Source: Chloroflexota bacterium
Lineage (GTDB): Bacteria > Chloroflexota > Dehalococcoidia > SM23-28-2 > RBG-16-64-32
Assembly (NCBI GenBank): GCA_037441345.1
Contig: JBBISJ010000006.1
Span: 3,530-67,529, forward strand
Direction of reading: 5' to 3'
DNA length: 64,000 nt
The translations under genes were made by a program, and so were the position numbers. Below are positions 1 to 64,000 of this stretch, piece after piece; within the stretch, counting starts at the first letter, position 1; the number at the start of each line of letters is the position of its first letter. Under the pieces are notes generated by a model. The model saw only the letters and a list, made by a program, of their open reading frames with translations, did not search any database and had not been told where the DNA came from.

Positions 1-974
1 ACGGCCCGGCGATCCTCGGCACTGCCCGGGCGGTCGCCGAGATAGACGTGTCGGCCACCCTGGCCGAGGTTGCCGCGCAGCGCGCGTACGTCCGGCCGCA
101 GGTAGACGACGGCGACGAGATCATCATTCGCGACGGCCGCCATCCGGTCGTCGAGCTGCAGACCGGTGGCTCAGGTTACGTGCCGAACGACGTCTTTCTG
201 TCCTGCGCGGACGCCCAGGTGATCCTCCTCACCGGCCCGAACATGGCCGGCAAGTCCACGTACCTGCGGCAGGTGGCGCTGACGGTGATCCTGGCCCAAC
301 TCGGTTCCTTCGTTCCCGCCCGGGAGGCCCGAATCGGGATCGTGGACCGCGTGTTCTCACGAATCGGGGCCCTCGACGATATCGCGGCTGGCCAATCGAC
401 GTTCATGGTGGAGATGCTGGAGACAGCCGGCATGCTGCGCGGCGCGACCTCCCGCTCACTTCTCATCTTCGACGAGATCGGCCGCGGAACCAGCACCTAC
501 GATGGGATGGCGATCGCCCGCGCCGTCGCCGAGTACATCCACAACCGGCCGGACGCGCGCCCGCGCACGTTGTTCGCAACGCACTACCACGAACTGACCG
601 AACTGGCGGCGGCCCTGCCACGGGTGCGCAATTTCAACGTCGCGGTCGCCGAAGAGAACGGCGCCGTGGTGTTCCTGCACCGGATCATGCCGGGCGGGGC
701 GGACCGCTCCTACGGCGTTCACGTGGCGCAACTCGCCGGCCTGCCAAAACCGGTCGTGGCCCGCGCGCAGGAGATACTCGAAACCCTCGAGGCCGGCGGC
801 GCCCCGGCCGAAGGGCTTCCACTCGTAGCCCGCGCTCAGCTCTCGCTCTTCGAGCCGCCCGATGACGGGCTGCGACGCGAGCTGGCGGAACTCGAACCGG
901 ACTCGATGACGCCGCTCGACGCGCTCCGCCGCCTGTATGAGCTGGCGGACAAGGCCAGAGCCCTCCGGCAGTGA
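1..974 (+). CDS. mutS: DNA mismatch repair protein MutS, C-terminal ATPase part (5'-truncated by window edge)
   Basis: Walker A TGPNMAGKST, the FATHYHELT motif and a C-terminal helix-turn-helix region; the ORF is open to position 1. Confidence 0.9.
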   Translation, partial: GPAILGTARAVAEIDVSATLAEVAAQRAYVRPQVDDGDEIIIRDGRHPVVELQTGGSGYVPNDVFLSCADAQVILLTGPNMAGKSTYLRQVALTVILAQLGSFVPAREARIGIVDRVFSRIGALDDIAAGQSTFMVEMLETAGMLRGATSRSLLIFDEIGRGTSTYDGMAIARAVAEYIHNRPDARPRTLFATHYHELTELAAALPRVRNFNVAVAEENGAVVFLHRIMPGGADRSYGVHVAQLAGLPKPVVARAQEILETLEAGGAPAEGLPLVARAQLSLFEPPDDGLRRELAELEPDSMTPLDALRRLYELADKARALRQ

Positions 975-1621
975 GATCAGCTGCCGGCATACTCGCACTG
1001 GCCGCTCTGACGCTAGTCGTCGCCTGCGACAGCGGCCCGAAGGCCCCGTCGACCACGACCGGGAGCCCCGCCATTCGGCTGGAGGTCCCGGCCAGCCCAC
1101 CCGAAGCACTTGCCCCGGGGACCTACATCACGACGAACTTTCAGCCGCCGGCCAGCTTCAGGCTGGGCGATGGCTGGTCCGCGGCTGTCGTCGACACCGC
1201 CGCCATTGCCCTGGTGCGCGAGACCCCCGACAGCGACTGCCTCTGCATCGTCCGCCCGGACGGCGTCTTCGATCCGGTCGGCGCCGGACCGGCGGAGCTT
1301 CCCGCGGACCTGACGGTGTGGCTCCAGGAGCACCCCGGCCTCGAGACGACGAACCCCTCTTCCGTTCAGGTGGGAAACCGTGCGGCGCGGCAGATGGAAG
1401 CTCGCGTCGCGGCTGGCGCCACTCTCATCAATGGACGTCTTCCCCTCTTCACGGCCGGTGACCAGGATTACGCGATGTCACCCGGAGACCGGGGACACAT
1501 CATCGTCATCGACCACCCGACCGGCCCGGTCGTCGTGGCCGTCCGCGCCCCCGCGGATTCGTTCGGGGACTACTTCCGCGCCGTCGAAACGATGGTAGGT
1601 TCGCTCGGCTTTAGCGACTGA
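971..1621 (+). CDS. putative secreted lipoprotein (hypothetical)
   Basis: GTG start overlaps the mutS stop (GTGA); signal peptide with a lipobox LVVAC-DSG; no recognisable domain. Confidence 0.5.
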   Translation: MRSAAGILALAALTLVVACDSGPKAPSTTTGSPAIRLEVPASPPEALAPGTYITTNFQPPASFRLGDGWSAAVVDTAAIALVRETPDSDCLCIVRPDGVFDPVGAGPAELPADLTVWLQEHPGLETTNPSSVQVGNRAARQMEARVAAGATLINGRLPLFTAGDQDYAMSPGDRGHIIVIDHPTGPVVVAVRAPADSFGDYFRAVETMVGSLGFSD

Positions 1622-1710
1622 CAGCAACGTACCATCCACAAACCGGTGCCAGTTCCTTCTTCAGGCGCGCCGGTCGTCCCCGTTACAATCGCCGCGAGGT
1701 AGCCTGCCCT

Positions 1711-3483
1711 TTGCCGATCCGAATCCTCCCCGCCGCCGTCGCCGCCCGCATCGCCGCCGGGGAGGTCGTCGAGCGCCCGGCTTCGGTAGCCAAGGAACTC
1801 GTCGAGAACTCCCTGGACGCGGGCGCCTCTGCCATCTCAGTGGAGATCGCAGCCGGTGGCACGCTGCTCATCCGCGTCACCGACGACGGCTGTGGCATCG
1901 AAGCGGACGAGATCGAGCGCGCGTTCGAGCGCCATGCCACAAGCAAGCTCGCGGACGACGCCGACCTCGAACGGATCCTCACGCTCGGTTTCCGCGGCGA
2001 GGCCCTGCCCTCGATCGCCGCCGTAGCCGATGTTGAGATCGTCTCCCGGCCGCTCGGAGCGGACGCCGGCGCGTTCCTCCGGCTTCGCGACGGCCTGCCC
2101 ACTGATTCCGGGAGCCGCGGCGCGCCCGTCGGCACCACCATCCGCGTCGAGAAGCTCTTTGAGCGGCTCCCGGCCCGCCGCAAGTTCCTTCGCTCCACCT
2201 CTGCCGAGACGAACGCCGTCGCCTCCGCTGTCAGCCACTACGCCCTGGCCTATCCCGAGGTCCGCTTCCGGCTCGTCGTGGATGGACGGCAGACGTTCCA
2301 CACGCCCGGAAGCGGCGACCTCCGCGACGCGGCGGCGGCCGTGTACGGACTGGATACGGCCGCCGCGCTGCTGGTCGTCGGCCTCGCGCGAGACGATCTC
2401 GACGGCCAGGGTGGCCCCGGCGCCAGCGTCTCCGGGCTGGCCGGCCCGCCGCACCTCTCGCGTGCCTCCCGCAACTACATCAGCCTCTTCGTCAACCGCC
2501 GCTGGATCCAGAACCGCCGCCTCGCTTTCGCGGTCGAAGAGGCCTACAGGGGGATGCTGATGGTAGGCCGGCACCCGGTCGCCATCTTGAACCTGAATGT
2601 TCCCTGCGGTGAGGTGGACGTGAACGTGCACCCGACGAAGGCCGAGGTGCGCTTCCGCGACGAATCGGCTGTCTTCGGCATCGTCCAGAAGGCCATCCGC
2701 GCCGCTCTCGTTGAGCATTCCCCGGTCCCGGCCGGCGCCCGCGAAGCAGCGACCATCGAACCTGTCCCAACGCTGAGCATGTCGCCTCTCCCCTGGTCGC
2801 CCCCGCTCTGGGAAGCCGCCGTACGACGGGAGGCCGCCGCGACGACCACCGGCAGCGTGGCCGGAATCGTCGATAACGACGGCGGGCCAGGCAGTGGCGC
2901 CACGATCGGCGAGGCGCTGCCGGTCCTCCGCGTAATCGGGCAGTTCGGCGGCGTCTACATCATCGCCGAGGGTCCGGACGGCATGTACCTCATCGACCAG
3001 CACGCTGCCCACGAACGGGTTCTCTACGAACGGTTCGCGTCAGCGCGGGCCCTGCAGTCGCCGGACGTGCAGGGCCTCCTCGAGCCCGTGGCGCTGGAAC
3101 TCCCGGCGCGTCAACGCGCCCTGATCGACACCGAGGGCGAATCCATGTCGGGCCACGGCTTCGAGCTTGAGCCGTTCGGAGAGGCGTCGCTGCTCGTGCG
3201 CGCCCTCCCCCGCGCCCTCGCCGCCGGCGACCTCCGCGAGAACATTGCGCGCTTTCTGGACGTGATGCTGGAGGAGGGGGAATCCGACGGGCGCGACCGC
3301 GTCGCCATGTCGCTCGCCTGCCACGGCGCTATCCGCGCCGGCAAGACACTGGCACCGGATGAGATGCGGGACCTCGTCCGCCAGCTCGAGGCAACCGAAA
3401 CGCCGCACACCTGCCCGCACGGGCGGCCCACGATGGTTCACGTCAGCGCAGAGATGCTGGCGAAGGGGTTCGGCCGGCGATAG
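1711..3483 (+). CDS. mutL: DNA mismatch repair protein MutL
   Basis: N-terminus [39 protein letters not shown] (GHKL ATPase); TTG start; a TACAAT -10-like hexamer about 22 nt upstream. Confidence 0.9.
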   Translation: [590 protein letters not shown]

Positions 3484-3498
3484 CCAGCGCGTTTGGGG

Positions 3499-4974
3499 TC
3501 AGGGCGTTCGCCCAGCCCGGCGCTCGTACCAGCGGACCAGCTTCGCGATCGCGTTCCCCGCGCGGGGAATACTGGGAAAGACCGGGAAGCCCGCACGCCA
3601 CAGCCGCTCCTGGAGCACTGACGCGCGCTCCATTCCTTCCACGTCGAGCGGCGGACGCAACACAATAACAACCGGGACGCCGCAGGCATCGCGGCCGCGC
3701 ACAACCTGATCCACCACCATGTCGACCAGCTGCTCCGGGTTGAAGCCGCCCATGCCCCGCAGAGCACGGCGCCCCGCGCCCAGGCTAACGCTGGCGTGGA
3801 ACATCACCGCGTGGATGTTCGGCGCGCCGCCGGTCAGCGCGATGGTGCGCTCCAGGCTCGGCGGGTCATACGTCGCCATCGTATCCACGGGATTTCGGAC
3901 ACTGGTCCCGGCCGCCGGCGTGAACTCGCTGAGCGCGGCCTGCACATCGGCCGGCAGCGGCGGGCATTCGAGCCCCGCCTCGTCGATCTCGTCCGCCGCG
4001 TGAACGCTGAAGCCGCCACCACCGCCGACAACCGCCACACCGCGTCCTTCCGGCGGCGCCATGAAGCGGAAGGCCGTGACGACGTCAACCATCTCGTCAA
4101 CGCTGTTCACGCTGACCGCGTTCACCTGCCGGCAGAGCGCCGCGAACACCTCGGCCGAGCCGGCGAGGCTTGCTGTGTGCGACATGACGGCACGCGTCCC
4201 CGCCGCGGTGCGCCCGCCCTTCAGAATGACCACGGGCTTGATCGCCGCGGCCTTCTTCAGCGCGCTGAAGAAGCGCCGGCCGTCCCTGACTCCCTCCACG
4301 TACGTCGCGATCACCTCGGTCTCCGGGTCCCCCGCCAGGTAATCCAGTAACTCCGACTCACCGAGGTCGGCCGCGTTCCCGTAGCTCACAACTTTCGAGT
4401 ACCTGATCCCGCGCACAGCGGAGGTGAAGATCATGTCGCCGGCATTCCCGCCGCTCTGGGAGACGAATCCAACCGCGCCGCGCTCAACCGGCGACCCCGG
4501 CATGAAGGCAAGCCCGCTGCCCGGCACGTAGAGCCCCATGCAGTTCGGGCCGATCGCGCGGATACCCGCCGCCGTCACCTTCGCGATCAGGCGCCTCTCC
4601 ATCGCCGCCATCTCCTCGTCGCCGGTCTCCGTGAACCCGGCGGTGAAGAAGTGGATGCTCCGCACACCCTTGGCGATGCAGTCGTCCACTAAGGCGTCGA
4701 CCACGCGAACCGGGACACAGGAGATGACGTGGTCGACCGGCCCGGGGATGTCACGGACGCCCGGGTAGCAGCGCAGCCCCTCGATCTCGTCGTACTTCGG
4801 GTTGACCGGATAGAGGTTCTCGCAGCCGGCTTCCTTGCAGGCGAGGAGAAAGCCCAGGCTGACGCCGCTGAACCCCTTCACCGCCTTTGAGACGCCCACG
4901 ACCGCGACGGACCGGGGGTGGAAGATCTCGTCCAGCGATGCGGACGGCCGCGAAATCGTATCTTCGGTGGTCAT
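3499..4974 (-). CDS. CoA-binding / acetate--CoA ligase (ADP-forming) family protein, alpha-type domains
   Basis: CoA-binding N-terminus (VAVVGVSKAVKGFSG), a succinyl-CoA synthetase alpha-like glycine-rich region (VSQSGGNAGD) and a second flavodoxin-like half. Confidence 0.75.
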   Translation of the reverse strand: MTTEDTISRPSASLDEIFHPRSVAVVGVSKAVKGFSGVSLGFLLACKEAGCENLYPVNPKYDEIEGLRCYPGVRDIPGPVDHVISCVPVRVVDALVDDCIAKGVRSIHFFTAGFTETGDEEMAAMERRLIAKVTAAGIRAIGPNCMGLYVPGSGLAFMPGSPVERGAVGFVSQSGGNAGDMIFTSAVRGIRYSKVVSYGNAADLGESELLDYLAGDPETEVIATYVEGVRDGRRFFSALKKAAAIKPVVILKGGRTAAGTRAVMSHTASLAGSAEVFAALCRQVNAVSVNSVDEMVDVVTAFRFMAPPEGRGVAVVGGGGGFSVHAADEIDEAGLECPPLPADVQAALSEFTPAAGTSVRNPVDTMATYDPPSLERTIALTGGAPNIHAVMFHASVSLGAGRRALRGMGGFNPEQLVDMVVDQVVRGRDACGVPVVIVLRPPLDVEGMERASVLQERLWRAGFPVFPSIPRAGNAIAKLVRWYERRAGRTP

Positions 4975-5116
4975 ATCCAGGAGGCCATCAACCTTAACGT
5001 GCGCGTCAGGTTTCGCGTTGCAGCCTATCAGGGCGCGGGCGCAGGGGTCAAACGGCGTTACCTGAAGAGGCGGCCAATCGGCCGCCTCTTTCCGTTCCTG
5101 CTTCGCCGGACAGCGC

Positions 5117-6160
5117 CTAGCTCAGCCCCATCTCCTGCTTGACGCCGGCCACCGCCTCGACCATGACGCGGAGCTTGTCTTCGCTCTCCTCGACGGTCCG
5201 CGTCTTGAGGCCGCAGTCGGGCAGTACCCAGATCCGCTCGGGGGGCAGACGCTTCAGCGTCCGCCGCAGCCCATCTTTTACCTCGTCAACGGTCTCCGTG
5301 AACCGGGTGTGCACGTCGGTCACGCCCAGCCCCAGGTCCTTGGCGTCGTCATAGCCAAACTCGTCGATCAGGTCAAGGTAGGCGAAATCAGTGTTCTTGA
5401 ACGCCAGATGGATCTGCTTCACGGGCAGCCGCAGCATCGCCGGGTAGATCTTCTCGACTTCGCCGTAGCAGATGTGCGTGTGGAACTCCGCGTCGATGCC
5501 GTCCACCGTGACGTGCATCGCCTCGACGGCCATGTCGAAGTCGGTGTCCGGGCGCGTGTGGATCGCGGGCTCGTCGATCTGGATGTACTTCGCGCCGGCC
5601 TCGACCAGCGCCTCGACCTCACGCCGGATCACCTTCGCCATGTCGAGCACTGCGTCGCGGCGCGACGGGTAGTGCTCGTCGAACGACCACTCCACCATCG
5701 TGTAAGCGCCGGTGAGCATCCCCTTGACCGGTCGCTCCGTCAGGCCCTGCGCGAACTTCCACATGTCGACCGTCATCGGCCCCGGCCACTCGAGCCGGTC
5801 GAAGATGATCGGCTTGTGATAGTAGCGATTGCCATACGAGCGCACCAGTCCACCCAGCTTCATCCCCTTGATCGGCGTCCCGCCCGGCTCCCCCGAGAAG
5901 TAAGCGACCATGTCGCCGCGCTCCATCTCGCCGTGGACGAGGACATCCAGGCCCACCTTCTCCTGGACGCGGATCCAGTACTCGGTCGCCTGCTTCTCCA
6001 GCCTGTCCAGCTCCTCGCGGCCGATCTTGCCCTGGGAGAACTCCGTGCGTGCCTTTGCCAGGTAGTCTGGCTTGGCGTAGCTACCGACGGCCGTCGTAAC
6101 GAGCGTCGTGGGCACGCCGCTCCAGGTCGTTGTTCGCCCGCTTGTCTGCTGTGTAACCAT
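5117..6160 (-). CDS. metE: cobalamin-independent methionine synthase, catalytic (C-terminal-type) domain protein
   Basis: Zn-binding motifs HTHICYGE and LPDCGLKTRT, plus IQIDEPA; about 347 aa, a single-barrel MetE-like protein. Confidence 0.8.
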   Translation of the reverse strand: MVTQQTSGRTTTWSGVPTTLVTTAVGSYAKPDYLAKARTEFSQGKIGREELDRLEKQATEYWIRVQEKVGLDVLVHGEMERGDMVAYFSGEPGGTPIKGMKLGGLVRSYGNRYYHKPIIFDRLEWPGPMTVDMWKFAQGLTERPVKGMLTGAYTMVEWSFDEHYPSRRDAVLDMAKVIRREVEALVEAGAKYIQIDEPAIHTRPDTDFDMAVEAMHVTVDGIDAEFHTHICYGEVEKIYPAMLRLPVKQIHLAFKNTDFAYLDLIDEFGYDDAKDLGLGVTDVHTRFTETVDEVKDGLRRTLKRLPPERIWVLPDCGLKTRTVEESEDKLRVMVEAVAGVKQEMGLS

Positions 6161-7134
6161 TACGCCGGCACTCCTTCCGCTCGCTTCGCGCCTTCCACGA
6201 GCACTTTCAGCTTCTCGAACGCCGTCTCCCGCGGCAGGTACTCGACGCCGCAGGACGGGTTGAGGTAGAGCCCGTCCGCTGGCACCAGGGCAGTCACACG
6301 CTCCACGGCGGCGGCGATCTGATCCGGCGTCTCGATCCTGGTGTTGCGTCCGTTAATCGCTCCGAACCCGAGCTTCTTGCCGAAACTCACCTTCGCCAGC
6401 GCCTCCCAGTTGGCCGGGCCAGCAACGAAGTCGAGTCCGATCACATCCGCCGGCGTATCGAGAAGCGCATCAAGAATACCCCCGCAATCGCCGAACCAGG
6501 TGTAGATGCCGGTCTCAGCGTTGACGCCGTCAAGCATCCGCGTCAGCGCGGCCGTGAACGTCCCCACCTGGTCCTTGTTCTTCACGATCATCGGATCGTT
6601 CACCTGGATGTGCGCGCAACCGGCGTCCACGAGGGCATCGATCTCGCTCCGCAGCGCCTCGGCATACGCCAGTGCCAGGCGGTTCCTGTCGTTATAGTGC
6701 TTGTCCAGCGAGAGGACAGCCAGCGTGAACGGGCCCGGCAGGATAGCCTTCACCGGGCGGCTGCTGTTCTCCTGCGCGAACCGCCAGTCCGCGGCGAGCA
6801 CCGGCTTCTGCCAGCCGATCTCGCCGACTACCTCTGGCTCGCGGAAGTAGGTGTTCGTATCCATGTACCGCTGCAGGCCGCCGATCTCGACGCCTTTGAA
6901 GTTGCGCGCGACATAAGTCTGGTCGTCGTCCCAGCGCACCTGGCCGTCCGTGATCACGTCGATCCCGGCGTCGATCTGCTCCTGGATCACCTCGATCGTG
7001 ACCTCGTTCCGCACCTGCTCGAGTTCTTCGTTGGAGAGCTCCCCGCGGTCGCGCTTGTTGATCGCATTGCGCAGCCGCGCCGGCCGGGGACGGTTTGGAA
7101 TTTTGGGATAGTTGCCTACGACTGTTGTCTGCAT
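6160..7134 (-). CDS. MetE N-terminal-domain-like protein (non-catalytic UroD/MetE barrel); its stop overlaps the start of the downstream metE-like gene
   Basis: MQTTVVGNYPKIP start, preceded by an AAGGAG Shine-Dalgarno 6 nt upstream; MetE-fold similarity but it lacks the His-x-Cys zinc motif (YTWFGDCGG, NPSCGVEY); the ORF in the track is extended to 7185 without support. Confidence 0.7.
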   Translation of the reverse strand: MQTTVVGNYPKIPNRPRPARLRNAINKRDRGELSNEELEQVRNEVTIEVIQEQIDAGIDVITDGQVRWDDDQTYVARNFKGVEIGGLQRYMDTNTYFREPEVVGEIGWQKPVLAADWRFAQENSSRPVKAILPGPFTLAVLSLDKHYNDRNRLALAYAEALRSEIDALVDAGCAHIQVNDPMIVKNKDQVGTFTAALTRMLDGVNAETGIYTWFGDCGGILDALLDTPADVIGLDFVAGPANWEALAKVSFGKKLGFGAINGRNTRIETPDQIAAAVERVTALVPADGLYLNPSCGVEYLPRETAFEKLKVLVEGAKRAEGVPA

Positions 7135-7431
7135 ACAGCTCCTTGTGACTGGCGGGGCCGGGGGGGGCGGCCCGCATCTTGCCACTGTAGCTTATCGTGG
7201 CCGGAGCGCGGGGTCGAGTGCCCCAATGACACCTGGCTCTTGGAGATCCACAGCCATGCGCGGCATCATGTGCCGGACATGCTGTCGGGCAATACCCTAC
7301 CTGAGGACATGCCAAATTTCCTAACTGAAGTATTGCTTATTGTCATTGACACACCTACGATATTAGCAGAGGCTAATATGCATCCGATGGCTCCGACAGA
7401 TGCACCAGCCGCTAGGAAGCAGACTCTTTAA
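7135..7431 (-). promoter_or_regulatory. long 5' leader/promoter of the split metE operon; a GC-rich hairpin lies just before the SD; candidate riboswitch, class not assignable
   Basis: about 300 nt of non-coding sequence upstream of a methionine-synthase gene; GCGGGCCG-C7-GGCCCCGC hairpin adjacent to the AAGGAG SD. Confidence 0.3.
7360..7379. promoter_or_regulatory. AT-rich palindrome ATATTAGC-AGAG-GCTAATAT upstream of the FTR1 permease gene; candidate metalloregulator (DtxR/IdeR- or Fur-like) operator
   Basis: perfect 8-bp arms around a 4-bp spacer, about 55 nt upstream of the 7432 start, in a GC-rich genome; 12 of 18 positions match the IdeR box TTAGGTTAGGCTAACCTAA. Confidence 0.35.
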
Positions 7432-8295
7432 ATGACGTTCTCGTTCCTCGTAACCGCCAGGGAAGGGCTGGAGATGGCCCTCATCGTTACGATCTTGCTC
7501 GGCTATCTCCGGTCGGTGGACCAGAAGCAGCACTTCCGGGCTATCTGGGCCGGCGTCGCTGCGGCAGTGGCCATCTCGGTCGGCTTCGCCGCCGGCCTTG
7601 AGATCGCCTCCCGCGAACTCGACGGCCGCGTGCTGGAGGCGTTCGAGGGCTTTACGATGCTCTTTGCCGTTGGCGTCCTGACGTGGATGCTGTTCTGGAT
7701 GCGCAGCCAGTCCACCGGGATATCCAGGGACCTGCGGGCCAGGATGGACCTGGCCCTTTCGACCGGGTCCGTCACGGCCCTCGCCCTTCTCGCGTTCTCC
7801 TCGGTTGGGCGCGAGGGCATCGAAACTGCCCTGTTCCTCTTTGCCGGGTCGACCAACCAGGGATCGGACATGTCCTTCCTCGTGGGCGGCCTGCTTGGCT
7901 TCGGCGTGGCGGCCGCCGCCGGAGTCGTCATCTACTACGGCTTTGCCACACTCCCACTCAAACACTTCTTCAGCGTTTCTGCAGTCGTCCTCATGGTCCT
8001 CGCCGCAGGCCTTCTCACGAACGCTCTGACCGAACTGCACGAGGCCACGATCATCCCCGACCTCGGTGTGCGACCCTGGGACACCGAGGAGACGCTCCCC
8101 ATGACTTCCGACCTCGGCAAGTTCCTCCACACCGTCCTGGGATACGACTCCGCACCCGCGATCAGCCAGATCGCCCTCTACTGGTCATACATCTCGCTGG
8201 CCTTGGCCGCCTACTTCGCCTTACCCCTGGTCCTTCCGGCGCGGCCGCCCGCCCGGGCCATGACCCCTGAACCATCACAAGCAACGCCCCGATAA
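7432..8295 (+). CDS. FTR1/EfeU-family high-affinity iron permease
   Basis: two REGxE motifs (TAREGLEMALIV and GREGIETALFLFAG) in transmembrane segments; about 7 TM helices. Confidence 0.7.
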   Translation: MTFSFLVTAREGLEMALIVTILLGYLRSVDQKQHFRAIWAGVAAAVAISVGFAAGLEIASRELDGRVLEAFEGFTMLFAVGVLTWMLFWMRSQSTGISRDLRARMDLALSTGSVTALALLAFSSVGREGIETALFLFAGSTNQGSDMSFLVGGLLGFGVAAAAGVVIYYGFATLPLKHFFSVSAVVLMVLAAGLLTNALTELHEATIIPDLGVRPWDTEETLPMTSDLGKFLHTVLGYDSAPAISQIALYWSYISLALAAYFALPLVLPARPPARAMTPEPSQATPR

Positions 8296-8318
8296 CAGGC
8301 TAGAAGGGAAACTACAGG

Positions 8319-9083
8319 ATGTTTCGTACCGCAGTGACCGCTTGCCTCGCACTGCTCGCACTCGCCATCGCCGCCTGTTCCGCAAGTGGTGAAGGCGGCC
8401 GCGAAATCCTCATCACTCAGACGGACGACGGCTGCACGCCTGAGTCAGTGGTGGTGAAGACGGGCGAGAAACTGAAGCTTACAGGAAAGAACGAAAGCGG
8501 CCAGACCTACGAACTCGAAGGCACCAACGGGACCCGGCTCGAGGAGATTCTGATTCCGGAAGGCCGCAAGCGCTCCGTTGGCTACGCGGTGCCTGACGAA
8601 GAGGGTACTTACGACGTCAAGTGCTACCAGCCCGGCGGGAAGTCCACGATCATCAAGCTCGTCGCCACTGCGGCCGGCAAGGCCGGCTCTGACGGGTCCG
8701 CCGATCCGGCCGGCGAAAGCGCGAACGAGCCCGAGATCGTCGGGGGGAACGACGACCCTGCCGACGATACCGTAGCTGTCCAGTTGTCAGAGTACGAGGT
8801 GTCAGCGGACAAGCTGACGGTAAAGGCGGGCAACATTGAGTTTGCGGCTGTCAACACCTCAGCCCGTGAGGTCCACGAACTGGCCGTTCTGCAGGTCAAG
8901 GAGTCAGGCGGCTTCAACGTCATCGGCGAGATCGAGGATATGCCTCCAGGGACTGATGCGTCGGTCCGGCTGAAGCTGGAGCCCGGTTCCTATGAACTGG
9001 CGTGCCTGATCGTGCCCGGAGAAGAAGGCAGCACCGCCGACCACTACGCCGAAGGCATGCACACAGCCTTTACCGTCGAATAG
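8319..9083 (+). CDS. lipoprotein with two cupredoxin-like domains (FtrB/EfeO-N-like partner of the FTR1 permease)
   Basis: lipobox LAIAAC-SAS; C-terminal Cys...His...Met copper-site-like motif (ACLIV...HYAEGMHTAF); immediately downstream of the FTR1 gene. Confidence 0.55.
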   Translation: MFRTAVTACLALLALAIAACSASGEGGREILITQTDDGCTPESVVVKTGEKLKLTGKNESGQTYELEGTNGTRLEEILIPEGRKRSVGYAVPDEEGTYDVKCYQPGGKSTIIKLVATAAGKAGSDGSADPAGESANEPEIVGGNDDPADDTVAVQLSEYEVSADKLTVKAGNIEFAAVNTSAREVHELAVLQVKESGGFNVIGEIEDMPPGTDASVRLKLEPGSYELACLIVPGEEGSTADHYAEGMHTAFTVE

Positions 9084-9096
9084 CGCTGGGCCGCGC

Positions 9097-9768
9097 CTAT
9101 TCGCAGTAGGCCTGAAGCCCTTCAGGGTCGCGGATCACGATCTTTCGGCCCTCGTTCCTTACCAGCCCTCGCTTTCGGAACGCCGAAAGGTTCCGGTTGA
9201 CGCTCTCACGGGTGACGCCGATCATCGTCGCCAGCTCCTCCTGGGTCAGCCGGGTGTTGAGAAGGATCCCGTCCGCACGCCTCAGCCCGTGGTCCGCCGC
9301 GAGGTCCAGCAGCCGCCGCGCCAGGCGGCCGCCGGCGTCCAGATAGCGCAGGTCAGAGATCATCTCGTCGCTCCCGCGCAGTCGCTGCGTCATCACCGCA
9401 AGGACCGATAGCGCCGCCTCCGGGTGCCGTGTGATCAGGTCCGTGAAGTCCCTGCGCTCCAGCACGAGGAGACGGGAGTCGGCCACGGCGGTTGCGCTCG
9501 CGGACCGGGGACTGCCGTCAAGGATCGCCATATCGCCGAAGAACTCACCGGACCCAAGGCGGGCGAGGGTCAGGTCCGCACCGTCAGCTCCGGGTACATG
9601 GATCACCACCGCGCCCGTCTCGACGATGAACAGTGACTCTCCCGGGTCGCCCTTCTGGAAGATGATGTCGCCGCGCGCATACGAACGCTTGTGGACACGC
9701 TCCGCTAGCCAGTCGAAGTCCTCCGGCGCCAGCGCCGCCAGGAACGGGACCCGTTGCAGGAGTTGCAT
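9097..9768 (-). CDS. Crp/Fnr family transcriptional regulator
   Basis: cNMP-binding domain (GDIIFQKGDPGESLFIVETGAV) and a C-terminal HTH (RLTQEELATMIGVTRESVNRNLSAF); internal start MQLLQRVPFL chosen over the extended ORF. Confidence 0.8.
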   Translation of the reverse strand: MQLLQRVPFLAALAPEDFDWLAERVHKRSYARGDIIFQKGDPGESLFIVETGAVVIHVPGADGADLTLARLGSGEFFGDMAILDGSPRSASATAVADSRLLVLERRDFTDLITRHPEAALSVLAVMTQRLRGSDEMISDLRYLDAGGRLARRLLDLAADHGLRRADGILLNTRLTQEELATMIGVTRESVNRNLSAFRKRGLVRNEGRKIVIRDPEGLQAYCE

Positions 9769-9910
9769 CGTTGTAATGCCTCTAATCGCATAGTGCAGGC
9801 TGAACGACGAGACACGCAACCGCCCGCTATCGTGCGATACCGGCTGGTGCGCTACGATAGGTGTCGTTCCCCGCCCCCGGGCGGGGCCATTCAGGCCGTG
9901 GAGGACGCCC

Positions 9911-11098
9911 TTGCACCTCGCCAGGAGAATCGAAAAGCTGCCGCCATACCTCTTCGCCGGGATCAGTAAGAAGATCGCCGAGAAGCGGGGGCAGGGAGTT
10001 GACGTAATCTCGTTCGGCATCGGCGATCCAGACCTGCCCACTCCCTCCCATATCCTCGACTCGCTCGCTGCCGCCTCGCGGGACCCGGTGAACCACAGGT
10101 ACCCGGAGAGTGAGGGTCTCCCCGAGCTGCGGCAGGCGATCGCCCGCTGGTACGGTCGCCGGTTCGCCGTAGAGCTCGATCCGTCGACGGAAGTGCTGCC
10201 GCTGATCGGCTCGAAGGAGGGCATAGGCCACATCGCCCTCTGCTTCATTGACCCCGGCGACATCGCGCTCGTCCCCGACCCGGGCTATCCGGTCTACGGA
10301 GTCGGCACGCTCCTGGCCGGTGGTGAACCCTATTACCTGCCCCTGACCGAGGAGAACGAATTCCTGCCGGACTTCGATGCCGTTCCCGCCCCCGTCGCCG
10401 ACAGGGCGAAGGTCCTCTGGCTGAACTACCCCAACAATCCCACCGGCGCCGTGGCTGATATCGAGTTCTTTGATCGCGCCGTCGCCTTTGCTCGCCGGCA
10501 CGATCTCGCCGTACTTCATGACGGCCCCTACTCTGAGGTCGTATTCGATGGATATCGCCCGGTCAGCTTCCTCCAGGCGGACGGAGCGAGAGAAGTCGGC
10601 ATCGAGTTCCATTCGCTGTCCAAGTCCTACAACATGACGGGATGGCGCATCGGCATGGCCGTGGGCAACCCGGAGATCATCGACGCCCTGATGCGTGTCA
10701 AGTCCAACCTCGACTCTGGCATTCCCCAGGCAATCCAGCAGATGGCGATAACAGCTCTGGACGGCCCTCAGGACGTGATCGCCGAGAACAACACCGTCTA
10801 CCAGCGCCGACGGGACCGGCTGGTCGAGGCGTTATCGAAGCTGGGGCTGCGGGTTAGCCCGCCGAAAGCCAGTCTCTACCTCTGGGCGCGGGTCCCGGAG
10901 ACCATGACGAGCGTCCAGTTCGCCACGCGTCTCCTCGACGACGCCGGTGTGGTCGTGACGCCGGGGAACGGCTACGGCCCAACGGGAGAAGGCTACGTCC
11001 GCCTTTCCCTCACGATCCCGGATGCGCGCCTCGAGGAGGCGGTGCGGCGAATCGAAGCCCTGGCGACGAGCTGGGGCCAGGGAAGCAGCGGGCCGTAG
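9911..11098 (+). CDS. class I/II PLP aminotransferase, LL-diaminopimelate aminotransferase (DapL)-like
   Basis: [11 protein letters not shown]-terminus, the [20 protein letters not shown] motif, and [14 protein letters not shown] (PLP-binding lysine region). Confidence 0.8.
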
Positions 11099-11186
11099 AT
11101 ATTCCCGTTAGCGCGAATCGAGACTACCAACCGTATCGCTGCTGCTTCTGTTACCACTGGATGTACCTTTTCGGGAGGTAACAGAT

Positions 11187-11590
11187 GTGGCGCGCAGCCA
11201 CTATCATTGGGCCGTACTCGCAGCCATCACCGTCCTGCTGGCGGCCCTCCTCGCGATTGCCCGTTCCGGTGCACCAGCCAGCGCAGCAACATTCACCGTT
11301 GACTACACCGCGGACGCGGTGGGCGCAGCCCCCGGTGACGGGGTCCGCGCCACGGCGGGACGCCAGTGCAGCCTCCGCGCCGCCATCCAGGAAGCGCGAA
11401 CGCTCTCGCAGATCCTCCTCCTCCGATGGCGCCGGCTGTCACACCTGTGACCGGCCCCAGCGGGCTGCCGCCCACAGGCGGTTCTCCCGGCAATTCGGAT
11501 CCGACGCGGGACGTGGTTACTGCAATGCTGGTCGCGGCCGGCCTGATAGCGGGGGGTTCACTCCTCCTGGCAACCAGCCGGAGGAGATAG
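11187..11590 (+). CDS. small secreted LPXTG-anchored protein; reading frame broken (0 to +2) near a CCTCCTCCTCC run
   Basis: frame 0: signal peptide HWAVLAAITVLLAALLAIARSGAPASA; frame +2 C-terminus: LPPTGG followed by a hydrophobic TM segment and an RRR tail (sortase sorting signal); frames 0 and +2 overlap between about 11366 and 11450. Confidence 0.4.
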
Positions 11591-11614
11591 CCAGGCGGTT
11601 CTACGAAATAAAGA

Positions 11615-11652
11615 GGGGCCGCGCGAGCTGCGCGGCCCCCTTGTCCATTATT
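11615..11652. terminator. bidirectional intrinsic terminator between the LPXTG gene (+) and ssrA (-)
   Basis: GGGGCCGCGC-GAGCT-GCGCGGCCCC stem-loop flanked by TTGTCCATTATT on the + strand and TCTTTATTTCG on the - strand. Confidence 0.7.
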
Positions 11653-11657
11653 GGAAT

Positions 11658-12015
11658 TGGTGGAGACGGAGGGGAATTGAACCCCTCGTCCAGAAGAAAC
11701 CCGGCCTGGATGTCCTACAAGCTTAGCCGTCGCTTTGATCTTGCCCGCCGTACCGCCGTCGGCCACGTAACCGGCAGGCCAGCCGATGGTCTTTTGTCCC
11801 CCTTATCGGCGTGGGGAGGACAGCACCCCGACATTACGTCGCCGGACTCCGCCCATCGGGGTGAGGCCTGAGCCAGGCGTCGCTAGCCTAAATTAGGCGG
11901 CGAGAGCGTACTGGTTAGTGTTGCCAGTTGCTTTTGCGCCGGTCGATTAACGAGGATCCGGCGTCCTCGGCTTGCAATCCGGGCCCAACTTTCCCTGTCG
12001 AACCCTTGCGTCCCC
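11658..12015 (-). ncRNA. ssrA: tmRNA (SsrA), about 358 nt; tag reading frame ends ...NQYALAA-UAA
   Basis: 5' GGGGACGCAAGGGUUCGACAGGG and 3' GGGGUUCAAUUCCCCUCCGUCUCCACCA (tRNA-like acceptor and T-arm); tag codons GGC AAC ACU AAC CAG UAC GCU CUC GCC GCC UAA at 11893..11925 (- strand). Confidence 0.85.
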
Positions 12016-12026
12016 AGATGACCACA

Positions 12027-12467
12027 TTATAGCAGGAGATCGTGGTTTCCGGGGCGAATGAACTCCGCAAGTCCCAGCGCTACCAGTTGCCAGGGCCCCT
12101 GAACCACGGTCGTCTCAAAGTCAATCCAGGGTGGAAGACCGATCAGTTCGGCAACCTTACGGTAAACCGCCAGATAACACGACATGAACGCTTCCTCATT
12201 CAGGACCGGGCGCCAGCGGCCGAGGCACAAATTCATTGGATCCCCGTCAAGCTCAATGTATATCAGTACAGAGTCGATTCCCCAGACTCCGTAGTAATTG
12301 TCGCACTGGATCACCGGTTGTCTGTGTTCCAGCGCGCTCCACATGAGGTCGTAAAGGCCTCCGAACTCCATTAGGTCCCGGGCCCGGGAGTCGTAGTCTA
12401 TTTCGCCTGGGCGTTCGTCATCGTACTGGTCTGCGAGGAAACCCTCCCTCAAGAGGTCGGCGAGCAA
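12027..12467 (-). CDS. hypothetical protein, low-GC (~54%); likely the 3' part of a frameshifted ~200-aa gene that continues from a 56-codon ORF at 12448..12615
   Basis: only a TTG start is available in this frame; the upstream 56-codon ORF (MGDKVLERYVQERLMERLDALIDLHSKAPGVVMTPEYQ...) overlaps and is translationally coupled to the smpB stop (TGATG). Confidence 0.45.
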   Translation of the reverse strand: MLADLLREGFLADQYDDERPGEIDYDSRARDLMEFGGLYDLMWSALEHRQPVIQCDNYYGVWGIDSVLIYIELDGDPMNLCLGRWRPVLNEEAFMSCYLAVYRKVAELIGLPPWIDFETTVVQGPWQLVALGLAEFIRPGNHDLLL

Positions 12468-12615
12468 CTCATAGAGTATAGGTGAGATGTGAATCTCGTT
12501 AATTGGTACTCGGGCGTCATGACCACCCCGGGTGCCTTCGAGTGCAGGTCGATTAGAGCATCAAGGCGTTCCATGAGTCGCTCTTGGACATAACGTTCGA
12601 GTACTTTGTCCCCCA

Positions 12616-13074
12616 TCAGCCCCTGCGTCTCACCGCCCTCTGCATCGCCCGCTCTGCCTCGCGCTTCGCTATGTCCTGGCGCTTGTCGTACTTCCGTTTC
12701 CCGCGGGCCAGCGCGATCTCGAGCTTGGCGCGTCCGTTCTTGAGGTAGAGACGCAGGGGGATGATCGCAGCTCCGGACGTCGTCGCTTCACGTTCCAGGT
12801 CGTGGATCTCACGCTTGTGCAGCAGTAGCGGCCGACTCCGGGTCGGCTCGTGGTTCATACGGCTCGCCGGGGCGTAGTGGGCGATGTGCGCCCCGACCAG
12901 AAACATCTCGCCGTCCCCTGGACGGATATAAGCCTCGCGGATGCTCGCGTGGCCCTGCCGTATCGACTTGATCTCCGTTCCCGTCAGGGAAAGGCCTGCT
13001 TCCAGCGTACGCAGGATAGCGTAGTCAAACCCCGCCCGGCGGTTGGTCGCGACGGTTTTCTCGCCCGCGTTCAC
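12616..13074 (-). CDS. smpB: SsrA-binding protein SmpB
   Basis: N-terminal motif NRRAGFDYAILRTLEAGLSLTGTEIKSIRQG and a C-terminal basic tail. Confidence 0.9.
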   Translation of the reverse strand: MNAGEKTVATNRRAGFDYAILRTLEAGLSLTGTEIKSIRQGHASIREAYIRPGDGEMFLVGAHIAHYAPASRMNHEPTRSRPLLLHKREIHDLEREATTSGAAIIPLRLYLKNGRAKLEIALARGKRKYDKRQDIAKREAERAMQRAVRRRG

Positions 13075-13112
13075 TTCCTTATCTTCTCACGGGGAGCGCT
13101 CGACATAACTCC

Positions 13113-14405
13113 TTATCTGGCCCTGGCGGCAAGTTCTTGCTCAAGCAGGTCGATTGCCGCGCTCATCTGCGGGCCGTAGCCGCTCTGGAGTTCGTCGCTC
13201 AGTTCCTGCGGTGTCAACTCCACCGGTACGTCCGGCGCCAGGCCGACACCTTCGATAAGAGTGCCGTTGGGGGTCAGCCAGCGGGCGATCGTGACGTACA
13301 GGGCGCCCCCGTTCGACAGCTCCCTCAGGTGGTTGACCGACCCTTTGCCGAACGTCTGCGACCCGACGAGCTTCGCCCGCCCGTGGTCGCGCAACGCCCC
13401 GGCCAGCACTTCCGAGCCGGACGCCGAACCGCCGCTCACGAGAATCACCACGGGTATGTCGGTGGCCTCACCGCCGCCTTTGGCGTTGTACTCCGTCTTG
13501 TTGCCCTCACGGTCCACCTGGGTGAGGACGAGGCCGCCGTCGAGAAACATGTCGGCCACGGATACCGTTGCATCCAGGCCGCCGCCTGGGTTCCGCCGAA
13601 GGTCGAGGATCAGGCCTTCGTACCCCTCATCGCTAATCCGCTCCAGCTCAGTTCGTAGGTCGTTGACCGTCTGCTCGGTGAACTGCTGGATTTCGATATA
13701 CGCCAGGCCGGGCACCGCGTCGCCGTTCTCGTCCTGCGCATCGTGCGCAAAGACGGTCGGGATGACGATCGTGCCACGCGTGATCACGAGCTCCTCCTCC
13801 TGGCGGTCGCTGTGCCGTACCGTTAGGGTTACCTTTGTACCCTGTTCACCACGGATCTTCTGCACGGCGTCTTGCACGCTCCAGCCTTCGGTGGACTCGC
13901 CATTAACCTCAAGGATCACGTCGCCGGGCAGGATGCCCGCCTTTTCGGCAGGTGAGCCGCGGAACGGGGTAACTATTGTGATCTCGCCCGTCGTCGGGTC
14001 CTGGTCGACATTCGCCCCGATCCCCTCGAAACTCCCGGAGATGATGTCAATCCCGCTCTGGTATTCCTCCGGGGTGATGTACACGCTGTGCGGATCCCCC
14101 AGAGAAGCGATGATCCCGTCGATCGCGCCCTTTTCCAGTGCGTCGTGCGTGATCGCGTCCGGGTTGACGAAATCCTCGCCCAGGATCGACTCGATCTCGT
14201 CGAGGATGCTGTATCCATCGTCGTCACTACTGCCGTCGCCGGGGTCGATGTCGGTGACAGTCGTCCGGCTGCCCCCTCCATCGCCCACTGCGTACCCAAC
14301 GACGCCGGCCAGCGCAACGGTCAGCGCCACAATCAGGCCGGCAAGTGTCCACTTAAGGGTGTTCCACATTCGAATTACCTCCGGGGTTGCTACCCCGATT
14401 GACAT
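13113..14405 (-). CDS. ctpA: carboxyl-terminal processing protease (S41 family, CtpA/Prc-like) with PDZ domain
   Basis: N-terminal TM segment, PDZ motif (GILPGDVILEVNGEST), and the S41 catalytic region (RRNPGGGLD, SGGSASGSEVLAGALRDHG). Confidence 0.85.
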   Translation of the reverse strand: MSIGVATPEVIRMWNTLKWTLAGLIVALTVALAGVVGYAVGDGGGSRTTVTDIDPGDGSSDDDGYSILDEIESILGEDFVNPDAITHDALEKGAIDGIIASLGDPHSVYITPEEYQSGIDIISGSFEGIGANVDQDPTTGEITIVTPFRGSPAEKAGILPGDVILEVNGESTEGWSVQDAVQKIRGEQGTKVTLTVRHSDRQEEELVITRGTIVIPTVFAHDAQDENGDAVPGLAYIEIQQFTEQTVNDLRTELERISDEGYEGLILDLRRNPGGGLDATVSVADMFLDGGLVLTQVDREGNKTEYNAKGGGEATDIPVVILVSGGSASGSEVLAGALRDHGRAKLVGSQTFGKGSVNHLRELSNGGALYVTIARWLTPNGTLIEGVGLAPDVPVELTPQELSDELQSGYGPQMSAAIDLLEQELAARAR

Positions 14406-14757
14406 AAGGGCCGCACCAGCGACCGGACGCCCTGATCATTCGACGCAACTCGGCCGCCCCGCGTTGCCTGGCGGGGATATCCCGGCCCGGCTTCCAGACT
14501 GAGTGTAGCATTGGGTGCGCATCCGTCGCCAATGCACGGCGACCGCTTGCCGCAGGCTCGCGCGACAGTCATCACTAGTTCGCTACGATCCGACCAGGGC
14601 CCTCGGTTCTCGCCTCACTCCCCTATCCCCACGCCACATAACATATATAGTGCGAACCGCCCTCACAATGCGGAAGCACGCTCACGGGGCGACGCGCCCG
14701 GACTTGCGGCACATCTCGGATGACACTGCCGGCGCCCGGAAGGTATGCTCGTCCGGC

Positions 14758-15243
14758 ATGACTCACAGGATAACGCTCGAACGGAACACGCTGAGGTTCG
14801 CCGCGGCCCACTTCACTACCGCCGGGAGCGAGTGCGAACCCCTGCACGGCCACAACTACGATGTCGTCATCCATATCGAGGGCGAACTCACCGGGGATGG
14901 CTGGATTCTTGACTTCGGCGTGGTGAAGCAACTCGCTCGCGGCGTGGCGCAGGAGCTGGACCACCGCTTCATCCTCCAGGCAGCCGGCGGCCGCATCTCC
15001 TGGCACCATAGCGGGAGCGAGATTGAGGTGCGGCACGGCGAACGGCGTTATGTCATCCCCTCGAGCGATGTCGCCGTGCTCGACATCGACAATTCCACCG
15101 CCGAGCGGCTGGCCGAGTGGTTCGCCCGCCGCTTGTGGCGGGAGTTGGAGCAACGGGGAGCCACCAACATATCCCGGGTGTCGGTCGGCATCGAGGAAAT
15201 GCCGGGCCAGACGGGATGGTTCACGCTGGATGTGCGCGGCTAG
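14758..15243 (+). CDS. 6-pyruvoyl-tetrahydropterin synthase family protein (QueD/PTPS-like)
   Basis: CEPLHGHNYDVVIHIEGEL (Zn-binding His triad region); internal start MTHRITLERN chosen over the extended ORF. Confidence 0.75.
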   Translation: MTHRITLERNTLRFAAAHFTTAGSECEPLHGHNYDVVIHIEGELTGDGWILDFGVVKQLARGVAQELDHRFILQAAGGRISWHHSGSEIEVRHGERRYVIPSSDVAVLDIDNSTAERLAEWFARRLWRELEQRGATNISRVSVGIEEMPGQTGWFTLDVRG

Positions 15244-15368
15244 CGGCATCAAATCGGCCGGGTGCCTGTTGACAGCCTTGTCAAAAGCCATAAGATAGGT
15301 GCTTGCCGATTGGCCTGCGCGCCGTCCACAGGGGGGTGGGCGCCGACGCGGCCTTCAAGGAAGGGGCT

Positions 15369-15914
15369 ATGAAGATCGACTGGCAGCAGGCAATCAACGA
15401 TATCCTGGCGAAGAAGCTATCGTGCCCCCGCTGCGGCACGTTGACCGACGACGTCTTCGTCGGCTTCCTGCGAATACCCGAGGCGTCAGAGTGGGCGCCG
15501 CTTTGCGAAGGCTGCACCAAGAAAGAGAGCTGCGATGCTCGCAAGTTCGTGCTCCTCTGCGAGGACTGCGCCAACCACCTGCGACTCCGCGGCCGCAAGG
15601 TGGACGAGGAAGGCTTCATGCGCGCCCTCCTGGAGGAGTGCCGCCGCAACCTCGAGGAAACGCTCGACTACCTCGCCGACTTCTGGCGCGAGGACCTCGA
15701 CATCGACCCGGACGAGATGGACAAACGCCTCGAAGACGTGGATCCGGAGCTGTTTGACGAGGAGAACACATGGCGCTGCTACCTCGAGGAGCAGTACCTC
15801 AAGATCCACGCCTGGTTCCGCGAACGCCACCTCGGGATACCGGATCCAGGCTGGCGCTCAGAGTACGCCGAGGACATCATCGCCACCGGGTACAGCACCA
15901 TCCTGGGCGACTGA
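15369..15914 (+). CDS. hypothetical Cys-rich (CxxC x3) zinc-ribbon-like protein with an acidic C-terminal half
   Basis: CPRC, CEGC and CEDC motifs; no recognisable family; start MKIDWQQ. Confidence 0.5.
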   Translation: MKIDWQQAINDILAKKLSCPRCGTLTDDVFVGFLRIPEASEWAPLCEGCTKKESCDARKFVLLCEDCANHLRLRGRKVDEEGFMRALLEECRRNLEETLDYLADFWREDLDIDPDEMDKRLEDVDPELFDEENTWRCYLEEQYLKIHAWFRERHLGIPDPGWRSEYAEDIIATGYSTILGD

Positions 15915-15998
15915 CCGGCTAGCCGCAGCAACTACTGGCAACATCAAGCAGACACGGGCCGGCGCCCGTCCCACTGGAACTGTTAAGGAGGGACAACA

Positions 15999-17552
15999 GT
16001 GACGCTATTCAATAGCCCATGGTTCTCCATCGAACCTTATCCGGAGCTCTCGCTTCCCGACTTCCTCGCTCCCGCTGCCGATAGGTACGCCGAGAGAACC
16101 GCGTTGATCAGCTTCGATGGCCAGACCTACAGCTTCGCCCACACGTGGGAGTCCTGCCGGCGCCTCGGAAGGTTCCTTCAGGACGCCGGCATCAGCAAGG
16201 GTGACCGAGTGGCCATCTTCTCGGCGAACTCACCCGAGTACTTCGTCACCTTTTTCGGCATCCTCTGTGCCGGTGCCACGGTCACTACCCTCAACCCCCT
16301 TTACAAGGAACGCGAACTCCTCCACCAACTCGAGGACTGCAGCGCCACCGCGATCTTCGCCATGGGTGCCCTTTCCCCCATCGTCGAGAGCGTTCGTGCC
16401 CACCTCCCTTCTCTCAAGCACGCCTTCATCATCGAAGACGTCTGGAAGATCGCCGCGGACGCACCTCCGGACCTCGGCCCCGTCAGCATCAATGCCCGCG
16501 AGGACATCGCCGCCCTCCCCTACTCCTCGGGCACCACTGGTCTTCCCAAGGGCGTTATGTTAACTCACTACAACCTGGTGTCTAACGTTCGCCAGACACT
16601 CACAACCGGCATCAGTTCCGGCTACGGCACCTACCTCGACTTCCTGCCGTTCTTCCATATCTACGGCATGGTCGTGCTCATGGCCTGCGGTTTCGCCGCC
16701 GGCCTGCCCCAGGTCATCATGCCTCGGTTTGACCCCGCCCTCTGCCTCGACCTCATACAGAGGTACAAGGTCACCAACCTCTTCGCCGTTCCGCCCGCCC
16801 TGCTGGCGTTGTCCCACTTCCCTGACACCGCTAAGTACGACACCTCCAGCCTCTCCATGATCATGAGCGGCGCCGCTCCCCTTCCCGCGGAAGTCGCGCG
16901 CGCAGCAGCGAAGGCGCTCGACACCACCGTCCTCCAGGGCTACGGCATGACGGAGACCAGCCCTGTCACAAACGTCAACCCCGTTACCCGCATCAAGGAC
17001 TCCACTGTCGGCCCGCCCGTCGCCGACACGGTCCAGAAGGTCGTCTCGCTGGACGACGGCCGGGACCTGGGTGTTGGCGAAGTCGGTGAGCTCCTGACCT
17101 TTGGCCCGCAGGTTATGAAGGGATACTGGAACGCCCCGGAGGCGACCGCTGAAACACTCCCCGGCGGCGGCTGGATACGCACCGGTGACATCGTCTCGGT
17201 GGATCAGGAGGGTTATGTGACGATCCTCGACCGCAAGAAGGAGATGATCAAGTACAAGGGATACCAGATCGCGCCGGCCGAACTTGAAGCGCTTCTGCTC
17301 GAGCACCCGGCGGTGATGGATTCGGCAGTCATTCCGAAGCGTGACGATGAGTCGGGAGAGATCCCCAAGGCGTTCGTCCTGCTGAGGGAAGGCCACGAAA
17401 CGAGTGTCGAAGACCTCATGCGCTTCGTCGAACAGCGCGTTGCCCCCTACAAGAAAGTCCGCGAGATCGAATTCGTTGAAGCGATCCCGAAGACCGCGTC
17501 CGGCAAGATCCTGCGCCGGGAGCTTATCGAACAAGAGCGCGCAAAGGCGTAG
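15999..17552 (+). CDS. AMP-dependent synthetase/ligase (acyl-CoA synthetase, 4-coumarate-CoA-ligase-like)
   Basis: AMP-binding motif LPYSSGTTGLPKGVMLTH, plus YGMTETS, GWIRTGDI and KILRREL. Confidence 0.85.
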   Translation: MTLFNSPWFSIEPYPELSLPDFLAPAADRYAERTALISFDGQTYSFAHTWESCRRLGRFLQDAGISKGDRVAIFSANSPEYFVTFFGILCAGATVTTLNPLYKERELLHQLEDCSATAIFAMGALSPIVESVRAHLPSLKHAFIIEDVWKIAADAPPDLGPVSINAREDIAALPYSSGTTGLPKGVMLTHYNLVSNVRQTLTTGISSGYGTYLDFLPFFHIYGMVVLMACGFAAGLPQVIMPRFDPALCLDLIQRYKVTNLFAVPPALLALSHFPDTAKYDTSSLSMIMSGAAPLPAEVARAAAKALDTTVLQGYGMTETSPVTNVNPVTRIKDSTVGPPVADTVQKVVSLDDGRDLGVGEVGELLTFGPQVMKGYWNAPEATAETLPGGGWIRTGDIVSVDQEGYVTILDRKKEMIKYKGYQIAPAELEALLLEHPAVMDSAVIPKRDDESGEIPKAFVLLREGHETSVEDLMRFVEQRVAPYKKVREIEFVEAIPKTASGKILRRELIEQERAKA

Positions 17553-17567
17553 GATAGACCGGGACAG

Positions 17568-18200
17568 ATGAGAACACCCTTCTCTGGCTTCATCAGCCTG
17601 CTGATGACCATCGCGGCGATCTTCGTCGCAGTGATCGTGCTGTTCAGTTTGCTTACGAGCGGCGACCTCGGCCCGCAAGACGGATGCAAAGACGCTGACA
17701 CAGGGGATATCCGCAGTATCCCGCTAAGCGACGCTCTCGCCGGCGAGTTTGACCAGGCATGGGATGCGGCCAATGCGGCCGTCGACGGCGGACAGGCGGA
17801 GGCATCGTTCACGCTGACTGAGGCGCAGGTCTCGTCCCGTGCAAACAGCTTCCTGGAAGCCGGCGACGCACCGGTCACTGAGGTCACGGTCTGCTTCCAC
17901 GACGGCTCCGCGGAGGCGCGGGCGAAGGTGGAAGTGCCGACGCTGGCCACCCTCCCCCTGGTTGGGAGCGTCTTCGAGCCGGACGTCAAAGCCGCCGGCA
18001 ATGTGGACTTCCGGGGCGAGCGCCCCAGCCTCGATCTAACGGAGCTGGATGCCGGTGGGCTTCCCGGTTTCATCGAGGATGCGATCAAGGATCGCGCCGA
18101 GGACGAGGTCAACAAGCTCCTCGATGACCTCCAGCTGGACCATGCCTACTCACTCACCTTCACCGAGGGCCAGATCCAGGTAACAGTCCGGCCGAAGTAG
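17568..18200 (+). CDS. hypothetical membrane-anchored protein
   Basis: N-terminal TM segment (ISLLMTIAAIFVAVIVLFSLL); acidic extracytoplasmic domain; no known domain. Confidence 0.5.
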   Translation: MRTPFSGFISLLMTIAAIFVAVIVLFSLLTSGDLGPQDGCKDADTGDIRSIPLSDALAGEFDQAWDAANAAVDGGQAEASFTLTEAQVSSRANSFLEAGDAPVTEVTVCFHDGSAEARAKVEVPTLATLPLVGSVFEPDVKAAGNVDFRGERPSLDLTELDAGGLPGFIEDAIKDRAEDEVNKLLDDLQLDHAYSLTFTEGQIQVTVRPK

Positions 18201-18203
18201 CGC

Positions 18204-18410
18204 TTACCTTCCGGCCTTCAGGCGTTTCAGCAGCTCGCGTGAGGCATCGGCAATCTGCGCCACCGCTCCGTTGAACGCCTCCTCGTTGGCCCGCGACGGA
18301 GCCCGGTAGCCGCTGACCTTGCGCACGAACTGGAGCGCGGCCGCCCGGATCTCGTCGTCAGTTGCGGGCGACTCAGCGCGGCGTAGCTGCTTGATGCTCC
18401 GGCACATCAC
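18204..18410 (-). CDS. DUF2277-like small protein
   Basis: 68 aa; the PATDDEIRAAALQFVRKVSGYRAPSRANEEAF pattern matches the conserved actinobacterial DUF2277 family. Confidence 0.55.
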   Translation of the reverse strand: MMCRSIKQLRRAESPATDDEIRAAALQFVRKVSGYRAPSRANEEAFNGAVAQIADASRELLKRLKAGR

Positions 18411-18890
18411 TCACACCTCCCTGTCCGGCTGGCCGACGCCACCGGCAACTCCGGATTCGCGATGCATCATTACCTGGGTCGGGCTGGGGTGGAAATCGTT
18501 GCGCGCATAGAAGGCCACACGCTCCGGCTCGCAGAACAAGGAGATGACGTGCACCGGGCCGATCTCCTTGACGAGGCGTGCGACCAGTCGCTCACCTATC
18601 TGCCGGCCCCTGTAGTCCGGGTCGATCACCACATCCTCGACGTACGCACGGTGCACGCCGTCAGAGAGAGCCCTGGCGAAGCCGACCAGTCGGTCGCCGT
18701 CCCAGGCGCCGACGGATATCGATTGCGCAATGGCCCGCCGGATACCTTCCGCCTCCCACCCGGGCCACCAACCCGCCCCGTCATACAGGCGGCGTACATC
18801 GCCGGCGGGGATTGGACGCGCGCTGGCCCCGGCCAGTACGATCTCCCCGATCACGGCTTCCGCGCCCGCATGAAGGTCTCGCTCCGACAC
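18411..18890 (-). CDS. GNAT family N-acetyltransferase
   Basis: motif A region YVEDVVIDPDYRGRQIGERLVARLV; its stop abuts the DUF2277 start. Confidence 0.8.
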   Translation of the reverse strand: MSERDLHAGAEAVIGEIVLAGASARPIPAGDVRRLYDGAGWWPGWEAEGIRRAIAQSISVGAWDGDRLVGFARALSDGVHRAYVEDVVIDPDYRGRQIGERLVARLVKEIGPVHVISLFCEPERVAFYARNDFHPSPTQVMMHRESGVAGGVGQPDREV

Positions 18891-19013
18891 GTTTCCCTCC
18901 TCGTCGAAATGAGACGATTATACGACCGCAGCGCTCCCTCAAAGGTCTGAAGACCTGCAGCTACTTACCGCCCAAATCCGGGCCGGCCTGAAGGCGCGGC
19001 TGCGGTTCTCGCG

Positions 19014-21794
19014 TCAGGCCCTCGCTACGTCGACCGCTATTCCCCGGTCGATCGGAACCGGCTGAAGTTGCATCAGCCAGTAGCGCAGGTGGCCGTATCC
19101 GCCGGCCAGGTGGAGCCATTTGACCATGCCCGGTTCGCTGTTCGTCGGGTCGTCCCACTTCTCGAACTGGTAGGGCTCCCAGCCGTTGTACATGATGAGT
19201 TGGCCCGGCCGGACCGACGGCGAGATCTTGGCAGTGCAGATGTACGAAGACACGTCGTTGAACACGCGCACTTTGCCGCCGTTCTCGATACCGCGCACTT
19301 CCGCGTCCCGCGGGCTCAGCATGACCGACGGCTCTCCCCTGTGCGTCTGGAGCATCAGCGGGTTTACTGAGTTGGCCGAGTGAACGGTCCAGCGCGAATG
19401 CCCGCTCGTCATCGTTAGCGGGTGATCGCCCCCCTGCCTGGGATTCGGCTTGTGCACAGGCAACTGCTCGTTCGCTTCCAGGAACCAGTCGTGGTCGATG
19501 TAGAACTGCGCACGCCTGGTTAGCGTTGGGTACGGCATCTTCTTCTCTGTGTGCCAGCGGAAAGGGTTGTGCGTGCTGTCCGGCGCCAGGTCCGATGCCT
19601 GGGCGAGGGCGAAGGGCACGGCGCCCCAGTTCGTGAAGCGGACGATCCCCTTCTCCTTCATCTTCGCCAGGTCCGTATCGGCGGGGATGTTGCCGAATGC
19701 CGCCGTGTCCTTGATCCACTCGTCGGCCAGCTTCACCGGGGTATCGATCGCGCCTCCCTTGGTGAACTTCTCGACGAGCGCGTCCAGCCGGTGCACGCCG
19801 CCGCGCGCGTCCTTGCACTCGACGAAGTCTCGCGCCTTCGCCCGCTCCTCGATCTTCGCCGCAAGCAGCTTGAAGATCTCGAACTCGGGCTTCGCCTCGC
19901 CGGGCGGCGGCACCGCCTCGTCGGAGAACGTCAGGTTCATGATGTCCGGCGTCGGGATGTGGAACGTCAGCTTCTCGTAGCTCAGGGCCACCGGCAGGAC
20001 GAAGTCGGACCACATCGCCGTCGTCTGCATGCGCCAGTCCACGGTGACGATCATCTTGAGCTTCGGCCAGAGGTTCTCGATAGCCAGTTTCTGCCCGCCC
20101 CGGAGCCGCCGCAAGAAGTTGCCACCCACCTCGAACAGTACGCGCGGGGGATTGTCCGGACCCGGCCGGTCAAGGCCCATCCACCAGCCCTTGCCGAGCG
20201 CCTCCTTGAACCGTGAATCGAAGCCCTCGCCGATCGCAGGGTCGTTCCACGCCGCCTGGTTCCAGCGATCCCGTAAGCCGCAGTGGTAGTACCAGAGGAA
20301 CGCCGGCGGCACGGTGTTGCCAATTGGCGCCGCCATGCGCATCAGCTCGATCGAGGCCATCTCGTCAGTCATCTCGGGGTCCTGGGCCTTGATCGCGGTG
20401 GCCATCATGTTGCGCATCGTGAGGACGCGCGTCGCCTCCTCCGTGCCTGCCGTGTTCTTCATCGACGAAAGGTAAGCCCCGTCGAACATTCCCACCGACC
20501 AACTGCGTGTTCCTGTACCCTTCTTCCCCCAGTTGCCCGTCAGCCCCAACAGCAGGCACATCGAACGCTCGATCAGGTCGCCGTGGTAGTACTTGCCGGC
20601 GTTGAAGCCGAGGAGGATGTTGGTGCGCTTCGCCGCTACCTTGCGGGCCAGCGAGCGGATCATCGCGGCATCCGCGCCGCAGAGCGCCGCCGCCTTCTCC
20701 GGCGTGTACTCAGCTTCCAGCAGCTCCTTCAACAACGCGTACGCCGGCGCGACCTCCACGCTGCTCCCATCCGCCAGCGTCGCCTGGAACCGACCTTCAA
20801 GCGCAGGCTCAGCGCCACCCGTGTCCAGCGTCCCCCGCGGCGCGGGGACAACAGCGCCTGACTTCGCGTCGTACCAGTAGAACTGGTCGATCCGAGCGCC
20901 CTCGGCGACCTCCGGCCCGCGGAGAAAGCGCTTCGTGTCCGTGCGCACGAGCAGCGGCAGATCGGTCTGCTCGCACACGAACCGGCGGTCGATCAGCCCT
21001 TCCTCGGCGATCACCTGGCACATGCCGAGCGCCAGCGCCGCGTCGCTCCCCGGCTCGACCGTCAGATGGTAGTCGGCGTGGATCGCTGAGGGGCTGTAGT
21101 CCGGCGCAATCGTCACGACCTCGCCGCCGTTGTACCGCGACTCGAGCACGAAGTGGTACCAGGGAATCGACGTGTACGCCGGATTCCGGTGCCAGACCAG
21201 CGTCAGCTCCGCGTGGAACCAGTCGTCGACGCTGCTGGCCGAGTTCACCTTCCCGTACGTTATGTAGAGTCCCGGATTGAAGTCGTTGATGTCGGCGTTC
21301 ACGTCCGTGGTCGTCCCGCCCAGCCCCTCGATCAGAGGACCCATCAGCATCCCCGCCATCAGACCGCCCTCGTTCGGCGTCGCTACGTGCAGCACCGAGT
21401 CCGGGCCGTACTCCTGGATCGCGTCCAGCGTCGTGTCTGCGATCTCGGTCAGCGCCTGGTCCCAGGAGACTCGCTCCCAGCTGCCGCCGCCGCGCTCGCC
21501 CGCGCGCTTCATCGGGTACAGCACTCGCTCGGGGCTTTGGAGCATCCGGCTCCAGGCGCTCCCCTTCTGGCAGCCCATCGGATTCATGTCCGGTACGCCG
21601 TCCTCGATCACCGGGAAGACCCCTGCCGGCTCCTCGCCGACAACCTGGCCATCCTTCACAAAGACGCGGTACACGCAGTTGCCCGGGTAGCAGTTGATGC
21701 AGTGGCTGGCGAACGCGGTCTTCTCCCACGTCCACCGGGTGCCGTACCGCTCACCGGCCGGACGGCCCGTCGGCGCTTTCGATCCGTTGCCCAT
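19014..21794 (-). CDS. molybdopterin (bis-MGD) oxidoreductase catalytic subunit, NarG-like (type II DMSO-reductase family), cytoplasmic, function unknown
   Basis: FS0 motif HCINCYPGNC...NPMGCQKGSAWS (matches the NarG His-x3-Cys...GCxxGxSxSW pattern); 926 aa from the ATG with a GGAGGT SD; no twin-arginine signal. Confidence 0.7.
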   Translation of the reverse strand: MGNGSKAPTGRPAGERYGTRWTWEKTAFASHCINCYPGNCVYRVFVKDGQVVGEEPAGVFPVIEDGVPDMNPMGCQKGSAWSRMLQSPERVLYPMKRAGERGGGSWERVSWDQALTEIADTTLDAIQEYGPDSVLHVATPNEGGLMAGMLMGPLIEGLGGTTTDVNADINDFNPGLYITYGKVNSASSVDDWFHAELTLVWHRNPAYTSIPWYHFVLESRYNGGEVVTIAPDYSPSAIHADYHLTVEPGSDAALALGMCQVIAEEGLIDRRFVCEQTDLPLLVRTDTKRFLRGPEVAEGARIDQFYWYDAKSGAVVPAPRGTLDTGGAEPALEGRFQATLADGSSVEVAPAYALLKELLEAEYTPEKAAALCGADAAMIRSLARKVAAKRTNILLGFNAGKYYHGDLIERSMCLLLGLTGNWGKKGTGTRSWSVGMFDGAYLSSMKNTAGTEEATRVLTMRNMMATAIKAQDPEMTDEMASIELMRMAAPIGNTVPPAFLWYYHCGLRDRWNQAAWNDPAIGEGFDSRFKEALGKGWWMGLDRPGPDNPPRVLFEVGGNFLRRLRGGQKLAIENLWPKLKMIVTVDWRMQTTAMWSDFVLPVALSYEKLTFHIPTPDIMNLTFSDEAVPPPGEAKPEFEIFKLLAAKIEERAKARDFVECKDARGGVHRLDALVEKFTKGGAIDTPVKLADEWIKDTAAFGNIPADTDLAKMKEKGIVRFTNWGAVPFALAQASDLAPDSTHNPFRWHTEKKMPYPTLTRRAQFYIDHDWFLEANEQLPVHKPNPRQGGDHPLTMTSGHSRWTVHSANSVNPLMLQTHRGEPSVMLSPRDAEVRGIENGGKVRVFNDVSSYICTAKISPSVRPGQLIMYNGWEPYQFEKWDDPTNSEPGMVKWLHLAGGYGHLRYWLMQLQPVPIDRGIAVDVARA

Positions 21795-21986
21795 GGTTAC
21801 CTCCAGGGTTTTGTGTGCGGGTACCGCGCCCTGAAGGGCACGGCATAGCCGGGGCGCACAACGCGCCATCCTGCCCCGATTGTCCGCGACTCCAGCGGCA
21901 ACGTAAGTCAGGCGGCATCCCCGGATTCCTGTCAGGTTCTCGCCCACGGGCGCAGGGTGATCACCATCAGTTGCAGGCACAAATGA

Positions 21987-22016
21987 CGTAGGGGCGCGTC
22001 ATGATGCGCCCCTACG
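21987..22016. repeat. REP-like 30-nt palindrome, copy 1 (CGTAGGGGCGCGTCATGATGCGCCCCTACG)
   Basis: identical 30-mer also at 28657..28686; near-perfect inverted repeat. Confidence 0.8.
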
Positions 22017-22038
22017 GTGCGTGGTACGTTCGTTGCGT

Positions 22039-22905
22039 TTAGCAGCAGGTGCCCGGCTCGCAGGCGTTGGCCGCGACCACCGGGATCATGTCCGCGGTCG
22101 CCGCAGGCTTGCGGGCCCGGACGACGCCGCTGAAGATGCCGAGGTTGTCCGCGCCGGCCAGGCCAAACTCCCGCAGCTTGTCGCCGAGGCCGCTCCTCTC
22201 GGCGTCGGCGCCCGTGTACTCGCGGAAGGACTCGATTTCGGCGGCTTCGAAGCCGGCGGAGGAGAGCTTGTCGATGTACTCGCTCTCGGAGAGCGCGCCG
22301 GCGATGCAGCCGGTCCAGAGCGGCATGCTCTGCTTGACGGCGGCCGGGATATCCTGTCGCGTGACGATGTCCGAGATCGCGATGCGACCGCCGGGCTTGA
22401 GCACGCGGTAGGCCTCCCGCAGGACGGCGTCCTTGTCCGGCGAGAGGTTGACAACGCAGTTGCTGATGACTACGTCCACGGTGTTGGACGGCAGCGGGAT
22501 GTTCTCCATCTCACCGCGGAGGAACTCGACGTTCTTGACGCCAGCCCTGGCGGCGTTCTGGCGGGCCAGGTCGAGCATCTCGTCCGTCATGTCCAGGCCG
22601 TAGGCCTTGCCCTCCGGGCCCACGCGACGGGCCGAGAGAAGGACGTCGATACCGCCGCCGGAGCCGAGGTCGAGAACGACCTCGCCCTCATTGAGTGCGG
22701 CGACGGCGACGGGGTTGCCGCAGCCCAGCGAGGCGGCGACGGCCTCCTGCGGCAGATGCTGCAGTTCGTCGGTGGCGTAGAGCCGCGAGGTTACGGGGTT
22801 CTCCGGCACGGCGGTGCTGCCGCAACAGCGGCTCTCCTGCGCGGCCTTCGCGGCCGCGCCGTAGCGCCTGCGGACCTCTGTCTTGATCTCCTGTCCGGTT
22901 GTCAT
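22039..22905 (-). CDS. arsM: arsenite S-adenosylmethionine methyltransferase ArsM
   Basis: Cys pair CCGS, SAM motif VLDLGSGGGIDV, ISNCVVNLSPDK and WTGCIAGAL. Confidence 0.85.
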   Translation of the reverse strand: MTTGQEIKTEVRRRYGAAAKAAQESRCCGSTAVPENPVTSRLYATDELQHLPQEAVAASLGCGNPVAVAALNEGEVVLDLGSGGGIDVLLSARRVGPEGKAYGLDMTDEMLDLARQNAARAGVKNVEFLRGEMENIPLPSNTVDVVISNCVVNLSPDKDAVLREAYRVLKPGGRIAISDIVTRQDIPAAVKQSMPLWTGCIAGALSESEYIDKLSSAGFEAAEIESFREYTGADAERSGLGDKLREFGLAGADNLGIFSGVVRARKPAATADMIPVVAANACEPGTCC

Positions 22906-22931
22906 GTCATCGACCTCCTATCGATGCATTT

Positions 22932-23279
22932 CTATACAGCGAATTCGCTAAGCTGGCGGATTGCACCCATGAGGGCGCGCTGATTGACGCGGTGCCAGAC
23001 CCACTGGCCGCGCCGCTGCGACGTGATCAGGCCGGCCTCGCGCAGCACCTTCAGGTGGTATGAGATGGTGGGCTGGGAGAGGCCGAACTCGGGGACGATA
23101 TTGCACTCGCACGTCTCCTGGACATGGGAGATCGCCGTGAGGATACGGAGCCGCGTCTCGTCGGAGAGAGCACGGAACACGGCGGCCGCGGTGCGAACAT
23201 CGCCGTCCGCCGGAGCGATCTCCGTGACCGGGCAGCAGAGAGCTGCCGGGGTGTGGGCGGTGCTGGTCTGCCTAGTCAC
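22932..23279 (-). CDS. arsR: ArsR/SmtB family transcriptional regulator
   Basis: LSDETRLRILTAISHVQETCECNIVPEFGLSQPTISYHLKVL (HTH with a metal-binding CxC). Confidence 0.85.
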   Translation of the reverse strand: MTRQTSTAHTPAALCCPVTEIAPADGDVRTAAAVFRALSDETRLRILTAISHVQETCECNIVPEFGLSQPTISYHLKVLREAGLITSQRRGQWVWHRVNQRALMGAIRQLSEFAV

Positions 23280-23310
23280 TGCAGGAGTATCTTAAGGATT
23301 ATATAGATGC

Positions 23311-23358
23311 TTGTCAATATCCCTTGAAGCAATTGAACAAAAGAACAATCGAACAAGC
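23311..23358. repeat. GAACAA 8-bp-periodic array, locus A (TTGAACAA AAGAACAA TCGAACAA), in the arsR/decarboxylase divergent promoter region
   Basis: three tandem xxGAACAA octamers; AT-rich relative to the genome; similar arrays at 47419, 49735 and 50284. Confidence 0.6.
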
Positions 23359-23418
23359 GGAGCGATGGGCCCCTTTCATTACTCACCACCCCCCTCCGTG
23401 GTATCGTTTCGTGCTGGT

Positions 23419-24849
23419 ATGAACGGCCGACCGGCAGAGATGACTCCAGACGAGTTCCGGCGCTATGGCCACGAGCTGATCGACTGGATCGCCGAGTACC
23501 TGGAGAACGCCGAGCGCTACCCTGTCCTCTCGCCGGTGAAGCCCGGCGAGGTTCGCTCCCGGCTGGCCGCTTCGCCACCCCAAAACGGGGAGCCGTTCGG
23601 GGCGCTCCTGCGCGACGTGAACGAGGTGATCTTGCCGGGCATCACGCACTGGCAGTCGCCGAACTTCTTCGCCTTCTTTCCGTCGAACAACTCCTACCCC
23701 GCCATCCTCGGCGACCTGCTGTCGTCCGGCCTCGGCGTTCAGGGCATGCTCTGGTCGACGAGTCCGGCGTGCACCGAGGTGGAGACGCTGGTGATGGACT
23801 GGCTGGTGGAGATGCTCGGCCTCCCGGAGCGATTCCGCTCGTCCTCGCCCGGAGGCGGCGTCATCCAGGACAGCGCGTCGACCGCAACGCTCGTGGCCCT
23901 GATCGCCGCGCGGGAGCGGGCGACGCGCGGCCGCAGTAGCCGGGCGGGGGCTAGCGGCGAGCGGCTGGCGGTGTACACGTCGTCGCAGGCGCACTCGTCT
24001 GTCGAAAAGGGCGTCCGGATAGCGGGGATCGGCAGCGACAACCTGCGTTTGGTGGACGTGGACGAGTCGTTCGCAATGCGGCCGGAGGAGCTGGCGCGCC
24101 TGATCCGGGCCGACCGGGAGGCCGGCATCAGCCCGGCGATGGTCTGCGCCACGGTGGGGACCACGTCGTCCGGCGCCATCGATCCGCTGGGAGCGACCGG
24201 GGCGATCTGCCGCGAAGAGGGCATCTGGCTTCACGTCGACGCCGCGATGGCCGGCACGGCGGCCGTGTGCCCCGAGTTCCGCTGGATCCAGGACGGCCTC
24301 GAATACGCAGACAGCTACGTCTTCAACCCGCACAAGTGGATGGGCGTCCAGTTCGACTGCAGCGCCTTCTTCGTCGCCGACCGGTCGGCGCTCACCTCCG
24401 CCCTGAGTATCGTCCCCGAGTACCTGCGTAACGCCGCGAGCGAGTCCGGTGAGGTGATCGACTACCGGGACTGGCAGCTTCAGCTGGGACGTCGCTTCCG
24501 GGCGCTCAAGCTCTGGTCTCTGATCAGATCAGAGGGGGTCTCGGGGCTACAGGAGATGGTGCGCCGTCATGTTGCGCTTGCCCGGGAGTTCGCATCGTGG
24601 GTCGAGGCGGACCCGGAGTTCGAGATCGCCGCGCCGCACCCGCTGAGCCTGGTCTGCTTCCGCCACAAGGGAGGCGATGACGTAAATCGCGCCATCATGG
24701 ACCGCGTCAATGTCGGCGGCAAAGCATACTTCACCCACACGGTGCTGGACGACAGAGTCACCTTGCGCATGTCCATAGGTCAGCGCCGGACTGAACTCTC
24801 TCACGTACGGGCGGCGTGGGAGGCCATCCGCACGGCCGCGATGGGCTAA
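23419..24849 (+). CDS. pyridoxal-dependent (group II) amino-acid decarboxylase, aromatic-L-amino-acid/glutamate decarboxylase-like
   Basis: FFAFFPSNNSYPAILGDLLSSGLG and the PLP-lysine region NPHKWMGVQFDCSAFFV. Confidence 0.8.
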   Translation: MNGRPAEMTPDEFRRYGHELIDWIAEYLENAERYPVLSPVKPGEVRSRLAASPPQNGEPFGALLRDVNEVILPGITHWQSPNFFAFFPSNNSYPAILGDLLSSGLGVQGMLWSTSPACTEVETLVMDWLVEMLGLPERFRSSSPGGGVIQDSASTATLVALIAARERATRGRSSRAGASGERLAVYTSSQAHSSVEKGVRIAGIGSDNLRLVDVDESFAMRPEELARLIRADREAGISPAMVCATVGTTSSGAIDPLGATGAICREEGIWLHVDAAMAGTAAVCPEFRWIQDGLEYADSYVFNPHKWMGVQFDCSAFFVADRSALTSALSIVPEYLRNAASESGEVIDYRDWQLQLGRRFRALKLWSLIRSEGVSGLQEMVRRHVALAREFASWVEADPEFEIAAPHPLSLVCFRHKGGDDVNRAIMDRVNVGGKAYFTHTVLDDRVTLRMSIGQRRTELSHVRAAWEAIRTAAMG

Positions 24850-24869
24850 TTCCACTCTCCACTCTCCAC

Positions 24870-25835
24870 TCACGGCACCATCACGACCCGCCCGAACGCC
24901 TGCCGGCTCTCGATGTACCGGTGCGCCTCAGCGGCCTCGGACAGCGGATATGTCCGGTCGATCACGACACGCAGCTTCCCATCGGCCACGTCGCGGATCA
25001 GGCCCTCGACCAGCGGCCGCCCGCGCATCGGCTCGAACATGAGAGAGCCGCCGAAGAACACGCCGGTCAGGGAGCGGTTCATCTCGCTCAGCTTGCCCAC
25101 GTCGAGAGCACGCGACTCCGAACGGCCGGCGTTACCCACGCTCACGATCCGCCCGTGGTAGGCCGTCGCGTCGATGCTCCCAAGCAGCGTCGTCCCCACC
25201 GAGTCTACGACGAGGTTGACGCCCCCGCCCGACGCCGCCTTCACCTTCGCCACCCAGTCGCCCTCGCGGTAGTTGATGCCGTGGTCCAGGCCGAAGTCCT
25301 TTAGCCGATCCAGCCTCTCGTCGCTCGACGCGGTCGCCAGCACCGTCGCACCGGCCTGCTTCGCCAGCTGGATCGCCGCCAGCCCAACGCCCCCCGCGCC
25401 GGCCTGGATCAGCACCTTCTCGCCCGCCTGCAACTTCCCGAACTCGAACAGGCAGTCGTGCGCAGTGCCGTACGCTATCGGCACGCAGGCCGCCTGCGCC
25501 GGATCCATGCCGTCGGGTACCGGAAACGTCTGCATTGCCGCCACGGCAACCCGCTCGGCGTGCGACCCAAACGGCATCACTGCCACGACCATCTGCCCCA
25601 CCTGCCGGTCGGTCACTGCCGAGCCGACCTCTCGAACGATGCCCGCACACTGGTAGCCGACGATGTGCGGCCTGGACGCCATCTCGCCACCCGCCCGATT
25701 CAGCACGTCGCCGCCCTCGATCGAGATCGCCTTCACGTCAAGGGCCACAGCCCCCGGCGCGCATTCCGGATCGGGCCTGTCCTCGTAGCGGAACACGTCG
25801 GGCGATCCGGTCTCATAGTAAACAGCGGCTTTCAT
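24870..25835 (-). CDS. zinc-type alcohol dehydrogenase / NADPH:quinone oxidoreductase (MDR family)
   Basis: MKAAVYYETGSPDVFRYEDRPDP N-terminus and a Rossmann GAGGVGLAAIQLAK. Confidence 0.8.
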   Translation of the reverse strand: MKAAVYYETGSPDVFRYEDRPDPECAPGAVALDVKAISIEGGDVLNRAGGEMASRPHIVGYQCAGIVREVGSAVTDRQVGQMVVAVMPFGSHAERVAVAAMQTFPVPDGMDPAQAACVPIAYGTAHDCLFEFGKLQAGEKVLIQAGAGGVGLAAIQLAKQAGATVLATASSDERLDRLKDFGLDHGINYREGDWVAKVKAASGGGVNLVVDSVGTTLLGSIDATAYHGRIVSVGNAGRSESRALDVGKLSEMNRSLTGVFFGGSLMFEPMRGRPLVEGLIRDVADGKLRVVIDRTYPLSEAAEAHRYIESRQAFGRVVMVP

Positions 25836-25894
25836 CGTGGTGGTCCCTCCTCACCGTTTGTTTCGCCCGCACGGGATGTTAGAATCGGTGGGGC

Positions 25895-25971
25895 GGGCGA
25901 TTAGCTCAGTTGGTTAGAGCGCAGCGTTGACATCGCTGAGGTCGTAGGTTCAAATCCTACATCGCCCACCA
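25895..25971 (+). tRNA. tRNA-Val (anticodon GAC)
   Basis: GGGCGAT acceptor paired with ATCGCCC, D-arm GCTCAGTTGGTTAGAGC, anticodon loop TTGACAT, T-arm GGTTCAAATCC, CCA encoded. Confidence 0.85.
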
Positions 25972-26218
25972 CGAATTGAACATCACAGGCGACGACCGGG
26001 ACGAGTAGCCACGGCAAGGTCACCAGGGAAGCGAGCCACGACTGAAAGCGAGCCGGCCCCCTGCCACGGCGAAAACCACCCGCGAGCCGGCCGCCAACCC
26101 GTCAGACGAAGGCCGGACTTCAGCCCGGCAATCTGGCGTCAGGCGGCCCCGGAGGCACCCGTTACCGGCCGAATGAGCCCCCGCGACAGCGGGAGGAAGC
26201 TGGGTGGAACCACGGTAA

Positions 26219-26255
26219 CCCCCGTCCCACAATCGGGATGGGGGCTTCTCTTTTT
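26219..26255 (+). terminator. intrinsic terminator (CCCCCGTCCC-ACAATC-GGGATGGGGG + CTTCTCTTTTT)
   Basis: 10-bp GC stem followed by a U-rich tract; about 250 nt downstream of tRNA-Val with no convincing ORF in between. Confidence 0.65.
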
Positions 26256-26313
26256 CGAGGGGGGCCACTCTCCGTAGCGGAAGGATTCAGCCTTCCACGG
26301 AAGCCGAAAATAA

Positions 26314-26556
26314 ATGAGCGAGAAGAAAGCGAGCGTCATCACCGACAACAGCCTGGGCATGCTCGTCCTGCGCGCCTGGCTCTGGCTCGTCCCCATCGCG
26401 ATGCTGCTGGCGGCGCTCGGCTTCGGCGCTTATGCCGCCGCGGACGCCCGCTGGGCGCTGTTCGGCATCATGGTCGTGATGGCGTTCGTCGCGGTCGGCC
26501 TCCTCGCCTTTCACTGGTGGATCCTCTACCGCTTCGGCAAGGAACCGCCGCCGTGA
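26314..26556 (+). CDS. small membrane protein (2 TM), hypothetical
   Basis: 80 aa with two hydrophobic helices; its stop overlaps the next small ORF start (GTGA). Confidence 0.4.
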   Translation: MSEKKASVITDNSLGMLVLRAWLWLVPIAMLLAALGFGAYAAADARWALFGIMVVMAFVAVGLLAFHWWILYRFGKEPPP

Positions 26557-26885
26557 AGCTCCTCTACCGCTGGCTCGGCGCCGAGATCGTCTTCGTCCAC
26601 GTCGGCCACGGCCTCGTCGGCGTCGGCATCATCGCGGTTCTCGCGGTCAGCATCCCGTGGTGGTTCACGCTCGCGCTGACGCCCCTGATCGCCTTCTCCC
26701 TCGCCTTCTGGCTGAAGGAGTCGCAGTTCGTGATGCCCGTCGCCCGCCGCTACCTGTCCGGCAACCCGCATCCGGAAGGAAACTGGATATCGGGGATTGG
26801 CGACGGGCCCGATACCAACACCCCCATTCCCCATTTCCTATCTCCCGCCGACTCCCCCCACCGACCACCGGACACCAACCACTAA
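26553..26885 (+). CDS. small membrane protein (2-3 TM), hypothetical, GTG start
   Basis: VKLLYRWLGAEIVFVHVGHGLVGVGIIAVLAVSIPWWFTLALTPLIAFSLAFWL; ends 10 nt before thrS. Confidence 0.4.
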   Translation: MKLLYRWLGAEIVFVHVGHGLVGVGIIAVLAVSIPWWFTLALTPLIAFSLAFWLKESQFVMPVARRYLSGNPHPEGNWISGIGDGPDTNTPIPHFLSPADSPHRPPDTNH

Positions 26886-26894
26886 AGGAGCCAC

Positions 26895-28652
26895 ATGCCT
26901 GACCTCCAATCCCTCCCCAAAGACGAGCGCCTCGAGCGCATGCGTCACTCCGCCGCCCACATTATGGCCGAGGCCGTCCTCGAGATGTTCCCCGAGGCGA
27001 AGCTCGGCATCGGGCCGCCCATCGACACCGGCTTCTACTACGACTTCGACCTCCCCCGCGCGCTCTCAACCGACGACCTGCCGGAGATCGAGGAGCGCAT
27101 GCGCCGGCGCATCGAGTCCGACGCGGCGTTCCAGCCGTCCACCATCACCAGGGACGAGGCTCGCGCCATGTTCGCCGACCAGCCGTACAAGATCGAGCTG
27201 ATCGACGAGATCCCCGAGGACGAGGAGATCGGCCTCTACCGCCAGGGCGAGTTCGTCGACCTCTGCCACGGCCCCCACGTCAGCACCTGCGGCCAGGTGC
27301 CGGCCTTCAAGCTCATGTCCGTCGCCGGCGCCTACTGGCGCGGCAGCGAGGACCGGCCGATGCTCCAGCGCATCTACGGCGCCCTCTTCGACACGCAGGA
27401 GGAGCTGGACGAGTACCTCCACAACCTGGAGGAAGCGCAGCGCCGCGACCACCGCCGCCTCGGCCGGGAACTCGACCTCTTCTCCTTCCACGAGGACTTC
27501 GGCCCCGGCCTCGTCTACTGGCACCCAAAGGGCGGCCGCGTCCGCACGATCATCGAGGACTTCTGGCGCCGCGCCCACTTCGACGCCGGCTACGACCTCG
27601 TCTACACGCCCCACATCGGGAAGTCCACGCTCTGGCAGACGAGCGGCCACCTGGACTTCTACAACGAGAACATGTACTCGGCGATGGATATCGACGGGCA
27701 GGACTACTACGTCAAGCCGATGAACTGCCCCTTCCACATCCAGATCTACAAGAGCGACGTCCGCAGCTACCGCGACCTCCCTATCCGCATGGGCGAGCTC
27801 GGCACCGTCTACCGCTACGAGCGCTCCGGCGTCCTCCACGGCCTCCTGCGCGTCCGTGGCTTCACCCAGGACGACGCCCACATCTTCTGCCGCCCGGACC
27901 AGGTCCGCTCGGAGGTCGAGCGCTGTGTCGACTTCATGATGTTCTTCCTCGGAGCCTTCGGCTTCGAGAAGTTCCACGTTTACCTCTCCACCCGCGACCA
28001 GGCCGGCAAGTGGGCCGGCTCGCTCGAGGACTGGGACATGGCGACGAACACCCTCCGCGACGTGATCGAGGACCGCAAGCTGCCCTACGACGTCGACGAG
28101 GGCGGCGCGGTCTTCTACGGGCCCAAGATCGACGTCAAGATGATCGACGCCATCGGCCGCGAGTGGCAGTGCACCACCATCCAGTTCGACTTCAACCTGC
28201 CGGAGCGGTTCGACGTCAGCTTCATCGGCGAGGAAGGCTCGCGGCAGCGGCCGTTCATGGTCCACCGGGCACTGCTCGGCTCCATCGAGCGCTTCTTCGG
28301 CGTGCTCGTCGAGCACTACGCCGGCGCCTTCCCGATGTGGCTCGCGCCCGTCCAGGCGTCCGTCATCCCCATCGCCGACCGCCACATCCCCTACGCCGAC
28401 GAGGTCGCCGCCGAGCTGCGGGCCGCCGGCCTGCGCGCCGAGGTCGACGCCCGCAACGAGCGGATGCAGGCCAAGATCCGCGACGCCCAGCTCCAGAAGG
28501 TGCCGTACATGCTCGTTGTCGGCGACCGCGAGGCCGAGGCCCGCGCCGCCGCCGTCCGCCTCCGCTCAGGCGAGGACCTGAAGGCCCTGCCCGTGACGGA
28601 GATCATCGCCCGCATGCAGGCCGAGGCCGCCGTCCAGGAGTTCCGGGCCTAA
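26895..28652 (+). CDS. thrS: threonine--tRNA ligase (short form lacking the N-terminal TGS domain)
   Basis: editing-domain HSAAHIMAEAV, class II motifs (FRYERSGVLHGLLRVRGFTQDDAHIF) and the anticodon-binding C-terminus. Confidence 0.9.
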   Translation: MPDLQSLPKDERLERMRHSAAHIMAEAVLEMFPEAKLGIGPPIDTGFYYDFDLPRALSTDDLPEIEERMRRRIESDAAFQPSTITRDEARAMFADQPYKIELIDEIPEDEEIGLYRQGEFVDLCHGPHVSTCGQVPAFKLMSVAGAYWRGSEDRPMLQRIYGALFDTQEELDEYLHNLEEAQRRDHRRLGRELDLFSFHEDFGPGLVYWHPKGGRVRTIIEDFWRRAHFDAGYDLVYTPHIGKSTLWQTSGHLDFYNENMYSAMDIDGQDYYVKPMNCPFHIQIYKSDVRSYRDLPIRMGELGTVYRYERSGVLHGLLRVRGFTQDDAHIFCRPDQVRSEVERCVDFMMFFLGAFGFEKFHVYLSTRDQAGKWAGSLEDWDMATNTLRDVIEDRKLPYDVDEGGAVFYGPKIDVKMIDAIGREWQCTTIQFDFNLPERFDVSFIGEEGSRQRPFMVHRALLGSIERFFGVLVEHYAGAFPMWLAPVQASVIPIADRHIPYADEVAAELRAAGLRAEVDARNERMQAKIRDAQLQKVPYMLVVGDREAEARAAAVRLRSGEDLKALPVTEIIARMQAEAAVQEFRA

Positions 28653-28656
28653 CACC

Positions 28657-28686
28657 CGTAGGGGCGCGTCATGATGCGCCCCTACG
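28657..28686. repeat. REP-like 30-nt palindrome, copy 2, immediately after the thrS stop
   Basis: identical to 21987..22016; may serve as a thrS transcript-end hairpin. Confidence 0.8.
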
Positions 28687-29168
28687 CCCATCATGGACCT
28701 CTGTCGAAGCCCTTCAGGCCCGTTGGGGACCGCATTCCGCCCATCCTGAGGACCGCAGCATCTCGAAGGGCCGTCATTCCCGCGCAGGCGCCTGCCCGCC
28801 TTGTGAGGGGGAATCCATGGCTCAATCAGAGGGGATTTATACCCGCCGGTTGATTGTGTTTTCGCGGTCAGGTTCAGTCTTTGATTGTGCCGCGGCTGAA
28901 TAATTGCTTTTCTCGCGACAGGCCGGGCGTTTTGTGTCTGCGGGGCCGGTGAGGAACACCCTCGCTGTTTGATTGCCTCCGATCCATGGGCGTGACCCGG
29001 AGGATTCAATTCGAGCGGCGGTCTTGCTGGGCAGGGAGCATGTGGGCATGAGAGCATCGTAACGGAGGGGCGGGGCGATCTCCGAGGGGGAAGTGGCGCG
29101 GGCGGGTGAACGGGAGCCTGGCCCCGGCGGCCGACCCCACCGTCATTCCGGCGAAAGCCGGAATCCCA

Positions 29169-29330
29169 TCACGTGCCATTGGCGCCTGGTGACTCGTCCG
29201 CATCCTCACCGATAGCCCCCACCCAGGCCCTCGCGGTGCTCCAAACGCGCTTGACCAGGTCGCTCGTCACTCCCGTGTACAGGGTGCCGTTGCGCTTGCT
29301 GGCCATGATGTAGACGAACGGCTGTTTGTC
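29169..29330 (-). pseudogene. GIY-YIG nuclease (UPF0213/YhbQ-like) remnant, frameshifted and truncated
   Basis: PFVYIMASKRNGTLYTGVTSDLVKRVW (GIY...YIG) in frame; the expected continuation EHREGLGGGYR is in the +2 frame and then hits a stop; no ATG start. Confidence 0.45.
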
Positions 29331-29440
29331 CAATGCAGGCCAATCGTCATTGATTCCGGCCCTGCAGGCCCGTTGGGCGTTCGCCGGAACGACGGAATGG
29401 CACGAATAAGCTGAACGGGGTGAGGGCAGCCTGCCGGGTC

Positions 29441-29542
29441 GCTGGCTCCCTGGCTGCTGGCTCCTGGCTCCCGGCTCCCGGCTCCTCGGCTCCTGGCTCC
29501 TGGCTGCTGGCTCCTGGCTGCTGGCTCCTGGCTGCTGGCTCC
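29441..29542. repeat. tandem heptanucleotide repeat (GGCTSCY) x ~14
   Basis: GGCTCCT/GGCTGCT/GGCTCCC units are contiguous; translation of this repeat explains the QQPGASSQEP low-complexity N-terminus of ORF 29169..29597. Confidence 0.85.
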
Positions 29543-29623
29543 TTCCGTTTGATGGCGCCCAAACGCCTGTGCTATTATCCGGACATAGCAGTGACATCAG
29601 CCATTACCAAGGGGAACTAGACT

Positions 29624-30214
29624 ATCGCCCGCGAGCTTCGCACGAACGAGCGGATCCGCGCGCGCGAAGTCCGCGTCATAGGAGCGAACGGGGAAAACTA
29701 CGGCGTTATCCCCTTCTCCGAGGCGATGAACCGGGCCAGGGAAACCGGCCTTGACCTCGTGGAGGTTGATGCCAACGCGAACCCTCCCGTCTGCCGGATA
29801 CTGGACTACGGCAAGTTCAAGTACGACCAGGCGAAGAAGGAGCGCGAGGGACGCAAGCACCAGAAGGGGACGATGATCCACGAGGTGCGCCTCCGCCCCC
29901 GGACGGGACAACATGATATCGACCTGAAGGTACGGATCGCCGGCCGGCTGCTGGCGGAAGGCGACAAGGTGAAGCTCTCCGTCATGTTCAGGGGCCGCGA
30001 GATGTCTCACCCAGAGGTGGGCCAGGAAGTGCTGGACAAGGCGCTGGCCGGGCTTGGAGACCTGGTGAGCGTCGAGAAGCCGCCCGGCATGGAGGGCCGC
30101 TTCCTGACGGTGATCCTGACGCCGAACGCGAAGAAGCCAGTGGCCGCGAAAGCGGCGGTGGTGGAGGCAGCGCCGGAGGCGGAACCAGAGAAGGCAGAGG
30201 AAAAAGTTGGCTAA
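29624..30214 (+). CDS. infC: translation initiation factor IF-3, with a non-AUG (AUC) start
   Basis: ...ERIRAREVRVIGANGENYGVIPFSEAMNRARETGLDLVEV...; an in-frame TAG lies at 29618-29620, so the N-terminal domain must start at ATC 29624, 8 nt after an AAGGGG SD; the first ATG (29726) would delete the N-domain. Confidence 0.75.
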   Translation: MARELRTNERIRAREVRVIGANGENYGVIPFSEAMNRARETGLDLVEVDANANPPVCRILDYGKFKYDQAKKEREGRKHQKGTMIHEVRLRPRTGQHDIDLKVRIAGRLLAEGDKVKLSVMFRGREMSHPEVGQEVLDKALAGLGDLVSVEKPPGMEGRFLTVILTPNAKKPVAAKAAVVEAAPEAEPEKAEEKVG

Positions 30215-30221
30215 ATACAAG

Positions 30222-30410
30222 ATGAAGACACACTCCGGCGCCAAGGGCCGCTTCTGGATTACCGGGAGCGGCAAGATCCTGCGCCGCAAGATCGGGGCCA
30301 ATAACTTCCGCCGCAAGAAGCGCGGCGAGACACTGCGCGATATCTCCGGCAAGGTCGCCGTTTCCCCGCACGTCGTCAAGCGGCTGCGGAAGATGCTGCC
30401 CTACGCCTGA
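30222..30410 (+). CDS. rpmI: 50S ribosomal protein L35
   Basis: MKTHSGAKGRFWITGSGKILRRK...LPYA. Confidence 0.85.
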   Translation: MKTHSGAKGRFWITGSGKILRRKIGANNFRRKKRGETLRDISGKVAVSPHVVKRLRKMLPYA

Positions 30411-30429
30411 CCACGAGGAGTAACGAGAG

Positions 30430-30798
30430 ATGCCACGAGCACGAGGCGGAGTTGTCACTCGCCGCCGGCACAAGAAGATCATCAAGCAGGCCAAGGGTCA
30501 CAGGGGCGGCCGTCACAAGATATTCAAGCTGGCGAACGAGTCCGTCATGCACGCCCTCCGCTACGCTTACGAGCACCGGCGGGACCGCAAGGGCGACTTC
30601 CGGCGGCTGTGGATCCAGCGGATCAACGCGGCGGCGCGCCTGAACGGCCTGAGCTACTCCCGCCTGATATTCGGCCTCTCAAAGGCCGGCGTGGACGTCG
30701 ACCGCAAGATGCTCGCCGACCTGGCGGTGCGCGACGAGAAGGCGTTCGCGAGCATAGCGAAGACCGCGAAAGACGCGATCGCTGCGCCCGCAGCCTGA
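30430..30798 (+). CDS. rplT: 50S ribosomal protein L20
   Basis: [70 protein letters not shown]. Confidence 0.9.
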
Positions 30799-30871
30799 CA
30801 CAAGCCGACGAGGCCAGGCCGGCGCCTGCAGAGCCAGGCTCTCACGTGAGCTGGTGATTGCTCCGGATGAC

Positions 30872-30946
30872 GGGGCAGTACCTCAAGGGTAGAGGATCAG
30901 TCTTATAAACTGACGGTTGCGGGTTCGAGTCCTGCCTGCCCCACCA
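30872..30946 (+). tRNA. tRNA with anticodon UAU (tRNA-Ile, AUA-decoding type), CCA encoded
   Basis: acceptor GGGGCAG paired with CTGCCCC, D-stem CCTC/GAGG, anticodon stem TCAGT/ACTGA with loop CTTATAA, T-arm GCGGG-TTCGAGT-CCTGC, discriminator A. Confidence 0.7.
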
Positions 30947-30978
30947 GGGACAACTTCGCAGATCGCGGCGCCCGGTTG

Positions 30979-33387
30979 TCAGCCGCGGAGTTCCGCGTCC
31001 ACTTCCCGCTTGAGCCGCTCGACGATGCGGCTCCGCTGCTTCGCCACGTCGGCATCCTGGAGCGTCCGGTCGGACGCCTGGAAGCTGACCGCGAACGCCA
31101 GGGACTTGCGCCCCGGCGGAATCGGATCGCCCGTGTACACGTCGAAGATCCGCGCGGACGCCACGAGCGGGAACGAGCGGATGATCGCCAGCAGCCGGCC
31201 GGCGGGAACGTCCGCGGGAACGATCACGGCGATGTCCTGCTCGACCGCGGGATACGGCGACAGCGGCTGGAAGTGGGTTGCGCCGGACACATGCGGGAGT
31301 AGCGACTCAATATCCAGTTCAAACATCGCCGCCGGCGCGTCTATGTCGAAGCTCGCAAGTACGCGCGGGTGGACCTCTCCCACCGTGCCGACCCGCTCGC
31401 CGCCGACGCAGACATGAGCCGTCCTGCCCGGCAGATACGCGAAATCGTGCGCTTCCATGTATTCGGCGGCCACGCCGAGGCCGTCCAGCACGAACTCCAT
31501 GCCGGCTTTCGCGTCGAAGAAGCCCGCGAAGTCGCCCGACGGCGCTCCCCACCGGTCCGGAGCGCGCCCGCTAACGACGCCGCACAGCGTCTCAACTTCG
31601 CGGGGCAGATCGTCCTCCCGGGGGATGTACACGCGCGCCACTTCGAACAGCGCCACCCGGTCCGGCGCGGCCCGGACGTTGGAGGCCAGCGCCTGGAGCA
31701 AGGCGTGCCGCAGCGTGGTGCGGGCATACTCGTGCTGGCGGCTGAGCGGATTGGCGAGCCGCAGCGGTGGGCTGACGGCGAGGTCCTCGGCTGGCAGCAC
31801 TCGCCCCAGGCTCTCCATGTCTGTCATCGAATAGGAAATAATCTCCTGCATCCCGGCGCCCGCCGCCAGATCCCTCACGCGTTCGCGCAGGTCCCGCGCC
31901 GGCTGGGGCACGTGGTCCGGGATCGCCCCGGAAAGGAGGCTCGTCGGCAACTCGTCGTAGCCCAGGATCCGCGCCACTTCCTCGATAACGTCGTCGGCAA
32001 TCGCCACATCGGTCCGCCAGTACGGCACCCTGACGATGAAGTGGTCCGGAGGCATCCAGCGGCAGCCAAAGCCGAGCGAGCCGAGTATGCGGCGCACTTC
32101 GGTTGTCGCGATGTCGATCCCCAGCACGCGGGTCAGTCGCTCCATCGTGACCGCGATCCGGTGCTCTTTCTCCTTGCGGGGGTAGACGTCGATCAGTCCC
32201 TGGAGCGCGCGGCCGCCCGCAAGTTCCACCATCAGCTTCACCGCGCGCGCGGCAGCGATCGGCGGCAGTTGCCGGCTCAACCCCTTCTCGAACCGCGTCG
32301 AGGCATCGGTCCTGAGCTTTAGCGCCTGGCTCGTCCGGCGGATGCTCGGGCCGCTGAAATTCGCCGCCTCCAGGAGGACGGTCCGCGTCTCGCCCGTCAC
32401 TTCGCTATCGCCGCCGCCCATCACACCGGCCACCGCCGTGGGTCCGTCCCCGTCACAGATCAAGAGCATCCCGGGCGCCAGGTCATGCTTGCTGCCGTCG
32501 AGGAGCGTGATCTGTTCGCCCGGAACAGACCGCCGCACGACGATCTTCTTGCCCCGCACCCTGTGGTAGTCGAAGGCGTGCAGTGGCTGCCCCACCTCCA
32601 GCATCACGTAGTTGGTGATGTCCACGATGTTGTTGATCGGCCGCATCCCCGCCGCGAGCAGCCTCTCCTGCATCCACTGCGGCGATGCTTCCACCTTCAC
32701 GTCTTCGATGATCGCGCCGACGTAGCGGTGGCAGAGGTCCGGGTCAGCGATCTCGACTTTCGCGAGCGTTGACGCTGCTTTCCTGCCCTCGGCGTACTCG
32801 ATCGACGGATCGCGCACGGCCTGGCCGGTCAGCGCTGCAACCTCCCGCGCAATGCCCAGAACGGAGAGCCAGTCCGGCCGGTTCGCCGTGACTTCGATCT
32901 CGAGGATGGTATCCCCGATGACCGAGCGCAGCGGCGCGCCGATCGGGGCGTCATCCGGCAGCACCAGGATTCCCGTGTGCTCGTCTGACAGGCCTAGCTC
33001 CTTTTCAGAGCAAATCATCCCCTGCGACTCCACACCGCGGATCCGGGCGGCTTTCAGAACCGCCGGCTTCCCGGTGTGCCCATCGATGAGGCTGGCCCCG
33101 ATGCCAGCGTACGCGATTTTCTGGCCGGCGCGGACGTTCGGTGCGCCGCAGACGACCTTCGGGTGATCCCCGCCGCCGAGATCGACAGTGGCCAGGACAA
33201 GTCTGTCGGCGTTTGGATGCGGCTCGACGTTCTCGACGAATCCGACGACGATGCCATCCCACTCCCCGGTGGAGAGCATCTCACTGACCTCAGCGCCGGC
33301 CACGGTGAGCCGCCGGGCGAGCTCCAGCGGCTCGACGGTCAGGTCGACGTAGTCGGCCAGCCAGCTAAGCGGTAACCGCAAAGTCAT
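30979..33387 (-). CDS. pheT: phenylalanine--tRNA ligase beta subunit
   Basis: 802 aa; tRNA-binding, B3/B4, B5 and FDX-ACB domains (e.g. GVMGGGDSEVTGETRTVLLEAANF). Confidence 0.9.
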   Translation of the reverse strand: MTLRLPLSWLADYVDLTVEPLELARRLTVAGAEVSEMLSTGEWDGIVVGFVENVEPHPNADRLVLATVDLGGGDHPKVVCGAPNVRAGQKIAYAGIGASLIDGHTGKPAVLKAARIRGVESQGMICSEKELGLSDEHTGILVLPDDAPIGAPLRSVIGDTILEIEVTANRPDWLSVLGIAREVAALTGQAVRDPSIEYAEGRKAASTLAKVEIADPDLCHRYVGAIIEDVKVEASPQWMQERLLAAGMRPINNIVDITNYVMLEVGQPLHAFDYHRVRGKKIVVRRSVPGEQITLLDGSKHDLAPGMLLICDGDGPTAVAGVMGGGDSEVTGETRTVLLEAANFSGPSIRRTSQALKLRTDASTRFEKGLSRQLPPIAAARAVKLMVELAGGRALQGLIDVYPRKEKEHRIAVTMERLTRVLGIDIATTEVRRILGSLGFGCRWMPPDHFIVRVPYWRTDVAIADDVIEEVARILGYDELPTSLLSGAIPDHVPQPARDLRERVRDLAAGAGMQEIISYSMTDMESLGRVLPAEDLAVSPPLRLANPLSRQHEYARTTLRHALLQALASNVRAAPDRVALFEVARVYIPREDDLPREVETLCGVVSGRAPDRWGAPSGDFAGFFDAKAGMEFVLDGLGVAAEYMEAHDFAYLPGRTAHVCVGGERVGTVGEVHPRVLASFDIDAPAAMFELDIESLLPHVSGATHFQPLSPYPAVEQDIAVIVPADVPAGRLLAIIRSFPLVASARIFDVYTGDPIPPGRKSLAFAVSFQASDRTLQDADVAKQRSRIVERLKREVDAELRG

Positions 33388-33392
33388 TCACC

Positions 33393-34439
33393 TCAGAACT
33401 GGCGCAAAAACCGAATATCGTTCGCGTAGAAATGGCGGATGTCGTCAACGCCGTAGCGCAGCAGGGCGATCCGCTCGATCCCCACGCCGAACGCGAAGCC
33501 CGTGTACCGCTGCGCGTCGTAGCCCATGTTTGTCAGGATCTCGGGGTGGACCATCCCGGCGCCCAGGATCTCGATCCACCCGCCGCCGTGGCACGTCCGG
33601 CATCCGGTCCCGCGGCAGAGGAAGCAGTCAATGCTTACTTCCATTCCTGGTTCAACGAAGGGGAAGTATGAGCAACGGAATGTCACGCGCCTGTCCTGCC
33701 CGAACATCTGCCGCGCGAACTCGGCCAGCGTGCCCTTGAGGTCGGTGAGGCTGATCCCCTCGTCAACGGCCAGACCCTCGATCTGGGTGAGCATCCACTC
33801 ATGCGTGGCATCGGTGGCCTCGAACCGGTAGCACTTCCCGGGGACGACGATGCGGATCGGCGGTTCGTGCGTCTCCATGAACCTCACCTGATTTGGCGAG
33901 GTGTGCGTCCGCAGGAGCATCGGCCGCCGTCCTTCCACCTCGTAGTCGATCCAGAGCGTGTCCCACATGTCTCGCGCCGGGTGGTCCGGCGGGATGCGGA
34001 GAGCCTCGAAGTTGTAGCGGTCCCACTCGACCTCCGGGCCCTCCACCACCTGGAACCCCATCCCCACGAAGATGGCGAGCATATCGCGCGTAGTCTGCGT
34101 TATCGGGTGCAGGCGGCCGCGGGGAAGGGCCGGGCCGGGCAGCGTTACGTCAAGGCGCTCGGACTCGATCACCTCTTCGAGGCGGCGCCTCTCCAGCGCG
34201 TCCAGCCGGAGGGTGTGCTCCTGCTCCAGCAACTCTTTCAGCTCATTGCCCCGGGCGCCGACTGCACGCCGCTGGTCGATAGCGAGCTGCGGAAGCGCTC
34301 GCAGGAGCTGAGTCAGCCGCCCCTTCCGGCCCAGGTACGCGATGCGCCATTCGTCGAGGGCGCCTCGATCGGTTGCAGCACTGAGGTCGCGGAGCGCGTC
34401 GGCCTCGATTGCGGCCAGGGATTCCAGTTCTGTCGTCAT
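33393..34439 (-). CDS. pheS: phenylalanine--tRNA ligase alpha subunit
   Basis: class II motifs (FRCSYFPFVEPGMEVSIDC, GFAFGVGIERIALLRYGV); start taken at MTTELESLAA; a TATAAT -10-like hexamer about 40 nt upstream. Confidence 0.9.
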   Translation of the reverse strand: MTTELESLAAIEADALRDLSAATDRGALDEWRIAYLGRKGRLTQLLRALPQLAIDQRRAVGARGNELKELLEQEHTLRLDALERRRLEEVIESERLDVTLPGPALPRGRLHPITQTTRDMLAIFVGMGFQVVEGPEVEWDRYNFEALRIPPDHPARDMWDTLWIDYEVEGRRPMLLRTHTSPNQVRFMETHEPPIRIVVPGKCYRFEATDATHEWMLTQIEGLAVDEGISLTDLKGTLAEFARQMFGQDRRVTFRCSYFPFVEPGMEVSIDCFLCRGTGCRTCHGGGWIEILGAGMVHPEILTNMGYDAQRYTGFAFGVGIERIALLRYGVDDIRHFYANDIRFLRQF

Positions 34440-34613
34440 AGGAGCAATGCGGATTGCGGCAGGGGCGCGACGGCTATTATAGGTTGGCGTCGCGGCGGGC
34501 GGCAATCGATCAGCAGCCCCCTGCCGGACGCGCGAGCCAGCGCCCGCTTTGTTGACCCCAACGTGGACGCGATGCTAACGTGCCGGTGAGCGCTTACCTT
34601 AGCACTCGTTCAG

Positions 34614-35285
34614 GTGAACATGGTCGCCAGCCGCGAAACCCCAGCCGGAACTCCCACCAGGCGGACACGACGCGGACCGCACACCCGTCAGCAGATTCTT
34701 GACGCATCCCTGCACCTCTTCTCAGAGCGCGGCTTCGCCCGTACAACGGTGCGGGACATCGCCCGAATGGCGGGCATTACGGATGCCGCGATCTACTACC
34801 ACTTCGAGTCCAAGCGTGACGTGCTGGAGGCGCTGGTCGAAGAGCGCGGGTTCCTGACCAGCCTCCAGAACCTGGCGCGCGTGGAGGCGGCCCTGCCACT
34901 GCGGGAGATGATCGTCTGGATGGCCGCCGGCGCTATCAACCTGATGGACGCCAACCGGGATTTCCTCCGCCTTATCACGATGGAGGGTCTCGGCGGCGAC
35001 GAAGCCGCGCTCGAGCAGTACAACCGCCTCCTTGACCTGTGGGAGAGCGCACTGTCAACCGTCCTGCGGCGCTACGAAGCGCGCGGCGATCTCTGTGACG
35101 GTTGCTCGGACGACCTCGCCCGGCAGGTCATTTACACGATCCTCATGGCATTTCAGGACAGCCTCCTGGGCCGACACGGTCTGTTCGGGGACAACGCCGA
35201 GGAGCGCCAGGGGGCCCTGCGGTCGTTCCTTGTGCCCAGCCTTCACCGCTTGCTGGCCGGGGAAGCCGTCACAACTGTCGCGTGA
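34614..35285 (+). CDS. TetR/AcrR family transcriptional regulator
   Basis: HTH ILDASLHLFSERGFARTTVRDIARMAGITDAAIYYHFESK. Confidence 0.8.
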   Translation: MNMVASRETPAGTPTRRTRRGPHTRQQILDASLHLFSERGFARTTVRDIARMAGITDAAIYYHFESKRDVLEALVEERGFLTSLQNLARVEAALPLREMIVWMAAGAINLMDANRDFLRLITMEGLGGDEAALEQYNRLLDLWESALSTVLRRYEARGDLCDGCSDDLARQVIYTILMAFQDSLLGRHGLFGDNAEERQGALRSFLVPSLHRLLAGEAVTTVA

Positions 35286-36346
35286 CGCTGAACGTCGCGC
35301 TCATCGGCTGTGGCCTGAACGGGCGCTTTCACTCCACGGCTATCCGGGCGATCGCGCGGCGTGGCCTCCTGGATATCGACTACGTCGCCGTTTGTGATGC
35401 AGACCCGGACCGCGCGCGCTCATTCGCCGAAGCGACAGGCGCGCGGCCAGTCACCGATTGGCGCGAGATCATCGATTCACCCCAGGTCGACGTCGTCTAC
35501 GTCTGCGTTCCCACCGCCTTCCACAAGGAGATCGTCCTCTCGGCCGCCCGGAACGGGAAGCACGTGTTCTGCGAGAAACCCCTGGCGACGAACCTCGCCG
35601 ATGTTCGCCAGATGGTTCAGGCTGTCGAAGCCGCGGGTGTCTCAGCTGGAGTCGGCCTCGTCCTCCGGCACTCCCCTATCCTGACGGTATTGAAGGAATT
35701 GACCGACGACGCCAGCCTGGGCCGGCTGATGACGATCATCTTCCGCGACGACCAGTTCTTTCCCATCACCGGGCACTACGCGAGCGAGTGGCGCAAGGAT
35801 CGCGAGGTGGCAGGCGCGGGTACGCTCCTTGAACATTCCATCCACGATGTCGATGTACTTCGCTGGTTCGGCGGCGATGTACGGTCCGTTCGCGGCAACA
35901 CCCGGAACTTCGCGGGCCACGAGGGTGTGGAGGATCTCGCGCTGGCAACGCTGGACTTCGAAAGCGGCGCCCAGGCCAGCCTCGCCTCGATCTGGCACAG
36001 CGTGCTCGGCCGCCCTTCCACGCGCCGGCTGGAGATCTTCTTCGAAAAGGGGTGCTTCTTGGTCGACCACGACTTCATTGGCCCGATCAACCTCCAGGTC
36101 CACGCTCAGAGCGCGCAGGTTATTCCTGAAGAGGAGGTCCGGAGCCGCTACCTGGCGACACTCGGCCTGGGCGATGAGGTCTTTGAGGGGCTACTCAGGT
36201 ACTCGCTGGAGGACTTCTTCTTCTTGAAGGCCATCATCGATGGACAGCGGCCCTATCCAGATTTCGGCGTTGCCCTGAAGGCGCACGAGGTGGTTGATGC
36301 GGTATACCGCTCTGCGGAGCGTGACGGCGATGTCGTGAAGCTCTAG
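35282..36346 (+). CDS. Gfo/Idh/MocA family NAD(P)-dependent oxidoreductase
   Basis: GTG start overlaps the tetR stop (GTGA); LNVALIGCGLNGRFH Rossmann and EKPLATNLADV. Confidence 0.8.
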   Translation: MTLNVALIGCGLNGRFHSTAIRAIARRGLLDIDYVAVCDADPDRARSFAEATGARPVTDWREIIDSPQVDVVYVCVPTAFHKEIVLSAARNGKHVFCEKPLATNLADVRQMVQAVEAAGVSAGVGLVLRHSPILTVLKELTDDASLGRLMTIIFRDDQFFPITGHYASEWRKDREVAGAGTLLEHSIHDVDVLRWFGGDVRSVRGNTRNFAGHEGVEDLALATLDFESGAQASLASIWHSVLGRPSTRRLEIFFEKGCFLVDHDFIGPINLQVHAQSAQVIPEEEVRSRYLATLGLGDEVFEGLLRYSLEDFFFLKAIIDGQRPYPDFGVALKAHEVVDAVYRSAERDGDVVKL

Positions 36347-36468
36347 GGAAGCGACCGAGTCCTTAACCGCGCCTCATCCCTGATTTCCCCCTGCGTTCAC
36401 CCCGCCACACGCCACACCTGACCCCATTCGCACGTCTAAAGCAGTGACAGCAGGACGGAGGAGGCGCA

Positions 36469-36633
36469 ATGGAAGCAATGGTCCAACTGGTTCGCCAGCT
36501 CAAGAATGAAGACGGTCAGGCGCTCGTCGAGTTCGGGTTGATCCTGACTTTCATAGCCGCGGTCTGCATCATCGCCGTAACAGCCCTGGGTCTGGCGGCG
36601 CTCGTACCGCTCCAGGACTTCATGGACGGCTTC
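36469..36633 (+). CDS. Flp/Fap family type IVb pilin (55 aa; too short to appear in the ORF track)
   Basis: MEAMVQLVRQLKNEDGQALVEFGLILTFIAAVCIIAVTALGLAAL: the Flp motif G-Q-A-LVEFGLI with a GGAGGAGG SD upstream. Confidence 0.6.
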
Positions 36634-36651
36634 GGCGGCTAGTCAGATTCG

Positions 36652-36684
36652 TTACCCAACCTCGAGCCCGGCAGGCGGAAACCG
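36652..36684. terminator. GC-rich hairpin between the convergent flp and moeA genes (GAGCCCGGC-AGGCGGAAACCGCC-GCCGGGCTC)
   Basis: perfect 9-bp outer stem with a nested inner stem; flanking U tracts are weak. Confidence 0.4.
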
Positions 36685-36711
36685 CCGCCGGGCTCTGCAC
36701 TTCTCCGCCTC

Positions 36712-38016
36712 CTAGAACTCCGCCCCCTCATCCGACAGGAATGACCCGAAATCCTCGCCGCGGCTCCAGTCCAGCATCATCACCCGGACCTGGTCGCCGG
36801 CTTCTACGACATCAACGTCCGGCGGGATCAGTGTCAGACCGTTCGCCCGCATCATGGACGTCAGGATGCCGGAACTCTGGCTGCCGGTGAGCCTCGCGTA
36901 GTAGCGGCCCTCACGCTCGGTCACAATGCAGCGCGCCAGGAAGACCCGCGGGTCGTTCCTTTTAGTTATCGCATCCTCCGCCGTCGCCGTGACAATCGGC
37001 CGGCGGAAGTCGGTCTTCCCCATCATCTTGAGCATTGCCGGCCGCCCGAACAGCTCGAACGCCACCATTGAGCTAACCGGGTTGCCCGGCAGTCCGATAT
37101 GGGGGATGCGACGCCCACCCGACTGGAAGGCGCCAAACGCCAGCGGCTTGCCCGGCTTCATCGCCACCGTCCAGAAGGCGACCTCGCCCTCCCGGGCCAG
37201 AACATCCTTCACCACATCGTAGTCGCCGCGCGATACACCCGCGGAGGTGATGACCATATCGGCAACGAGCGCCTCGTGGATCTTCGCAGTCAGCGCCTCC
37301 ACGGTGTCCTTCGCAATCCCCAGCAACAGCGGCTCCCCGCCGCAGCGCTTCACGAGGCCACCCACGCTGTAGGCGTTGGCGTCGTAGATGCGCGCGCCCG
37401 ACCGCGGCTGTCCAGGCTCGATCAACTCGTCGCCCGTTGACAGCACCGCCACCACCGGCCTCCGGATCACACGCACCCGGTCGCGCCCGACGGAAGCGAT
37501 AACGCCGATCTCCTGAGGGCGCAGAACTGTACCCTTCCGCACGACAACCTCGCCCGCATGTACATCCTCACCGGCACGCCGGATGTTCGCCCCTTCTCGA
37601 GCCTCCTTACGAACGCGGACGGTCGCCCGGACCCGGCCCGTCTTCTCGGGCGCCCTATCGAATGGCTCGTCGGTTTCTTCGAAGGGGACGATGGCATCCG
37701 CGCCGGCGGGCACCGGTGCGCCGGTCATGATCCGCACGGCGGTGCCGGTCCGAACGGCGCCATCGTAGATATACCCGGCCGCCACCTCTCCGACCACTTC
37801 GAGCTCCCGAGGCGATGTCTCGGTCGCGTCCCGGGTATCCGCCGCGATCACCGCGTAGCCGTCCATTGCCGTGTTGTCCAGCGGCGGGATATCGAAGTCT
37901 GCCGTCACATCCTCGTCCAGCACCTGGCCGAGCGCCTCCATGGGGTGCTTTCCCTCGGAGGGAAGCACGCTCACATACGCCAGGATTCTCTCCAGCGCCT
38001 CTTCAATGCCGATCAC
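36712..38016 (-). CDS. moeA: molybdopterin molybdotransferase MoeA
   Basis: PPLDNTAMDGYAV and GLPGNPVSSMVAFELF (MoeA N- and C-terminal signatures). Confidence 0.85.
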   Translation of the reverse strand: MIGIEEALERILAYVSVLPSEGKHPMEALGQVLDEDVTADFDIPPLDNTAMDGYAVIAADTRDATETSPRELEVVGEVAAGYIYDGAVRTGTAVRIMTGAPVPAGADAIVPFEETDEPFDRAPEKTGRVRATVRVRKEAREGANIRRAGEDVHAGEVVVRKGTVLRPQEIGVIASVGRDRVRVIRRPVVAVLSTGDELIEPGQPRSGARIYDANAYSVGGLVKRCGGEPLLLGIAKDTVEALTAKIHEALVADMVITSAGVSRGDYDVVKDVLAREGEVAFWTVAMKPGKPLAFGAFQSGGRRIPHIGLPGNPVSSMVAFELFGRPAMLKMMGKTDFRRPIVTATAEDAITKRNDPRVFLARCIVTEREGRYYARLTGSQSSGILTSMMRANGLTLIPPDVDVVEAGDQVRVMMLDWSRGEDFGSFLSDEGAEF

Positions 38017-38086
38017 ACAGGTCCCCCGTCCAACAAGAAATGGTGGCGGTCTCCCGCCACCATTCTAGCCGCGCTGAAGATACCGT

Positions 38087-38335
38087 TCAGCCAAGGCGCA
38101 CAACCAGGCACGTCGTAGTCCGTTGCACGCCCGTCACCTGCTGGATCCCATCGGTGATGGCCCGGCCCAGCTTGTCCAGATCGTCCGACTCCAGCAGGGC
38201 GATGACGTCAAACGGGCCGGTTACGGCATCAACGGAAACGATCTTCGTGTCGGCAAAGGTAATATCCCTTACCCCGTGAGCCACCTCGCTCGCCTTGCCT
38301 ACGGCACATTCGATGAGCACATACGCTCGCATCAT
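38087..38335 (-). CDS. Lrp/AsnC ligand-binding-domain-only small protein
   Basis: 82 aa; MMRAYVLIECAVGKASEVAHGVRDITFADTKIVSVDAVTGPFDVIALLES (RAM/ACT-like fold pattern). Confidence 0.55.
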   Translation of the reverse strand: MMRAYVLIECAVGKASEVAHGVRDITFADTKIVSVDAVTGPFDVIALLESDDLDKLGRAITDGIQQVTGVQRTTTCLVVRLG

Positions 38336-38423
38336 GACTGCGGGCCTCCTTCAGGTTCATCCGGGTTGCGTTTCACAAGCATATCGCGAGAGGGTTGCAT
38401 GTCAAGCGTGATTCGGGCTTCGG

Positions 38424-39164
38424 TCAATACGGGATCACGTAGCGGGCGAACGGCAGTTCCGAGTCGACCTCGCACAATACAGCGGATACCACGTTCCGGC
38501 AGGGCATCGTGGTCCACGTATTCCCGCCCGGCCGGTCGCCGTATGTCACCGTTCCCTTGCCGCGCGCTGCCTTGCGGATTTCGGTTTCCGGATCGATCTG
38601 CGCCAGTTGCACCAGGTCGTGCCGGACATCGCCCCGCAACGACGGCGACAGCCTCAGCGTCAGCAACGGGTCGAAGCGGACCAGGTCGGGCTCAATCGCT
38701 TCCAGCCCGGTGACCGAAACCTCGCACACACCGGATCCCGCAGCGCCGGCGGTCGCAGTCGCGCGTCCGCGGCCACGGCGCAGGCTGACCGTGCCGGCAA
38801 CGCAGGGGAACCCCCACCCTTCCCGGAGCGCGACCAGGGCGCGGGGGTTATCCACCACTGACTGCAGCGCAAAGACGCGGACGAAGTGGCCAGCCCGGCA
38901 GCCGATGAACTGATGGGCGACGCTGAACGGCCCAACGGGGGACCGTGGATACTGCTCAAAGGTGATCACTGCGTACGGCGGCGAGGACCGCGTCAGCTTC
39001 GGCGGCAGCCAGTCCAGCACCGGATCGCTATCGGTCTCGAAGATCACCTTGAGAATCCGGGCGCCCGGCAGCTTCCAGGGCGGCGGTGGATAGAGCGGAG
39101 CGATGGCGGGAACGGCGTGCGCCAACAGGTCCTCGGTGAGCCTGCCCTGGTCCGGCATCAGGGC
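38424..39164 (-). CDS. acetoacetate decarboxylase (ADC)-family protein
   Basis: PLYPPPPWKL motif typical of the ADC superfamily; about 247 aa from the internal start MPDQGRL. Confidence 0.65.
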   Translation of the reverse strand, partial: ALMPDQGRLTEDLLAHAVPAIAPLYPPPPWKLPGARILKVIFETDSDPVLDWLPPKLTRSSPPYAVITFEQYPRSPVGPFSVAHQFIGCRAGHFVRVFALQSVVDNPRALVALREGWGFPCVAGTVSLRRGRGRATATAGAAGSGVCEVSVTGLEAIEPDLVRFDPLLTLRLSPSLRGDVRHDLVQLAQIDPETEIRKAARGKGTVTYGDRPGGNTWTTMPCRNVVSAVLCEVDSELPFARYVIPY

Positions 39165-40297
39165 ATTACCGGCCAGGATTCCACGACTGACGCACCGGCA
39201 TCCGGAGCGGCGGTACGGTTCAGCGCGGGCATGACGTGCTCCGCAAACAGGCGCAGGGATTCCAGGACTCTTTCCTGCGGGACGACTTCGGCCGTGTTGA
39301 TGATGAAGACCATCCGGTCGACGCCTATCTCCTCCCACATGCGCAGGTTCTTGATGACCGTTTGCGGACTGCCAACGCCCATCCCCTCCCGGATCACACC
39401 GCCGCCGCCCGGTGCCTTCTCGTCACGCCCGCCTGCGCGGAGGCCAAAGAGCAGACCAGGTGTCTTGTAGGCGGCCGTTGGGTAGACAGTGCTGATTCCA
39501 ATGAGATGCGCCGCCAGGTAAGCGAAGTTATATGCCAGCTTCGTGCCCCATTCCTGCGCCTCCGCGTCAGTCTCCGCCACGTGGAGGAAGGTCACTCCAT
39601 TTACCTGCTCGTTGACGAACTCGCCGATCGGCTGGCAGCCCCTGATGATCCGCCGGTAGTCCTTCACGCGCCGTTCGTACTCGCCCGGTGTTCCGATGGA
39701 CACGCCGAGGCAACCGAGGCCGCGCTCTGCCGCCTGGACCGCGGTCTCCGGGCTGGATACGGCGACCCACATGGGTGGATGGGGCTTCTGGTACGGTTTC
39801 GGGATCACGCTACGTTCCGGCATCGAAAAGAACTTCCCCTCCCACGAGATGGTCTCCTGCGTCCACATTTTCGGGATCGCCGCGACGGCCTCCGACCACA
39901 TCTCCTTGGTCAGGTCCGGATCGCAGCGGAAGCCGCCGAGCTCCGTCCAGGTGGCGGAACGGCCGGTGCCGAATTCGAGCCTGCCTTTCGAGATTATGTC
40001 GAGCGTTGCTGCCCTTTCGGCACAGCGTACCGGGTGGTTGAACGGCGGCAGCACCATCATCACGCCGTGGCCAAGGCGGATTTGCTCAGTGCGCGCCGCT
40101 GCGGCGGCGAGGAACACCTCCGGCGCTGAACAGTGCGAGTATTCCTCCAGGAAGTGGTGCTCGACAGCCCAGGCCTGGTCGAAGCCGAGCTTGTCGGCGA
40201 GTTCTACCTGATCCAGCGCGTTGTTGTAGACGTCAAGCTCCGAGACCGGCCCCCAGGGTTTGCCGACGGAGAGCTCATGGAAGATGCCGAATTTCAT
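39158..40297 (-). CDS. LLM-class flavin/F420-dependent oxidoreductase (luciferase-like monooxygenase family)
   Basis: MKFGIFHELSVGKPWGP...WAVEHHF...TEQIRLGHGVMMV. Confidence 0.8.
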   Translation of the reverse strand: MKFGIFHELSVGKPWGPVSELDVYNNALDQVELADKLGFDQAWAVEHHFLEEYSHCSAPEVFLAAAAARTEQIRLGHGVMMVLPPFNHPVRCAERAATLDIISKGRLEFGTGRSATWTELGGFRCDPDLTKEMWSEAVAAIPKMWTQETISWEGKFFSMPERSVIPKPYQKPHPPMWVAVSSPETAVQAAERGLGCLGVSIGTPGEYERRVKDYRRIIRGCQPIGEFVNEQVNGVTFLHVAETDAEAQEWGTKLAYNFAYLAAHLIGISTVYPTAAYKTPGLLFGLRAGGRDEKAPGGGGVIREGMGVGSPQTVIKNLRMWEEIGVDRMVFIINTAEVVPQERVLESLRLFAEHVMPALNRTAAPDAGASVVESWPVMP

Positions 40298-40336
40298 CGC
40301 CGGGCTATCGTAACACCGATCTGCCCGGGCCGGACG

Positions 40337-41548
40337 CTAGTGGATTATTTCCCGCTCCGTCAGGTCGGCGATCTCCGCGGGTGACATGCCGAGCAGTTCG
40401 CCGTAGACGTACTCGTTGTCCTGCCCAATCGTGGGGGCTGCCCGCCAGACACGGCAAGGCGTCTCCGACATCTTCCAGGGGATGCCGGCGTGCTTGCGCA
40501 CACCCACCTCGGGGTGTTCCTTCTCCGCGAAGAATCCGCGTTCGTTCAGGTGCGGATCCTCGGCAAGGTCCTTGTTTGTCATCGGCGGGAACGCCGCAAC
40601 CCCGACCGCCTGCAGGCGGTCGCGCACCTCGAAACGGTCGAGCTCCGATGTCCAGGCTTCGACGATCGCGTCGAGTTCGTCTTCGTTCGCCTTGCGGTCC
40701 GCCAGGGTGGCGAAGCGCGCGTCGGATGCGAGTTCCGGCTGGCCGATCGCGCCGCAGAACGCCTGCCACTCTTCGTCGGTCAGCACAGCGATGCTGACCC
40801 AGCGATCCTCGCCGGCACAGTGGTAGATTCCGTGCGGCGCCATGTACTGGATGCGGTTTCCCATGCGCGGCGGCTGCGTGCCGTTGAACGCCTGGTCCAT
40901 CAGGCCCTCGGCGACGACCGCGAGGCTGGATTCCCACTGCGACATGTCGATGTACTGGCCTTCGCCGGTGCGCTCGCGGTGGAACAGTGCCGAAAGGATA
41001 GCGAAGGCGGCGTGCATACCGGCGTTCGGATCGCCGTAGGACATGCCAACGTGCATGGGCGGCCAGCCGGCGTAGCCGGTCAGCGACGAGAGGCCGGACA
41101 GCGGCACCTGGGCAGGCCCGTAGGAGACGAACCCGGCGTCGGGGCCAGTCTGGCCGTAGCCGGACATGCTGATCATGATGATGTCCTGCTTCACCTTCTT
41201 CAGTTCGTCGTATCCGAGGCCGAGGCGGTCAATGACCCCGCCGGCGAAGTTCTCCACGGCGATGTCGCTGATCGCGACCAGCCTCTTCGCGATCTCCGCC
41301 GCCTCCGGTTTTGAGATATCGAGCAGGATGCTGCGCTTGCCCTGGTTGTACTGGTTGAAGTAGCCGGAGCGGTTGAGGCCGGGCTGGGCGTCTGGCCAGG
41401 GGGGCAGAGCGCGCAAGAGGCAGGGCCGCCGCATGGACTCCATCCGGATCACCTCGGCCCCCATATGGGCGAGTTGCATCGTGCAGCTGGGGCCGGCCCA
41501 CACCCAGGTGAAGTCGGCGACGCGGTAGCCGGAGAGCGGGCCGTTCAT
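40337..41548 (-). CDS. CoA-transferase family III (CaiB/BaiF) protein
   Basis: LSGYRVADFTWVWAGPSCTMQLAHMGAEVIRME. Confidence 0.85.
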   Translation of the reverse strand: MNGPLSGYRVADFTWVWAGPSCTMQLAHMGAEVIRMESMRRPCLLRALPPWPDAQPGLNRSGYFNQYNQGKRSILLDISKPEAAEIAKRLVAISDIAVENFAGGVIDRLGLGYDELKKVKQDIIMISMSGYGQTGPDAGFVSYGPAQVPLSGLSSLTGYAGWPPMHVGMSYGDPNAGMHAAFAILSALFHRERTGEGQYIDMSQWESSLAVVAEGLMDQAFNGTQPPRMGNRIQYMAPHGIYHCAGEDRWVSIAVLTDEEWQAFCGAIGQPELASDARFATLADRKANEDELDAIVEAWTSELDRFEVRDRLQAVGVAAFPPMTNKDLAEDPHLNERGFFAEKEHPEVGVRKHAGIPWKMSETPCRVWRAAPTIGQDNEYVYGELLGMSPAEIADLTEREIIH

Positions 41549-42753
41549 GCAATCACCCCGCTGGACCGGAGAGATTCGATCTCATCGACGCTCATTCCCA
41601 ACCGCTCCCCCAGCACCAGGCTGCTGTGCTGGCCCAGAGTCGGCGCCGGAGTCCGCAGCTCCCACGGGGTGCCGCTCAGCTTGTACGGCGCGCCGGGGTA
41701 CATGGCGGCGCCAGCTTCGGGGTGGGCGATCTCCGCGAAGAAGCCGCGGGCCTTCAGGTGCGGCGAGTCGATCAGGTCCGCCATCGTTGAAACGGGCGCG
41801 AACGGGATGCGCTTCGCCTGGGCCGCCCGGTACAGGTCGTCGACGGTCCAGTCCGCCACGAATTCGGCGATGAACGGCTTAAGGACGTCCCAGTTGGAGG
41901 CCCGCACGAAGGCGTTATCGAAAACGTCCCACTCCGCCCACTCAGGGTTGCCCATCATCTCGACGAAGGACCGCCACTGCTTCTCCTCCAGGCAGAGCAC
42001 GAATATCCAGCCGTCCTTGCACTCGAAAAAGTCGATCGGGTGAAGGGGCCTTTGCCCGTATCGGACGACTTCCACACCCATGTACGGCCACGTTACGTAC
42101 GTGAGTTCCAGGATCGAGGCGATGCACTCCTGGGCCGACACCTCGACGTGCTGGCCCCGGCCGGACTTGAGGCGCCAGACGACGGCGCCCATCGTCGCGA
42201 CGGCGGCGTTCACGCCCGCCTGGTAGGCAGCCTGGTGGCCGAACGCGCGCAGCGGCGGCATCTCCGGGGCGCCGGGCTGACCGTTAACGGTCGTCCAGCC
42301 TCCGGCGCTCGCGACGGTCAGGTCGTAGGCGTTGAAGTCGCGGTACGGGCCGCTGAGGCCAAAGGGCGTGAGAGAGGTGAGGATCAGCCGGGGGTTTACG
42401 TCGTGGACCCGCTCCCAGGTGATGCCGGCGGAGCCCGCGTCGACGGAGGCGTAGTCGTGCACCAGGACGTCCGCAGTCGCGAGCAGCCGGTCCAGCACGT
42501 CGCGGCCGGCGGCCGTCGTAATGTCGAGCGCAACACCCTGCTTGTTGCAGTTGAGGTAGAGAAACGTCCCGCTCTTCTCCGGGTGCGGCTCACCGCCGGC
42601 GAACGGCGGCATCCCGCGGACGGGATCGCCTGTCGGCGGCTCGACCTTGATGACCTCGGCACCGAGGTCGGCCATCAGCTTACCGGTGTAAGACGCCGCG
42701 AACCTGCGGCTCAGTTCGACGACGGTAAGGCCGCTGAGCGCTCCGTTCCCCAT
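41545..42753 (-). CDS. CoA-transferase family III (CaiB/BaiF) protein, paralog
   Basis: LSGLTVVELSRRFAASYTGKLMADLGAEVIKVEPP; its stop overlaps the downstream paralog start. Confidence 0.85.
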   Translation of the reverse strand: MGNGALSGLTVVELSRRFAASYTGKLMADLGAEVIKVEPPTGDPVRGMPPFAGGEPHPEKSGTFLYLNCNKQGVALDITTAAGRDVLDRLLATADVLVHDYASVDAGSAGITWERVHDVNPRLILTSLTPFGLSGPYRDFNAYDLTVASAGGWTTVNGQPGAPEMPPLRAFGHQAAYQAGVNAAVATMGAVVWRLKSGRGQHVEVSAQECIASILELTYVTWPYMGVEVVRYGQRPLHPIDFFECKDGWIFVLCLEEKQWRSFVEMMGNPEWAEWDVFDNAFVRASNWDVLKPFIAEFVADWTVDDLYRAAQAKRIPFAPVSTMADLIDSPHLKARGFFAEIAHPEAGAAMYPGAPYKLSGTPWELRTPAPTLGQHSSLVLGERLGMSVDEIESLRSSGVIA

Positions 42754-42836
42754 GATTGGCGCTTATCATAGGGAACGGCCCGAAGGCTGGCAACGGCGTG
42801 TCCAGCGCTGCAACGGACTCTATACTGGGCCGCGGT

Positions 42837-43976
42837 ATGTCGATTGACCGGACGACAATCATCGCGGCCTTCGAACAGACTTACAGTTACCAGCCGCGCC
42901 TCGTCTCCGAGGCGCCGGGACGGGTCAACCTCATCGGCGAGCACACGGACTACAACGGCGGCCTTGTCTTTCCCGTGGCGATCGACCGGACGGTGGCGGT
43001 CGCCGCCGCACGGCGGGACGATGACGTCGTCCGCGTCAAGTCTCTGGACTTCGACCAGTGCGACGAGTTCCGGATCGACGCCGTCAAACGGTTCATGGGC
43101 AGCCGGGGCTGGCGCGACTACGTCCGCGGGGTGGCCTGGGCGCTGCAGGACGAGAACATTCCGTTGCGCGGATGCGACATGGTTATCACGGGCGACGTCC
43201 CGCAGGGCGCGGGACTGTCGTCTTCGGCCGCAATCGAGGTGGCCGCCGCGGGCGCGCTTGCCGCCGTTGCCGGGGCGACAACCGCAGGCCGTGAACTCGC
43301 CCTGGTCTGCCAGAAGGCCGAAAACCTGTTCGTCGGCGTGCAGTGCGGCATCATGGACCAGTTGGTCTCGGTGCTGGGAAAGGCCGGTCACGCCATGCTG
43401 ATCGACTGCCAGAGCCAGACGTATGAATACGTGCCACTGCCCGAGGCCGTTGCGATCGTGATCGTCGACTCAAAAGTGCCGAGACGGCTCAGCGATACGG
43501 ACTACAATCTGAGGCGTGAGGAATGCGCCCAGGCCGCTCAGGCGCTTGGCATGGACTCGCTGCGAGACGCGACCGAATCTATGCTCGCCGCACTCCAGGA
43601 CCCGCTCAGGAAGCGGGCCCGCCACGTTATCACCGAGAATGAGCGGGTGATCAGGATGGTGGACGCCCTGAGGACTCGCGACCTGTCGACGGCGGGCAAC
43701 CTGATGTATGACTCACACAAGAGCCTGCGCGATGAGTTCGAAGTCTCAACGCCCGAGCTTGACCTGCTGGCCGATCTCTCGCGCGCCTGCCGGGGAGTGA
43801 TCGGTGCGCGACTGACGGGCGCCGGGTTCGGCGGCTGCACCGTGAACCTGTTGGAAACAGAATCAATCGGTCGATTCCAGATCAACGTTGTCGACCGGTA
43901 CTGCGAACGCACTGGCCTTGTCGCCGAAACCTATGTTTGCCAGGCCGTCGACGGATTGAGGGTGGCAGATGTCTGA
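42837..43976 (+). CDS. galK: galactokinase (GHMP kinase)
   Basis: PGRVNLIGEHTDYNGGLVFPVAID and the GHMP ATP motif GAGLSSSAA; start taken at MSIDRTT. Confidence 0.85.
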   Translation: MSIDRTTIIAAFEQTYSYQPRLVSEAPGRVNLIGEHTDYNGGLVFPVAIDRTVAVAAARRDDDVVRVKSLDFDQCDEFRIDAVKRFMGSRGWRDYVRGVAWALQDENIPLRGCDMVITGDVPQGAGLSSSAAIEVAAAGALAAVAGATTAGRELALVCQKAENLFVGVQCGIMDQLVSVLGKAGHAMLIDCQSQTYEYVPLPEAVAIVIVDSKVPRRLSDTDYNLRREECAQAAQALGMDSLRDATESMLAALQDPLRKRARHVITENERVIRMVDALRTRDLSTAGNLMYDSHKSLRDEFEVSTPELDLLADLSRACRGVIGARLTGAGFGGCTVNLLETESIGRFQINVVDRYCERTGLVAETYVCQAVDGLRVADV

Positions 43977-46203
43977 TCGAGTCGGCCTGGAGGAGACAGA
44001 GCACGGGACGGCGCTGGACAACGGGGTGGTGAGGGTGGAGGTGTATCTCAAGCGGGGTACGTACGACGTCATTGACGCGGGGGGCGCGACAGTCCTCGCC
44101 GGAGGGGCCGCTTCTGTCCGGTTGAGCGACGGTTCCCGCTTCACGACCCGGGGTGAGGAACTTGAGGTCGCAGGGGCGAAAGATGTCGAGGACGCGCACG
44201 GCAAAGGCGTTTCCCTGTTCCTTTCCCGTGAGGCCTCGAATAGCGACCCTGAGCTACACCTCATCGTCACCCTGTACGAAAGCCAGCCGTTTGCCGTGGT
44301 ACAGGCCGACGTCCAGAACCTCGCGCCTGCTCCGGTGCAGGTGCAGGAGATGCGGCCGATGGACGGCGCAACGCTTCACCTGGGCGCCCCGGCCGAGACG
44401 CTGCGGTTCTACAAGCACGGCTGGCAGAGCTGGTCGCCGACGATCGTCCTGGACTGTTCCGGAGACGACGTGCACGCCTCCCCGCCGGTCATCGGCCCCG
44501 GGACACAGCCCAACCCCGAGCCCGGCCGGTTCGTGTCCGACCTATTGACGGTGATCGTCGACTCTCCCACCGATCGGGGCGTTATCGCCGGCTTCATCTC
44601 GGCAGCGGATCAGCTATCCCAGGTCTGGTTCGACCGCGACCCGTCACAGCTGACAGCGGCCTCGTACGCCGACGGCGTTTCCCTGGCCCACCGTGAAACG
44701 CTCGCGTCCGAGCGTCTCTACATCGAGCCCACGACCCGTCCCCTGGCCGCCCTCGAATCGTACGGCGACGCGCTTGGGCGTGAGATGGGCGCTGCCCCAG
44801 GTGAGCAGGTCACGAGCGGCTGGTGCAGCTGGTACTACTACTGGCAGGGGGTCAGCGAGGCCGAAGTCATCGCAAACCTCGAACACCTCGCCGCCAACCG
44901 CGACGGCCTCCCCGTTGAATACGTCCAGATCGACGACGGTTACCAGTCCGAGATCGGCGACTGGCTAACAGTGAACGAGAAGTTCCCGCACGGCATGAAA
45001 TGGCTGGCGGATGAGATCCACGCGAAGGGATACAAGGCGGGGCTCTGGGTCGCGCCTTTCCTGGCGGGAGCGAAGTCGCGACTGTTCCACGAGCACCCGG
45101 ACTGGTTCGCGAAGTTCAGCACGGGTGAGCCGGCCATCGCGACGCTGAACTGGGGACAGCTCTGCTACGCCATTGACCTGACCCACCCCGACGTACAGCA
45201 GTGGCTACGCGACGTCTTCCGGACCATCTGCGACGAGTGGGGTTACGACTACGTGAAGATCGACTTCATCTTTGCGGGAGCGGTCGACGGTGTGCGACAC
45301 GATCCCAACGTGACCCGGGCCCAGGCCTACCGGAAGGGCGTTGATATCATCCGCGACGCCGTGGGCGGCCGGTTCATCCTGGCCTGTGGCAACCCCCAGG
45401 GGCCGAGCGTCGGCCTGGTGGACGGTGCACGCGTCAGCCCCGACACCGCGCCGTACTGGCTCGCGTTCGACCGCCCCGGCCCGCGCACGCCGCTGAGTGA
45501 CCCCGCCGCGATCAACAGCATCCGCAACAGCATCGACCGGTTCTGGATGCACGGACGCCTCTGGATGAACGACCCCGACTGCCTTATCGTCCGCGCAACC
45601 GACACGGCGCTCACACTCGACGAAGTGCGCTCCCTCACGGCCATGATCGGCATGACGGGAGGGATGGTGCTGAGCAGCGACAATCTCACGAAGTTGACGC
45701 CGGAACGCCAGGAATTGATCTCGTTGCTCCTCCCGGTATACGGCAAGAGCGCCGTACCGCTCGACCTGTTCAGCGGGCCCGAAGTCCCGCAGGTGCTGGA
45801 ACTGGACTGCGGTACTCACCGCATGCTGGCGCTGTTCAACTGGAGCGACCAGGAGGCGGTGGTCGAGGGGCCGATTCCGGACGGCGAGTGGCACGCCTTT
45901 GAGTTCTGGGCCGAGGCGTACCTGGGGCGCCTGAGTTCGGTGCTCTCGCTCGCGATCCCCGCGCACGACTGCAAGCTGATGCGGCTCACGCGCGCCACCG
46001 GTCATCCGCAGGTCGTCGGCAGTACGCTCCACCTGCTGCAGGGCGCGATGGAGATCGCGTCCGAGGAATGGGATGGGCGATCGCTTCGGGTTGAGCTACG
46101 CCCGGTCGCGAAGAAGGATGGCGCGATCTACGTTTGGCGAGACGGCGGGGTCGAACGCGTGGCGATCGAAGGACTGCGCGAACCCCAGACGCTGATCCTC
46201 TAG
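43969..46203 (+). CDS. alpha-galactosidase, glycoside hydrolase family 36
   Basis: IDDGYQSEIGDWL, KAGLWVAPF and DYVKIDF (GH36 catalytic barrel); its start overlaps the galK stop. Confidence 0.85.
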   Translation: MSDRVGLEETEHGTALDNGVVRVEVYLKRGTYDVIDAGGATVLAGGAASVRLSDGSRFTTRGEELEVAGAKDVEDAHGKGVSLFLSREASNSDPELHLIVTLYESQPFAVVQADVQNLAPAPVQVQEMRPMDGATLHLGAPAETLRFYKHGWQSWSPTIVLDCSGDDVHASPPVIGPGTQPNPEPGRFVSDLLTVIVDSPTDRGVIAGFISAADQLSQVWFDRDPSQLTAASYADGVSLAHRETLASERLYIEPTTRPLAALESYGDALGREMGAAPGEQVTSGWCSWYYYWQGVSEAEVIANLEHLAANRDGLPVEYVQIDDGYQSEIGDWLTVNEKFPHGMKWLADEIHAKGYKAGLWVAPFLAGAKSRLFHEHPDWFAKFSTGEPAIATLNWGQLCYAIDLTHPDVQQWLRDVFRTICDEWGYDYVKIDFIFAGAVDGVRHDPNVTRAQAYRKGVDIIRDAVGGRFILACGNPQGPSVGLVDGARVSPDTAPYWLAFDRPGPRTPLSDPAAINSIRNSIDRFWMHGRLWMNDPDCLIVRATDTALTLDEVRSLTAMIGMTGGMVLSSDNLTKLTPERQELISLLLPVYGKSAVPLDLFSGPEVPQVLELDCGTHRMLALFNWSDQEAVVEGPIPDGEWHAFEFWAEAYLGRLSSVLSLAIPAHDCKLMRLTRATGHPQVVGSTLHLLQGAMEIASEEWDGRSLRVELRPVAKKDGAIYVWRDGGVERVAIEGLREPQTLIL

Positions 46204-46838
46204 CCAGTCTCGTCCAGCAAGAACACCCGCGCGGGCGCCCCGTCCGCACCGACCACCGGCAGCGGCGCGCAGACGATCGTGTATTCGCCGGGCGGCACGT
46301 CCCGCAGGTCCAGTCCCTCAAGTATCACGACGTTCTTCGCCAGCAAAGCGTGGTGCACGGCGTGGGTCGGCGAGCGGAACCGCTCGATGGACATGTAGTC
46401 GATGCCGACCAGGACGAGCCCGCGCTCTGTCAGCCATTCGCCTGCGTCCTCCGCAAAGCCGATGAACTCCTCGTGAAACCCATCGTCGTCCCACAGGCCA
46501 GCGTTGCGGGTCTTCGCGAGCAGCCGGGTTGTGCCGGGCGGAATGTGCGCCGCATCGAGGTCCGCGGCGGTGATGTGCGACCCGCCTGGGAACTCCACGA
46601 CCCGGCAGGGGCCCACCAGGTGTTCGATCGGCATCTGCTCCACTGTCACGCCGTTGTCCAAGAAGTGGTCCGGCGCGTCGACGTGCGTGCCGGTGTGCGA
46701 ACCGAGGGAAAGCTCGCTCACGTTGGCGGAGTCGCCGCGACTCATCAGTGAATGGAATCGAAGCCTTGGACCGGGCTCATCGTCGGCGTAGGTGGGGATT
46801 GTCGGTCTCAGCGGAACGGTGATGTCGTGGATGCGCAA
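46200..46838 (-). CDS. cyclase-family protein (kynurenine formamidase-like)
   Basis: HSLMSRGDSANVSELSLGSHTGTHVDAPDHF (HxGTHxDxPxH metal site). Confidence 0.75.
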   Translation of the reverse strand: MRIHDITVPLRPTIPTYADDEPGPRLRFHSLMSRGDSANVSELSLGSHTGTHVDAPDHFLDNGVTVEQMPIEHLVGPCRVVEFPGGSHITAADLDAAHIPPGTTRLLAKTRNAGLWDDDGFHEEFIGFAEDAGEWLTERGLVLVGIDYMSIERFRSPTHAVHHALLAKNVVILEGLDLRDVPPGEYTIVCAPLPVVGADGAPARVFLLDETG

Positions 46839-46897
46839 CGGCGGACTCCTGAATGCCCATTATGCGGCATATTCCGCGGTGATACCCTGAGGATGCA

Positions 46898-47230
46898 ATG
46901 CCTGAACCCACACCGCTTTCTGAGTCCCAGATCCAATCGGCCATCGCCGAACTCGATGGGTGGGAGATCCGCGACGGCCGGCTGCGCAAGCCGTTCACGT
47001 TCCGGACGTTCCTGCGGGCGATCGCCTTCGTCAACTCGGTGGGCTACCTCGCGGAGGGCGCCGGTCATCACCCGGACATCACGATCAACTACAACAAGGT
47101 GACGTTGCGGATCATCACGCACGCTGTCGGTGCGCTCACCGAGCGAGATTTCTCGCTTGCCGCGGAGATTGACGCAAAGCTGGGGTCGAAGCTGATGATC
47201 CAGCCGGAGGGGAAAACAAAAAGCGCCTGA
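46898..47230 (+). CDS. 4a-hydroxytetrahydrobiopterin (pterin-4-alpha-carbinolamine) dehydratase
   Basis: GWEIRDGRLRKPFTFRTFLRAIAFVNSVGYLAEGAGHHPDITINYNKVTL. Confidence 0.85.
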   Translation: MPEPTPLSESQIQSAIAELDGWEIRDGRLRKPFTFRTFLRAIAFVNSVGYLAEGAGHHPDITINYNKVTLRIITHAVGALTERDFSLAAEIDAKLGSKLMIQPEGKTKSA

Positions 47231-47418
47231 ACGCCGGCCAGATTCGCTTCCAGATCTCCCGGGTTGCCCCGCGAGTCCCTTTCGCTGCACCGCACCGGCC
47301 GCTCAGGCAACGACAAGCATGCTCCCGCCGCGATAAGAAGTCAATACCGTTCGCCCACGAAATTCTCACCCTTATCGAAACGACAACGAAAACGGGTGGC
47401 GGCGAGCCAGCGACTCCC

Positions 47419-47443
47419 GTGTTCCATTGTTCAACCGTTCCCC
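47419..47443. repeat. GAACA octamer array, locus D (GGGAACGG TTGAACAA TGGAACAC on the - strand), in the purB leader
   Basis: GTGTTCCATTGTTCAACCGTTCCC lies about 65 nt upstream of the purB ATG. Confidence 0.55.
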
Positions 47444-47506
47444 GTAAGATGGGCACGTGGTCACCGCCCAGGGCCCTCAAGACAGCGCAGGCCTGCGTCT
47501 CTCCAG

Positions 47507-48796
47507 ATGATCGAGCGCTACACACGCCCCGAGATGGGCGCCGTCTGGTCCGAGAAGAACAAGGCGGACACGTGGCTGCAGGTCGAAATCGCCGTCTGCG
47601 AAGCCTGGGCTGAACGCGGCGTAATCCCTGCGCAAGACATGGCGAAGATTCGCGGCGCCTCGTACAACCTCGAGAAATGGCGCGAGTACGAGCGCGAGAT
47701 GCACCACGACTTCAACGCCTTCGTGCGGTCCGTTGCCGACTCACTGGGCGAGGAGTCGCGGTGGGTTCACTTCGGGTTGACCTCGTACGACGTCGAGGAC
47801 ACCGCGCTCGCCCTGCGCCTGGTGCAGGCGACGGAGATCCTGCAGGCCGGCATCGAGACTCTGCTCGACGTCATCGCCGTGCGGGCCCGCGAGCACAAGC
47901 ACACACCGACGATGGGCCGCAGCCACGGCGTCCACGGCGAGCCGATCTCCTTCGGGCTGAAACTGGCGGGCTGGTGGGACGAGATGCGGCGGAACTCGCA
48001 CCGCCTGGTTCACGCGAAAGAGCAGGTCGCAGTCGGGAAGATCTCGGGCCCAGTCGGTTCTCATGCCACGGTGCCGCCGGACCTCGAAGACGACGTCTGC
48101 GGGCGCCTGGGCCTGCTGGTGGAGCCGATCTCAACGCAGATCGTACACCGAGACCGCCACGCGCATTTCATCGCGACGCTCGGCGTGATCGCTTCGTCGC
48201 TGGACCGCATCGCGACCGAGATCAGGCACCTGCAGCGGACCGAGGTCCTGGAGGCCGAGGAGCCGTTCTCCACGGGGCAGACCGGGTCGTCGTCGATGCC
48301 GCATAAGCGAAACCCGGAGAAGTGTGAGCGCATCTCTGGACTCGCCCGCCTGATCCGCGGGTTCGCAGCGCCGGCGATGGAGAACGTAGCGCTCTGGCAC
48401 GAGCGGGACATTTCGCACTCGTCGGTGGAACGGGTCATGTTGCCGGATGCGTGTATTGCGCTCGATTACGTCCTCGACCTGATGACCTACGTTATCCGCG
48501 GGATGCAGGTCTACCCTGACCGCATGGCAGCCAACATGGAGATGAGCTTCGGTCTCCCGTTCAGCCAGCGCGTCCTGCTGGCGCTGATCGACAAGGGGAT
48601 GAACCGGCAGGAGGCGTACAAGATCGTGCAGTCGAACGCTATGAAGGCATGGGAGGCGAAGCAGCCATACCTGGGCTTCCTGCAGGGAGACCAGCGGGTC
48701 ACTGACCTGTTGTCCGGCGATGAACTCGCATCGCTGTTTGATACGGCCTGGTACCTCCGTTATGTCGACCAGAGTTTTGAGAGGTTGGGCTTATGA
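47507..48796 (+). CDS. purB: adenylosuccinate lyase
   Basis: MIERYTRPEM start and the fumarate-lyase signature GSSSMPHKRNP. Confidence 0.9.
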   Translation: MIERYTRPEMGAVWSEKNKADTWLQVEIAVCEAWAERGVIPAQDMAKIRGASYNLEKWREYEREMHHDFNAFVRSVADSLGEESRWVHFGLTSYDVEDTALALRLVQATEILQAGIETLLDVIAVRAREHKHTPTMGRSHGVHGEPISFGLKLAGWWDEMRRNSHRLVHAKEQVAVGKISGPVGSHATVPPDLEDDVCGRLGLLVEPISTQIVHRDRHAHFIATLGVIASSLDRIATEIRHLQRTEVLEAEEPFSTGQTGSSSMPHKRNPEKCERISGLARLIRGFAAPAMENVALWHERDISHSSVERVMLPDACIALDYVLDLMTYVIRGMQVYPDRMAANMEMSFGLPFSQRVLLALIDKGMNRQEAYKIVQSNAMKAWEAKQPYLGFLQGDQRVTDLLSGDELASLFDTAWYLRYVDQSFERLGL

Positions 48797-49689
48797 CCGC
48801 AGTCCTCACTGAATCAGTCCTTGACCTTCCACTCCTGTCACGGGGCAAGGTCCGCGACATCTACGACCTGGGCGACAAGCTGCTGATCGTCGCTACCGAT
48901 CGCCTGTCCGCCTTCGATGTCGTGCTGCCGACGGGAATACCCGACAAGGGCGCCGTCCTCACCCAGATGTCCGCGTTCTGGTTCGAGAAGACGGGCGATA
49001 TCGTCCCCAACCATTTCATCCGCGTCGTCGACGGAACCCCTGTGCCCGAGGTGCCGGTCGACATGCCGCGCGAGATGATCGGCAGGGCGATGGTCGTGAA
49101 GAAGGCTGAGCGGCTGGACGTGGAGTGCGTCGTGCGCGGGTACATAACCGGGTCCGGCTGGGCGGACTACAGGAGATCGGGCGCCATCTGCGGCGTCGAG
49201 CTGCCGGACGGACTCGAGGAGAGCCAGGAGCTGCCGGAGCCGATCTTCACACCGACGACGAAGGCAGAAGAGGGCCACGACCTCCCGATCTCCTACGCCG
49301 AGGTCGTTGACCTGGTGGGTGAGCGGGCGGCCAACGCAACCCGCGTACGAGCCCTCGCCCTCTACCGCTTCGGTCGGGACTTCGCCCGCGAGCGCGGGAT
49401 TATCATCGCCGACACCAAGTTCGAGTTCGGCTGGCTCGACGATGAAGTGATCCTGATCGATGAGGCGCTGACGCCGGACTCCAGCCGTTTCTGGCCCGCG
49501 GACCACTACCGCACCGGCGGGTCGCTGCCGAGCTTCGACAAGCAGTTCGTGCGGGACTACCTGAACGACATCGGCTGGGACAGGACGCCGCCGGGGCCGG
49601 AACTGCCGCCGGAGATCGTCGATAGGACGGCCGCGAAGTATCGCGAGGCGTTCGAGCGGATCACGGGCCGGACGCTGATCCGGGCCTAG
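48793..49689 (+). CDS. purC: phosphoribosylaminoimidazole-succinocarboxamide (SAICAR) synthase
   Basis: LLSRGKVRDIYDLGDKLLIVATDRLSAFDVVLP; its start overlaps the purB stop. Confidence 0.9.
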   Translation: MTAVLTESVLDLPLLSRGKVRDIYDLGDKLLIVATDRLSAFDVVLPTGIPDKGAVLTQMSAFWFEKTGDIVPNHFIRVVDGTPVPEVPVDMPREMIGRAMVVKKAERLDVECVVRGYITGSGWADYRRSGAICGVELPDGLEESQELPEPIFTPTTKAEEGHDLPISYAEVVDLVGERAANATRVRALALYRFGRDFARERGIIIADTKFEFGWLDDEVILIDEALTPDSSRFWPADHYRTGGSLPSFDKQFVRDYLNDIGWDRTPPGPELPPEIVDRTAAKYREAFERITGRTLIRA

Positions 49690-49734
49690 AGGTTGGATGG
49701 TCCACAGATGACACGGATGACTCAGACTTGCGAT

Positions 49735-49812
49735 GTGAACAGTAGCGTATCGGAACAATGGAACAGTAGAACAATGCCGTCCTGTTCAATTCTTCTATTG
49801 CTCAACTGTTCC
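49735..49812. repeat. GAACAAT 8-bp-periodic array, locus B (GGAACAAT GGAACAGT AGAACAAT then TGTTCAAT TCTTCTAT TGCTCAAC TGTTCC)
   Basis: three direct octamers followed by four inverted-type octamers; lies between purC and the PPOX-family gene. Confidence 0.65.
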
Positions 49813-49844
49813 GGAAACCCGCGGTCCGCGGAGCTTGAATAGAC

Positions 49845-50270
49845 GTGCCGGTCCTGGCGCCGGACGTCGAGGAGTTCTTGCGCGGGGCGCACGTCGCGGC
49901 GCTCGCCACCATCCGGCCGGAAGGGCGCCCTCACGTCGTGCCGGTCTGGTACGAGTGGGACGGCCGCGAGTTCACGATGGCCTCGTTCCGGCAGATGCAG
50001 AAGGTGAAGAACATCACCCAGAAGGGGTTCGCAGCGCTGAGCATCTTCACGAGCGATCTGCCTTACTTCCAGGTGACCGTCGAGGGCCCTGCCCGCATCG
50101 GCGGGGCGATCGACAACGTCTGGCGCGAGCGCGTCGCCGTGCGCTATCTTGGCGAGGCAGCGGGGCGCGCCTACGCGCAGGACACGATGGATCTCGATGC
50201 GGTCGCCATCACTCTCCGGCCGCTGAAATGGCACCTGGAGGGGTTTGGAGAGGTGCGAGGTCACAGGTGA
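49845..50270 (+). CDS. PPOX-class (pyridoxamine 5'-phosphate oxidase-like) F420/FMN-binding split-barrel protein
   Basis: AHVAALATIRPEGRPHVVPVWYEWDGREFTMAS. Confidence 0.7.
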   Translation: MPVLAPDVEEFLRGAHVAALATIRPEGRPHVVPVWYEWDGREFTMASFRQMQKVKNITQKGFAALSIFTSDLPYFQVTVEGPARIGGAIDNVWRERVAVRYLGEAAGRAYAQDTMDLDAVAITLRPLKWHLEGFGEVRGHR

Positions 50271-50283
50271 GAGCATGGGACCA

Positions 50284-50350
50284 GTGGAACAATAGAACAA
50301 TGGAACAACTGAACAATTCTGCATCTATTCAATTGTTCGACTGTTCAATT
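50284..50350. repeat. GAACAAT 8-bp-periodic array, locus C (GGAACAAT AGAACAAT GGAACAAC TGAACAAT TC...TTCAATTG TTCGACTG TTCAATTG)
   Basis: four direct octamers, a 10-nt spacer, then three inverted octamers; contains the GAACAATT-N12-AATTGTTC palindrome. Confidence 0.7.
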
Positions 50351-50367
50351 GCTCCCTCCGAAGGAGG

Positions 50368-50910
50368 ATGCCGATGACACAGCAGCAGAATGATTTCGTC
50401 GCGCAGGCCGTCAACTACTGCCGCCACCAGGCCGGCAAGGGGACGGACTCTCTCGCGGCGCTGATGGAACGCACTGCTGCGGACTGGCAACAGACGCTGG
50501 AGGGGATGAGCGAGGAGCAGGCCGACTTCGCCCCCGGGCGCGAATGGTCCGCGAAGCAGGTAATCAATCACTTCCTGGAGGTGACGGCCGGCGTGAACAA
50601 GCAGGTCGCGAAGCTCACCGGCGGCAGACTGGACTCCCTGGAGGTGGACGAGGAGAAGCTCGCGGCGCAGGGTAAAGCGCCGCCCGCGGCGACTGTGCCC
50701 GAGATGCGAGACCGGCTATCCGCCATTTTCGGGGAGATCGTCGGGCTGACACGGTCACTGGAGGACAACGAGCACCTGCAGGAGGAGTTCCCGCACCCGA
50801 TGTTCGGCAAGCTCAACATCCTCGAGTGGATCGCCTTTCAGCGCCTGCACTCGATGGACCACATGCAGCAGATCGCGAAGAACAAGGCCGACGCGGGGTA
50901 TCCGGCGTGA
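50368..50910 (+). CDS. DinB/YfiT-like (DinB_2) putative metal-dependent hydrolase family protein
   Basis: His-rich helical bundle motifs (VINHFLEV, HSMDHMQQI). Confidence 0.55.
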   Translation: MPMTQQQNDFVAQAVNYCRHQAGKGTDSLAALMERTAADWQQTLEGMSEEQADFAPGREWSAKQVINHFLEVTAGVNKQVAKLTGGRLDSLEVDEEKLAAQGKAPPAATVPEMRDRLSAIFGEIVGLTRSLEDNEHLQEEFPHPMFGKLNILEWIAFQRLHSMDHMQQIAKNKADAGYPA

Positions 50911-51161
50911 GCTACCTGGCGCGCGTATACGTCACCCTCAAGCCCACGGTAAACGACCCACAGGGGCTGACGATCCAGGGCGCCCTGAAGTCGCTGGGCT
51001 TTGCGGCCGTCCAGTCTGTCCGGGCCGGCAAGTACATGGAGGTGCGGCTGGACGCGCCGGACAAGGCCGCGGCCGAGTCAGCGGCGACGGAGATGTGCAA
51101 GAAGCTGCTGGCGAACCCGGTGATCGAGGAGTTCCGGGTTGAGGTGGGTGAGGCGAGCTAA
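50907..51161 (+). CDS. purS: phosphoribosylformylglycinamidine synthase subunit PurS
   Basis: GTG start overlaps the preceding stop (GTGA); VSYLARVYVTLKPTVNDPQGLTIQGALKSLGF...MCKKLLANPVIEEFRVEV. Confidence 0.8.
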   Translation: MSYLARVYVTLKPTVNDPQGLTIQGALKSLGFAAVQSVRAGKYMEVRLDAPDKAAAESAATEMCKKLLANPVIEEFRVEVGEAS

Positions 51162-52273
51162 GCTGCCTTAAACCCTAGCTTCCCCAGCGCCTCCTCTAGT
51201 GCGTCCAGCGTCTCGCGGATGTCCTGCTCCTCGACGAGGCCGAGGTGGCCGATGCGGAAGATCTTGCCGCTGAGTTTAGCCTGCCCGCCGGCCAGCACGA
51301 TGCTGTACTCGTCCTCCATCAGGTTGCGCAGCTCGCCCACGTCGATCCCCTCGGGGCATTTCACCGCGGTCACCGTGTCTGAAGCGAAGCGCTCGTCCTG
51401 GCAGAGCAGTTCGAGGCCCAGCGCCTTCACACCCGCGCGCGTCTGGTTGGCGATGTTGCGGTGGCGCGTGAAGATGCCTTCCAGTCCCTCGACGGCCATC
51501 CGCTCCAGCGCAATGTCCAGGCCGAAGAAGACCGACATGGTCGGTGTGAACGGCGTCTGGCCCTTGGCCTGCGAGTCGCGGTGCTTGGCGAGGTCGAAGT
51601 AGAAGCGCGGCATCTTCGCCGTCTCGTGCGCCTTCCATGCCCGCTCGCTCATCGCGACGAAGGCGAGTCCGGGCGGCACCATCCAGCCCTTCTGCGAGCC
51701 GGTGGCGACGACGTCGAGCCCCCAGGCGTCCATCTCGAGCGGGATCGCACCAAGGCTGCTCACAGCGTCGACGAGGACCAGCTTGTCCGCCTCGCGCGCG
51801 ACCTCGGCGATCTGGGCGAGCGGGTTCGTGACGCCGGTAGAGGTCTCGTTGTGGGTGACGAGCACGGCCTTGATGTCCGGCTCGGCCTGGAGCGCCTTCC
51901 GCACGTCGTCGGCGTGGGCTGCCTGCCCCCACTCGTACGGGAGCATCGTGACCGTGGCACCGTAGTTTTCGGCGATCGTCGCGAACCGCTCGCCGAAGGC
52001 GCCGATGCTCACCGCCAGCACCTTGTCACCGGGTGAGAGGACGTTGACCACGGCCGCCTCGAGGCCGCCGGTGCCGGAGCATGAGAGCAGCATCACTTCC
52101 TGATTCGTGAGGAAGAAGTCCTTCAATCGCTCCGCCGCCCGCTTGATTATCCCCGCGAACTCGCGGCCGCGGTGGTTGACCATCGGCCGGCCGACGGCCT
52201 CCAGGATGTCGTCCGGGACGGGAGTGGGGCCGGGGATCCGGAGGTTGACTGTGCGGCTCTTCTGCTGAGTCAT
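51158..52273 (-). CDS. class V aminotransferase (serine--glyoxylate / alanine--glyoxylate aminotransferase family)
   Basis: IPGPTPVPDDILEAV and the PLP-lysine region GSQKGWMVPPGLAF. Confidence 0.85.
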   Translation of the reverse strand: MTQQKSRTVNLRIPGPTPVPDDILEAVGRPMVNHRGREFAGIIKRAAERLKDFFLTNQEVMLLSCSGTGGLEAAVVNVLSPGDKVLAVSIGAFGERFATIAENYGATVTMLPYEWGQAAHADDVRKALQAEPDIKAVLVTHNETSTGVTNPLAQIAEVAREADKLVLVDAVSSLGAIPLEMDAWGLDVVATGSQKGWMVPPGLAFVAMSERAWKAHETAKMPRFYFDLAKHRDSQAKGQTPFTPTMSVFFGLDIALERMAVEGLEGIFTRHRNIANQTRAGVKALGLELLCQDERFASDTVTAVKCPEGIDVGELRNLMEDEYSIVLAGGQAKLSGKIFRIGHLGLVEEQDIRETLDALEEALGKLGFKAA

Positions 52274-52412
52274 GATGACGCCTCGCTGTAGGTGGGGGTG
52301 AGTTCAGGTAACAGGTTACCGCCTCCGCCGCGCTGGGAGAAGGCATAATTGCCAAACAAACCGGCCGGGTCTGCGGTTGACTTCGGACCCCGCGCCGGGC
52401 GAGCCTTTGGAC

Positions 52413-53231
52413 ATGCCGGAGCTACCGGAGGTCGAGACGATCCGCCGCGACCTGCTGCCTCTCGTCAAGGGCCGCACGATCACCAGCGCCTGGATCTCCG
52501 AGAACGCCCCGCGCTTAGTGCAACTGCTGCCGCCGGAGGAGTTCGAGCGGGCGCTGCCGGGCCGCGTGATCCAGGACGTCTCGCGGCGCGGCAAGTACCT
52601 GATCTTCAACCTGGACGCCGGCATGATGTGGGTCGTCCACCTGCGGATGACGGGCCGCCTCAGGCACCAGGCCGTCCGGTGCGCGGACGAAGATTACCTG
52701 CGAGCCTCGTTCTCGCTCGACGACGGGACGTGGCTCTGCTTCAACGACCTGCGCAAGTTCGGGACTATGTGGCTGGTCGACGACTGGGCGCTGGTGAAGG
52801 CAGACCTCGGTCCGGAGCCGCTGGATGACGAATTCGATCTCAACCACTTCCGGCGGCACCTCAAGCGCCGCAAGGCACCGGTCAAGTCGGTGTTGCTGGA
52901 CCAGACCGTGCTGGCCGGCGTCGGCAACATCTACGCGGATGAAGCGCTCTTCGTTGCCGGCGTCGACCCGCGCAAGGCCGCAAACCGCGTCAGCGCCCCA
53001 GGGGGTGCGAAGCTCCATGCCGCCGTCATCGCCGTCCTGCATGAAGCGTTGGGCGACCGGGGATCAAGCTTCAGCGATTATGTTGACGGGAAGGGCAACG
53101 AGGGCACCCATCACCTGAAGGTCAAGGTCTTCAGGCGGACGGGCCAGCCGTGCTTCGAGTGCGGCACGCTAATCAGGCGGGTCAAGGTCGCGGGCAGAAG
53201 CACCCACTTCTGCCCAAAGTGCCAGCGTTAG
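52413..53231 (+). CDS. mutM: formamidopyrimidine-DNA glycosylase
   Basis: MPELPEVETIRR N-terminus (catalytic Pro2/Glu3) and a C-terminal zinc finger CFECGTLIRRVKVAGRSTHFCPKCQ. Confidence 0.9.
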   Translation: MPELPEVETIRRDLLPLVKGRTITSAWISENAPRLVQLLPPEEFERALPGRVIQDVSRRGKYLIFNLDAGMMWVVHLRMTGRLRHQAVRCADEDYLRASFSLDDGTWLCFNDLRKFGTMWLVDDWALVKADLGPEPLDDEFDLNHFRRHLKRRKAPVKSVLLDQTVLAGVGNIYADEALFVAGVDPRKAANRVSAPGGAKLHAAVIAVLHEALGDRGSSFSDYVDGKGNEGTHHLKVKVFRRTGQPCFECGTLIRRVKVAGRSTHFCPKCQR

Positions 53232-53258
53232 CCGCTTCGCGGGTTTTCGGGTTGCCGT

Positions 53259-54818
53259 TCAGGAGCTGAAGCCGTGGATGGAGTCGTCGTCGCGCATCCG
53301 CCAGGTTGTCGGCCAGGAGTAAGGCGCCCGTGGACGAACCGGCTCCCCGCTTCCGCCGGAACTCGCACCGTTTCCCGCGATGGCACTGTCAACGGCCGCC
53401 ATCAGTTCGTAGTCATCCTCTGTGCGAGCGATCCGCAGTTTGGCGTCCGCGACTAGCGCCTGCAGGACCGCGCGGGACAGAGTGTGCCACATGACCCTCT
53501 CGTCTTCCCGGCGCCTGCACTCACTTCCGGCCTCCGCCAGCGTGCCGCTGATGTTGCGCCAGGCGTTGACCGCACGGCGGTACCGGCGCGCCGCTTCGCA
53601 GGCCTCGGCGAGCGCGGAGGCGATGCTGAGCCAGGCCTCGCTCGCGGTGGCACGGAAGGTGGCGAGTTCCGCAGCCTCGGCGGCCGCGACACAGATGACG
53701 TGCCAGCGCCTCCTGTTCGACTCACGAACGGCCATCTCCACTTCGGCCGCCTCCGCGATCGCGGACGTGGCATTCCGCCAGGCCAGGCACGCGGCTGAGT
53801 GGTACGCCCGAGCGGTCGCGGCGCTGCCAAGCTCTTCGGTCGCGACCTGCCAGCATGCGTTCAGAGCAGCCCTTCTCAGATTCGACTGAGTTGCTTCGGC
53901 AAGCGCGGCTGTTGCATTGCGCCAGCACCCACGCAGCCACTCATCGCGCGCAGCTTTTGCGGCCAGAGCGGACTCCAGCGCGTAAGAGATGGAGCGCCAG
54001 GTCCGCGAGGCCGCCGCTCGCTGTTCAAGCGAATTCGCGTGATGCGCGTCTGCCAACGCAACGCCGACGTTCCACCAGATCTGACGCGCGGCGCGATCCC
54101 TGTCGGCGAGACAATGAAGTTCCGCGGCCTCCGCTAGCGCACGGGCCGCACGGCTCCAGACAACCTTGCCCGAAGCCTCCCTGACAGCCCGGGCGTCCAG
54201 GGCCTCTTCCAGCGCCAGGAAGAAGTTACCCCAGGCAGTCTGCGAAGCGGCCTTTGCCCGGACGCGTTGAGAGGCACCTTCGAAATGGATTATCCGCACC
54301 GCCGGCTCCCCTGCGCCGGTGTCGGGAGACGCGCCCAGAAGGCCCCGCGGGCGAACCGGGGGTGACGCCGGGCTTATTGACGCCCGACCCCAGAAGTCGG
54401 CTTCCAATCGCGCTGGAAGCGCCCAGTAGAGCATGACGTGCTGGATGTCCAGTCCGCGCTCAATTTCGTGGCGTACGAACTCGTGAGCCGAATCGAGATC
54501 AGCGAACGAGAACGGGTAGACAACGCCCCGGTAGGTGTCGCGGATCAGGACGAGCGCCTCCGCCTGCGCGCCGCCGGGATCCCACTGAAGCCCCCAGAAC
54601 AGCACCGAACCGTGCGGGAGGTTGCCCCGAAGGACGGAGTCAACGAACAGTTCGGCGGATCCGGCAGATGAAAAGCAGTTCAACTGATAGCTTGCGACCC
54701 CGGCGTGGTCCGGCAGAAGCACGAACAACTGCGCAGAGGCCGAAGGGCCTTCGCGCCCGAACGAGGGGGTGTCTCCGTTCCTGCGTTCCCGTCCCAGTAA
54801 TTCCCTCATGATTCCCAT
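53259..54818 (-). CDS. hypothetical protein with an N-terminal ~190-aa domain followed by ~10 tandem 24-residue Trp-initiated repeats (W-x-N-x3-ALAEA-x13)
   Basis: start ATG with a GGGAGGG SD; repeats such as WRNATAALAEATQSNLRRAALNAC and WRNATSAIAEAAEVEMAVRESNRRR; no known family recognised. Confidence 0.5.
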   Translation of the reverse strand: MGIMRELLGRERRNGDTPSFGREGPSASAQLFVLLPDHAGVASYQLNCFSSAGSAELFVDSVLRGNLPHGSVLFWGLQWDPGGAQAEALVLIRDTYRGVVYPFSFADLDSAHEFVRHEIERGLDIQHVMLYWALPARLEADFWGRASISPASPPVRPRGLLGASPDTGAGEPAVRIIHFEGASQRVRAKAASQTAWGNFFLALEEALDARAVREASGKVVWSRAARALAEAAELHCLADRDRAARQIWWNVGVALADAHHANSLEQRAAASRTWRSISYALESALAAKAARDEWLRGCWRNATAALAEATQSNLRRAALNACWQVATEELGSAATARAYHSAACLAWRNATSAIAEAAEVEMAVRESNRRRWHVICVAAAEAAELATFRATASEAWLSIASALAEACEAARRYRRAVNAWRNISGTLAEAGSECRRREDERVMWHTLSRAVLQALVADAKLRIARTEDDYELMAAVDSAIAGNGASSGGSGEPVRPRAPYSWPTTWRMRDDDSIHGFSS

Positions 54819-54976
54819 GTCTCGAACCCTCCCTTTTGGCCCCGCCAGGGGTTGATTCCGGCTCCGGCACGGCCGGGTCCCTGTGACGCCTGAGTCAAGT
54901 GTCGCCAACGAGGGTGAACAGGGCGGTGAAGGGCAAGGTTGTCTGGGTAAAGATTCGGTTAAGGTCGGCCCCGGCG

Positions 54977-55966
54977 CTATCTACCGTCCGATGCCCAATC
55001 CCGGGCCGCCGGCAGGCCGGGAAGAGACACAGCTTCACGCACTGCCCGCAGGACCGCCCTCTCGACCGCGCGCGCTGCCAGCGCTCCGAGTTGCATGACG
55101 TCCACGTCCGCGTCACTTTCGCACGTAGCCAGCGCGAACACGATATCGCCGTCTACCGGGGTGTGAACCGGCCGGATAGTCCGGGCAAGGCCGGTCTGAG
55201 CCATGACTGCCAGCCGCTGAGCCTGGTCCTTCGTCAGACCTGCGTCCGTGGCGACAACCGCCAGGGTGCTGTTTTCCGCCGCGGCGAAGGGAGAGGCGGA
55301 GGCCCGGTCGCGCAGGACATCGATCGACGAATGGAATTCACCGCGCAGTTCGGCCCGCACACCGGCCACGACAGAGCCGTTCGCGGGGTCCAGGACCTCT
55401 CCCCAGCTGTTCACGGCGACCACGGCACCGACCTGTACACCCGAAGCCGCTTGCTCCACGGCGCTTCCAAGCCCGCCGCGCATCGCCCGTTCGGCGCCGA
55501 GCGCCTTGCCAACGGTCACGCCGGCGCCCGCACCAACGCTCCCACAGACCACGGGGTCCGACGACGCGGACCGGCAGGCATCGTACCCAGCCGACGCGTC
55601 AGGCCGGACTTTGCCCTCCGTGATAGTGAAATCGTACAGGCAAGCTGCGGGCACGATGGGGACAACGCCGGCGGTGACCGGGAACCCATGGCCCCGCTCC
55701 TCCAGCCAGCGCATCGCGCCCGACGCCGTGTCCAGGCCGAAGGCGCTGCCGCCGGACAGCATCACCCCGTGAACCCGATCGACCAGGTTGCCCGAGCGCA
55801 GGAGATCGGTTTCCCGGGTGGCCGGCGCGCCGCCGCGCACGTCCACCGACGCGATGGCGCCGGCGGGAGCCAGTACCGCGGTACAGCCGGTCAGCCCGGT
55901 CTCGTGGGTCCAGTGTCCCGCCGTGATTCCTGAAACCGCGGTGATCGTATCGTTTGGCATTTGCAT
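54977..55966 (-). CDS. P1/S58 family peptidase (DmpA/L-aminopeptidase D-Ala-esterase-like)
   Basis: ITAVSGITAGHWTHETGLTGCTAVL...VDVRGGAPATRE (S58 N-terminal signature). Confidence 0.8.
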   Translation of the reverse strand: MQMPNDTITAVSGITAGHWTHETGLTGCTAVLAPAGAIASVDVRGGAPATRETDLLRSGNLVDRVHGVMLSGGSAFGLDTASGAMRWLEERGHGFPVTAGVVPIVPAACLYDFTITEGKVRPDASAGYDACRSASSDPVVCGSVGAGAGVTVGKALGAERAMRGGLGSAVEQAASGVQVGAVVAVNSWGEVLDPANGSVVAGVRAELRGEFHSSIDVLRDRASASPFAAAENSTLAVVATDAGLTKDQAQRLAVMAQTGLARTIRPVHTPVDGDIVFALATCESDADVDVMQLGALAARAVERAVLRAVREAVSLPGLPAARDWASDGR

Positions 55967-56047
55967 CCTTTTGGCCGCCGCGATCGTCTACGTTAGCAGG
56001 GCCGTTAAACCCCCTTATAATAAAGGCAGGACGAATCGGACATAGAC

Positions 56048-56761
56048 ATGAGGCTTTCAAGCTTGGGCGGACCGCGGCGAATGCTCCTCGGAGCAGGTAT
56101 CGCCGCATTCTTCGTGGGCGCGGCCTTGTTCGGCGTCGGCGTCTACCAGATGACGACATCGGGTGGAGAAGAGGAAGGTTCCGACGTGCCGGTGATCGAC
56201 GTGGGCAACCTGCCGACACCGTACGCGACTGCCACCCCCGTCTCCGCGACGCCCACACCGGTGCCCACACCGCCGCTGGGCGATGCACCGTTCACCATGA
56301 TCATCGACAAGCTCGGCGTTGACGCGCCAGTCCAGACGTTCGGTCTTGACGAAAACGCCGTGCCGGAGGTGCCGGTCGACGCCAACGCGGCCAGGATTGT
56401 CGCCTGGTACGACTTCTCGGCAAAGCCGGGCACGGGCAGCAACGCCGTGTTCGCGGGGCATGTGACCTGGAACGGCCAGGCCGTGTTCTACAATCTCAGT
56501 TCAGTGGTTGCGGGCGACCGGGTGCAGTTGAAGGGCGACGATGGCACTTTGCTTGTTTACCGTGTCACCGATGTCTTCCAGGTCGACCCCAACGACCCCG
56601 ATTCACTGAACGTGATGAAGGGGACACCGGACGACGTCATTACGATCATCACCTGCGATGGGGTCTACTCGGACACGAACGACCCTGTGTTCGGGGGTGA
56701 GTACAACCGCCGCCTGGTCGTACGTGCGGCCCTCGAGAGCGTCACACCCGGCGCCGCTTAG
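56048..56761 (+). CDS. sortase (class E/F-like, N-terminal membrane anchor)
   Basis: TM anchor, conserved His FAGHVTWNG, catalytic ITIITCDG (TLxTC) and an Arg-containing C-terminus. Confidence 0.8.
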   Translation: MRLSSLGGPRRMLLGAGIAAFFVGAALFGVGVYQMTTSGGEEEGSDVPVIDVGNLPTPYATATPVSATPTPVPTPPLGDAPFTMIIDKLGVDAPVQTFGLDENAVPEVPVDANAARIVAWYDFSAKPGTGSNAVFAGHVTWNGQAVFYNLSSVVAGDRVQLKGDDGTLLVYRVTDVFQVDPNDPDSLNVMKGTPDDVITIITCDGVYSDTNDPVFGGEYNRRLVVRAALESVTPGAA

Positions 56762-58221
56762 CCCGCCGCGGCTGCCAGCCGCGCCCTGGCCGAGCGGAGC
56801 CGTTCGAGCGTCGTCTCGCGGCCGAGCACTTCCATCGTCTCGAACAGGGGAGGGGTGGCCGTCTTACCCGTCACGGCCACACGCACCAGGCCGAATAGGT
56901 CTCCAGCCTTGACCCCGGCCTCTTCGGCCAAAGGGCGAATAGCGTCCTCCAGTGCCTCGTGCGTCCAGACCTCAACGGCCTCCGCGCGTCCAATGACCCG
57001 ATCCAGGGCGCCCAAGGCATCCTCCAACCGGCCGGCGAACTTCTTTCCGAGCAGCGTGGCCACATCGTACGCGAGTGGGCCATCGGTGAAGAAGAAATCG
57101 GCCATGTCGACGATTTCGTTTAGCAGTTTGATCCGCTCCCGCACGAGGGGGATGACCCTCCCGAGCAGTTCCATGTCCACCCGCCCCCCGATCGCATCTT
57201 CTAGGTACGGGCGCACGGCCGCCGCAAGGCCGTCCGCATCCATCTCCCGGATGTAGACGCCGTTCATCCACAGCAGCTTCTCCGCGTTGAAGACTGCGGG
57301 GTTTGGGATGAGGCGCTTCAGATCGAAGTGCTCAACCAGGGTCTGGCGCGAGATTATGTCCGTGTGGTCGTCCAGGGACCAGCCGAGGAGCGCGAGGAAG
57401 TTGATTACGGCGTCGGGCAGATAGCCCTGCTCCCGGTACTCGAGGACGGAGTGCGCGCCGTGTCGCTTGGACAGCTTCGCGCGGTCTGGTCCGAGGATCC
57501 GCGATACGTGGGCGATCAGGGGCGGCTTCCAGCCAAACGCCCGGTAGACCAGGAAGTGCCGGGGAGCGCTGGGCAGCCATTCCTCACCCCGGATCACGTG
57601 CGTGATCTCCATCAGGTGATCGTCGACGATCGCCGCAAGATGGTACGTCGGGTAGCCATCTGACTTCACCAGGACGAAGTCGTCCAGCGTGTCGTTCTGA
57701 AAGACGACGCTGCCACGCAGCACGTCATGGGTCGCCGTCTCACCGCTGAGCGGGGTCTTGAACCGGATAACCGGCGTCAGACCCTGCGCCTCGAAATCCT
57801 CTCGCTGCTCCGGCGCCAGGCTGCGGCAGAACCGGTCATACCGGGGAGGCTCGCGCCGCGCCTGCTGCTCATGGCGGACCTGTTCCAGCCGCTCAGGGGA
57901 GCAGTAGCACAAGTAGGCATGATCGTTACGGAGCAACCGATCGGCGTGCTGGGCGTAGATCTCCAGCCGCTGCGACTGCACGTACGGACCGAAGGCGCCA
58001 CCAACGTCCGGCCCCTCGTCCCACTCGAGACCCAGCCAGCGGAGGGCAGACATTTGCGCTTCCACTCCGCCGCCGACCTGGCGCTTCTGGTCCGTGTCCT
58101 CGATGCGGAGGATGAACGTCCCGCCGTGGTGGCGGGCCAAAAGCCAGGCATAAAGCGCCGTGCGGATGTTTCCGAGGTGGGGCTCGCCGGTGGGCGAGGG
58201 AGCGTAGCGGGTGCGAACCTT
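56758..58221 (-). CDS. gltX: glutamate--tRNA ligase
   Basis: MKVRTRYAPSPTGEPHLGNIRTA (HIGH) and KLSKRHG (KMSKS); the upstream in-frame extension is translation of a heptamer repeat and is rejected. Confidence 0.9.
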   Translation of the reverse strand, partial: KVRTRYAPSPTGEPHLGNIRTALYAWLLARHHGGTFILRIEDTDQKRQVGGGVEAQMSALRWLGLEWDEGPDVGGAFGPYVQSQRLEIYAQHADRLLRNDHAYLCYCSPERLEQVRHEQQARREPPRYDRFCRSLAPEQREDFEAQGLTPVIRFKTPLSGETATHDVLRGSVVFQNDTLDDFVLVKSDGYPTYHLAAIVDDHLMEITHVIRGEEWLPSAPRHFLVYRAFGWKPPLIAHVSRILGPDRAKLSKRHGAHSVLEYREQGYLPDAVINFLALLGWSLDDHTDIISRQTLVEHFDLKRLIPNPAVFNAEKLLWMNGVYIREMDADGLAAAVRPYLEDAIGGRVDMELLGRVIPLVRERIKLLNEIVDMADFFFTDGPLAYDVATLLGKKFAGRLEDALGALDRVIGRAEAVEVWTHEALEDAIRPLAEEAGVKAGDLFGLVRVAVTGKTATPPLFETMEVLGRETTLERLRSARARLAAAAG

Positions 58222-58232
58222 CATAGGATTCA

Positions 58233-58260
58233 GGGTCGAGGGTCGAGGGTCGAGGGTCAA
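58233..58260. repeat. tandem heptamer (GGGTCGA)x4 (TCGACCC x4 in the gltX orientation), ending 8 nt before the gltX ATG
   Basis: GGGTCGAGGGTCGAGGGTCGAGGGTCAA is contiguous. Confidence 0.85.
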
Positions 58261-58304
58261 GTGACGTTCTGCTGGCGCCGAGACGGGCGCGGGTTTGATT
58301 GCGT

Positions 58305-58910
58305 CTAGTTTGTTAACCCCGGGAACGATTCCTGGAGGCCACCAACGATGAAGTCCACCGCTATCGCGACCAGGAGGATTCCCACCAGGCGCGTCATCAG
58401 GCGGAACGCGGAGGCGCCGAACAGGCCGAACAGCCGGTGGGACGCAACGTAGGCCACAAAGGAGATCGCCAGCACAGACGAGAAGCCCGCGATCGTCTCC
58501 GCTTCACCGAGCTGGTCGGAGAGTGAGGCCGCTGCGGCAAGCGCGCCGGGCCCCGCCATGAGTGGGGTTGCGAACGGCACCAGGGCAATATCGGGCGGCG
58601 CCGGCGCGGCTTCGGCCGCTGGTTCGTAGAACGCGCCCTGCGACACCATGCGATACGCCGGGATGAGCAGCAACAGGCCCGCGGCGATGCGGAATCCGGG
58701 CTCTGAGATGTTCAGGAAGTCCAGGACCTCCAGGCCGACCAGAGCGAACAACACGAGCATCAGGCCGGCCGTGGCGGCCGCGAGCAGTGCCACCTGCACC
58801 TGCTGGCGCGACGACATACGGGAGGTCATCAGGTGGAACACCACGAGGTTCCCGACGGGATCGATCATGACGAAGAACGAGACGAATGCTCGAGCGAAGT
58901 CGTCGCCCAT
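58305..58910 (-). CDS. MarC-family (UPF0056) integral membrane protein
   Basis: FVSFFVMIDPVGNLVVF N-terminus and 6 predicted TM helices. Confidence 0.75.
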   Translation of the reverse strand: MGDDFARAFVSFFVMIDPVGNLVVFHLMTSRMSSRQQVQVALLAAATAGLMLVLFALVGLEVLDFLNISEPGFRIAAGLLLLIPAYRMVSQGAFYEPAAEAAPAPPDIALVPFATPLMAGPGALAAAASLSDQLGEAETIAGFSSVLAISFVAYVASHRLFGLFGASAFRLMTRLVGILLVAIAVDFIVGGLQESFPGLTN

Positions 58911-58919
58911 GCCCAGATT

Positions 58920-59238
58920 CTATAGCTCCAAAAGCAGGTCCGTGATCTCGGCGGCATTCGTCCATCCCGGCAGAACGGCGATCGCCAGGCCGACCGGCTT
59001 CGCGTCCACCTCGGCCACGGCGAAGAAATCAGCGCGAGCCGCCGCACCGCGAAGCCACTCCTGATCGTATTGCGCATATGCCCTTTCGCCGGACCCGCGC
59101 GTCCGCCATACCAGCCGAAACGTCATCTGAGGCGGCGAGCCGGCTCGCTCGATGTGCAGATAGCGCGCGGTGGGATACCGCAGGTCGAGCCGCGCCAGCG
59201 GCGCGAAGTCACCAGGGCTCACCGGCCGGACGATCACA
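58920..59238 (-). CDS. GNAT-like acetyltransferase N-terminal fragment (ends just before motif A); possibly a truncated gene
   Basis: GTG start overlaps the nitroreductase stop (GTGA); ...FFAVAEVDAKPVGLAIAVLPGWTNAAEITDLLLEL-stop lacks the R/QxxGxG/A acetyl-CoA motif. Confidence 0.35.
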
Positions 59239-59851
59239 CCCCCGGGCTGCGTTGCGCTCCCCACGAGTCCCAGTGCGTCACTTCTTCTACGGGGCGCCGC
59301 TGACCGGTGCCGAACTTGCCGAGCGGCCAACCCATCGGGATCATCGCAACCGACTCCAGATTCGCCGGGATGCCCAGCAGCGCCTTCACCTCATCGTCAT
59401 GCGTCTTGTGCAGGGTGGTAAGGGTGGTACCGAGGCCAAGAGCCCGCGCGGCCAGCATTAAGTTCTGCACCGCAGGGAAGATGTTCGCGCCAGCACCCGA
59501 GACGGCGGCTACACCGGCCGGGTCGACGCAGGGGAAGATCAGGACCGGCACGCCCGCGATGTTTCGCGCCAGATAATCGGCCGAGCGGAACGTCGCAGCA
59601 CCTGCCGGGTTCGCCAGCGCTGCGTCCCGCATGGAGCCATACGATTTCTCCCAGCCATCCAGGTACCACTCCCCGATTCGCCGTTTCTTCGCGGCATCTG
59701 TGACAACCACGAAACTCCAGGGTTGCCGGTTGCCGCCGGATGGCGCGCGGATCGCCGCATCCAGCACCTTCCATATCAGTTCCTCCGGCACGGGATCGGG
59801 CTTCAACCGCCGCATCGCGCGGAGCGTGTACATCGCTTCGAAAACGTCCAT
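59235..59851 (-). CDS. nitroreductase family protein
   Basis: MRRLKPDPVPEELIWKVLDAAIRAPSGGNRQPWSFVVV. Confidence 0.8.
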
Positions 59852-59905
59852 AGGTGCCTCCCTCGTGTTCAGTCGCGGCTCAGCGTAGCACAGGGCCGGG
59901 CACCG

Positions 59906-60724
59906 CTACCGTCGGTCCGGCGCCGTCCGCAGGAAGCCGATCAGGAGGGGATTGAACACCTCCGGCTTCTCGATGCTGGGCAGATGCCAGCAACCGTCGA
60001 GAACGACACTTCGGGCATTCGGAATCGCCTCGGCCATCAGCTCAGCGATGAGGCGGAAATCCTCGATGTCGCGCTCGCCGACCACCACCAGCGCCGGCAC
60101 CGGGATCTCGTGCAGGTGTGAGACCAGATCAGGCTGCTCGTAACCCGGCTCGCCCTCGTAGTCCGCGCGGTACTCCGGCGCCTGGTAGGCCAGCACAACC
60201 TCTCGCAGTTCAGCAAACCGGTCCGGGTGGCGACGGACACCGTCGAAGAAGGCGTGGTTCAGCCAGATCCGCTCGAATGCCCGCGGCACCCCCTCGGCCT
60301 GCACGGCGGCAACAAGTTCCTCCAGTTCGGCGCTAAACTCAGGGCTGTAGCTGAACCCCGGCAGGGCGCTGTCCACCAGCGTGAGCGACGCCACCCGCGA
60401 GGGGTAATCGACGGTGAACTTGAGTGCGATCGCACCGCCCATCGACGAGCCGACCAGGTGCGCAACCTTAATGTCGCGCGCATCCAGGAGGTCAGCGAGA
60501 TCCCCGGCGTAGTTGTCCCAGGTGTATCCCGTGGCCGGCACATCGGTTCGCCCGTGCCCGCGAACGTCGTACGTGATGACACGGAACCCGGCTTGCCCAA
60601 GATCATCGATCTGGTAGCGCCACGTACTCAGGTCCGCGCTGTGCCCGTGCACCAATACCACGGGAGGGCCATTTCCCCGATCCTCGAAATACGTGCTGAT
60701 ACCGTTGGTGCTTACGTGAGGCAT
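59906..60724 (-). CDS. alpha/beta-fold hydrolase
   Basis: PPVVLVHGHSADLSTWRYQ and the nucleophile elbow GSSMGGAIAL. Confidence 0.8.
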   Translation of the reverse strand: MPHVSTNGISTYFEDRGNGPPVVLVHGHSADLSTWRYQIDDLGQAGFRVITYDVRGHGRTDVPATGYTWDNYAGDLADLLDARDIKVAHLVGSSMGGAIALKFTVDYPSRVASLTLVDSALPGFSYSPEFSAELEELVAAVQAEGVPRAFERIWLNHAFFDGVRRHPDRFAELREVVLAYQAPEYRADYEGEPGYEQPDLVSHLHEIPVPALVVVGERDIEDFRLIAELMAEAIPNARSVVLDGCWHLPSIEKPEVFNPLLIGFLRTAPDRR

Positions 60725-61345
60725 TCACCGCTCGATCAGGAAGTCTTCGATTCTTGCCGGCGCTCGCTCCTGCGGACGACCGCCAACTGTCGGGAAACCG
60801 AGCAGCACGAGGAACGCCGGGTGCCAGTCTGCGGGCAGGTCGAGAGCGTCACGAACGGCGTCCGCGCAGAACAGGGGCGCGCCCTTCAGGTAGCCCACGA
60901 TCCCCCGCTCGAACGCGGCCAGCAGGATGTTCTGGAGCGCCGCCCCCAGGCTCTGGACGAACATGTCTCGCTCGGCCCGGCGCCGCGCCTCGTCGGCCCA
61001 GGGCTGAACCCCGTCGAGCGTGAAACCAGCGACAAGCAGGGCCGGCGCATTCATAATCTGGTCCCGCGAGCGAGCGATGAGCCTGTCGATTTCTACGACC
61101 GGCCGGTTCACGCTCACCAGGTCCTGCAGCCACGCCTCGCCCATCGCGTCGGCAAGTCGCTCGCGACCGTCAGCCGAGGCCACGTGGACGAACCGCCACG
61201 GGCGCAAGTGATGCGGCGCCGGTGCAGCACAGGCGAGGGTCACCAGCTCCCTGACAATCAAAGGTGGTACCGGATCCGGGGCGAAGTTTCGCACGGAGCG
61301 CCGATGCAGGATGACGTCCGATACCGGCCGGTATTCCGTGCTCAT
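60725..61345 (-). CDS. nitroreductase-like protein, stand-alone FbiB C-terminal-domain-like (candidate dehydro-F420-0 reductase)
   Basis: ILHRRSVRNFAPDPVPPLIVRELV; immediately downstream of cofD-cofC; its start abuts the a/b hydrolase stop. Confidence 0.55.
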   Translation of the reverse strand: MSTEYRPVSDVILHRRSVRNFAPDPVPPLIVRELVTLACAAPAPHHLRPWRFVHVASADGRERLADAMGEAWLQDLVSVNRPVVEIDRLIARSRDQIMNAPALLVAGFTLDGVQPWADEARRRAERDMFVQSLGAALQNILLAAFERGIVGYLKGAPLFCADAVRDALDLPADWHPAFLVLLGFPTVGGRPQERAPARIEDFLIER

Positions 61346-61992
61346 GCGATCACCAGGCGATCTGCGAGACCCAGGCGAGCGAGAAGCTGCTGAGTCATTG
61401 TTGTCTCCGGGCGGGTAAGCAGCTCCCGCAGGTCCTCGGGTGTATCCATGTCCCGGGACAGGGAAGGCAGCCGGACTACTCGGAATTCCACCCGGGCACG
61501 CCGGGCCTCCCGCCTGTGGGCCGCAAACGACTCCCGGCCAAACCGGAACGGGATGACCCCGGGCGGGCGAAGCGCGAGGGCACTGGTTCCGCCGTCGCTC
61601 GAAGGCGCCGCGGCGACTCCACGCTCCGGCATGGCGGCCAGAAGCCGTCCGATGTCATCGCGAGTAACCTCCGGCAGATCGCCCAGCACCACGAGCACGG
61701 CGCCGGGCGGCGGCGACAGCGCGCTGACGGCGCGGTTGAGCGCCTGGTTCATGCCGCGAACGTCCGCCGTCTCGGCGATCGGCTGGGCGCCTAGACGGGC
61801 CGCGAGTTCCAGAACTTCCCGGGACGGACTTACAACGGAGACACCGGTGATCGCCCGGACGTTCATGAGGGCGCCGAGCACATCCTGGAGCATCGCCAGG
61901 ACGAGATCGCGGCGCTCAATAGCCGAGAGCGCAGACGCCAGCCGGCCCTTGGCCTCGGCCAGAGTCTTGGCCGGCACCAGTGCGTGGATCAC
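61342..61992 (-). CDS. cofC: 2-phospho-L-lactate (or PEP) guanylyltransferase CofC/FbiD
   Basis: MIHALVPAKTLAEAKGRLASAL...VVSPSREV...MNQALNRA (MobA-like nucleotidyltransferase fold pattern of CofC). Confidence 0.7.
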   Translation of the reverse strand: MIHALVPAKTLAEAKGRLASALSAIERRDLVLAMLQDVLGALMNVRAITGVSVVSPSREVLELAARLGAQPIAETADVRGMNQALNRAVSALSPPPGAVLVVLGDLPEVTRDDIGRLLAAMPERGVAAAPSSDGGTSALALRPPGVIPFRFGRESFAAHRREARRARVEFRVVRLPSLSRDMDTPEDLRELLTRPETTMTQQLLARLGLADRLVIA

Positions 61993-62918
61993 GTTACGTT
62001 GAGAGCGTCCAGCAGGGTGCGGGCCAACTCAGTCTTCTTTTCCATGGTGCTCATTATCGTGTCCGTCACGACGGCCTGCACACCCAGTTCCTCGATCGCC
62101 GGGGCAAGTTCTGCGTCGACGGTGTCGATAACCAGAACATCAAGGAAGTCCTTGTAGAGCCGGGCAACTGCAACAACGCTCGCCTCCAGCCCCTTGTCGC
62201 GCAGCATACGGTCGGCGGGACCCTTCAAGGTCTTGCCGCCGACGATTGGGCTGACGGCGCCCACCAAACCGGCCGTGTCGCGGAGCGCCTCTCGCACGCC
62301 CGGGACCGCCAGGATAGGGCCGATGCTGACAAGCGGGTTCGAGGGGGTCAGGAGGACCGCCTGTGCCATCCTGATTGACTGGATCACACCCGGGGCGGGG
62401 GCGGCCGCCTCCACGCCGTCGAAACTGATCTCCCAAGCGTGACCTTCCGTCCGCCGCTTAACGAAGTACTCTTGGAAGTCCACCACGGCGTCGTCGGTGC
62501 GGATCTTTGTCCGCAGCCGGTCGTTCGTAACGGGCGTTATCGCCACGGGGACGAGCAAAGCCGTGGCCAGCTCGGCGGTGGCTTCCGCCAGCGATTTGCC
62601 CTTGCGGAGGAGATGCGTGCGGGTGATGCAGGTGGCGAGGTCGCGATCTCCAAGTTGAAACCAGGTGTCGTACCCGTAGCGGCCCATCGCCTTGAGCACG
62701 TTGAACGTGTCGCCCTTGACGCCAAAGCCGCGCTCCTCATCTGCCAGGCCGGCAAGGTGGTAGAGGACGATGTCAATGTCCGGCGAGACATGCAGGCCGA
62801 AGAACTCGGCGTCATCACCGACGTTCGAAATAACCGTAATGTCGGAAGGCGGATGCGCTGCCACAAGCCCCTGGATGAAGCGGGCGGCGCCCACACCGCC
62901 GGCGAGAACCGCGATCAT
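61989..62918 (-). CDS. cofD: 2-phospho-L-lactate transferase CofD/FbiA
   Basis: MIAVLAGGVGAARFIQGL...GDRDLATCITRTHLL...LLTPSNPLVSIGPILAVPGV. Confidence 0.85.
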   Translation of the reverse strand: MIAVLAGGVGAARFIQGLVAAHPPSDITVISNVGDDAEFFGLHVSPDIDIVLYHLAGLADEERGFGVKGDTFNVLKAMGRYGYDTWFQLGDRDLATCITRTHLLRKGKSLAEATAELATALLVPVAITPVTNDRLRTKIRTDDAVVDFQEYFVKRRTEGHAWEISFDGVEAAAPAPGVIQSIRMAQAVLLTPSNPLVSIGPILAVPGVREALRDTAGLVGAVSPIVGGKTLKGPADRMLRDKGLEASVVAVARLYKDFLDVLVIDTVDAELAPAIEELGVQAVVTDTIMSTMEKKTELARTLLDALNVT

Positions 62919-62990
62919 AGGCCCGGCGGGAGAAGGTTGTTACGCATCATCGTGCCAATCCGCACAGCAGCCGTCCCCGGAACTACGCCC

Positions 62991-63464
62991 TCAGCGTGCG
63001 TCCCAGAGCTGCCGGGTTAGAGTTACGTGGGCGACGTGCTGACTGAAGTGCTCTACCGCGTGAAGGAGTGCATAGGCCGCCGGTATGTAAGGCGGGAGGT
63101 CAGGGTCCGGCGGGATGAGCGCGCGGCGGTTTTCCGCCCAGTTAACTTCGCCCGCGCCGTCCAGCAGCCCCAGGATCTGACCGCCGAGGTCGTCGATGAG
63201 GGCGAGGAGTTCGCCGGCGTTGTGTGCCCGCGCGACGAACTCCGGATCCCTATCTCGCTCAGGCAGGGGAGCGCCGGCCGCGATGCAGAGCCAAGAGCGA
63301 GTGCTGTTCAGCGTGTGGGTGAGAAGGACCGCGACTGAGTTTGTGTCCTCTCCCGCCGGCGCCCAGTTGACGGCTTCGTCCGGAAGGCCCTGGACGGCGG
63401 ACCGGAACTCGTCGAGGTAGTCCCCCAGGATGTGGCGCGCGGAGGCGAGAAACGGGTCGGGCAT
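62991..63464 (-). CDS. DinB-family (DinB_2 / mycothiol-maleylpyruvate-isomerase N-terminal-like) protein
   Basis: HILGDYLDEFRSAV...LLTHTLNSTRSWL...HAVEHFSQHVAHV (three-His metal site pattern). Confidence 0.6.
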   Translation of the reverse strand: MPDPFLASARHILGDYLDEFRSAVQGLPDEAVNWAPAGEDTNSVAVLLTHTLNSTRSWLCIAAGAPLPERDRDPEFVARAHNAGELLALIDDLGGQILGLLDGAGEVNWAENRRALIPPDPDLPPYIPAAYALLHAVEHFSQHVAHVTLTRQLWDAR

Positions 63465-63477
63465 GTCGCTGTTGATG

Positions 63478-63753
63478 CTACACCGCGAGTTCGACGACCG
63501 TCACGCCTTCTCCGCCGGCATTGGGCGACGCGGGGAAGAAGCGAACGACCGTTGGGTGGTGGGCCAGCATATCGCGGACGGCGGACCGCAGCGTGCCGGT
63601 ACCCTTGCCGTGGTTGATGCGGATAAATCGCTCGCGGAACCGAATGGCATCGTTGATCTCCACTGAAAGGCGCAGCAGCGCATCGTCCACGATCATCCCG
63701 TGCAGGTCAATCTCCTTCCCGTCAATCGGGCGTAGAGGCCGGTCCTTCCGCAC
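63478..63753 (-). CDS. Smr-domain protein (small MutS-related nuclease domain)
   Basis: IDLHGMIVDDALLRL...INHGKGTGTLRSAVRDML (Smr LDLHG / HGKG signatures). Confidence 0.7.
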   Translation of the reverse strand: MRKDRPLRPIDGKEIDLHGMIVDDALLRLSVEINDAIRFRERFIRINHGKGTGTLRSAVRDMLAHHPTVVRFFPASPNAGGEGVTVVELAV

Positions 63754-63754
63754 T

Positions 63755-64000
63755 TCAGACCGTCAATTCCACGATAGTGACGCCATCCCCGCCGGCGCGC
63801 TGTTCCGCAGGGGCCTGACCACGCACGAGGGTGTGTTTGCGGAGCAAATCCCTAACCGCGGCCCGAAGCGCGCCCGTGCCCTTGCCGTGGATGATTCGCA
63901 TCTCGGCGACGCCCGAACGGACAGCTTCGTCGAGCCGCTGGTCGACAAGAGACAGGGCCTCATCAACCGTCATGCCCCGCAGGTCAAGCTCAGGCGGTAG
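63755..64000 (-). CDS. Smr-domain protein, paralog (5' end outside the window)
   Basis: LDLRGMTVDEALSLV...IIHGKGTGALRAAVRDLL; the frame is open to the window edge. Confidence 0.65.
   Translation of the reverse strand, partial: LPPELDLRGMTVDEALSLVDQRLDEAVRSGVAEMRIIHGKGTGALRAAVRDLLRKHTLVRGQAPAEQRAGGDGVTIVELTV

Follow-up and report, generated by a model that had tools for sequence, protein, structure and literature searches.

Canonical cobalamin-independent methionine synthase, MetE (TIGR01371; structures 1T7L, 1XDJ and 1U1J), consists of one chain of 676 residues or more (model cut-off 929.95 bits) built from two homologous barrels, the N-terminal one carrying disabling substitutions. In T. 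maritima MetE, the N barrel reads F230/Y232/D253/C309 with LVNEPA, and its zinc/homocysteine site is disabled (Pejchal and Ludwig, 2005, PMC539065); the pattern is His to an aromatic residue, Cys to Tyr or another aromatic, Glu to Asp, retention of the last Cys, and QIDEPA to xVNEPA (PMC539065). The core synthases MesA, MesB, MesC and MesD are instead single-barrel, zinc-dependent homocysteine methyltransferases that need no N-barrel partner and rely on corrinoid proteins or MesX. The arrangement closest to the one described here is the split MetE of Price, Deutschbauer and Arkin (2021, PLoS Genet, PMC7857596), typified by archaeal PF1268/PF1269: two adjacent genes of about 320-350 codons, one encoding an N-barrel homologue that lacks a zinc site, the other a catalytic Meth_synt_2 barrel. 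According to earlier work cited in that paper, PF1268 of P. furiosus forms a complex with PF1269, and the authors of the paper reassigned the PRK04326 family to the catalytic subunits of split MetE. As consulted here, the paper mentions one bacterium in which split MetE genes lie side by side, Sulfobacillus sp. hq2, and its Table S1 has Dehalococcoides as the sole entry under Chloroflexi (PMC7857596).

The window analysed here, 64,000 nucleotides of a Chloroflexota bacterium, carries on its minus strand a gene pair that we read, with a probability of roughly 0.8, as a two-subunit cobalamin-independent (MetE-type) methionine synthase, predicted from an N-barrel and a catalytic-barrel polypeptide. 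On this reading the pair is a split MetE in the sense of Price et al. (2021): the arrangement was already known, mostly from archaea, and the bacterial member is new. Its identity is based on homology, fold, motif pattern and gene order together with the conservation of that order; from these we infer the heterodimer and the methyl donor. The features of the pair are:

6160..7134, minus strand: predicted N-barrel subunit gene of the split MetE (open reading frame, 324 aa; a TIM barrel of MetE type whose zinc/homocysteine site is disabled).
5117..6160, minus strand: predicted gene of the catalytic zinc/homocysteine barrel subunit (open reading frame, 347 aa).
6158..6162, minus strand: TAATG stop/start overlap, read from the sequence; it implies translational coupling.
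7139..7144, minus strand: AAGGAG Shine-Dalgarno of the N gene, read from the sequence, 4 nt before the ATG at 7134.
6171..6176, minus strand: AAGGAG Shine-Dalgarno of the catalytic gene, read from the sequence, lying within the N gene close to its 3' end; the ATG at 6160 follows after 10 nt.
5066..5089, minus strand: putative terminator-like hairpin beyond the catalytic gene, with a stem of 10 base pairs, AGAGGCGGCC GATT GGCCGCCTCT, and a weak T tail.

A sequence-only reading of this DNA had proposed a MetE split into two polypeptides whose stop and start overlap, behind an AAGGAG Shine-Dalgarno. That description is supported: matches in Pfam, NCBIfam and the PDB, motifs, fold and conserved gene order all agree with a split MetE, base 6160 belongs both to the stop TAA (6162-6160) and to the start ATG (6160-6158), a 1-nt overlap, and the Shine-Dalgarno lies at 7144-7139. 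A TAATG or TGATG junction is also found in about 30 related loci, others having spacers of 20-120 nt, and (A/G)AGGAG stands at the equivalent place upstream of the N gene in most relatives. Lacking a T run, the hairpin at 5066..5089 went unreported in the terminator scan.

Profile searches against the two MetE domains place both proteins in the MetE family (Meth_synt_1, Meth_synt_2 and PRK04326). The N protein scores 132.5 bits on Meth_synt_2 and 81.4 on Meth_synt_1, and it aligns with its partner at 30% identity (E 2e-45), the two being paralogous barrels; in an alignment that likewise has N and C 30% identical, the two domains of the canonical Algoriphagus MetE share 17%. Y, W, D and C occupy its four zinc-ligand columns, and VNDP (IQVNDP) replaces IDEP (QIDEPA), which is the disabled-site pattern of the MetE N-terminal barrel; the family as a whole mostly shows x-Y-D-C. 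The proposal that the upstream protein lacks the His/Cys ligands was thus right for the positions now held by Tyr and Trp and wrong for the last Cys, which is kept (NPSCG), as it is in canonical N barrels. The N-domain motifs DTNxY, GRN and SCG are present as DTNTY, NGRNT and PSCG, and the N-barrel His111 of canonical MetE corresponds to Tyr. An N-family HMM gives 121.7 bits on a canonical MetE N domain, compared with 37.7 bits for the C-family HMM, and the best PDB matches of the AF2 model (pLDDT 85) are MetE structures (Foldseek TM 0.79-0.85, E ~1e-18). Among 68 unique homologues, 39% of N positions are at least 95% conserved, and the protein is under strong purifying selection.

Could the upstream gene instead encode a UroD-like or MT2-type (methylcobamide:CoM) methyltransferase that has nothing to do with MetE function, the outcome that would have undone the split-MetE proposal? 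Pfam URO-D does match at 33.2 bits over residues 156-317, half of the protein, and NCBI homologues bear names such as 'uroporphyrinogen decarboxylase family protein' and 'methylcobamide--CoM methyltransferase'. Both Meth_synt scores are nevertheless well above that of URO-D, Foldseek against UroD/MT2 structures gives TM 0.42-0.62 (E 1e-7 to 1e-9) compared with about 0.8 for MetE, the His/Cys zinc site that MT2 enzymes need is missing, and the protein carries MetE N-domain motifs and is partnered with a MetE catalytic barrel in nearly all loci. We regard an unrelated UroD/MT2 enzyme as extremely improbable, and we retain the N protein as the non-catalytic half of a split MetE.

The catalytic (C) protein reaches 266 bits on Pfam Meth_synt_2, 199 bits against the T. 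maritima MetE C barrel, and 381 bits on the NCBIfam model PRK04326 'methionine synthase', just below the equivalog cut-off of 406; on other short-synthase NCBIfam models it falls far under their cut-offs. Like the canonical C barrel it has the His/Cys/Cys ligands, the DMV motif, a D-x-H motif (DVH) and the pterin-stacking Trp (MVEWSF), and H229 and C231 (HxC) and C316 (DCGLKTR) are invariant. The sequence-only reading had located the zinc ligands in HTHICYGE and DCGLKTR: this is correct for H229, C231 and C316, but the Glu of HICYGE is not a ligand, the true fourth column (Glu642 in T. maritima, Glu665 in E. coli) being occupied by Ala253. Of the His, Cys, Glu and Cys that make up the site in MetE catalytic barrels, three are thus present.

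A different assignment of the C protein would be a stand-alone core synthase of MesA/MesB type that takes its methyl group from methylcobalamin or a corrinoid protein, its upstream paralogue having some other role (regulation, chaperoning or a different substrate). MesA-MesD are zinc-dependent single barrels of like length. In favor of this assignment, the window belongs to Chloroflexota, the Glu-to-Ala change makes the active site non-canonical, and the short MetE-like enzymes of Dehalococcoides and methanogens are described in the sources consulted as using methylcobalamin rather than methyl-THF (PMC7005905, PMC7857596). Yet the best short-synthase match is to PRK04326, the split-MetE catalytic family according to Price et al., and the pterin-stacking Trp, DMV and DVH are kept. 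The locus also encodes a dedicated N partner, unlike those of MesA-MesD, and this partner is syntenic in nearly all loci, translationally coupled, under strong purifying selection and exactly of the pattern seen in the N barrel of folate-dependent MetE. No MesX or corrinoid protein gene was seen near the pair, and neither a corrinoid protein nor a Wood-Ljungdahl gene was seen in the annotated parts of the window or in the flanks of the Chloroflexota loci examined. A stand-alone core synthase is accordingly an unlikely reading of the C protein, and a two-subunit MetE the favored one.

How the pair fits existing rules for recognizing MetE depends on the rule. It falls outside TIGR01371, being two open reading frames (C 280.5 and N 106.8 bits, compared with 929.95). 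It differs from one-piece MetE in having no 35-residue linker and in lacking the insertions that enlarge the domain interface there, beta4-alpha4 in the C barrel and beta8-alpha8 in the N barrel, as well as in its Ala for the Glu ligand and its Tyr for His111. For split MetE, Price et al. ask of the catalytic component at most 400 residues, a Meth_synt_2 barrel and at least 200 bits against PF1269 by phmmer; here NCBIfam models stood in for PF1268/PF1269, MesA and MesB, and the C protein has a suitable length and barrel and lies close under the cut-off of PRK04326, the stand-in for PF1269 that is assumed to cover the archaeal short synthases. The second component should have at most 400 residues and pass the Meth_synt_1 trusted cut-off, which the N protein does (81.4 bits compared with 27). 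It nonetheless fails the operational filter of the same authors, a Meth_synt_1 score above the Meth_synt_2 score, as do six of ten sampled members of the N-type family, the other four passing; Price et al. themselves report that true partners are lost by this filter, for example AMET1_0515 (PMC7857596). The genes are adjacent, and the pair is kept in about 90 loci, across phyla and domains.

N precedes C in nearly all of the ~90 Chloroflexota loci, and the same pair occurs in a KSB1 bacterium, in another bacterial MAG and in a Micrarchaeia archaeon whose operon continues past it with MTHFR and ThyX, that is, with folate one-carbon genes. Because N-then-C order is conserved in Chloroflexota, KSB1 and, beside MTHFR, in Micrarchaeia, and because the barrels are of MetE type, we read the pair as a split MetE. 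Locus L101, which is archaeal, has the two genes in this order and coupled in this way; the catalytic partners there and at L102 score 424 and 410 bits on PRK04326, above the equivalog cut-off. Like the catalytic subunit of the archaeal split MetE, that of the pair described here lies in or next to this family. The pair differs from the archaeal split MetE in its bacterial host, in an N protein that scores higher on Meth_synt_2 than on Meth_synt_1, in its sub-cut-off PRK04326 score and in Ala253. A fused N-type plus C-type protein also exists (P0247). Neither in the window nor at those Chloroflexota loci that were examined does a folate gene adjoin the pair, and for this reason the methyl donor is assigned here by inference only.

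In the proposed working of the enzyme, the C barrel would bind zinc through His229, Cys231 and Cys316 and activate homocysteine as the thiolate, its own loops carrying the main folate determinants (the pterin-stacking Trp, DMV and DVH). The N protein, a presumed catalytically dead barrel homologous to the N-terminal barrel of one-piece MetE, would sit face to face on C, by analogy with solved MetE structures, and shut the cleft, bringing homocysteine together with methyl-tetrahydrofolate (or a related methyl-pterin) in a ternary complex. Translational coupling at the TAATG overlap would yield the subunits in similar amounts. Transcription of the operon probably starts from a promoter some 50 nt ahead of the start codon and would end at the hairpin after the catalytic gene.

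These observations extend the host range of split MetE, an arrangement earlier viewed as mainly archaeal, to Chloroflexota, KSB1 and further uncultured bacteria. They also imply that the rule for the non-catalytic subunit (Meth_synt_1 above Meth_synt_2) misses a large family: about 120 of 125 full-length sequences among the best 150 representatives are of N type, and named records of that family, where seen, often read 'UroD family' or 'methylcobamide-CoM methyltransferase'. Because the recognition rule misses these proteins and their labels are often UroD- or MT2-like, pathway-reconstruction tools could falsely report a methionine synthase gap in such genomes.

The zinc site itself sets the window clade apart. 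Ala occupies the Glu-ligand position in 42 of 44 sequences in one alignment and in all 121 of another, and His251, two residues before Ala253, is present in 119 of the 121; other split-MetE catalytic partners, unlike those of this clade, keep D-x-E. Since the Glu ligand is lost across the clade, a three-ligand site can be proposed. We suggest, tentatively and as somewhat less probable than not, that in this Chloroflexota clade (with some Anaerolineae and one Actinomycetota MAG) the Glu ligand is permanently lost, leaving a zinc site of three ligands, in which His251 might or might not stand in for the fourth, and a mechanistically distinct MetE, and that, the N-type family being large, split MetE is much commoner in bacteria than recorded. 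Such a site would resemble that of BHMT, which has Leu at the Glu-ligand position and binds homocysteine without the zinc inversion typical of MetE. The Glu-to-Ala site is in this respect a natural test of the fourth ligand and of zinc inversion in MetE chemistry.

The DNA upstream of the pair had attracted attention of its own. Riboswitch control of metE genes is frequent, and the sequence-only reading placed a structured untranslated leader of about 300 nt, possibly a SAM or cobalamin riboswitch, before the N gene. The 297 nt in question (7135..7431) are in fact the whole of a divergent intergenic region, reaching to the start of an efeU/FTR1-like gene, with these features:

7432..8295, plus strand: efeU/FTR1-like gene, diverging from the N gene.
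7298..7377, no strand assigned: AT-rich conserved block with the palindrome TTAGC-N4-GCTAA (7363-7376) and TTGACA on the plus strand.
7189..7217, minus strand: candidate promoter-like element of the operon, -35 TCGACC (7217-7212), 17-nt spacer, -10 TAAGCT (7194-7189).
7152..7175, minus strand: GC-rich hairpin, GCGGGCCG / C7 / CGGCCCCGC, with 8 base pairs, one bulged C and a C7 loop.

From its position, the promoter-like element predicts a transcription start near 7182 and hence a 5'UTR of only about 47 nt. The element is kept in the closest relative, L026, inside a proximal island of ~80 nt that is 77-93% identical, and of 72 distinct loci 34 carry T[TC]GAC[CA]-N16-19-TAnnnT ahead of the N gene, where chance alone would give 0.47; in most of them it reads TTGACC-N17/18-TGC-TAGACT. 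A scan with the E. coli consensus returned no promoter site, the element lying under its threshold; the lineage-specific motif emerged only from comparison with relatives. Farther out, 7226-7295 is about 53% identical to L026, the neutral level (third codon positions, 57%). The AT-rich block is kept in 12 loci; its GC content is 37-45%, compared with ~65% in the flanks, and its palindrome occurs once in the window (0.08 expected). Where other genes have come between FTR1 and the N gene, as at L025 and L006, the paired sites remain beside FTR1; the block most likely belongs to the efeU/FTR1-like gene, and on this sequence comparison it is unlikely to be part of a methionine synthase leader. In the aligned divergent intergenic regions of 13 loci, only the AT-rich operator/promoter block and the TTGACC...TAGACT promoter are common, and the hairpin is not.

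It is very improbable that the region holds a riboswitch or attenuator of a new, unclassified kind for sensing SAM, methionine or cobalamin. The position upstream of a metE-type gene is all that the region has in common with SAM and cobalamin riboswitches; the fold of the whole 312-nt stretch (z = -3.77) and the hairpin just 5' of the Shine-Dalgarno do speak for structure, but the z-score is partly due to palindromic DNA sites. The hairpin exists, as had been noticed, at 7175-7152, yet at -13.2 kcal/mol (z -1.39) it is within chance for its base composition, 19 of 200 shuffles folding as well; it leaves the Shine-Dalgarno uncovered and no U run follows it. Identical stems occur in L026 only, with no compensatory change, and unrelated sequence takes their place in other lineages. 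Structure prediction does not rescue the structured leader either: the window leader (48 nt) has z -0.06 and the predicted leaders of 34 loci average 0.05, no more structured than shuffles, a value on which we also rejected the hairpin as a conserved 5' stabilizer. Rfam gave no relevant match at the gathering threshold in the whole window or in 19 related loci, the covariance models for SAM-I to SAM-VI, SAM/SAH, cobalamin and T-box included, and at E <= 10 the sole match in 7050-7520 was a chance one to a eukaryotic lncRNA. There is no terminator, no alternative structure sequestering the Shine-Dalgarno, no covariation and no conserved aptamer-like core or expression platform. Conservation is confined to the efeU-linked block and the proximal island with its promoter-like motif, the segment between them drifting at the neutral rate, and several relatives have short, unrelated or no leaders upstream of the N gene. 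The upstream DNA is an ordinary promoter region that the divergent genes share; it shows no sign of a riboswitch, which would thus play no part in control of the operon, and the idea, potentially the more exciting part of the sequence-only reading, can be dropped.

Other candidates in the region were considered. Neither a promoter of sigma-54 type nor a DtxR/IdeR or Fur identity of TTAGC-N4-GCTAA agrees in spacing with the consensus sequences, and a Met-rich upstream open reading frame in the leader (MMPRM..., read by eye) is missing from L026 and was treated as chance. Separately, a small upstream open reading frame of the soil subclade matches Pfam DUF5320 at sub-threshold level only (E 0.08).

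The two overlapping genes encode a bacterial (Chloroflexota) split MetE, a cobalamin-independent methionine synthase made as an N barrel (N) and a catalytic barrel (C). The kind is already known; in this member the N subunit is unusually close to the catalytic barrel. That MetE is divided here between two polypeptides, as the sequence-only reading proposed, is upheld by the N-barrel pattern of the first, the catalytic barrel of the second and the retention of the pair in about 90 loci. The elements of the operon, in window coordinates, are:

6160..7134, minus strand: N open reading frame, 324 aa, ATG at 7134
5117..6160, minus strand: C open reading frame, 347 aa
7144-7139, minus strand: AAGGAG before N, read from the sequence
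6176-6171, minus strand: AAGGAG before C, 10 nt ahead of the C start
6162-6158, minus strand: TAATG junction, N stop TAA (6162-6160) and C start ATG (6160-6158) with one base in common
5066..5089, minus strand: GC-rich 10-bp hairpin (AGAGGCGGCC-GATT-GGCCGCCTCT), 28 nt past the C stop codon, likely a terminator although it has no clear U tract

The longer, GTG-initiated form of the N frame (to 7185) is not the one in use: the homologues all begin with MQTT and show no conservation upstream.

Split MetE was defined from archaeal pairs such as the adjacent PF1268/PF1269 of P. furiosus (Price, Deutschbauer and Arkin 2021, PMC7857596), for which earlier work cited there describes a complex. It occurs mainly in Halobacteria and Thermoprotei; one bacterium, Sulfobacillus, is named with adjacent genes, and the Chloroflexi entry of the taxonomic table in that study holds only Dehalococcoides, with MesB. 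N and C agree with the definition save for one operational filter, a higher score to Meth_synt_1 than to Meth_synt_2, which by its authors' account drops true partners (PMC7857596) and which 4/10 sampled N-type members pass and 6/10 fail. A methyl-pterin donor is predicted for split MetE (PMC7857596); by analogy, the window pair would use such a donor and N and C would form a complex.

The identity of N cannot be read from whole-domain scores, because N resembles both barrels. It shares 30% identity with C (E 2e-45), and its Pfam scores are 132.5 bits to Meth_synt_2, 81.4 bits to Meth_synt_1 and a weak 33.2 bits to URO-D. On a canonical MetE from Algoriphagus (locus L020), the N-family HMM scores 121.7 bits to the N domain and 150.5 bits to the C domain, against 37.7 and 280 bits for the C-family HMM. 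The MetE N barrel arose by duplication of the zinc/homocysteine barrel, and specific substitutions disabled its site (Pejchal and Ludwig, PMC539065): in T. maritima, Phe230, Tyr232 and Asp253 replace the His, Cys and Glu ligands, Cys309 is retained and QIDEPA has become LVNEPA (PMC539065). At the same four columns N has Tyr, Trp, Asp and Cys, together with IQVNDP, and the x-Tyr-Asp-(Cys) pattern recurs in about 120 of 125 full-length representatives of its homologues. N also carries the N-domain signature motif RYMDTNTYFREPE (canonical KWFDTNYHYIVPE), INGRNT (canonical IDGRNI) and NPSCG (canonical PSCS). At the level of sequence, this position-specific evidence settles N as being of the N-barrel type, and the expectation of a MetE N barrel devoid of the His and Cys ligands is borne out by the Tyr and Trp in their place. 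The AlphaFold2 model of N (pLDDT 85.3, pTM 0.86) matches MetE and MesD structures with TM 0.79-0.85 (E ~1e-18), but UroD and MT2 enzymes only with TM 0.42-0.62 (E 1e-7 to 1e-9). An unrelated UroD-like enzyme, part of the outcome that would have overturned the earlier reading, is thus contradicted by the N-barrel substitutions, the N-domain motifs and the MetE fold match. Public records of N-type proteins (P0124, P0138, P0034, P0055, P0063 and others) bear the names 'methylcobamide--CoM methyltransferase' or 'uroporphyrinogen decarboxylase family protein'; for this family, the UroD-family and methylcobamide--CoM names are probably wrong.

C is the MetE catalytic barrel: it scores 266 bits to Meth_synt_2, 199 bits to the T. 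maritima C barrel and 381 bits to the NCBIfam model PRK04326 'methionine synthase' (cut-off 406). His229, Cys231 and Cys316, the counterparts of T. maritima His618, Cys620 and Cys704, are invariant in the T. maritima alignment and the family alignment (44 unique sequences). C also has the DMV and D-x-H motifs and the pterin-stacking Trp in MVEWSF (T. maritima Trp539), their roles being taken from PMC539065. The fourth zinc ligand of MetE (T. maritima Glu642, E. coli Glu665) aligns gap-free with Ala253, and Ala occupies this position in 42/44 Chloroflexota C sequences and in 121/121 sequences surrounding a representative (50% identity) from that clade (P0259, P0280-P0398), a set that takes in records named Anaerolineae and Actinomycetota. 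Judging by these alignments, the C subunit is without the Glu zinc ligand. The HICYGE motif of the sequence-only reading therefore keeps its His and Cys as ligands but loses its 'E', since the true position is Ala253. His251 (QIHLAF), two residues earlier, is found in 119/121 sequences, the remaining two having Ser or Asn; it, or water, may serve as the fourth ligand. D-x-E is retained at this site in other split-MetE C partners, and a fused protein (P0247) has H-x-E. In BHMT, Leu stands at the Glu equivalent, and zinc inversion is precluded there (PMC539065).

The N barrel is not to be called a folate-binding domain, since it is mainly loops of the C barrel that carry the determinants for folate (Pejchal and Ludwig, PMC539065). 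We accordingly describe N as a lid barrel, which would complete the cleft of C. One-piece MetE has a linker and two insertions that enlarge the interface (PMC539065); the split N and C lack all three.

N has its relatives in Chloroflexota and Dehalococcoidia MAGs, and in the approximately 90 loci (genomes and metagenomes) the C gene lies 3' of N wherever the sequence extends far enough. The junction is a TAATG or TGATG overlap in about 30 loci and a 20-120 nt spacer in others, with an extra gene in between in two. Purifying selection acts strongly on both families: conservation reaches at least 95% at 39% of N positions and 50% of C positions. Outside Chloroflexota, an N-type gene followed by a C-type gene occurs in a KSB1 bacterium, another bacterial MAG and a Micrarchaeia archaeon, the KSB1 and archaeal C partners exceeding the PRK04326 equivalog cut-off. 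The representative search also returned P0247 (699 aa), a natural fusion of N-type and C-type barrels whose N half scores 184 bits to the N-family HMM versus 122 bits for the canonical MetE N domain; it may represent a step between the split and the canonical form. Together, these loci, the pairs outside Chloroflexota and the fusion define a conserved two-component system. In the Micrarchaeia locus the pair is followed by MTHFR and ThyX, makers and users of folate one-carbon units, which ties the system to folate one-carbon genes.

Regulation is a different matter. The sequence-only reading placed a structured, untranslated leader of about 300 nt before N and noted that SAM or cobalamin riboswitches normally control metE from this position. 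The interval, 297 bp long (7135..7431), ends at the start codon of a divergent gene (7432..8295, plus strand) and is therefore a shared divergent intergenic region rather than a demonstrated leader. Rfam gave no match anywhere near the operon at the gathering threshold, only a chance eukaryotic lncRNA match between 7050 and 7520 at E <= 10, and in 19 related loci tmRNA but no riboswitch family. The hairpin at 7175-7152 folds with -13.2 kcal/mol (z -1.39), leaves the Shine-Dalgarno sequence uncovered and is followed by no U tract; it shows no covariation, because its stems are identical in L026, the closest relative with DNA (N protein 85% identical). Folding of the whole 312-nt stretch gives z -3.77, with DNA palindromes within it, and predicted leaders from 34 loci are no more structured than shuffles (mean z 0.05; window leader -0.06). 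Nothing in these results thus points to a riboswitch or an attenuator upstream of N, and the structured leader is not supported.

Comparison with L026 reveals two conserved islands, 7135-7217 and 7296-7377. Identity in the stretch between them (7226-7295) is about 53%, a neutral level judging by the 57% at third codon positions. Within the proximal island lies TCGACC-N17-TAAGCT (7189..7217), and a corresponding motif precedes N in 34/72 distinct loci where chance predicts 0.47; the majority of copies are TTGACC-N17/18-TGC-TAGACT with an extended -10 (e.g. L027, L008, L013). We take the motif as the probable operon promoter, which would leave a 5'UTR of about 47 nt comprising the hairpin and the Shine-Dalgarno sequence. 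In a soil subclade (L018:3820-4000, L041:1250-1420, L085, L014), promoter and N gene flank a small ORF (about 55-60 aa) whose N-terminal half is aromatic and rich in Gly (WFRFGFAPPFGFWFRS) and whose tail is a coiled coil. Some loci seem to carry a frameshifted version of this ORF, and its sole Pfam match is sub-threshold (DUF5320, E 0.08).

The distal island is most probably part of the transporter gene's own upstream region. The features concerned, and the RNA genes of the window, are:

7432..8295, plus strand: EfeU/FTR1-like permease gene (FTR1/EfeU match), divergent from the methionine synthase operon
8319..9083, plus strand: cupredoxin/EfeO-like gene, following the permease gene
7296-7377 (about 7298..7377): AT-rich conserved block with paired palindromic sites
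11658..12015, minus strand: tmRNA gene
25895..25968 and 30872..30943, plus strand: two tRNA genes

At least 12 related loci preserve this divergent layout. A perfect TTAGC-N4-GCTAA palindrome, unique in the window, lies at 7363-7376 and a degenerate second one at about 7302-7315; relatives have a second copy 61 bp away. The assignment follows from the site pair keeping company with FTR1, both in L025, where FTR1 and N have an additional gene between them, and in L006, where another such pair stands ahead of a PhnD/C/E-like ABC transporter operon. The paired palindromes look like a putative operator for a regulator, possibly a metal-responsive one. L001 and L012 also have a tmRNA gene no more than about 4 kb from the N/C pair, a matter of local synteny only.

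Follow-up and report, generated by a model that had tools for sequence, protein, structure and literature searches.

The interval between smpB and the tmRNA gene (ssrA) in a 64-kb stretch of an uncultured Chloroflexota genome (64,000 nucleotides, hereafter the window) probably holds a single lineage-specific orphan gene (ORFan) of ~196 codons, inactivated by a frameshift and decaying as a pseudogene in an interval that is variable among relatives. On the minus strand, the order of elements is peptidase, smpB, the interval of ~590 bp (12027-12615) and ssrA, with the following features:

13113-14405, minus strand: gene of an S41 (Ctp-type) peptidase, upstream of smpB
12616-13074, minus strand: smpB, full length, 152 aa (list of open reading frames; Pfam SmpB, 6.2e-55, profile positions 1-142 of 143)
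12618-12616, minus strand: TGA stop codon of smpB, its final A being the first A of the orphan-gene ATG
12503-12616, minus strand: 5' segment of the orphan gene, frame 1 (MGDKVLERYVQERLMERLDALIDLHSKAPGVVMTPEYQ) (translation, GC by codon phase, host-codon score)
12498-12510, minus strand: inferred frameshift site, junction GAGTACCAATTAACGAG (codon-usage likelihood, with a concordant switch of GC phase)
12027-12503, minus strand: 3' segment of the orphan gene, frame 3 (…INEIHISPILYELLADLLREGFLADQYDDE…GPWQLVALGLAEFIRPGNHDLLL, then the stop codon) (translation, GC by codon phase, best-scoring coding suffix)
12026-12034, minus strand: putative extended -10 promoter of ssrA, TGcTATAAT (consensus, comparison with relatives)
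11658-12015, minus strand: one-piece tmRNA gene ssrA, tag GNTNQYALAA (ARAGORN; Rfam RF00023, 165.1 bits, model positions 1-374 of 374)
11614-11640, minus strand: intrinsic-terminator-like hairpin with a T-rich tail (CTTTATTTCG) (terminator scan)

Two open reading frames on the minus strand cover the interval. ORF1 (12449-12616, 55 aa) begins with an ATG that overlaps the smpB stop as TGATG (12618-12614) and is preceded, 3 nt upstream and within smpB, by a Shine-Dalgarno-like AGGGG. ORF2 (12027-12467, 146 aa) has only TTG starts and ends at a TAA (12029-12027); its frame (-1 relative to ORF1) is open upstream to 12560, so that frame 3 remains open over 178 codons. Both the TGATG overlap and the restriction of ORF2 to TTG starts had been pointed out in the preliminary description and are present in the sequence. 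Public gene callers give only the last 141 aa of frame 3 (P0001), from the TTG at 12452, and ORF1 is absent from every public gene-call source checked. Taken as one unit, the orphan gene fills exactly the space from the smpB stop to the ssrA promoter, its own stop codon lying inside the -10 box. On the opposite strand, the Logan annotation lists a gene of 228 aa (11185-11871, plus strand) antisense across the tmRNA gene, which is almost certainly a spurious high-GC ORF.

The reduced GC content of these ~590 bp, already remarked upon in the preliminary description, is evident from a value of 0.552 vs. a window mean of 0.654 (sd 0.025, 590-nt windows), making the interval the lowest-GC 590-nt stretch of the entire window (0.02% of windows equal or lower), with GC3 at 0.66 vs. 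~0.80 in neighbouring genes. The interval is confirmed to carry genuine protein-coding sequence, beyond what is expected by chance. Thus, GC by codon phase is strongly uneven in the ORF2 frame (GC1/GC2/GC3 = 0.65/0.34/0.67; chi-square p = 5e-10) as well as in frame 1 over the first 38 codons of ORF1 (0.74/0.29/0.63; p = 2e-4). In a codon log-odds model trained on the 36 long genes of the window, the ORF2 frame scores +25.9 bits (0 of 5000 shuffles rose above -1.3 in any of the six frames), the host-codon score over the 5' segment is positive in frame 1 only, and the best-scoring coding suffix is 12027-12503. A plus-strand ORF of 110 aa (12042-12374) was rejected by its negative host-codon score. 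One could also regard the interval as a non-coding spacer or a mobile-element scar with ORFs arisen by chance, as AT-rich intergenic DNA is typical of spacers and one relative (L091, see below) has an ORF-free low-GC insert of ~195 bp at the equivalent place; however, the three-base periodicity, a host-codon score reached in none of the 5000 shuffles and the 178 open codons of frame 3 effectively refute this view, to which we assign next to no probability. As a separate observation, the window contains a tRNA-Ile gene with anticodon TAT (UAU) at 30872-30946 (plus strand, ARAGORN); a UAU tRNA is an uncommon bacterial route to reading AUA, most bacteria using a lysidine-modified CAU tRNA.

The proposal of a ~200-aa protein split across two frames is upheld by codon statistics, at ~196-197 aa. 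The proposed frameshift is likewise present, although not at 12440-12480, where it had been placed, but best located at ~12498-12510, ~40 nt upstream. The codon-usage likelihood favours a single switch at 12505-12502 (…GVVMTPEY(Q) / (I)NEIHISP…) on a plateau extending over 12475-12520, and sliding codon scores as well as GC phase both change from frame 1 to frame 3 at ~12500-12530. Past the switch, the formal ORF1 continues out of frame to the TGA at 12449, and these last 17 codons (LTRFTSHLYSMSCSPTS) score as non-coding, as does the upstream extension of frame 3 (CSNRPALEGTRGGHDARVP), while frame 3 is coding from 12503 on; that is, adjoining segments are coding in different frames and their out-of-frame tails are non-coding, as in a frameshifted pseudogene. 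One gene of ~196-197 codons split over two frames, and not two coupled genes, is the best-supported reading, because the frame-switch model (33.4 bits) exceeds a two-gene model with ORF1 running to its own stop (15.0 bits) by ~18 bits, the tails are non-coding, the TTG starts have no Shine-Dalgarno sequence and the junction is plain; both this reading and the switch position rest on codon statistics derived from host genes, with a likelihood that is flat over ~45 nt. Relative to an intact gene, the best-supported lesion is 1 nt missing or 2 nt extra near 12498-12510. The junction reads GAG TAC CAA TTA ACG AGA and is homopolymer-free, and a search of it for a slippery heptamer of the X XXY YYZ type found none. 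Programmed -1 ribosomal frameshifting was rejected on account of this absence and of the ORF1 stop context, which would bar -1 re-pairing.

The alternative of two real small genes, one of 55 aa coupled to smpB (TGATG) and one of 141-146 aa coupled to the first (through TTGA, 12452-12449, in which the TTG at 12452 runs into the ORF1 stop), which might together form a cassette, e.g., of the toxin-antitoxin type, would draw on the presence of both stop/start overlaps, on the 141-aa ORF in public gene calls and on a sigma-70-like site that precedes ORF2. We consider it improbable, given that it is ~18 bits worse by host-codon likelihood than a switch at ~12503, that it would treat the non-coding last 17 codons of ORF1 as coding and leave out the coding frame 3 from 12503, that its second gene would start at a TTG without a Shine-Dalgarno sequence (none was found before the ORF2 TTG starts), and that ORF1 is called by no source. 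The sigma-70-like site itself (TTAACG-16-TATACT, 12502-12475, minus strand) is the sole two-hexamer match of the region and coincides with the probable frameshift site; as an ORF2 promoter it was rejected, one match being found vs. 0.5 expected by chance. Reinitiation at the TTG at 12452 could yield a C-terminal fragment.

With respect to the single broken gene, the frameshift is likelier to be real than a sequencing error. The Logan assembly of run SRR11582173 includes a contig of 7065 bp whose sequence matches positions 9500-16564 of the window at 100% identity, the two having been produced by different assemblers, probably from one and the same run. A sequencing error, which had been suggested along with decay, is judged less likely because the second assembler gave the identical sequence and the junction is not a homopolymer, and frequent random indel errors are disfavoured because no disruption is apparent in the window's other long genes; decay of the gene is thus the probable state, a consensus error or minority allele being the less likely rivals. 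The corresponding alternative, in which the gene is intact in the organism and the frameshift is either a sequencing/consensus artefact or due to the assembler having fixed a minority allele, would imply a functional acidic ~196-aa protein co-expressed with SmpB by translational coupling. It would fit a MAG of unknown coverage, a coding signal that is undiminished on either side of the junction, the complete lack of in-frame stops or further lesions in both segments, and the state of a small gene 1 kb away (11187-11590), which also seems to be in two frames and could hint at local consensus problems. The identical contig from the second assembler, the non-homopolymer junction and the large genes of the window, with no sign of splitting, render it unlikely. 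A junction with one extra base, e.g., CCAATTAAACGAG, would equal an intact gene (or a polymorphism, if mixed).

The small gene just mentioned lies just past the tmRNA terminator on the plus strand and seemingly runs in two frames (11187-11450 and 11366-11590). In its product, a signal peptide and CSLREA motif are followed by a linker rich in Pro, then by LPPTG, a TM helix and an RRR tail. Conceptual joining gives 133 aa, with an above-cutoff match to TIGR04214 CSLREA_Nterm (8e-8) and a weak one to an LPXTG anchor. Possibly, two frameshifted accessory genes lie within 1.3 kb of each other here.

The repaired orphan protein (~196-197 aa, ~22.8 kDa, pI 4.36, 34 D+E vs. 15 K+R, GRAVY -0.03) would be, if intact, acidic, soluble and cytoplasmic. 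It has no recognisable family, in agreement with the preliminary description: profile searches with Pfam-A (hmmscan, E <= 10), NCBIfam, PADLOC and PHROGs returned no families. A word-indexed search of the 197-aa sequence against 5.8e9 protein clusters (E <= 0.01 and E <= 10) recovered only the protein itself, as did an exhaustive phmmer search of 1.84e9 representatives of ~15 billion proteins. No relatives were detected among PDB sequences, in phage genomes (tblastn) or, at the DNA level, by scans of metagenome and viral contigs with back-translated patterns, and the only tblastn match among plasmids (E = 0.3, under a nanR gene) is a chance one. An intact, GC-typical copy in related genomes, which would have spoken for an ancient resident, was therefore looked for in vain, as no relative was found at all. 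With no homologues to align, single-sequence AlphaFold2 models reached a pLDDT of only 39.8 (repaired protein) and 42.0 (frame-3 part).

A SUKH/Imm-like identity had been offered as one possibility for this protein. SUKH/immunity-type families diverge fast and produce many orphans, and a very divergent, horizontally acquired protein of the SUKH/SMI1-KNR4 type, or another immunity- or antitoxin-like protein, would be small, acidic and soluble as is this one; both low-confidence AlphaFold models also show helices, a four-strand meander and a long helix. The order of secondary-structure elements is not evidence at a pLDDT of 40-42, however, and neither Pfam (no SUKH/Imm match at E <= 10) nor PADLOC (no match) lends support. 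No polymorphic-toxin gene was found beside the orphan gene, its neighbours being smpB and ssrA and then the S41 peptidase and an aminotransferase. The suggestion is, in our estimate, very unlikely.

As for the origin of the insert, its atypical composition is consistent with the suggested horizontal acquisition. We infer a foreign source, a donor of moderate GC content (~55%), because the composition (55% GC, GC3 0.66) fits such a donor better than a host of 65% GC; searches for the donor, for a mobile-element gene or for a flanking repeat of the insert found none. The further argument that tmRNA loci are classic integration targets does not carry over to this locus, as the insert (12027-12615) lies on the 5' side of ssrA, beyond its promoter (12034-12026) and 5' end (12015), and not on the 3' side as in an island, and as both an integrase and a displaced ssrA fragment are absent. 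Comparison of the tmRNA with the whole window (blastn-short) produced only chance matches of <= 18 aligned nt, the best-supported being 14 nt (E = 0.07). No flanking repeats were found around the insert, and no integrase either, the 0.6 kb holding just the orphan ORF. Pfam analysis of the called genes of the 7-kb contig identified PTPS, PDZ/Peptidase_S41, SmpB and an aminotransferase, with three further genes having no match and two genes cut at the contig ends left out. A classical tmRNA island was rejected on these combined grounds (5' position, no integrase, no ssrA fragment, no flanking repeats).

The idea that the orphan gene rides a common smpB-ssrA transcript is not supported: ssrA has its own putative promoter, although transcription probably does run on from smpB into the orphan gene. 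The -10 box of ssrA (TGcTATAAT) stops 10 nt short of the mature tmRNA 5' end and includes the orphan TAA within TATAAT. The 100 nt preceding the tmRNA gene were compared between the window and nine relatives. A hexamer of the TAnAAT/TATAGT type occurs in eight of the nine (L003, L004, L005-L007, L012, L016 and L078, in addition to the window), 5-11 nt ahead of the mature 5' end (GGGG), with the TGn extension preceding it in six of these eight; no -10-type box was seen upstream of the tmRNA gene in L028. In relatives with only 31-53 bp from smpB to ssrA (L005-L007, L090, L092), the smpB TAG lies in or just before a -35-like TAGGCA or TAGCCA. The insert thus appears to occupy exactly the space that separates the smpB stop from the ssrA -10 region, having replaced the -35 element. 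Extended -10 (TGn) promoters can compensate for a missing -35. The ssrA gene would therefore need no ride on the smpB transcript, because a conserved extended -10 promoter of its own directly follows the insert. For the orphan gene, a sigma-70-type scan of the region yielded no promoter standing out from chance. Being on the same strand, with a start codon overlapping the upstream stop and no minus-strand terminator before 11640, it has the arrangement of an smpB-operon member. Indeed, from smpB to the end of ssrA, the terminator scan found a single terminator-like site on this strand, namely the hairpin at 11614-11640 (11 pairs, 10 of them G-C), just past the tmRNA 3' end. Because there is no terminator after smpB, and because of the ATG-stop overlap and the AGGGG, the orphan gene would be transcribed by read-through from the ctpA-smpB unit and would be translated, up to its lesion, by termination-reinitiation coupling at TGATG behind the Shine-Dalgarno-like AGGGG.

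The smpB-ssrA interval varies widely among relatives, and the premise that the two genes are usually adjacent is only partially correct. Among 160 related loci, smpB and ssrA are adjacent in 32 and separated by 151-3000 bp in 13, with no tmRNA gene over at least 1 kb downstream in 81. These counts agree with a published survey in which ssrA is the commonest neighbour of smpB, yet in fewer than half of genomes (Hudson et al., 2014, PMC4131195). The expected adjacency in relatives without the insert is seen in more distant ones (31-53 bp at 62-66% SmpB identity, L091 excepted), while in close relatives the gap holds unrelated genes or the two genes are unlinked. In L082 and L002 (81-84% SmpB identity), either pheT or a peptidase-MA gene plus prfB comes after smpB, and no tmRNA gene is present over the next 997 nt and 3964 nt, respectively. 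The gap amounts to 541-2591 bp in L003, L004, L085 and L087 (67-75%). The first three of these (72-75%) carry in it one or two TadE/Tad-pilus-like genes, antisense to smpB and ssrA (minus strand in locus orientation: L003, 4490-5830; L004, 4509-5603; L085, 1541-2650 and 2809-3924), one of the TadE/Tad-pilus-like genes with a VWA domain, and L087 has a CBS-domain gene there. In L012 (59%), a same-strand ORF of 261 aa (4462-5247, plus strand) overlaps smpB as ATGA ahead of ssrA, apparently another example of coupling to smpB in this position; it matches no Pfam family and bears no relation to the orphan gene of the window. A derivation of the insert from any of these gap genes (TadE/VWA, CBS, L012 ORF) was rejected, as tblastn, blastp and phmmer gave nothing significant on either strand, and neither the window nor the 160 fetched loci yielded a paralogue or repeat of the insert.

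Two further observations concern inserts of other kinds. In L091 (3445-3670), an ORF-free insert of ~195 bp lies between the smpB stop and an intact TAGGCA...TATAAT ssrA promoter, in a 226-nt gap with a GC content of 0.51 vs. 0.64 for the locus. L090 and L092, which are closely related, lack the insert, and no copies of it occur elsewhere in the fetched loci; it is predicted to fold at -70 kcal/mol, a value calculated without a shuffle control. In several Clostridia genomes, smpB-ssrA gaps of 360-510 bp contain a same-strand ORF of ~100-110 aa with low GC2 (plus strand: L040, 4445-4747; L059, 4414-4746; L066, 4420-4743; L075, 4437-4763; L080, 3344-3646), in Hominibacterium, Anaerovorax, Zhenpiania, an Eubacteriaceae MAG and an Eubacteriales MAG. 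Only sub-threshold Pfam matches of coiled-coil type (DUF4200, DivIC) were obtained for four of these five ORFs, and none for that of L075; a small gene may be conserved at this place in that lineage.

Overall, the scenario that we favour would start with a gene acquired from a ~55% GC donor in an unsampled gene pool and inserted into a recombination-tolerant smpB-ssrA interval. A real 1-nt deletion or 2-nt insertion near 12498-12510 would then stop its translation after 55 codons and leave the downstream 141-146 codons with TTG starts devoid of a Shine-Dalgarno sequence; because of this change of register and these starts, an inactivated pseudogene is the most likely outcome. The orphan gene would have no present role in trans-translation, ssrA being unaffected and presumably expressed from its own promoter. 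Ordinary biology is thus the most likely overall account, i.e., a singleton orphan pseudogene that is not demonstrably linked to trans-translation and that matters little on present evidence. A functional orphan gene (through an error in the sequence or two coupled products), as an as yet unseen accessory factor co-expressed with SmpB, or an interval serving as a targeted insertion hotspot in Chloroflexota, strikes us as very improbable; if the former were true, the protein could, for example, modulate trans-translation or exploit the constitutive smpB operon, and an intact and functional protein would count as a new candidate partner in the trans-translation operon. Beyond the fate of this one gene, the analysis illustrates that codon statistics alone can place a frameshift without any homologue and that DNA beside ssrA need not imply classical tmRNA-targeted integration. 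Within this clade of Chloroflexota, unrelated DNA appears to have repeatedly filled or broken the short stretch from the smpB stop to the ssrA promoter, with the extended -10 conserved.

The locus was compared with four known systems. Islands in tmRNA genes, defined by tyrosine-integrase-mediated insertion into a tmRNA gene that is thereby regenerated, with a displaced piece of it at the far end (Islander, PMC4383910), and described at ssrA in Dehalococcoides (PMC3146451), share with it foreign-looking DNA beside ssrA in a Chloroflexota genome; unlike them, the insert is located 5' of ssrA, upstream of the promoter, rather than within or 3' of the gene, and amounts to only 0.6 kb with no tyrosine integrase, displaced ssrA fragment or direct repeat. 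Conserved smpB neighbourhoods (ssrA, ratA/rnfH, RNase R, RF-2, SecG; Hudson, Lau and Williams, 2014, PMC4131195) resemble it in having a same-strand gene after smpB and in the smpB-ssrA linkage kept in the window, whereas the orphan gene belongs to no recurrent neighbour family and occurs in a single genome. The SUKH (SMI1/KNR4) immunity proteins are similar to the orphan protein in size and acidity and differ from it in having a profile match and a partner toxin gene. Finally, bacterial ORFans are reportedly short, A+T-richer than their genomes, fast-evolving and often pseudogenised (e.g., Daubin and Ochman, 2004). The orphan gene follows this picture in being short, ~10 points lower in GC than its host, free of homologues, frameshifted and situated in a variable interval, and departs from it in filling the smpB-ssrA space exactly, overlapping the smpB stop with its start codon and the ssrA -10 box with its stop codon.

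Follow-up and report, generated by a model that had tools for sequence, protein, structure and literature searches.

Among the described type II (Nar-clade) enzymes of the DMSO reductase family, those closest to the alpha subunit reported here are EbdA of Aromatoleum aromaticum (PDB 2ivf) and the S25DH isoenzymes (S25DH1–4, with alpha1–8) of Sterolibacterium denitrificans. EbdA possesses a His/Cys3 FS0 site, an Asp molybdenum ligand and a Lys partner to that Asp; the Asp–Lys pair is functionally important in both EBDH and S25DH, and S25DH is devoid of the active-site His of EBDH (PMC6153880). S. denitrificans possesses eight alpha genes and fewer beta-gamma genes; S25DH1 is alpha1-beta3-gamma3, alpha2 and alpha3 are likewise active with beta3-gamma3, and orphan alphas work with beta-gamma and an SdhD chaperone encoded elsewhere (PMC6016249). 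The S25DH alphas carry Tat leaders, are proposed to be periplasmic, and come from a proteobacterial host. Further removed are NarG of Escherichia coli NarGHI, a cytoplasm-facing, unexported protein of 1,240 aa whose gene is always accompanied by those of NarH, NarJ and NarI and whose gamma partner is a membrane dihaem protein rather than an EB_dh-type soluble haem protein, and PcrA (PDB 4ydd/5ch7), the periplasmic, Tat-exported alpha subunit of an oxyanion reductase.

The 64-kb stretch of DNA analysed here (the window) encodes one such alpha subunit (Table 1). Its reading frame, 19014–21980 on the minus strand, spans 988 open codons; the true start is the ATG at 21794, which yields a 926 aa protein. 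The N-termini of all homologues start at the equivalent position, and on a near-identical contig (GCA_034434195.1, L160) the gene was independently called at 926 aa as well. Together with the upstream GGAGG, the homologue starts fix the start codon, and therefore also fix the absence of a leader: an RRxFL motif is absent from the protein and from every frame of the 245 nt upstream, and the N-terminus lies where mature EbdA begins (EbdA residue 55). The earlier note on this DNA was thus right that a twin-arginine leader is lacking, and because of this the protein is predicted to be cytoplasmic.

Table 1 Positions of the alpha gene, its signals and selected neighbours in the window
Feature	Position	Strand	Remark
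Alpha subunit gene, 926 aa, type II DMSO-reductase-family molybdoenzyme, EBDH/S25DH-like, Tat-less	19014..21794	(-)	
Shine-Dalgarno GGAGG	21800..21804	(-)	5 nt 5' of ATG 21794
Terminator-like hairpin right after arsM stop	21987..22016	(-)	Stem 11 bp (9 G-C), then TCATTTGTG
arsM, arsenite S-adenosylmethionine methyltransferase, 288 aa	22039..22905	(-)	NF008823 334.6 bits vs cut-off 263
arsR, ArsR/SmtB metalloregulator, 115 aa	22932..23279	(-)	NF033788 89.7 bits vs cut-off 55
Sigma-70-like promoter match TTGACA-17-TAAGAT, just upstream of arsR	23289..23317	(-)	Consensus match only; 1 found vs 0.5 expected
GNAT acetyltransferase, downstream of alpha	18411..18890	(-)	No match to ArsN models
DUF2277 protein, 68 aa, abuts GNAT ORF end	18204..18410	(-)	Contiguous coordinates
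MoeA, molybdenum insertion into molybdopterin	36712..38064	(-)	15 kb from alpha; context only

The similarity to EbdA extends over the whole protein. BLASTP aligned the two at 41% identity over 928 columns with 13 gaps, and the alpha subunit is collinear with mature EbdA, no domain having been gained or lost. A PDB sequence search ranked EbdA (756 bits) ahead of PcrA (454 bits; 30% identity) and NarG (183 bits; 19% identity). An AF2 model (pLDDT 74.7) gave the same order, with TM scores of 0.89/0.90 against 2ivf_A, 0.82 against PcrA and 0.74 against NarG (0.56 when normalised on NarG). Both Pfam domains, Molybdopterin (PF00384, 115.9 bits) and Molydop_binding (PF01568, 57 bits), score above their cut-offs. 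On the type II alpha model TIGR03479 the protein scores 858.4 bits, below the curated cut-off of 984.75; the match begins at profile position 48, and part of the shortfall is due to the missing 47-position leader. A Tat-bearing paralogue from a related locus (L018) scores 1007 on the same model. The EbdA model NF042978 aligns from profile position 55, right after the Tat leader, and returns 802 bits where the equivalog cut-off stands at 2000; the protein is therefore not ethylbenzene dehydrogenase itself. NarG was rejected as an identity (TIGR01580, 214 bits in 4 fragments against a cut-off of 1084; 926 aa; no narH, narJ or narI in the window), as was assimilatory nitrate reductase (NasC, 65 bits against 1100; NasA, 49 against 1000). 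The "NarG-like" label of the earlier note is accordingly correct as to type II membership, with unexported location, His-type FS0 site and Asp molybdenum ligand in common, but too loose as a statement of likeness, and its suggestion of an assimilatory NasA/NarB-type enzyme falls away. We conclude that the protein is the catalytic subunit of a type II (Nar-clade) enzyme of the DMSO reductase family, EbdA-like rather than NarG-like.

The cofactor ligands accord with this placement. The FS0 motif, SHCINCYPGNC...NPMGCQKGSAWS, is present as had been noted; the ligand spacing is better read, by alignment to the EbdA site, as His31-x3-Cys35-x4-Cys40...Cys75 than as H-C-x2-C-x4-C. By alignment, Asp171 corresponds to EbdA D223 and is the predicted molybdenum ligand, and its partner Lys401 corresponds to EbdA K450. 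H31, C35, C40, C75, D171 and K401 are invariant in an alignment of 30 homologues. Pro140 occupies the position of EbdA His192, so EBDH-like chemistry is not required; as the His is missing from S25DH too, its loss does not place the protein outside the wider EBDH/S25DH branch.

Unlike EbdA, the alpha subunit has no adjacent partners. A CxxCxxCxxxC motif occurs in no real ORF in six frames of the 64 kb, tblastn of the window with the three partner subunits (beta, gamma, delta) of a related locus returned no match, and a four-cluster beta (TIGR03478) was not found beside the gene or elsewhere in the 64 kb. Across ~45 window genes annotated with Pfam, housekeeping functions appeared but no Fer4_11, EB_dh or Nitrate_red_del; the partner-free flanks run for 19 kb to one side of the gene and for 42 kb to the other. 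Small unannotated ORFs near the gene, a conceivable hiding place for misread subunits, encode a 203-aa Cys-rich, a 210-aa membrane-anchored and the 68-aa DUF2277 protein, the last with no redox-cofactor motif; all three were rejected as partners. The claim that no beta, gamma or chaperone gene lies nearby is hence upheld across the window.

Orphan status together with housekeeping surroundings could signify a decaying remnant, a non-functional alpha paralogue outliving its lost operon. We regard this as very improbable: the 926-codon ORF is intact, its third-position GC (0.87) matches that of neighbouring genes, a strong ribosome-binding site precedes it, and every cofactor ligand is invariant among the homologues. 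Values of dN/dS between 0.12 and 0.24 against five orthologues (72–87% identity) indicate that the gene is under purifying selection.

The earlier note also held a stand-alone subunit of this type to be atypical, a view that the related loci contradict. The alpha subunit is one member of a very extensive Tat-less radiation, with hundreds of paralogues, among the metagenome genomes of Dehalococcoidia/Chloroflexota. ORFs in 157 related loci comprise 249 alphas vs 92 betas, 63 gammas and 45 deltas. Partners are missing from the loci of 22 of 56 well-flanked alphas, and of 133 Tat-less alphas 74 stand unlinked to any, putting the orphan share of Tat-less alphas at ~40–55%. Other Tat-less alphas, close relatives of this one among them, lie within gamma-beta-delta-alpha or alpha-gamma-beta-delta operons (L010, L011, L018, L094, L095, L144, L146, L152), beside genes like EbdB, EbdC and EbdD in an order that sets them apart from the EbdA system. 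There, the beta of L010 scores 499 on TIGR03478 (cut-off 480.7), the delta chaperone of L018 scores 177 on TIGR03482 (cut-off 152.3), and the gamma of L018, at 169.4 on TIGR03477, falls slightly below the cut-off of 169.85; none of the gammas carries a signal peptide. In the orthologue clade of the window's alpha (72–87% identity), an adjacent partner occurs in 0 of 19 loci, and three metagenome-assembled genomes hold an orphan orthologue with a partner set elsewhere: H68_705 (L006 vs L039), C20_metabat.bin.54 (L007 vs L010) and MFD01299, where the set lies 7 kb from the orthologue locus (L009). In a neighbour-joining tree, which carries no branch support and has EbdA as sole outgroup, the alpha clade is nested among clades with gamma/beta/delta-linked members, and the paralogues that carry a Tat leader (SRRTFLKG) group apart in a clade of their own.

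Taken together, the protein is probably the catalytic subunit of a cytoplasmic EBDH/S25DH-branch enzyme that, by analogy, would use a shared beta, gamma and chaperone encoded elsewhere. Given the hundreds of Tat-less paralogues to which it belongs, the isolation of the gene resembles partner sharing more than a new stand-alone enzyme, and S25DH, with its many alphas and fewer beta-gamma genes, offers a parallel. As the window is a 64-kb portion of the host genome, we infer from relatives that beta, gamma and delta are present elsewhere in that genome. The alpha subunit would carry a molybdenum-bis-pyranopterin and the [4Fe-4S] cluster FS0, a NarJ-type chaperone (delta) helping to insert the cofactor; MoeA is encoded in the window, and the organism therefore makes molybdenum cofactor. 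The loaded subunit would dock on a four-cluster iron-sulfur beta, and probably also a haem b gamma, which would be common to several alpha paralogues, as in the S. denitrificans isoenzymes. Family analogy suggests that the chemistry may be water-based C-H hydroxylation, or O-atom transfer in either direction, on an intracellular substrate, with electrons leaving from FS0 through the beta clusters and haem b to an acceptor.

Could the subunit instead work as a cytoplasmic monomer whose FS0 passes electrons straight to or from a soluble carrier (ferredoxin or flavodoxin, for example)? Among FS0-containing members of the family, the monomeric assimilatory nitrate reductase and formate dehydrogenase H work in this manner. 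The absence of partners from all 19 orthologue loci despite purifying selection could mean that the whole clade is partner-independent, and the partner-free flanks and the setting in a housekeeping region, with no catabolic island, point the same way. To our knowledge, no monomeric type II enzyme has been described. The collinearity with EbdA, with domains neither added nor lost, the nesting of the clade among operon-linked clades, and the partner sets in genomes that hold the orthologue all argue against a monomer, as does the precedent for orphan alphas with partners in trans (PMC6016249); we judge a monomer unlikely.

Upstream of the alpha gene lie arsM and arsR, and downstream a GNAT gene, neighbours that the earlier note had identified correctly, as profile scores bear out. 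ArsM retains the conserved family cysteines CC27-28, C62, C150 and C200, which are invariant in 4 orthologues, and the C-x-C motif of ArsR (ETCECN) is located in the DNA-binding region. The hairpin behind arsM folds as RNA at -29.2 kcal/mol (z = -3.86), with 0 of 200 shuffles equally stable. Running from promoter to hairpin, arsR-arsM forms a unit of its own and does not belong to the molybdoenzyme.

The adjacency had prompted the question whether alpha has a metalloid-related function. In one such reading, alpha and ArsM would both act on methylated arsenicals. The alpha subunit could oxidise trivalent methylarsenicals anoxically with water, or reduce pentavalent intermediates; a parallel could be enzymes such as dimethylsulfide dehydrogenase and selenate reductase, type II clade members that act in heteroatom oxygen transfer. 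In the window and in L160, L006, L008, L162/L163 and L164, arsM sits directly upstream on the same strand, and a sister clade (L047/L118), whose alphas share 57% identity, has a gap of only 10 nt and a PadR regulator in place of ArsR; the family cysteines are kept in all these methyltransferases. Against such a link, the alpha start lies ~190 nt beyond arsM with the strong hairpin in between, arsR is preceded by a promoter-like site of its own, and the adjacency forms one segment of an extended syntenic backbone (ADHzn-arsR-arsM-alpha-...-AMP-ligase-PTPS-S41-SmpB, with ThrRS and IF3). arsM adjoins alpha in roughly one orthologue locus in three and is missing from about two thirds (~11 of 18), which carry luciferase-like oxidoreductase, hydrolase or aldehyde:ferredoxin oxidoreductase genes. 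In an 87%-identical relative, arsR-arsM lies 5 kb away on the opposite strand, and alpha is still beside a quinone-oxidoreductase-like gene. Further ars genes were not found in the 64-kb window, and among the papers of the library searched none ties arsM to a molybdopterin oxidoreductase. The link is thus weak; a shared arsenic pathway appears quite unlikely and any metalloid role of alpha unlikely, and we infer that arsR-arsM stands beside it through inherited chromosomal synteny. On the other flank, the GNAT gene occupies its place in the window and L160 only, being missing from that position in the other related loci, and the DUF2277 gene is found again downstream of alpha among members of the syntenic lineage (L160, L162, L164).

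The molybdoenzyme catalytic (alpha) gene of the window lies in high-GC DNA (~65%), in a frame of 988 open codons. We place its start at ATG 21794 because a GGAGG sequence sits 5 nt 5′ of this codon, 120 of the 120 best homologs start at the equivalent position, and gene prediction done independently on a near-identical public contig (L160; GCA_034434195.1, contig DAOTZW010000101.1) likewise yields a 926 aa protein. An exact-sequence look-up with the alpha protein gave no hit, whereas one with ArsM led to this contig. The third-position GC content of alpha, 0.87, is similar to that of the neighboring genes, and dN/dS values of 0.12–0.24 show its ortholog clade to be under purifying selection. 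Pfam identifies Molybdopterin and Molydop_binding domains, and the FS0 motif described in the earlier note is present as the ligand set His31-x3-Cys35-x4-Cys40...Cys75, invariant across 30 homologs. The same note had alpha lacking a twin-arginine (Tat) leader, with which our search agrees: the protein, its in-frame 5′ extension, and the other two frames (245 nt upstream) hold no such motif, ruling out a leader hidden upstream or in another frame.

Sequence and structure comparisons point to EbdA, the alpha subunit of Aromatoleum aromaticum ethylbenzene dehydrogenase (EBDH; PDB 2ivf), as the closest characterized relative. Among NCBIfam models, alpha scores 858 bits against the type II alpha model TIGR03479 and 802 bits against EbdA, aligning from profile position 55, right after the EbdA Tat leader; NarG, NasC, and NasA reach 214, 65, and 49 bits. 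A search of solved-structure sequences returned EbdA (2ivf_A) at full length with 756 bits, PcrA with 454, and NarG with 183, while BLASTP against mature EbdA gave 41% identity over 928 columns with just 13 gaps. The AlphaFold2 model (pLDDT 74.7, pTM 0.79) matches 2ivf_A with TM-scores of 0.89/0.90, compared with 0.82 for PcrA and 0.74/0.56 for NarG (19% identity). By alignment, Asp171 corresponds to the EbdA molybdenum ligand Asp223 and Lys401 to Lys450. Neither residue varies among the 30 homologs, and the Asp–Lys pair is described as mechanistically important (PMC6153880). EbdA His192 is replaced by Pro140; steroid C25 dehydrogenase (S25DH) likewise lacks the EBDH active-site His (PMC6153880). 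Based on the model scores, the structure search, the 41% identity, the TM-scores, and the aligned Asp and Lys, alpha is a subunit of the EBDH/S25DH branch. The label "NarG-like" is thus not apt in any specific sense, and alpha is no assimilatory nitrate reductase, the type of enzyme that the note had offered as an option. Taken together, these data show an intact, constrained, and leaderless EbdA-type subunit.

Type II enzymes of this kind have an iron-sulfur beta subunit, a heme b gamma subunit (EB_dh), and a NarJ-type delta chaperone as partners. Across the 64-kb window, the beta-type ferredoxin motif occurs in no real ORF, and tblastn with beta, gamma, and delta from a related locus found no match; the reported absence of nearby partner genes therefore extends throughout the 64 kb, and the neighbors arsM, arsR, and GNAT are as stated. 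Three small ORFs considered as misread partners, encoding a 203-aa Cys-rich, a 210-aa membrane-anchored, and a 68-aa DUF2277 protein, do not resemble beta, gamma, or delta. The Cys-rich protein contains CxxC-type pairs (CPRC, CEGC, CEDC), matches no Pfam or NCBIfam model, and keeps its syntenic position in L006, L008, and L160 (L-numbers denote related alpha loci from other genomes and metagenomes); the DUF2277 ORF abuts the GNAT ORF end and also lies 3′ of alpha in L160, L162, and L164. Pfam annotation of ~45 window genes describes a housekeeping region (MutS/MutL, MetE-like, SmpB, ThrRS, IF3, L20, PheST, purine biosynthesis, MoeA) that also encodes a luciferase-like oxidoreductase with two family III CoA-transferases after it. 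Two window ORFs lie next to each other with partial overlap, and each matches Meth_synt_2, the catalytic domain of cobalamin-independent methionine synthase. The neighbors, an apparent alcohol dehydrogenase and CoA ligase, give at most a suggestion of a downstream pathway: the first is a PIG3-type quinone-oxidoreductase-like protein and the second a generic long-chain acyl-CoA synthetase-like protein, both scoring below their model cut-offs.

Relatives of alpha form more than 100 protein database clusters at 56–89% identity, nearly all from Dehalococcoidia/Chloroflexota MAGs, 920–955 aa long and leaderless; at least 576 relatives occur in species-representative genomes and at least 569 in metagenomes, and some are listed in Binatia, delta-proteobacterial, Myxococcales, and Solirubrobacterales MAGs. 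Alpha paralogs are densely packed at related loci, arranged alpha-alpha-gamma-beta-delta-alpha-alpha in L010 and as gamma-beta-delta-alpha twice in L018. Some paralogs carry a perfect Tat motif, SRRTFLKG, and form a separate clade, sister to a large Tat-less radiation, in a neighbor-joining tree computed without support values and with EbdA as sole outgroup. The L010 beta scores 499 bits against TIGR03478 (cut-off 480.7), the L018 delta 177 bits against TIGR03482 (cut-off 152.3), and the L018 gamma 169.4 bits against TIGR03477, slightly below its cut-off of 169.85. None of the 33 EB_dh-type gamma ORFs (L002–L079) has a signal peptide; each begins with the mature domain, M[LK]AKKV..LLDP..W, and the complexes of the Tat-less alphas are accordingly predicted to remain in the cytoplasm.

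Leaderless gammas also occur beside Tat-bearing alphas, which would imply export by hitch-hiking or dual localization. In dense arrays (L010, L018, L037, L038, L043, L103, and L116), Tat-less and Tat-bearing alphas adjoin and share or alternate gamma-beta-delta sets. The beta gene of the 2.66-Mb MAG chromosome OY969584 (L002/L009) reads frameshifted, its mid-protein garbled relative to the L010 beta; it is a pseudogene or the product of misassembly. We rejected the N-terminal tail of many Tat-less alphas, MF(G/T)ASL..L.L, as a chaperone-binding remnant lost by orphans: there was no correlation, and most alphas with the tail are unlinked.

ORFs in 157 loci total 249 alpha versus 92 beta, 63 gamma, and 45 delta. 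Partners are missing from the locus for 22 of the 56 central alphas (those flanked by 5 kb or more on each side), and 74 of 133 Tat-less alphas have no same-strand partner within 1.6 kb; the earlier note's stand-alone subunit thus holds as regards the window, but is not atypical for its family. Within the ortholog clade of the window alpha (L003–L009 and L080–L091, 72–87% identity), an adjacent partner was found in 0 of 19 loci. Three MAGs with the ortholog carry partner sets elsewhere: H68_705 (ortholog at L006; two gamma-beta-delta sets at L039), C20_metabat.bin.54 (L007; set at L010), and MFD01299 (L009; set 7 kb off, adjoining another alpha). Alphas likewise outnumber beta-gamma genes in Sterolibacterium denitrificans, the source of S25DH, which has eight alpha genes; S25DH1 has the composition alpha1-beta3-gamma3, and beta3-gamma3 together with the SdhD chaperone also supports activity of alpha2 and alpha3 (PMC6016249). 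From these MAGs and this precedent we infer that the window alpha uses partners in trans. By family resemblance, a NarJ-type chaperone would aid cofactor insertion, and alpha would dock on a shared beta and probably a heme b gamma; two-electron substrate oxidation would proceed at Mo(VI)=O, water being the oxygen source, and electrons would exit from FS0 through the beta clusters to heme b.

Near orthologs in L005, L081, and L082 lie 350-aa proteins that are secreted or anchored and contain a divergent EB_dh domain (PF09459, 56.6 bits); they were dismissed as missing gammas given their signal/anchor sequences and absence from the window. An HmuY-like protein accompanies them in L081/L082, and a Tat-signal 4Fe-4S protein lies further 3′ in L005, L082, and L087. 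All of these proteins seem to belong to a separate extracytoplasmic system, absent from the window.

EBDH/S25DH-type enzymes are the known route by which hydrocarbons and sterol side chains are hydroxylated independently of oxygen; characterized members are periplasmic (proposed or shown) and pass electrons to cytochrome c. Dehalococcoidia with Tat-less alphas are abundant in sediments and aquifers. Their very large Tat-less radiation, together with gammas lacking signal peptides and alphas in excess of partner genes, implies that such chemistry takes place in the cytoplasm as well. Enzymes of this kind, and orphan alphas among them, are already known; the open-access literature searched described neither a cytoplasmic EBDH-like enzyme in Chloroflexota nor a leaderless version with leaderless gammas and massive paralog expansion in Dehalococcoidia. 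For annotation, "orphan" alphas in these genomes should not be taken as stand-alone or assimilatory enzymes.

The neighboring arsM scores above the cut-off of the curated arsenite methyltransferase model and retains the cysteines conserved in its family, and arsR combines a C-x-C motif with a sigma-70-like promoter match. A G-C-rich hairpin with an 11-bp stem (-29.2 kcal/mol, z = -3.86) lies 3′ of arsM, ~190 nt from the alpha start. With Rfam giving no match at E <= 1 in 17000–25000, we discarded the idea that the arsM–alpha gap contains a molybdenum-cofactor riboswitch or another RNA element. The order arsR-arsM-alpha is also seen in L006, L008, L160, L162/L163, and L164 within a long shared backbone (ADHzn-arsR-arsM-alpha-...-AMP-ligase-hypothetical-PTPS-S41 protease-SmpB), a pattern of inherited synteny. 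A functional arsenic link of alpha with arsR-arsM is improbable, even though an arsM ortholog under a PadR-type regulator lies 10 nt 5′ of alpha, with the quinone-oxidoreductase-like gene 3′, in the sister clade (L047/L118, 57% alpha identity). Two observations speak against an obligatory link: in an 87%-identical relative, arsR-arsM is 5 kb off on the opposite strand while alpha still adjoins the quinone-oxidoreductase-like gene, and arsM is missing from ~11 of 18 ortholog loci, where the neighbors are a luciferase-like oxidoreductase, an alpha/beta hydrolase, or an aldehyde:ferredoxin oxidoreductase. Were alpha a cytoplasmic organoarsenical oxidoreductase in the lineage where it adjoins arsM, using water to oxidize toxic trivalent methylarsenicals in anoxic conditions or reducing pentavalent methylation intermediates, a molybdenum enzyme would join the arsenic methylation pathway; we consider this very unlikely, and the open-access literature searched held nothing relevant linking arsM to a molybdoenzyme. 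Wider in scope and likelier is the possibility that Dehalococcoidia run a cytoplasmic heme-b EBDH-type system, in which a large pool of interchangeable alphas would serve a few beta-gamma modules. The family-wide pattern of orphan alphas largely explains one orphan gene beside arsM, and the apparent oddity of the window alpha becomes mainly a family-level one.

GNAT was rejected as an ArsN-type arsinothricin acetyltransferase: it matches no ArsN model, and its position is kept just in the window and L160. The commonest neighbor of alpha orthologs in other genomes is a luciferase-like oxidoreductase (cluster c1, 8 loci). An aldehyde:ferredoxin oxidoreductase gene (AFOR_N/AFOR_C) adjoins the alpha ortholog in three loci and lies directly 5′ on the same strand in L081/L082 and 3′ on the opposite strand in L004. 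In L164, an IS1595-family transposase separates the quinone-oxidoreductase-like gene from arsR, and L047 encodes a 718-aa fusion of a class I cysteinyl-tRNA synthetase catalytic domain and a family 2 glycosyltransferase domain.

Positions of features in the window and at related loci
Feature	Locus	Coordinates	Strand
alpha	window	19014-21794	-
Open frame containing alpha	window	19014-21980	-
Hairpin	window	21987-22016	-
arsM	window	22039-22905	-
arsR	window	22932-23279	-
GNAT	window	18411-18890	-
DUF2277 protein	window	18204-18410	-
Cys-rich protein	window	15303-15914	+
Meth_synt_2 ORFs	window	5117-6352; 6160-7191	-
Luciferase-like oxidoreductase, CoA-transferases	window	39158-42762	-
alpha array	L010	25-12424	
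alpha array	L018	7371-18200	
OY969584 beta	L002	1204-2124	-
OY969584 beta	L009	1156-2223	-
Divergent EB_dh protein	L005	15127-17316	-
Divergent EB_dh protein	L081	4965-6008	-
Divergent EB_dh protein	L082	6318-8096	-
Tat-signal 4Fe-4S protein	L005	19421-20335	
Aldehyde:ferredoxin oxidoreductase	L004	4410-6143	-
Aldehyde:ferredoxin oxidoreductase	L081	3-830	+
Aldehyde:ferredoxin oxidoreductase	L082	1185-2918	+
IS1595-family transposase	L164	6598-7524	-
Synthetase-glycosyltransferase fusion	L047	6395-8551	+
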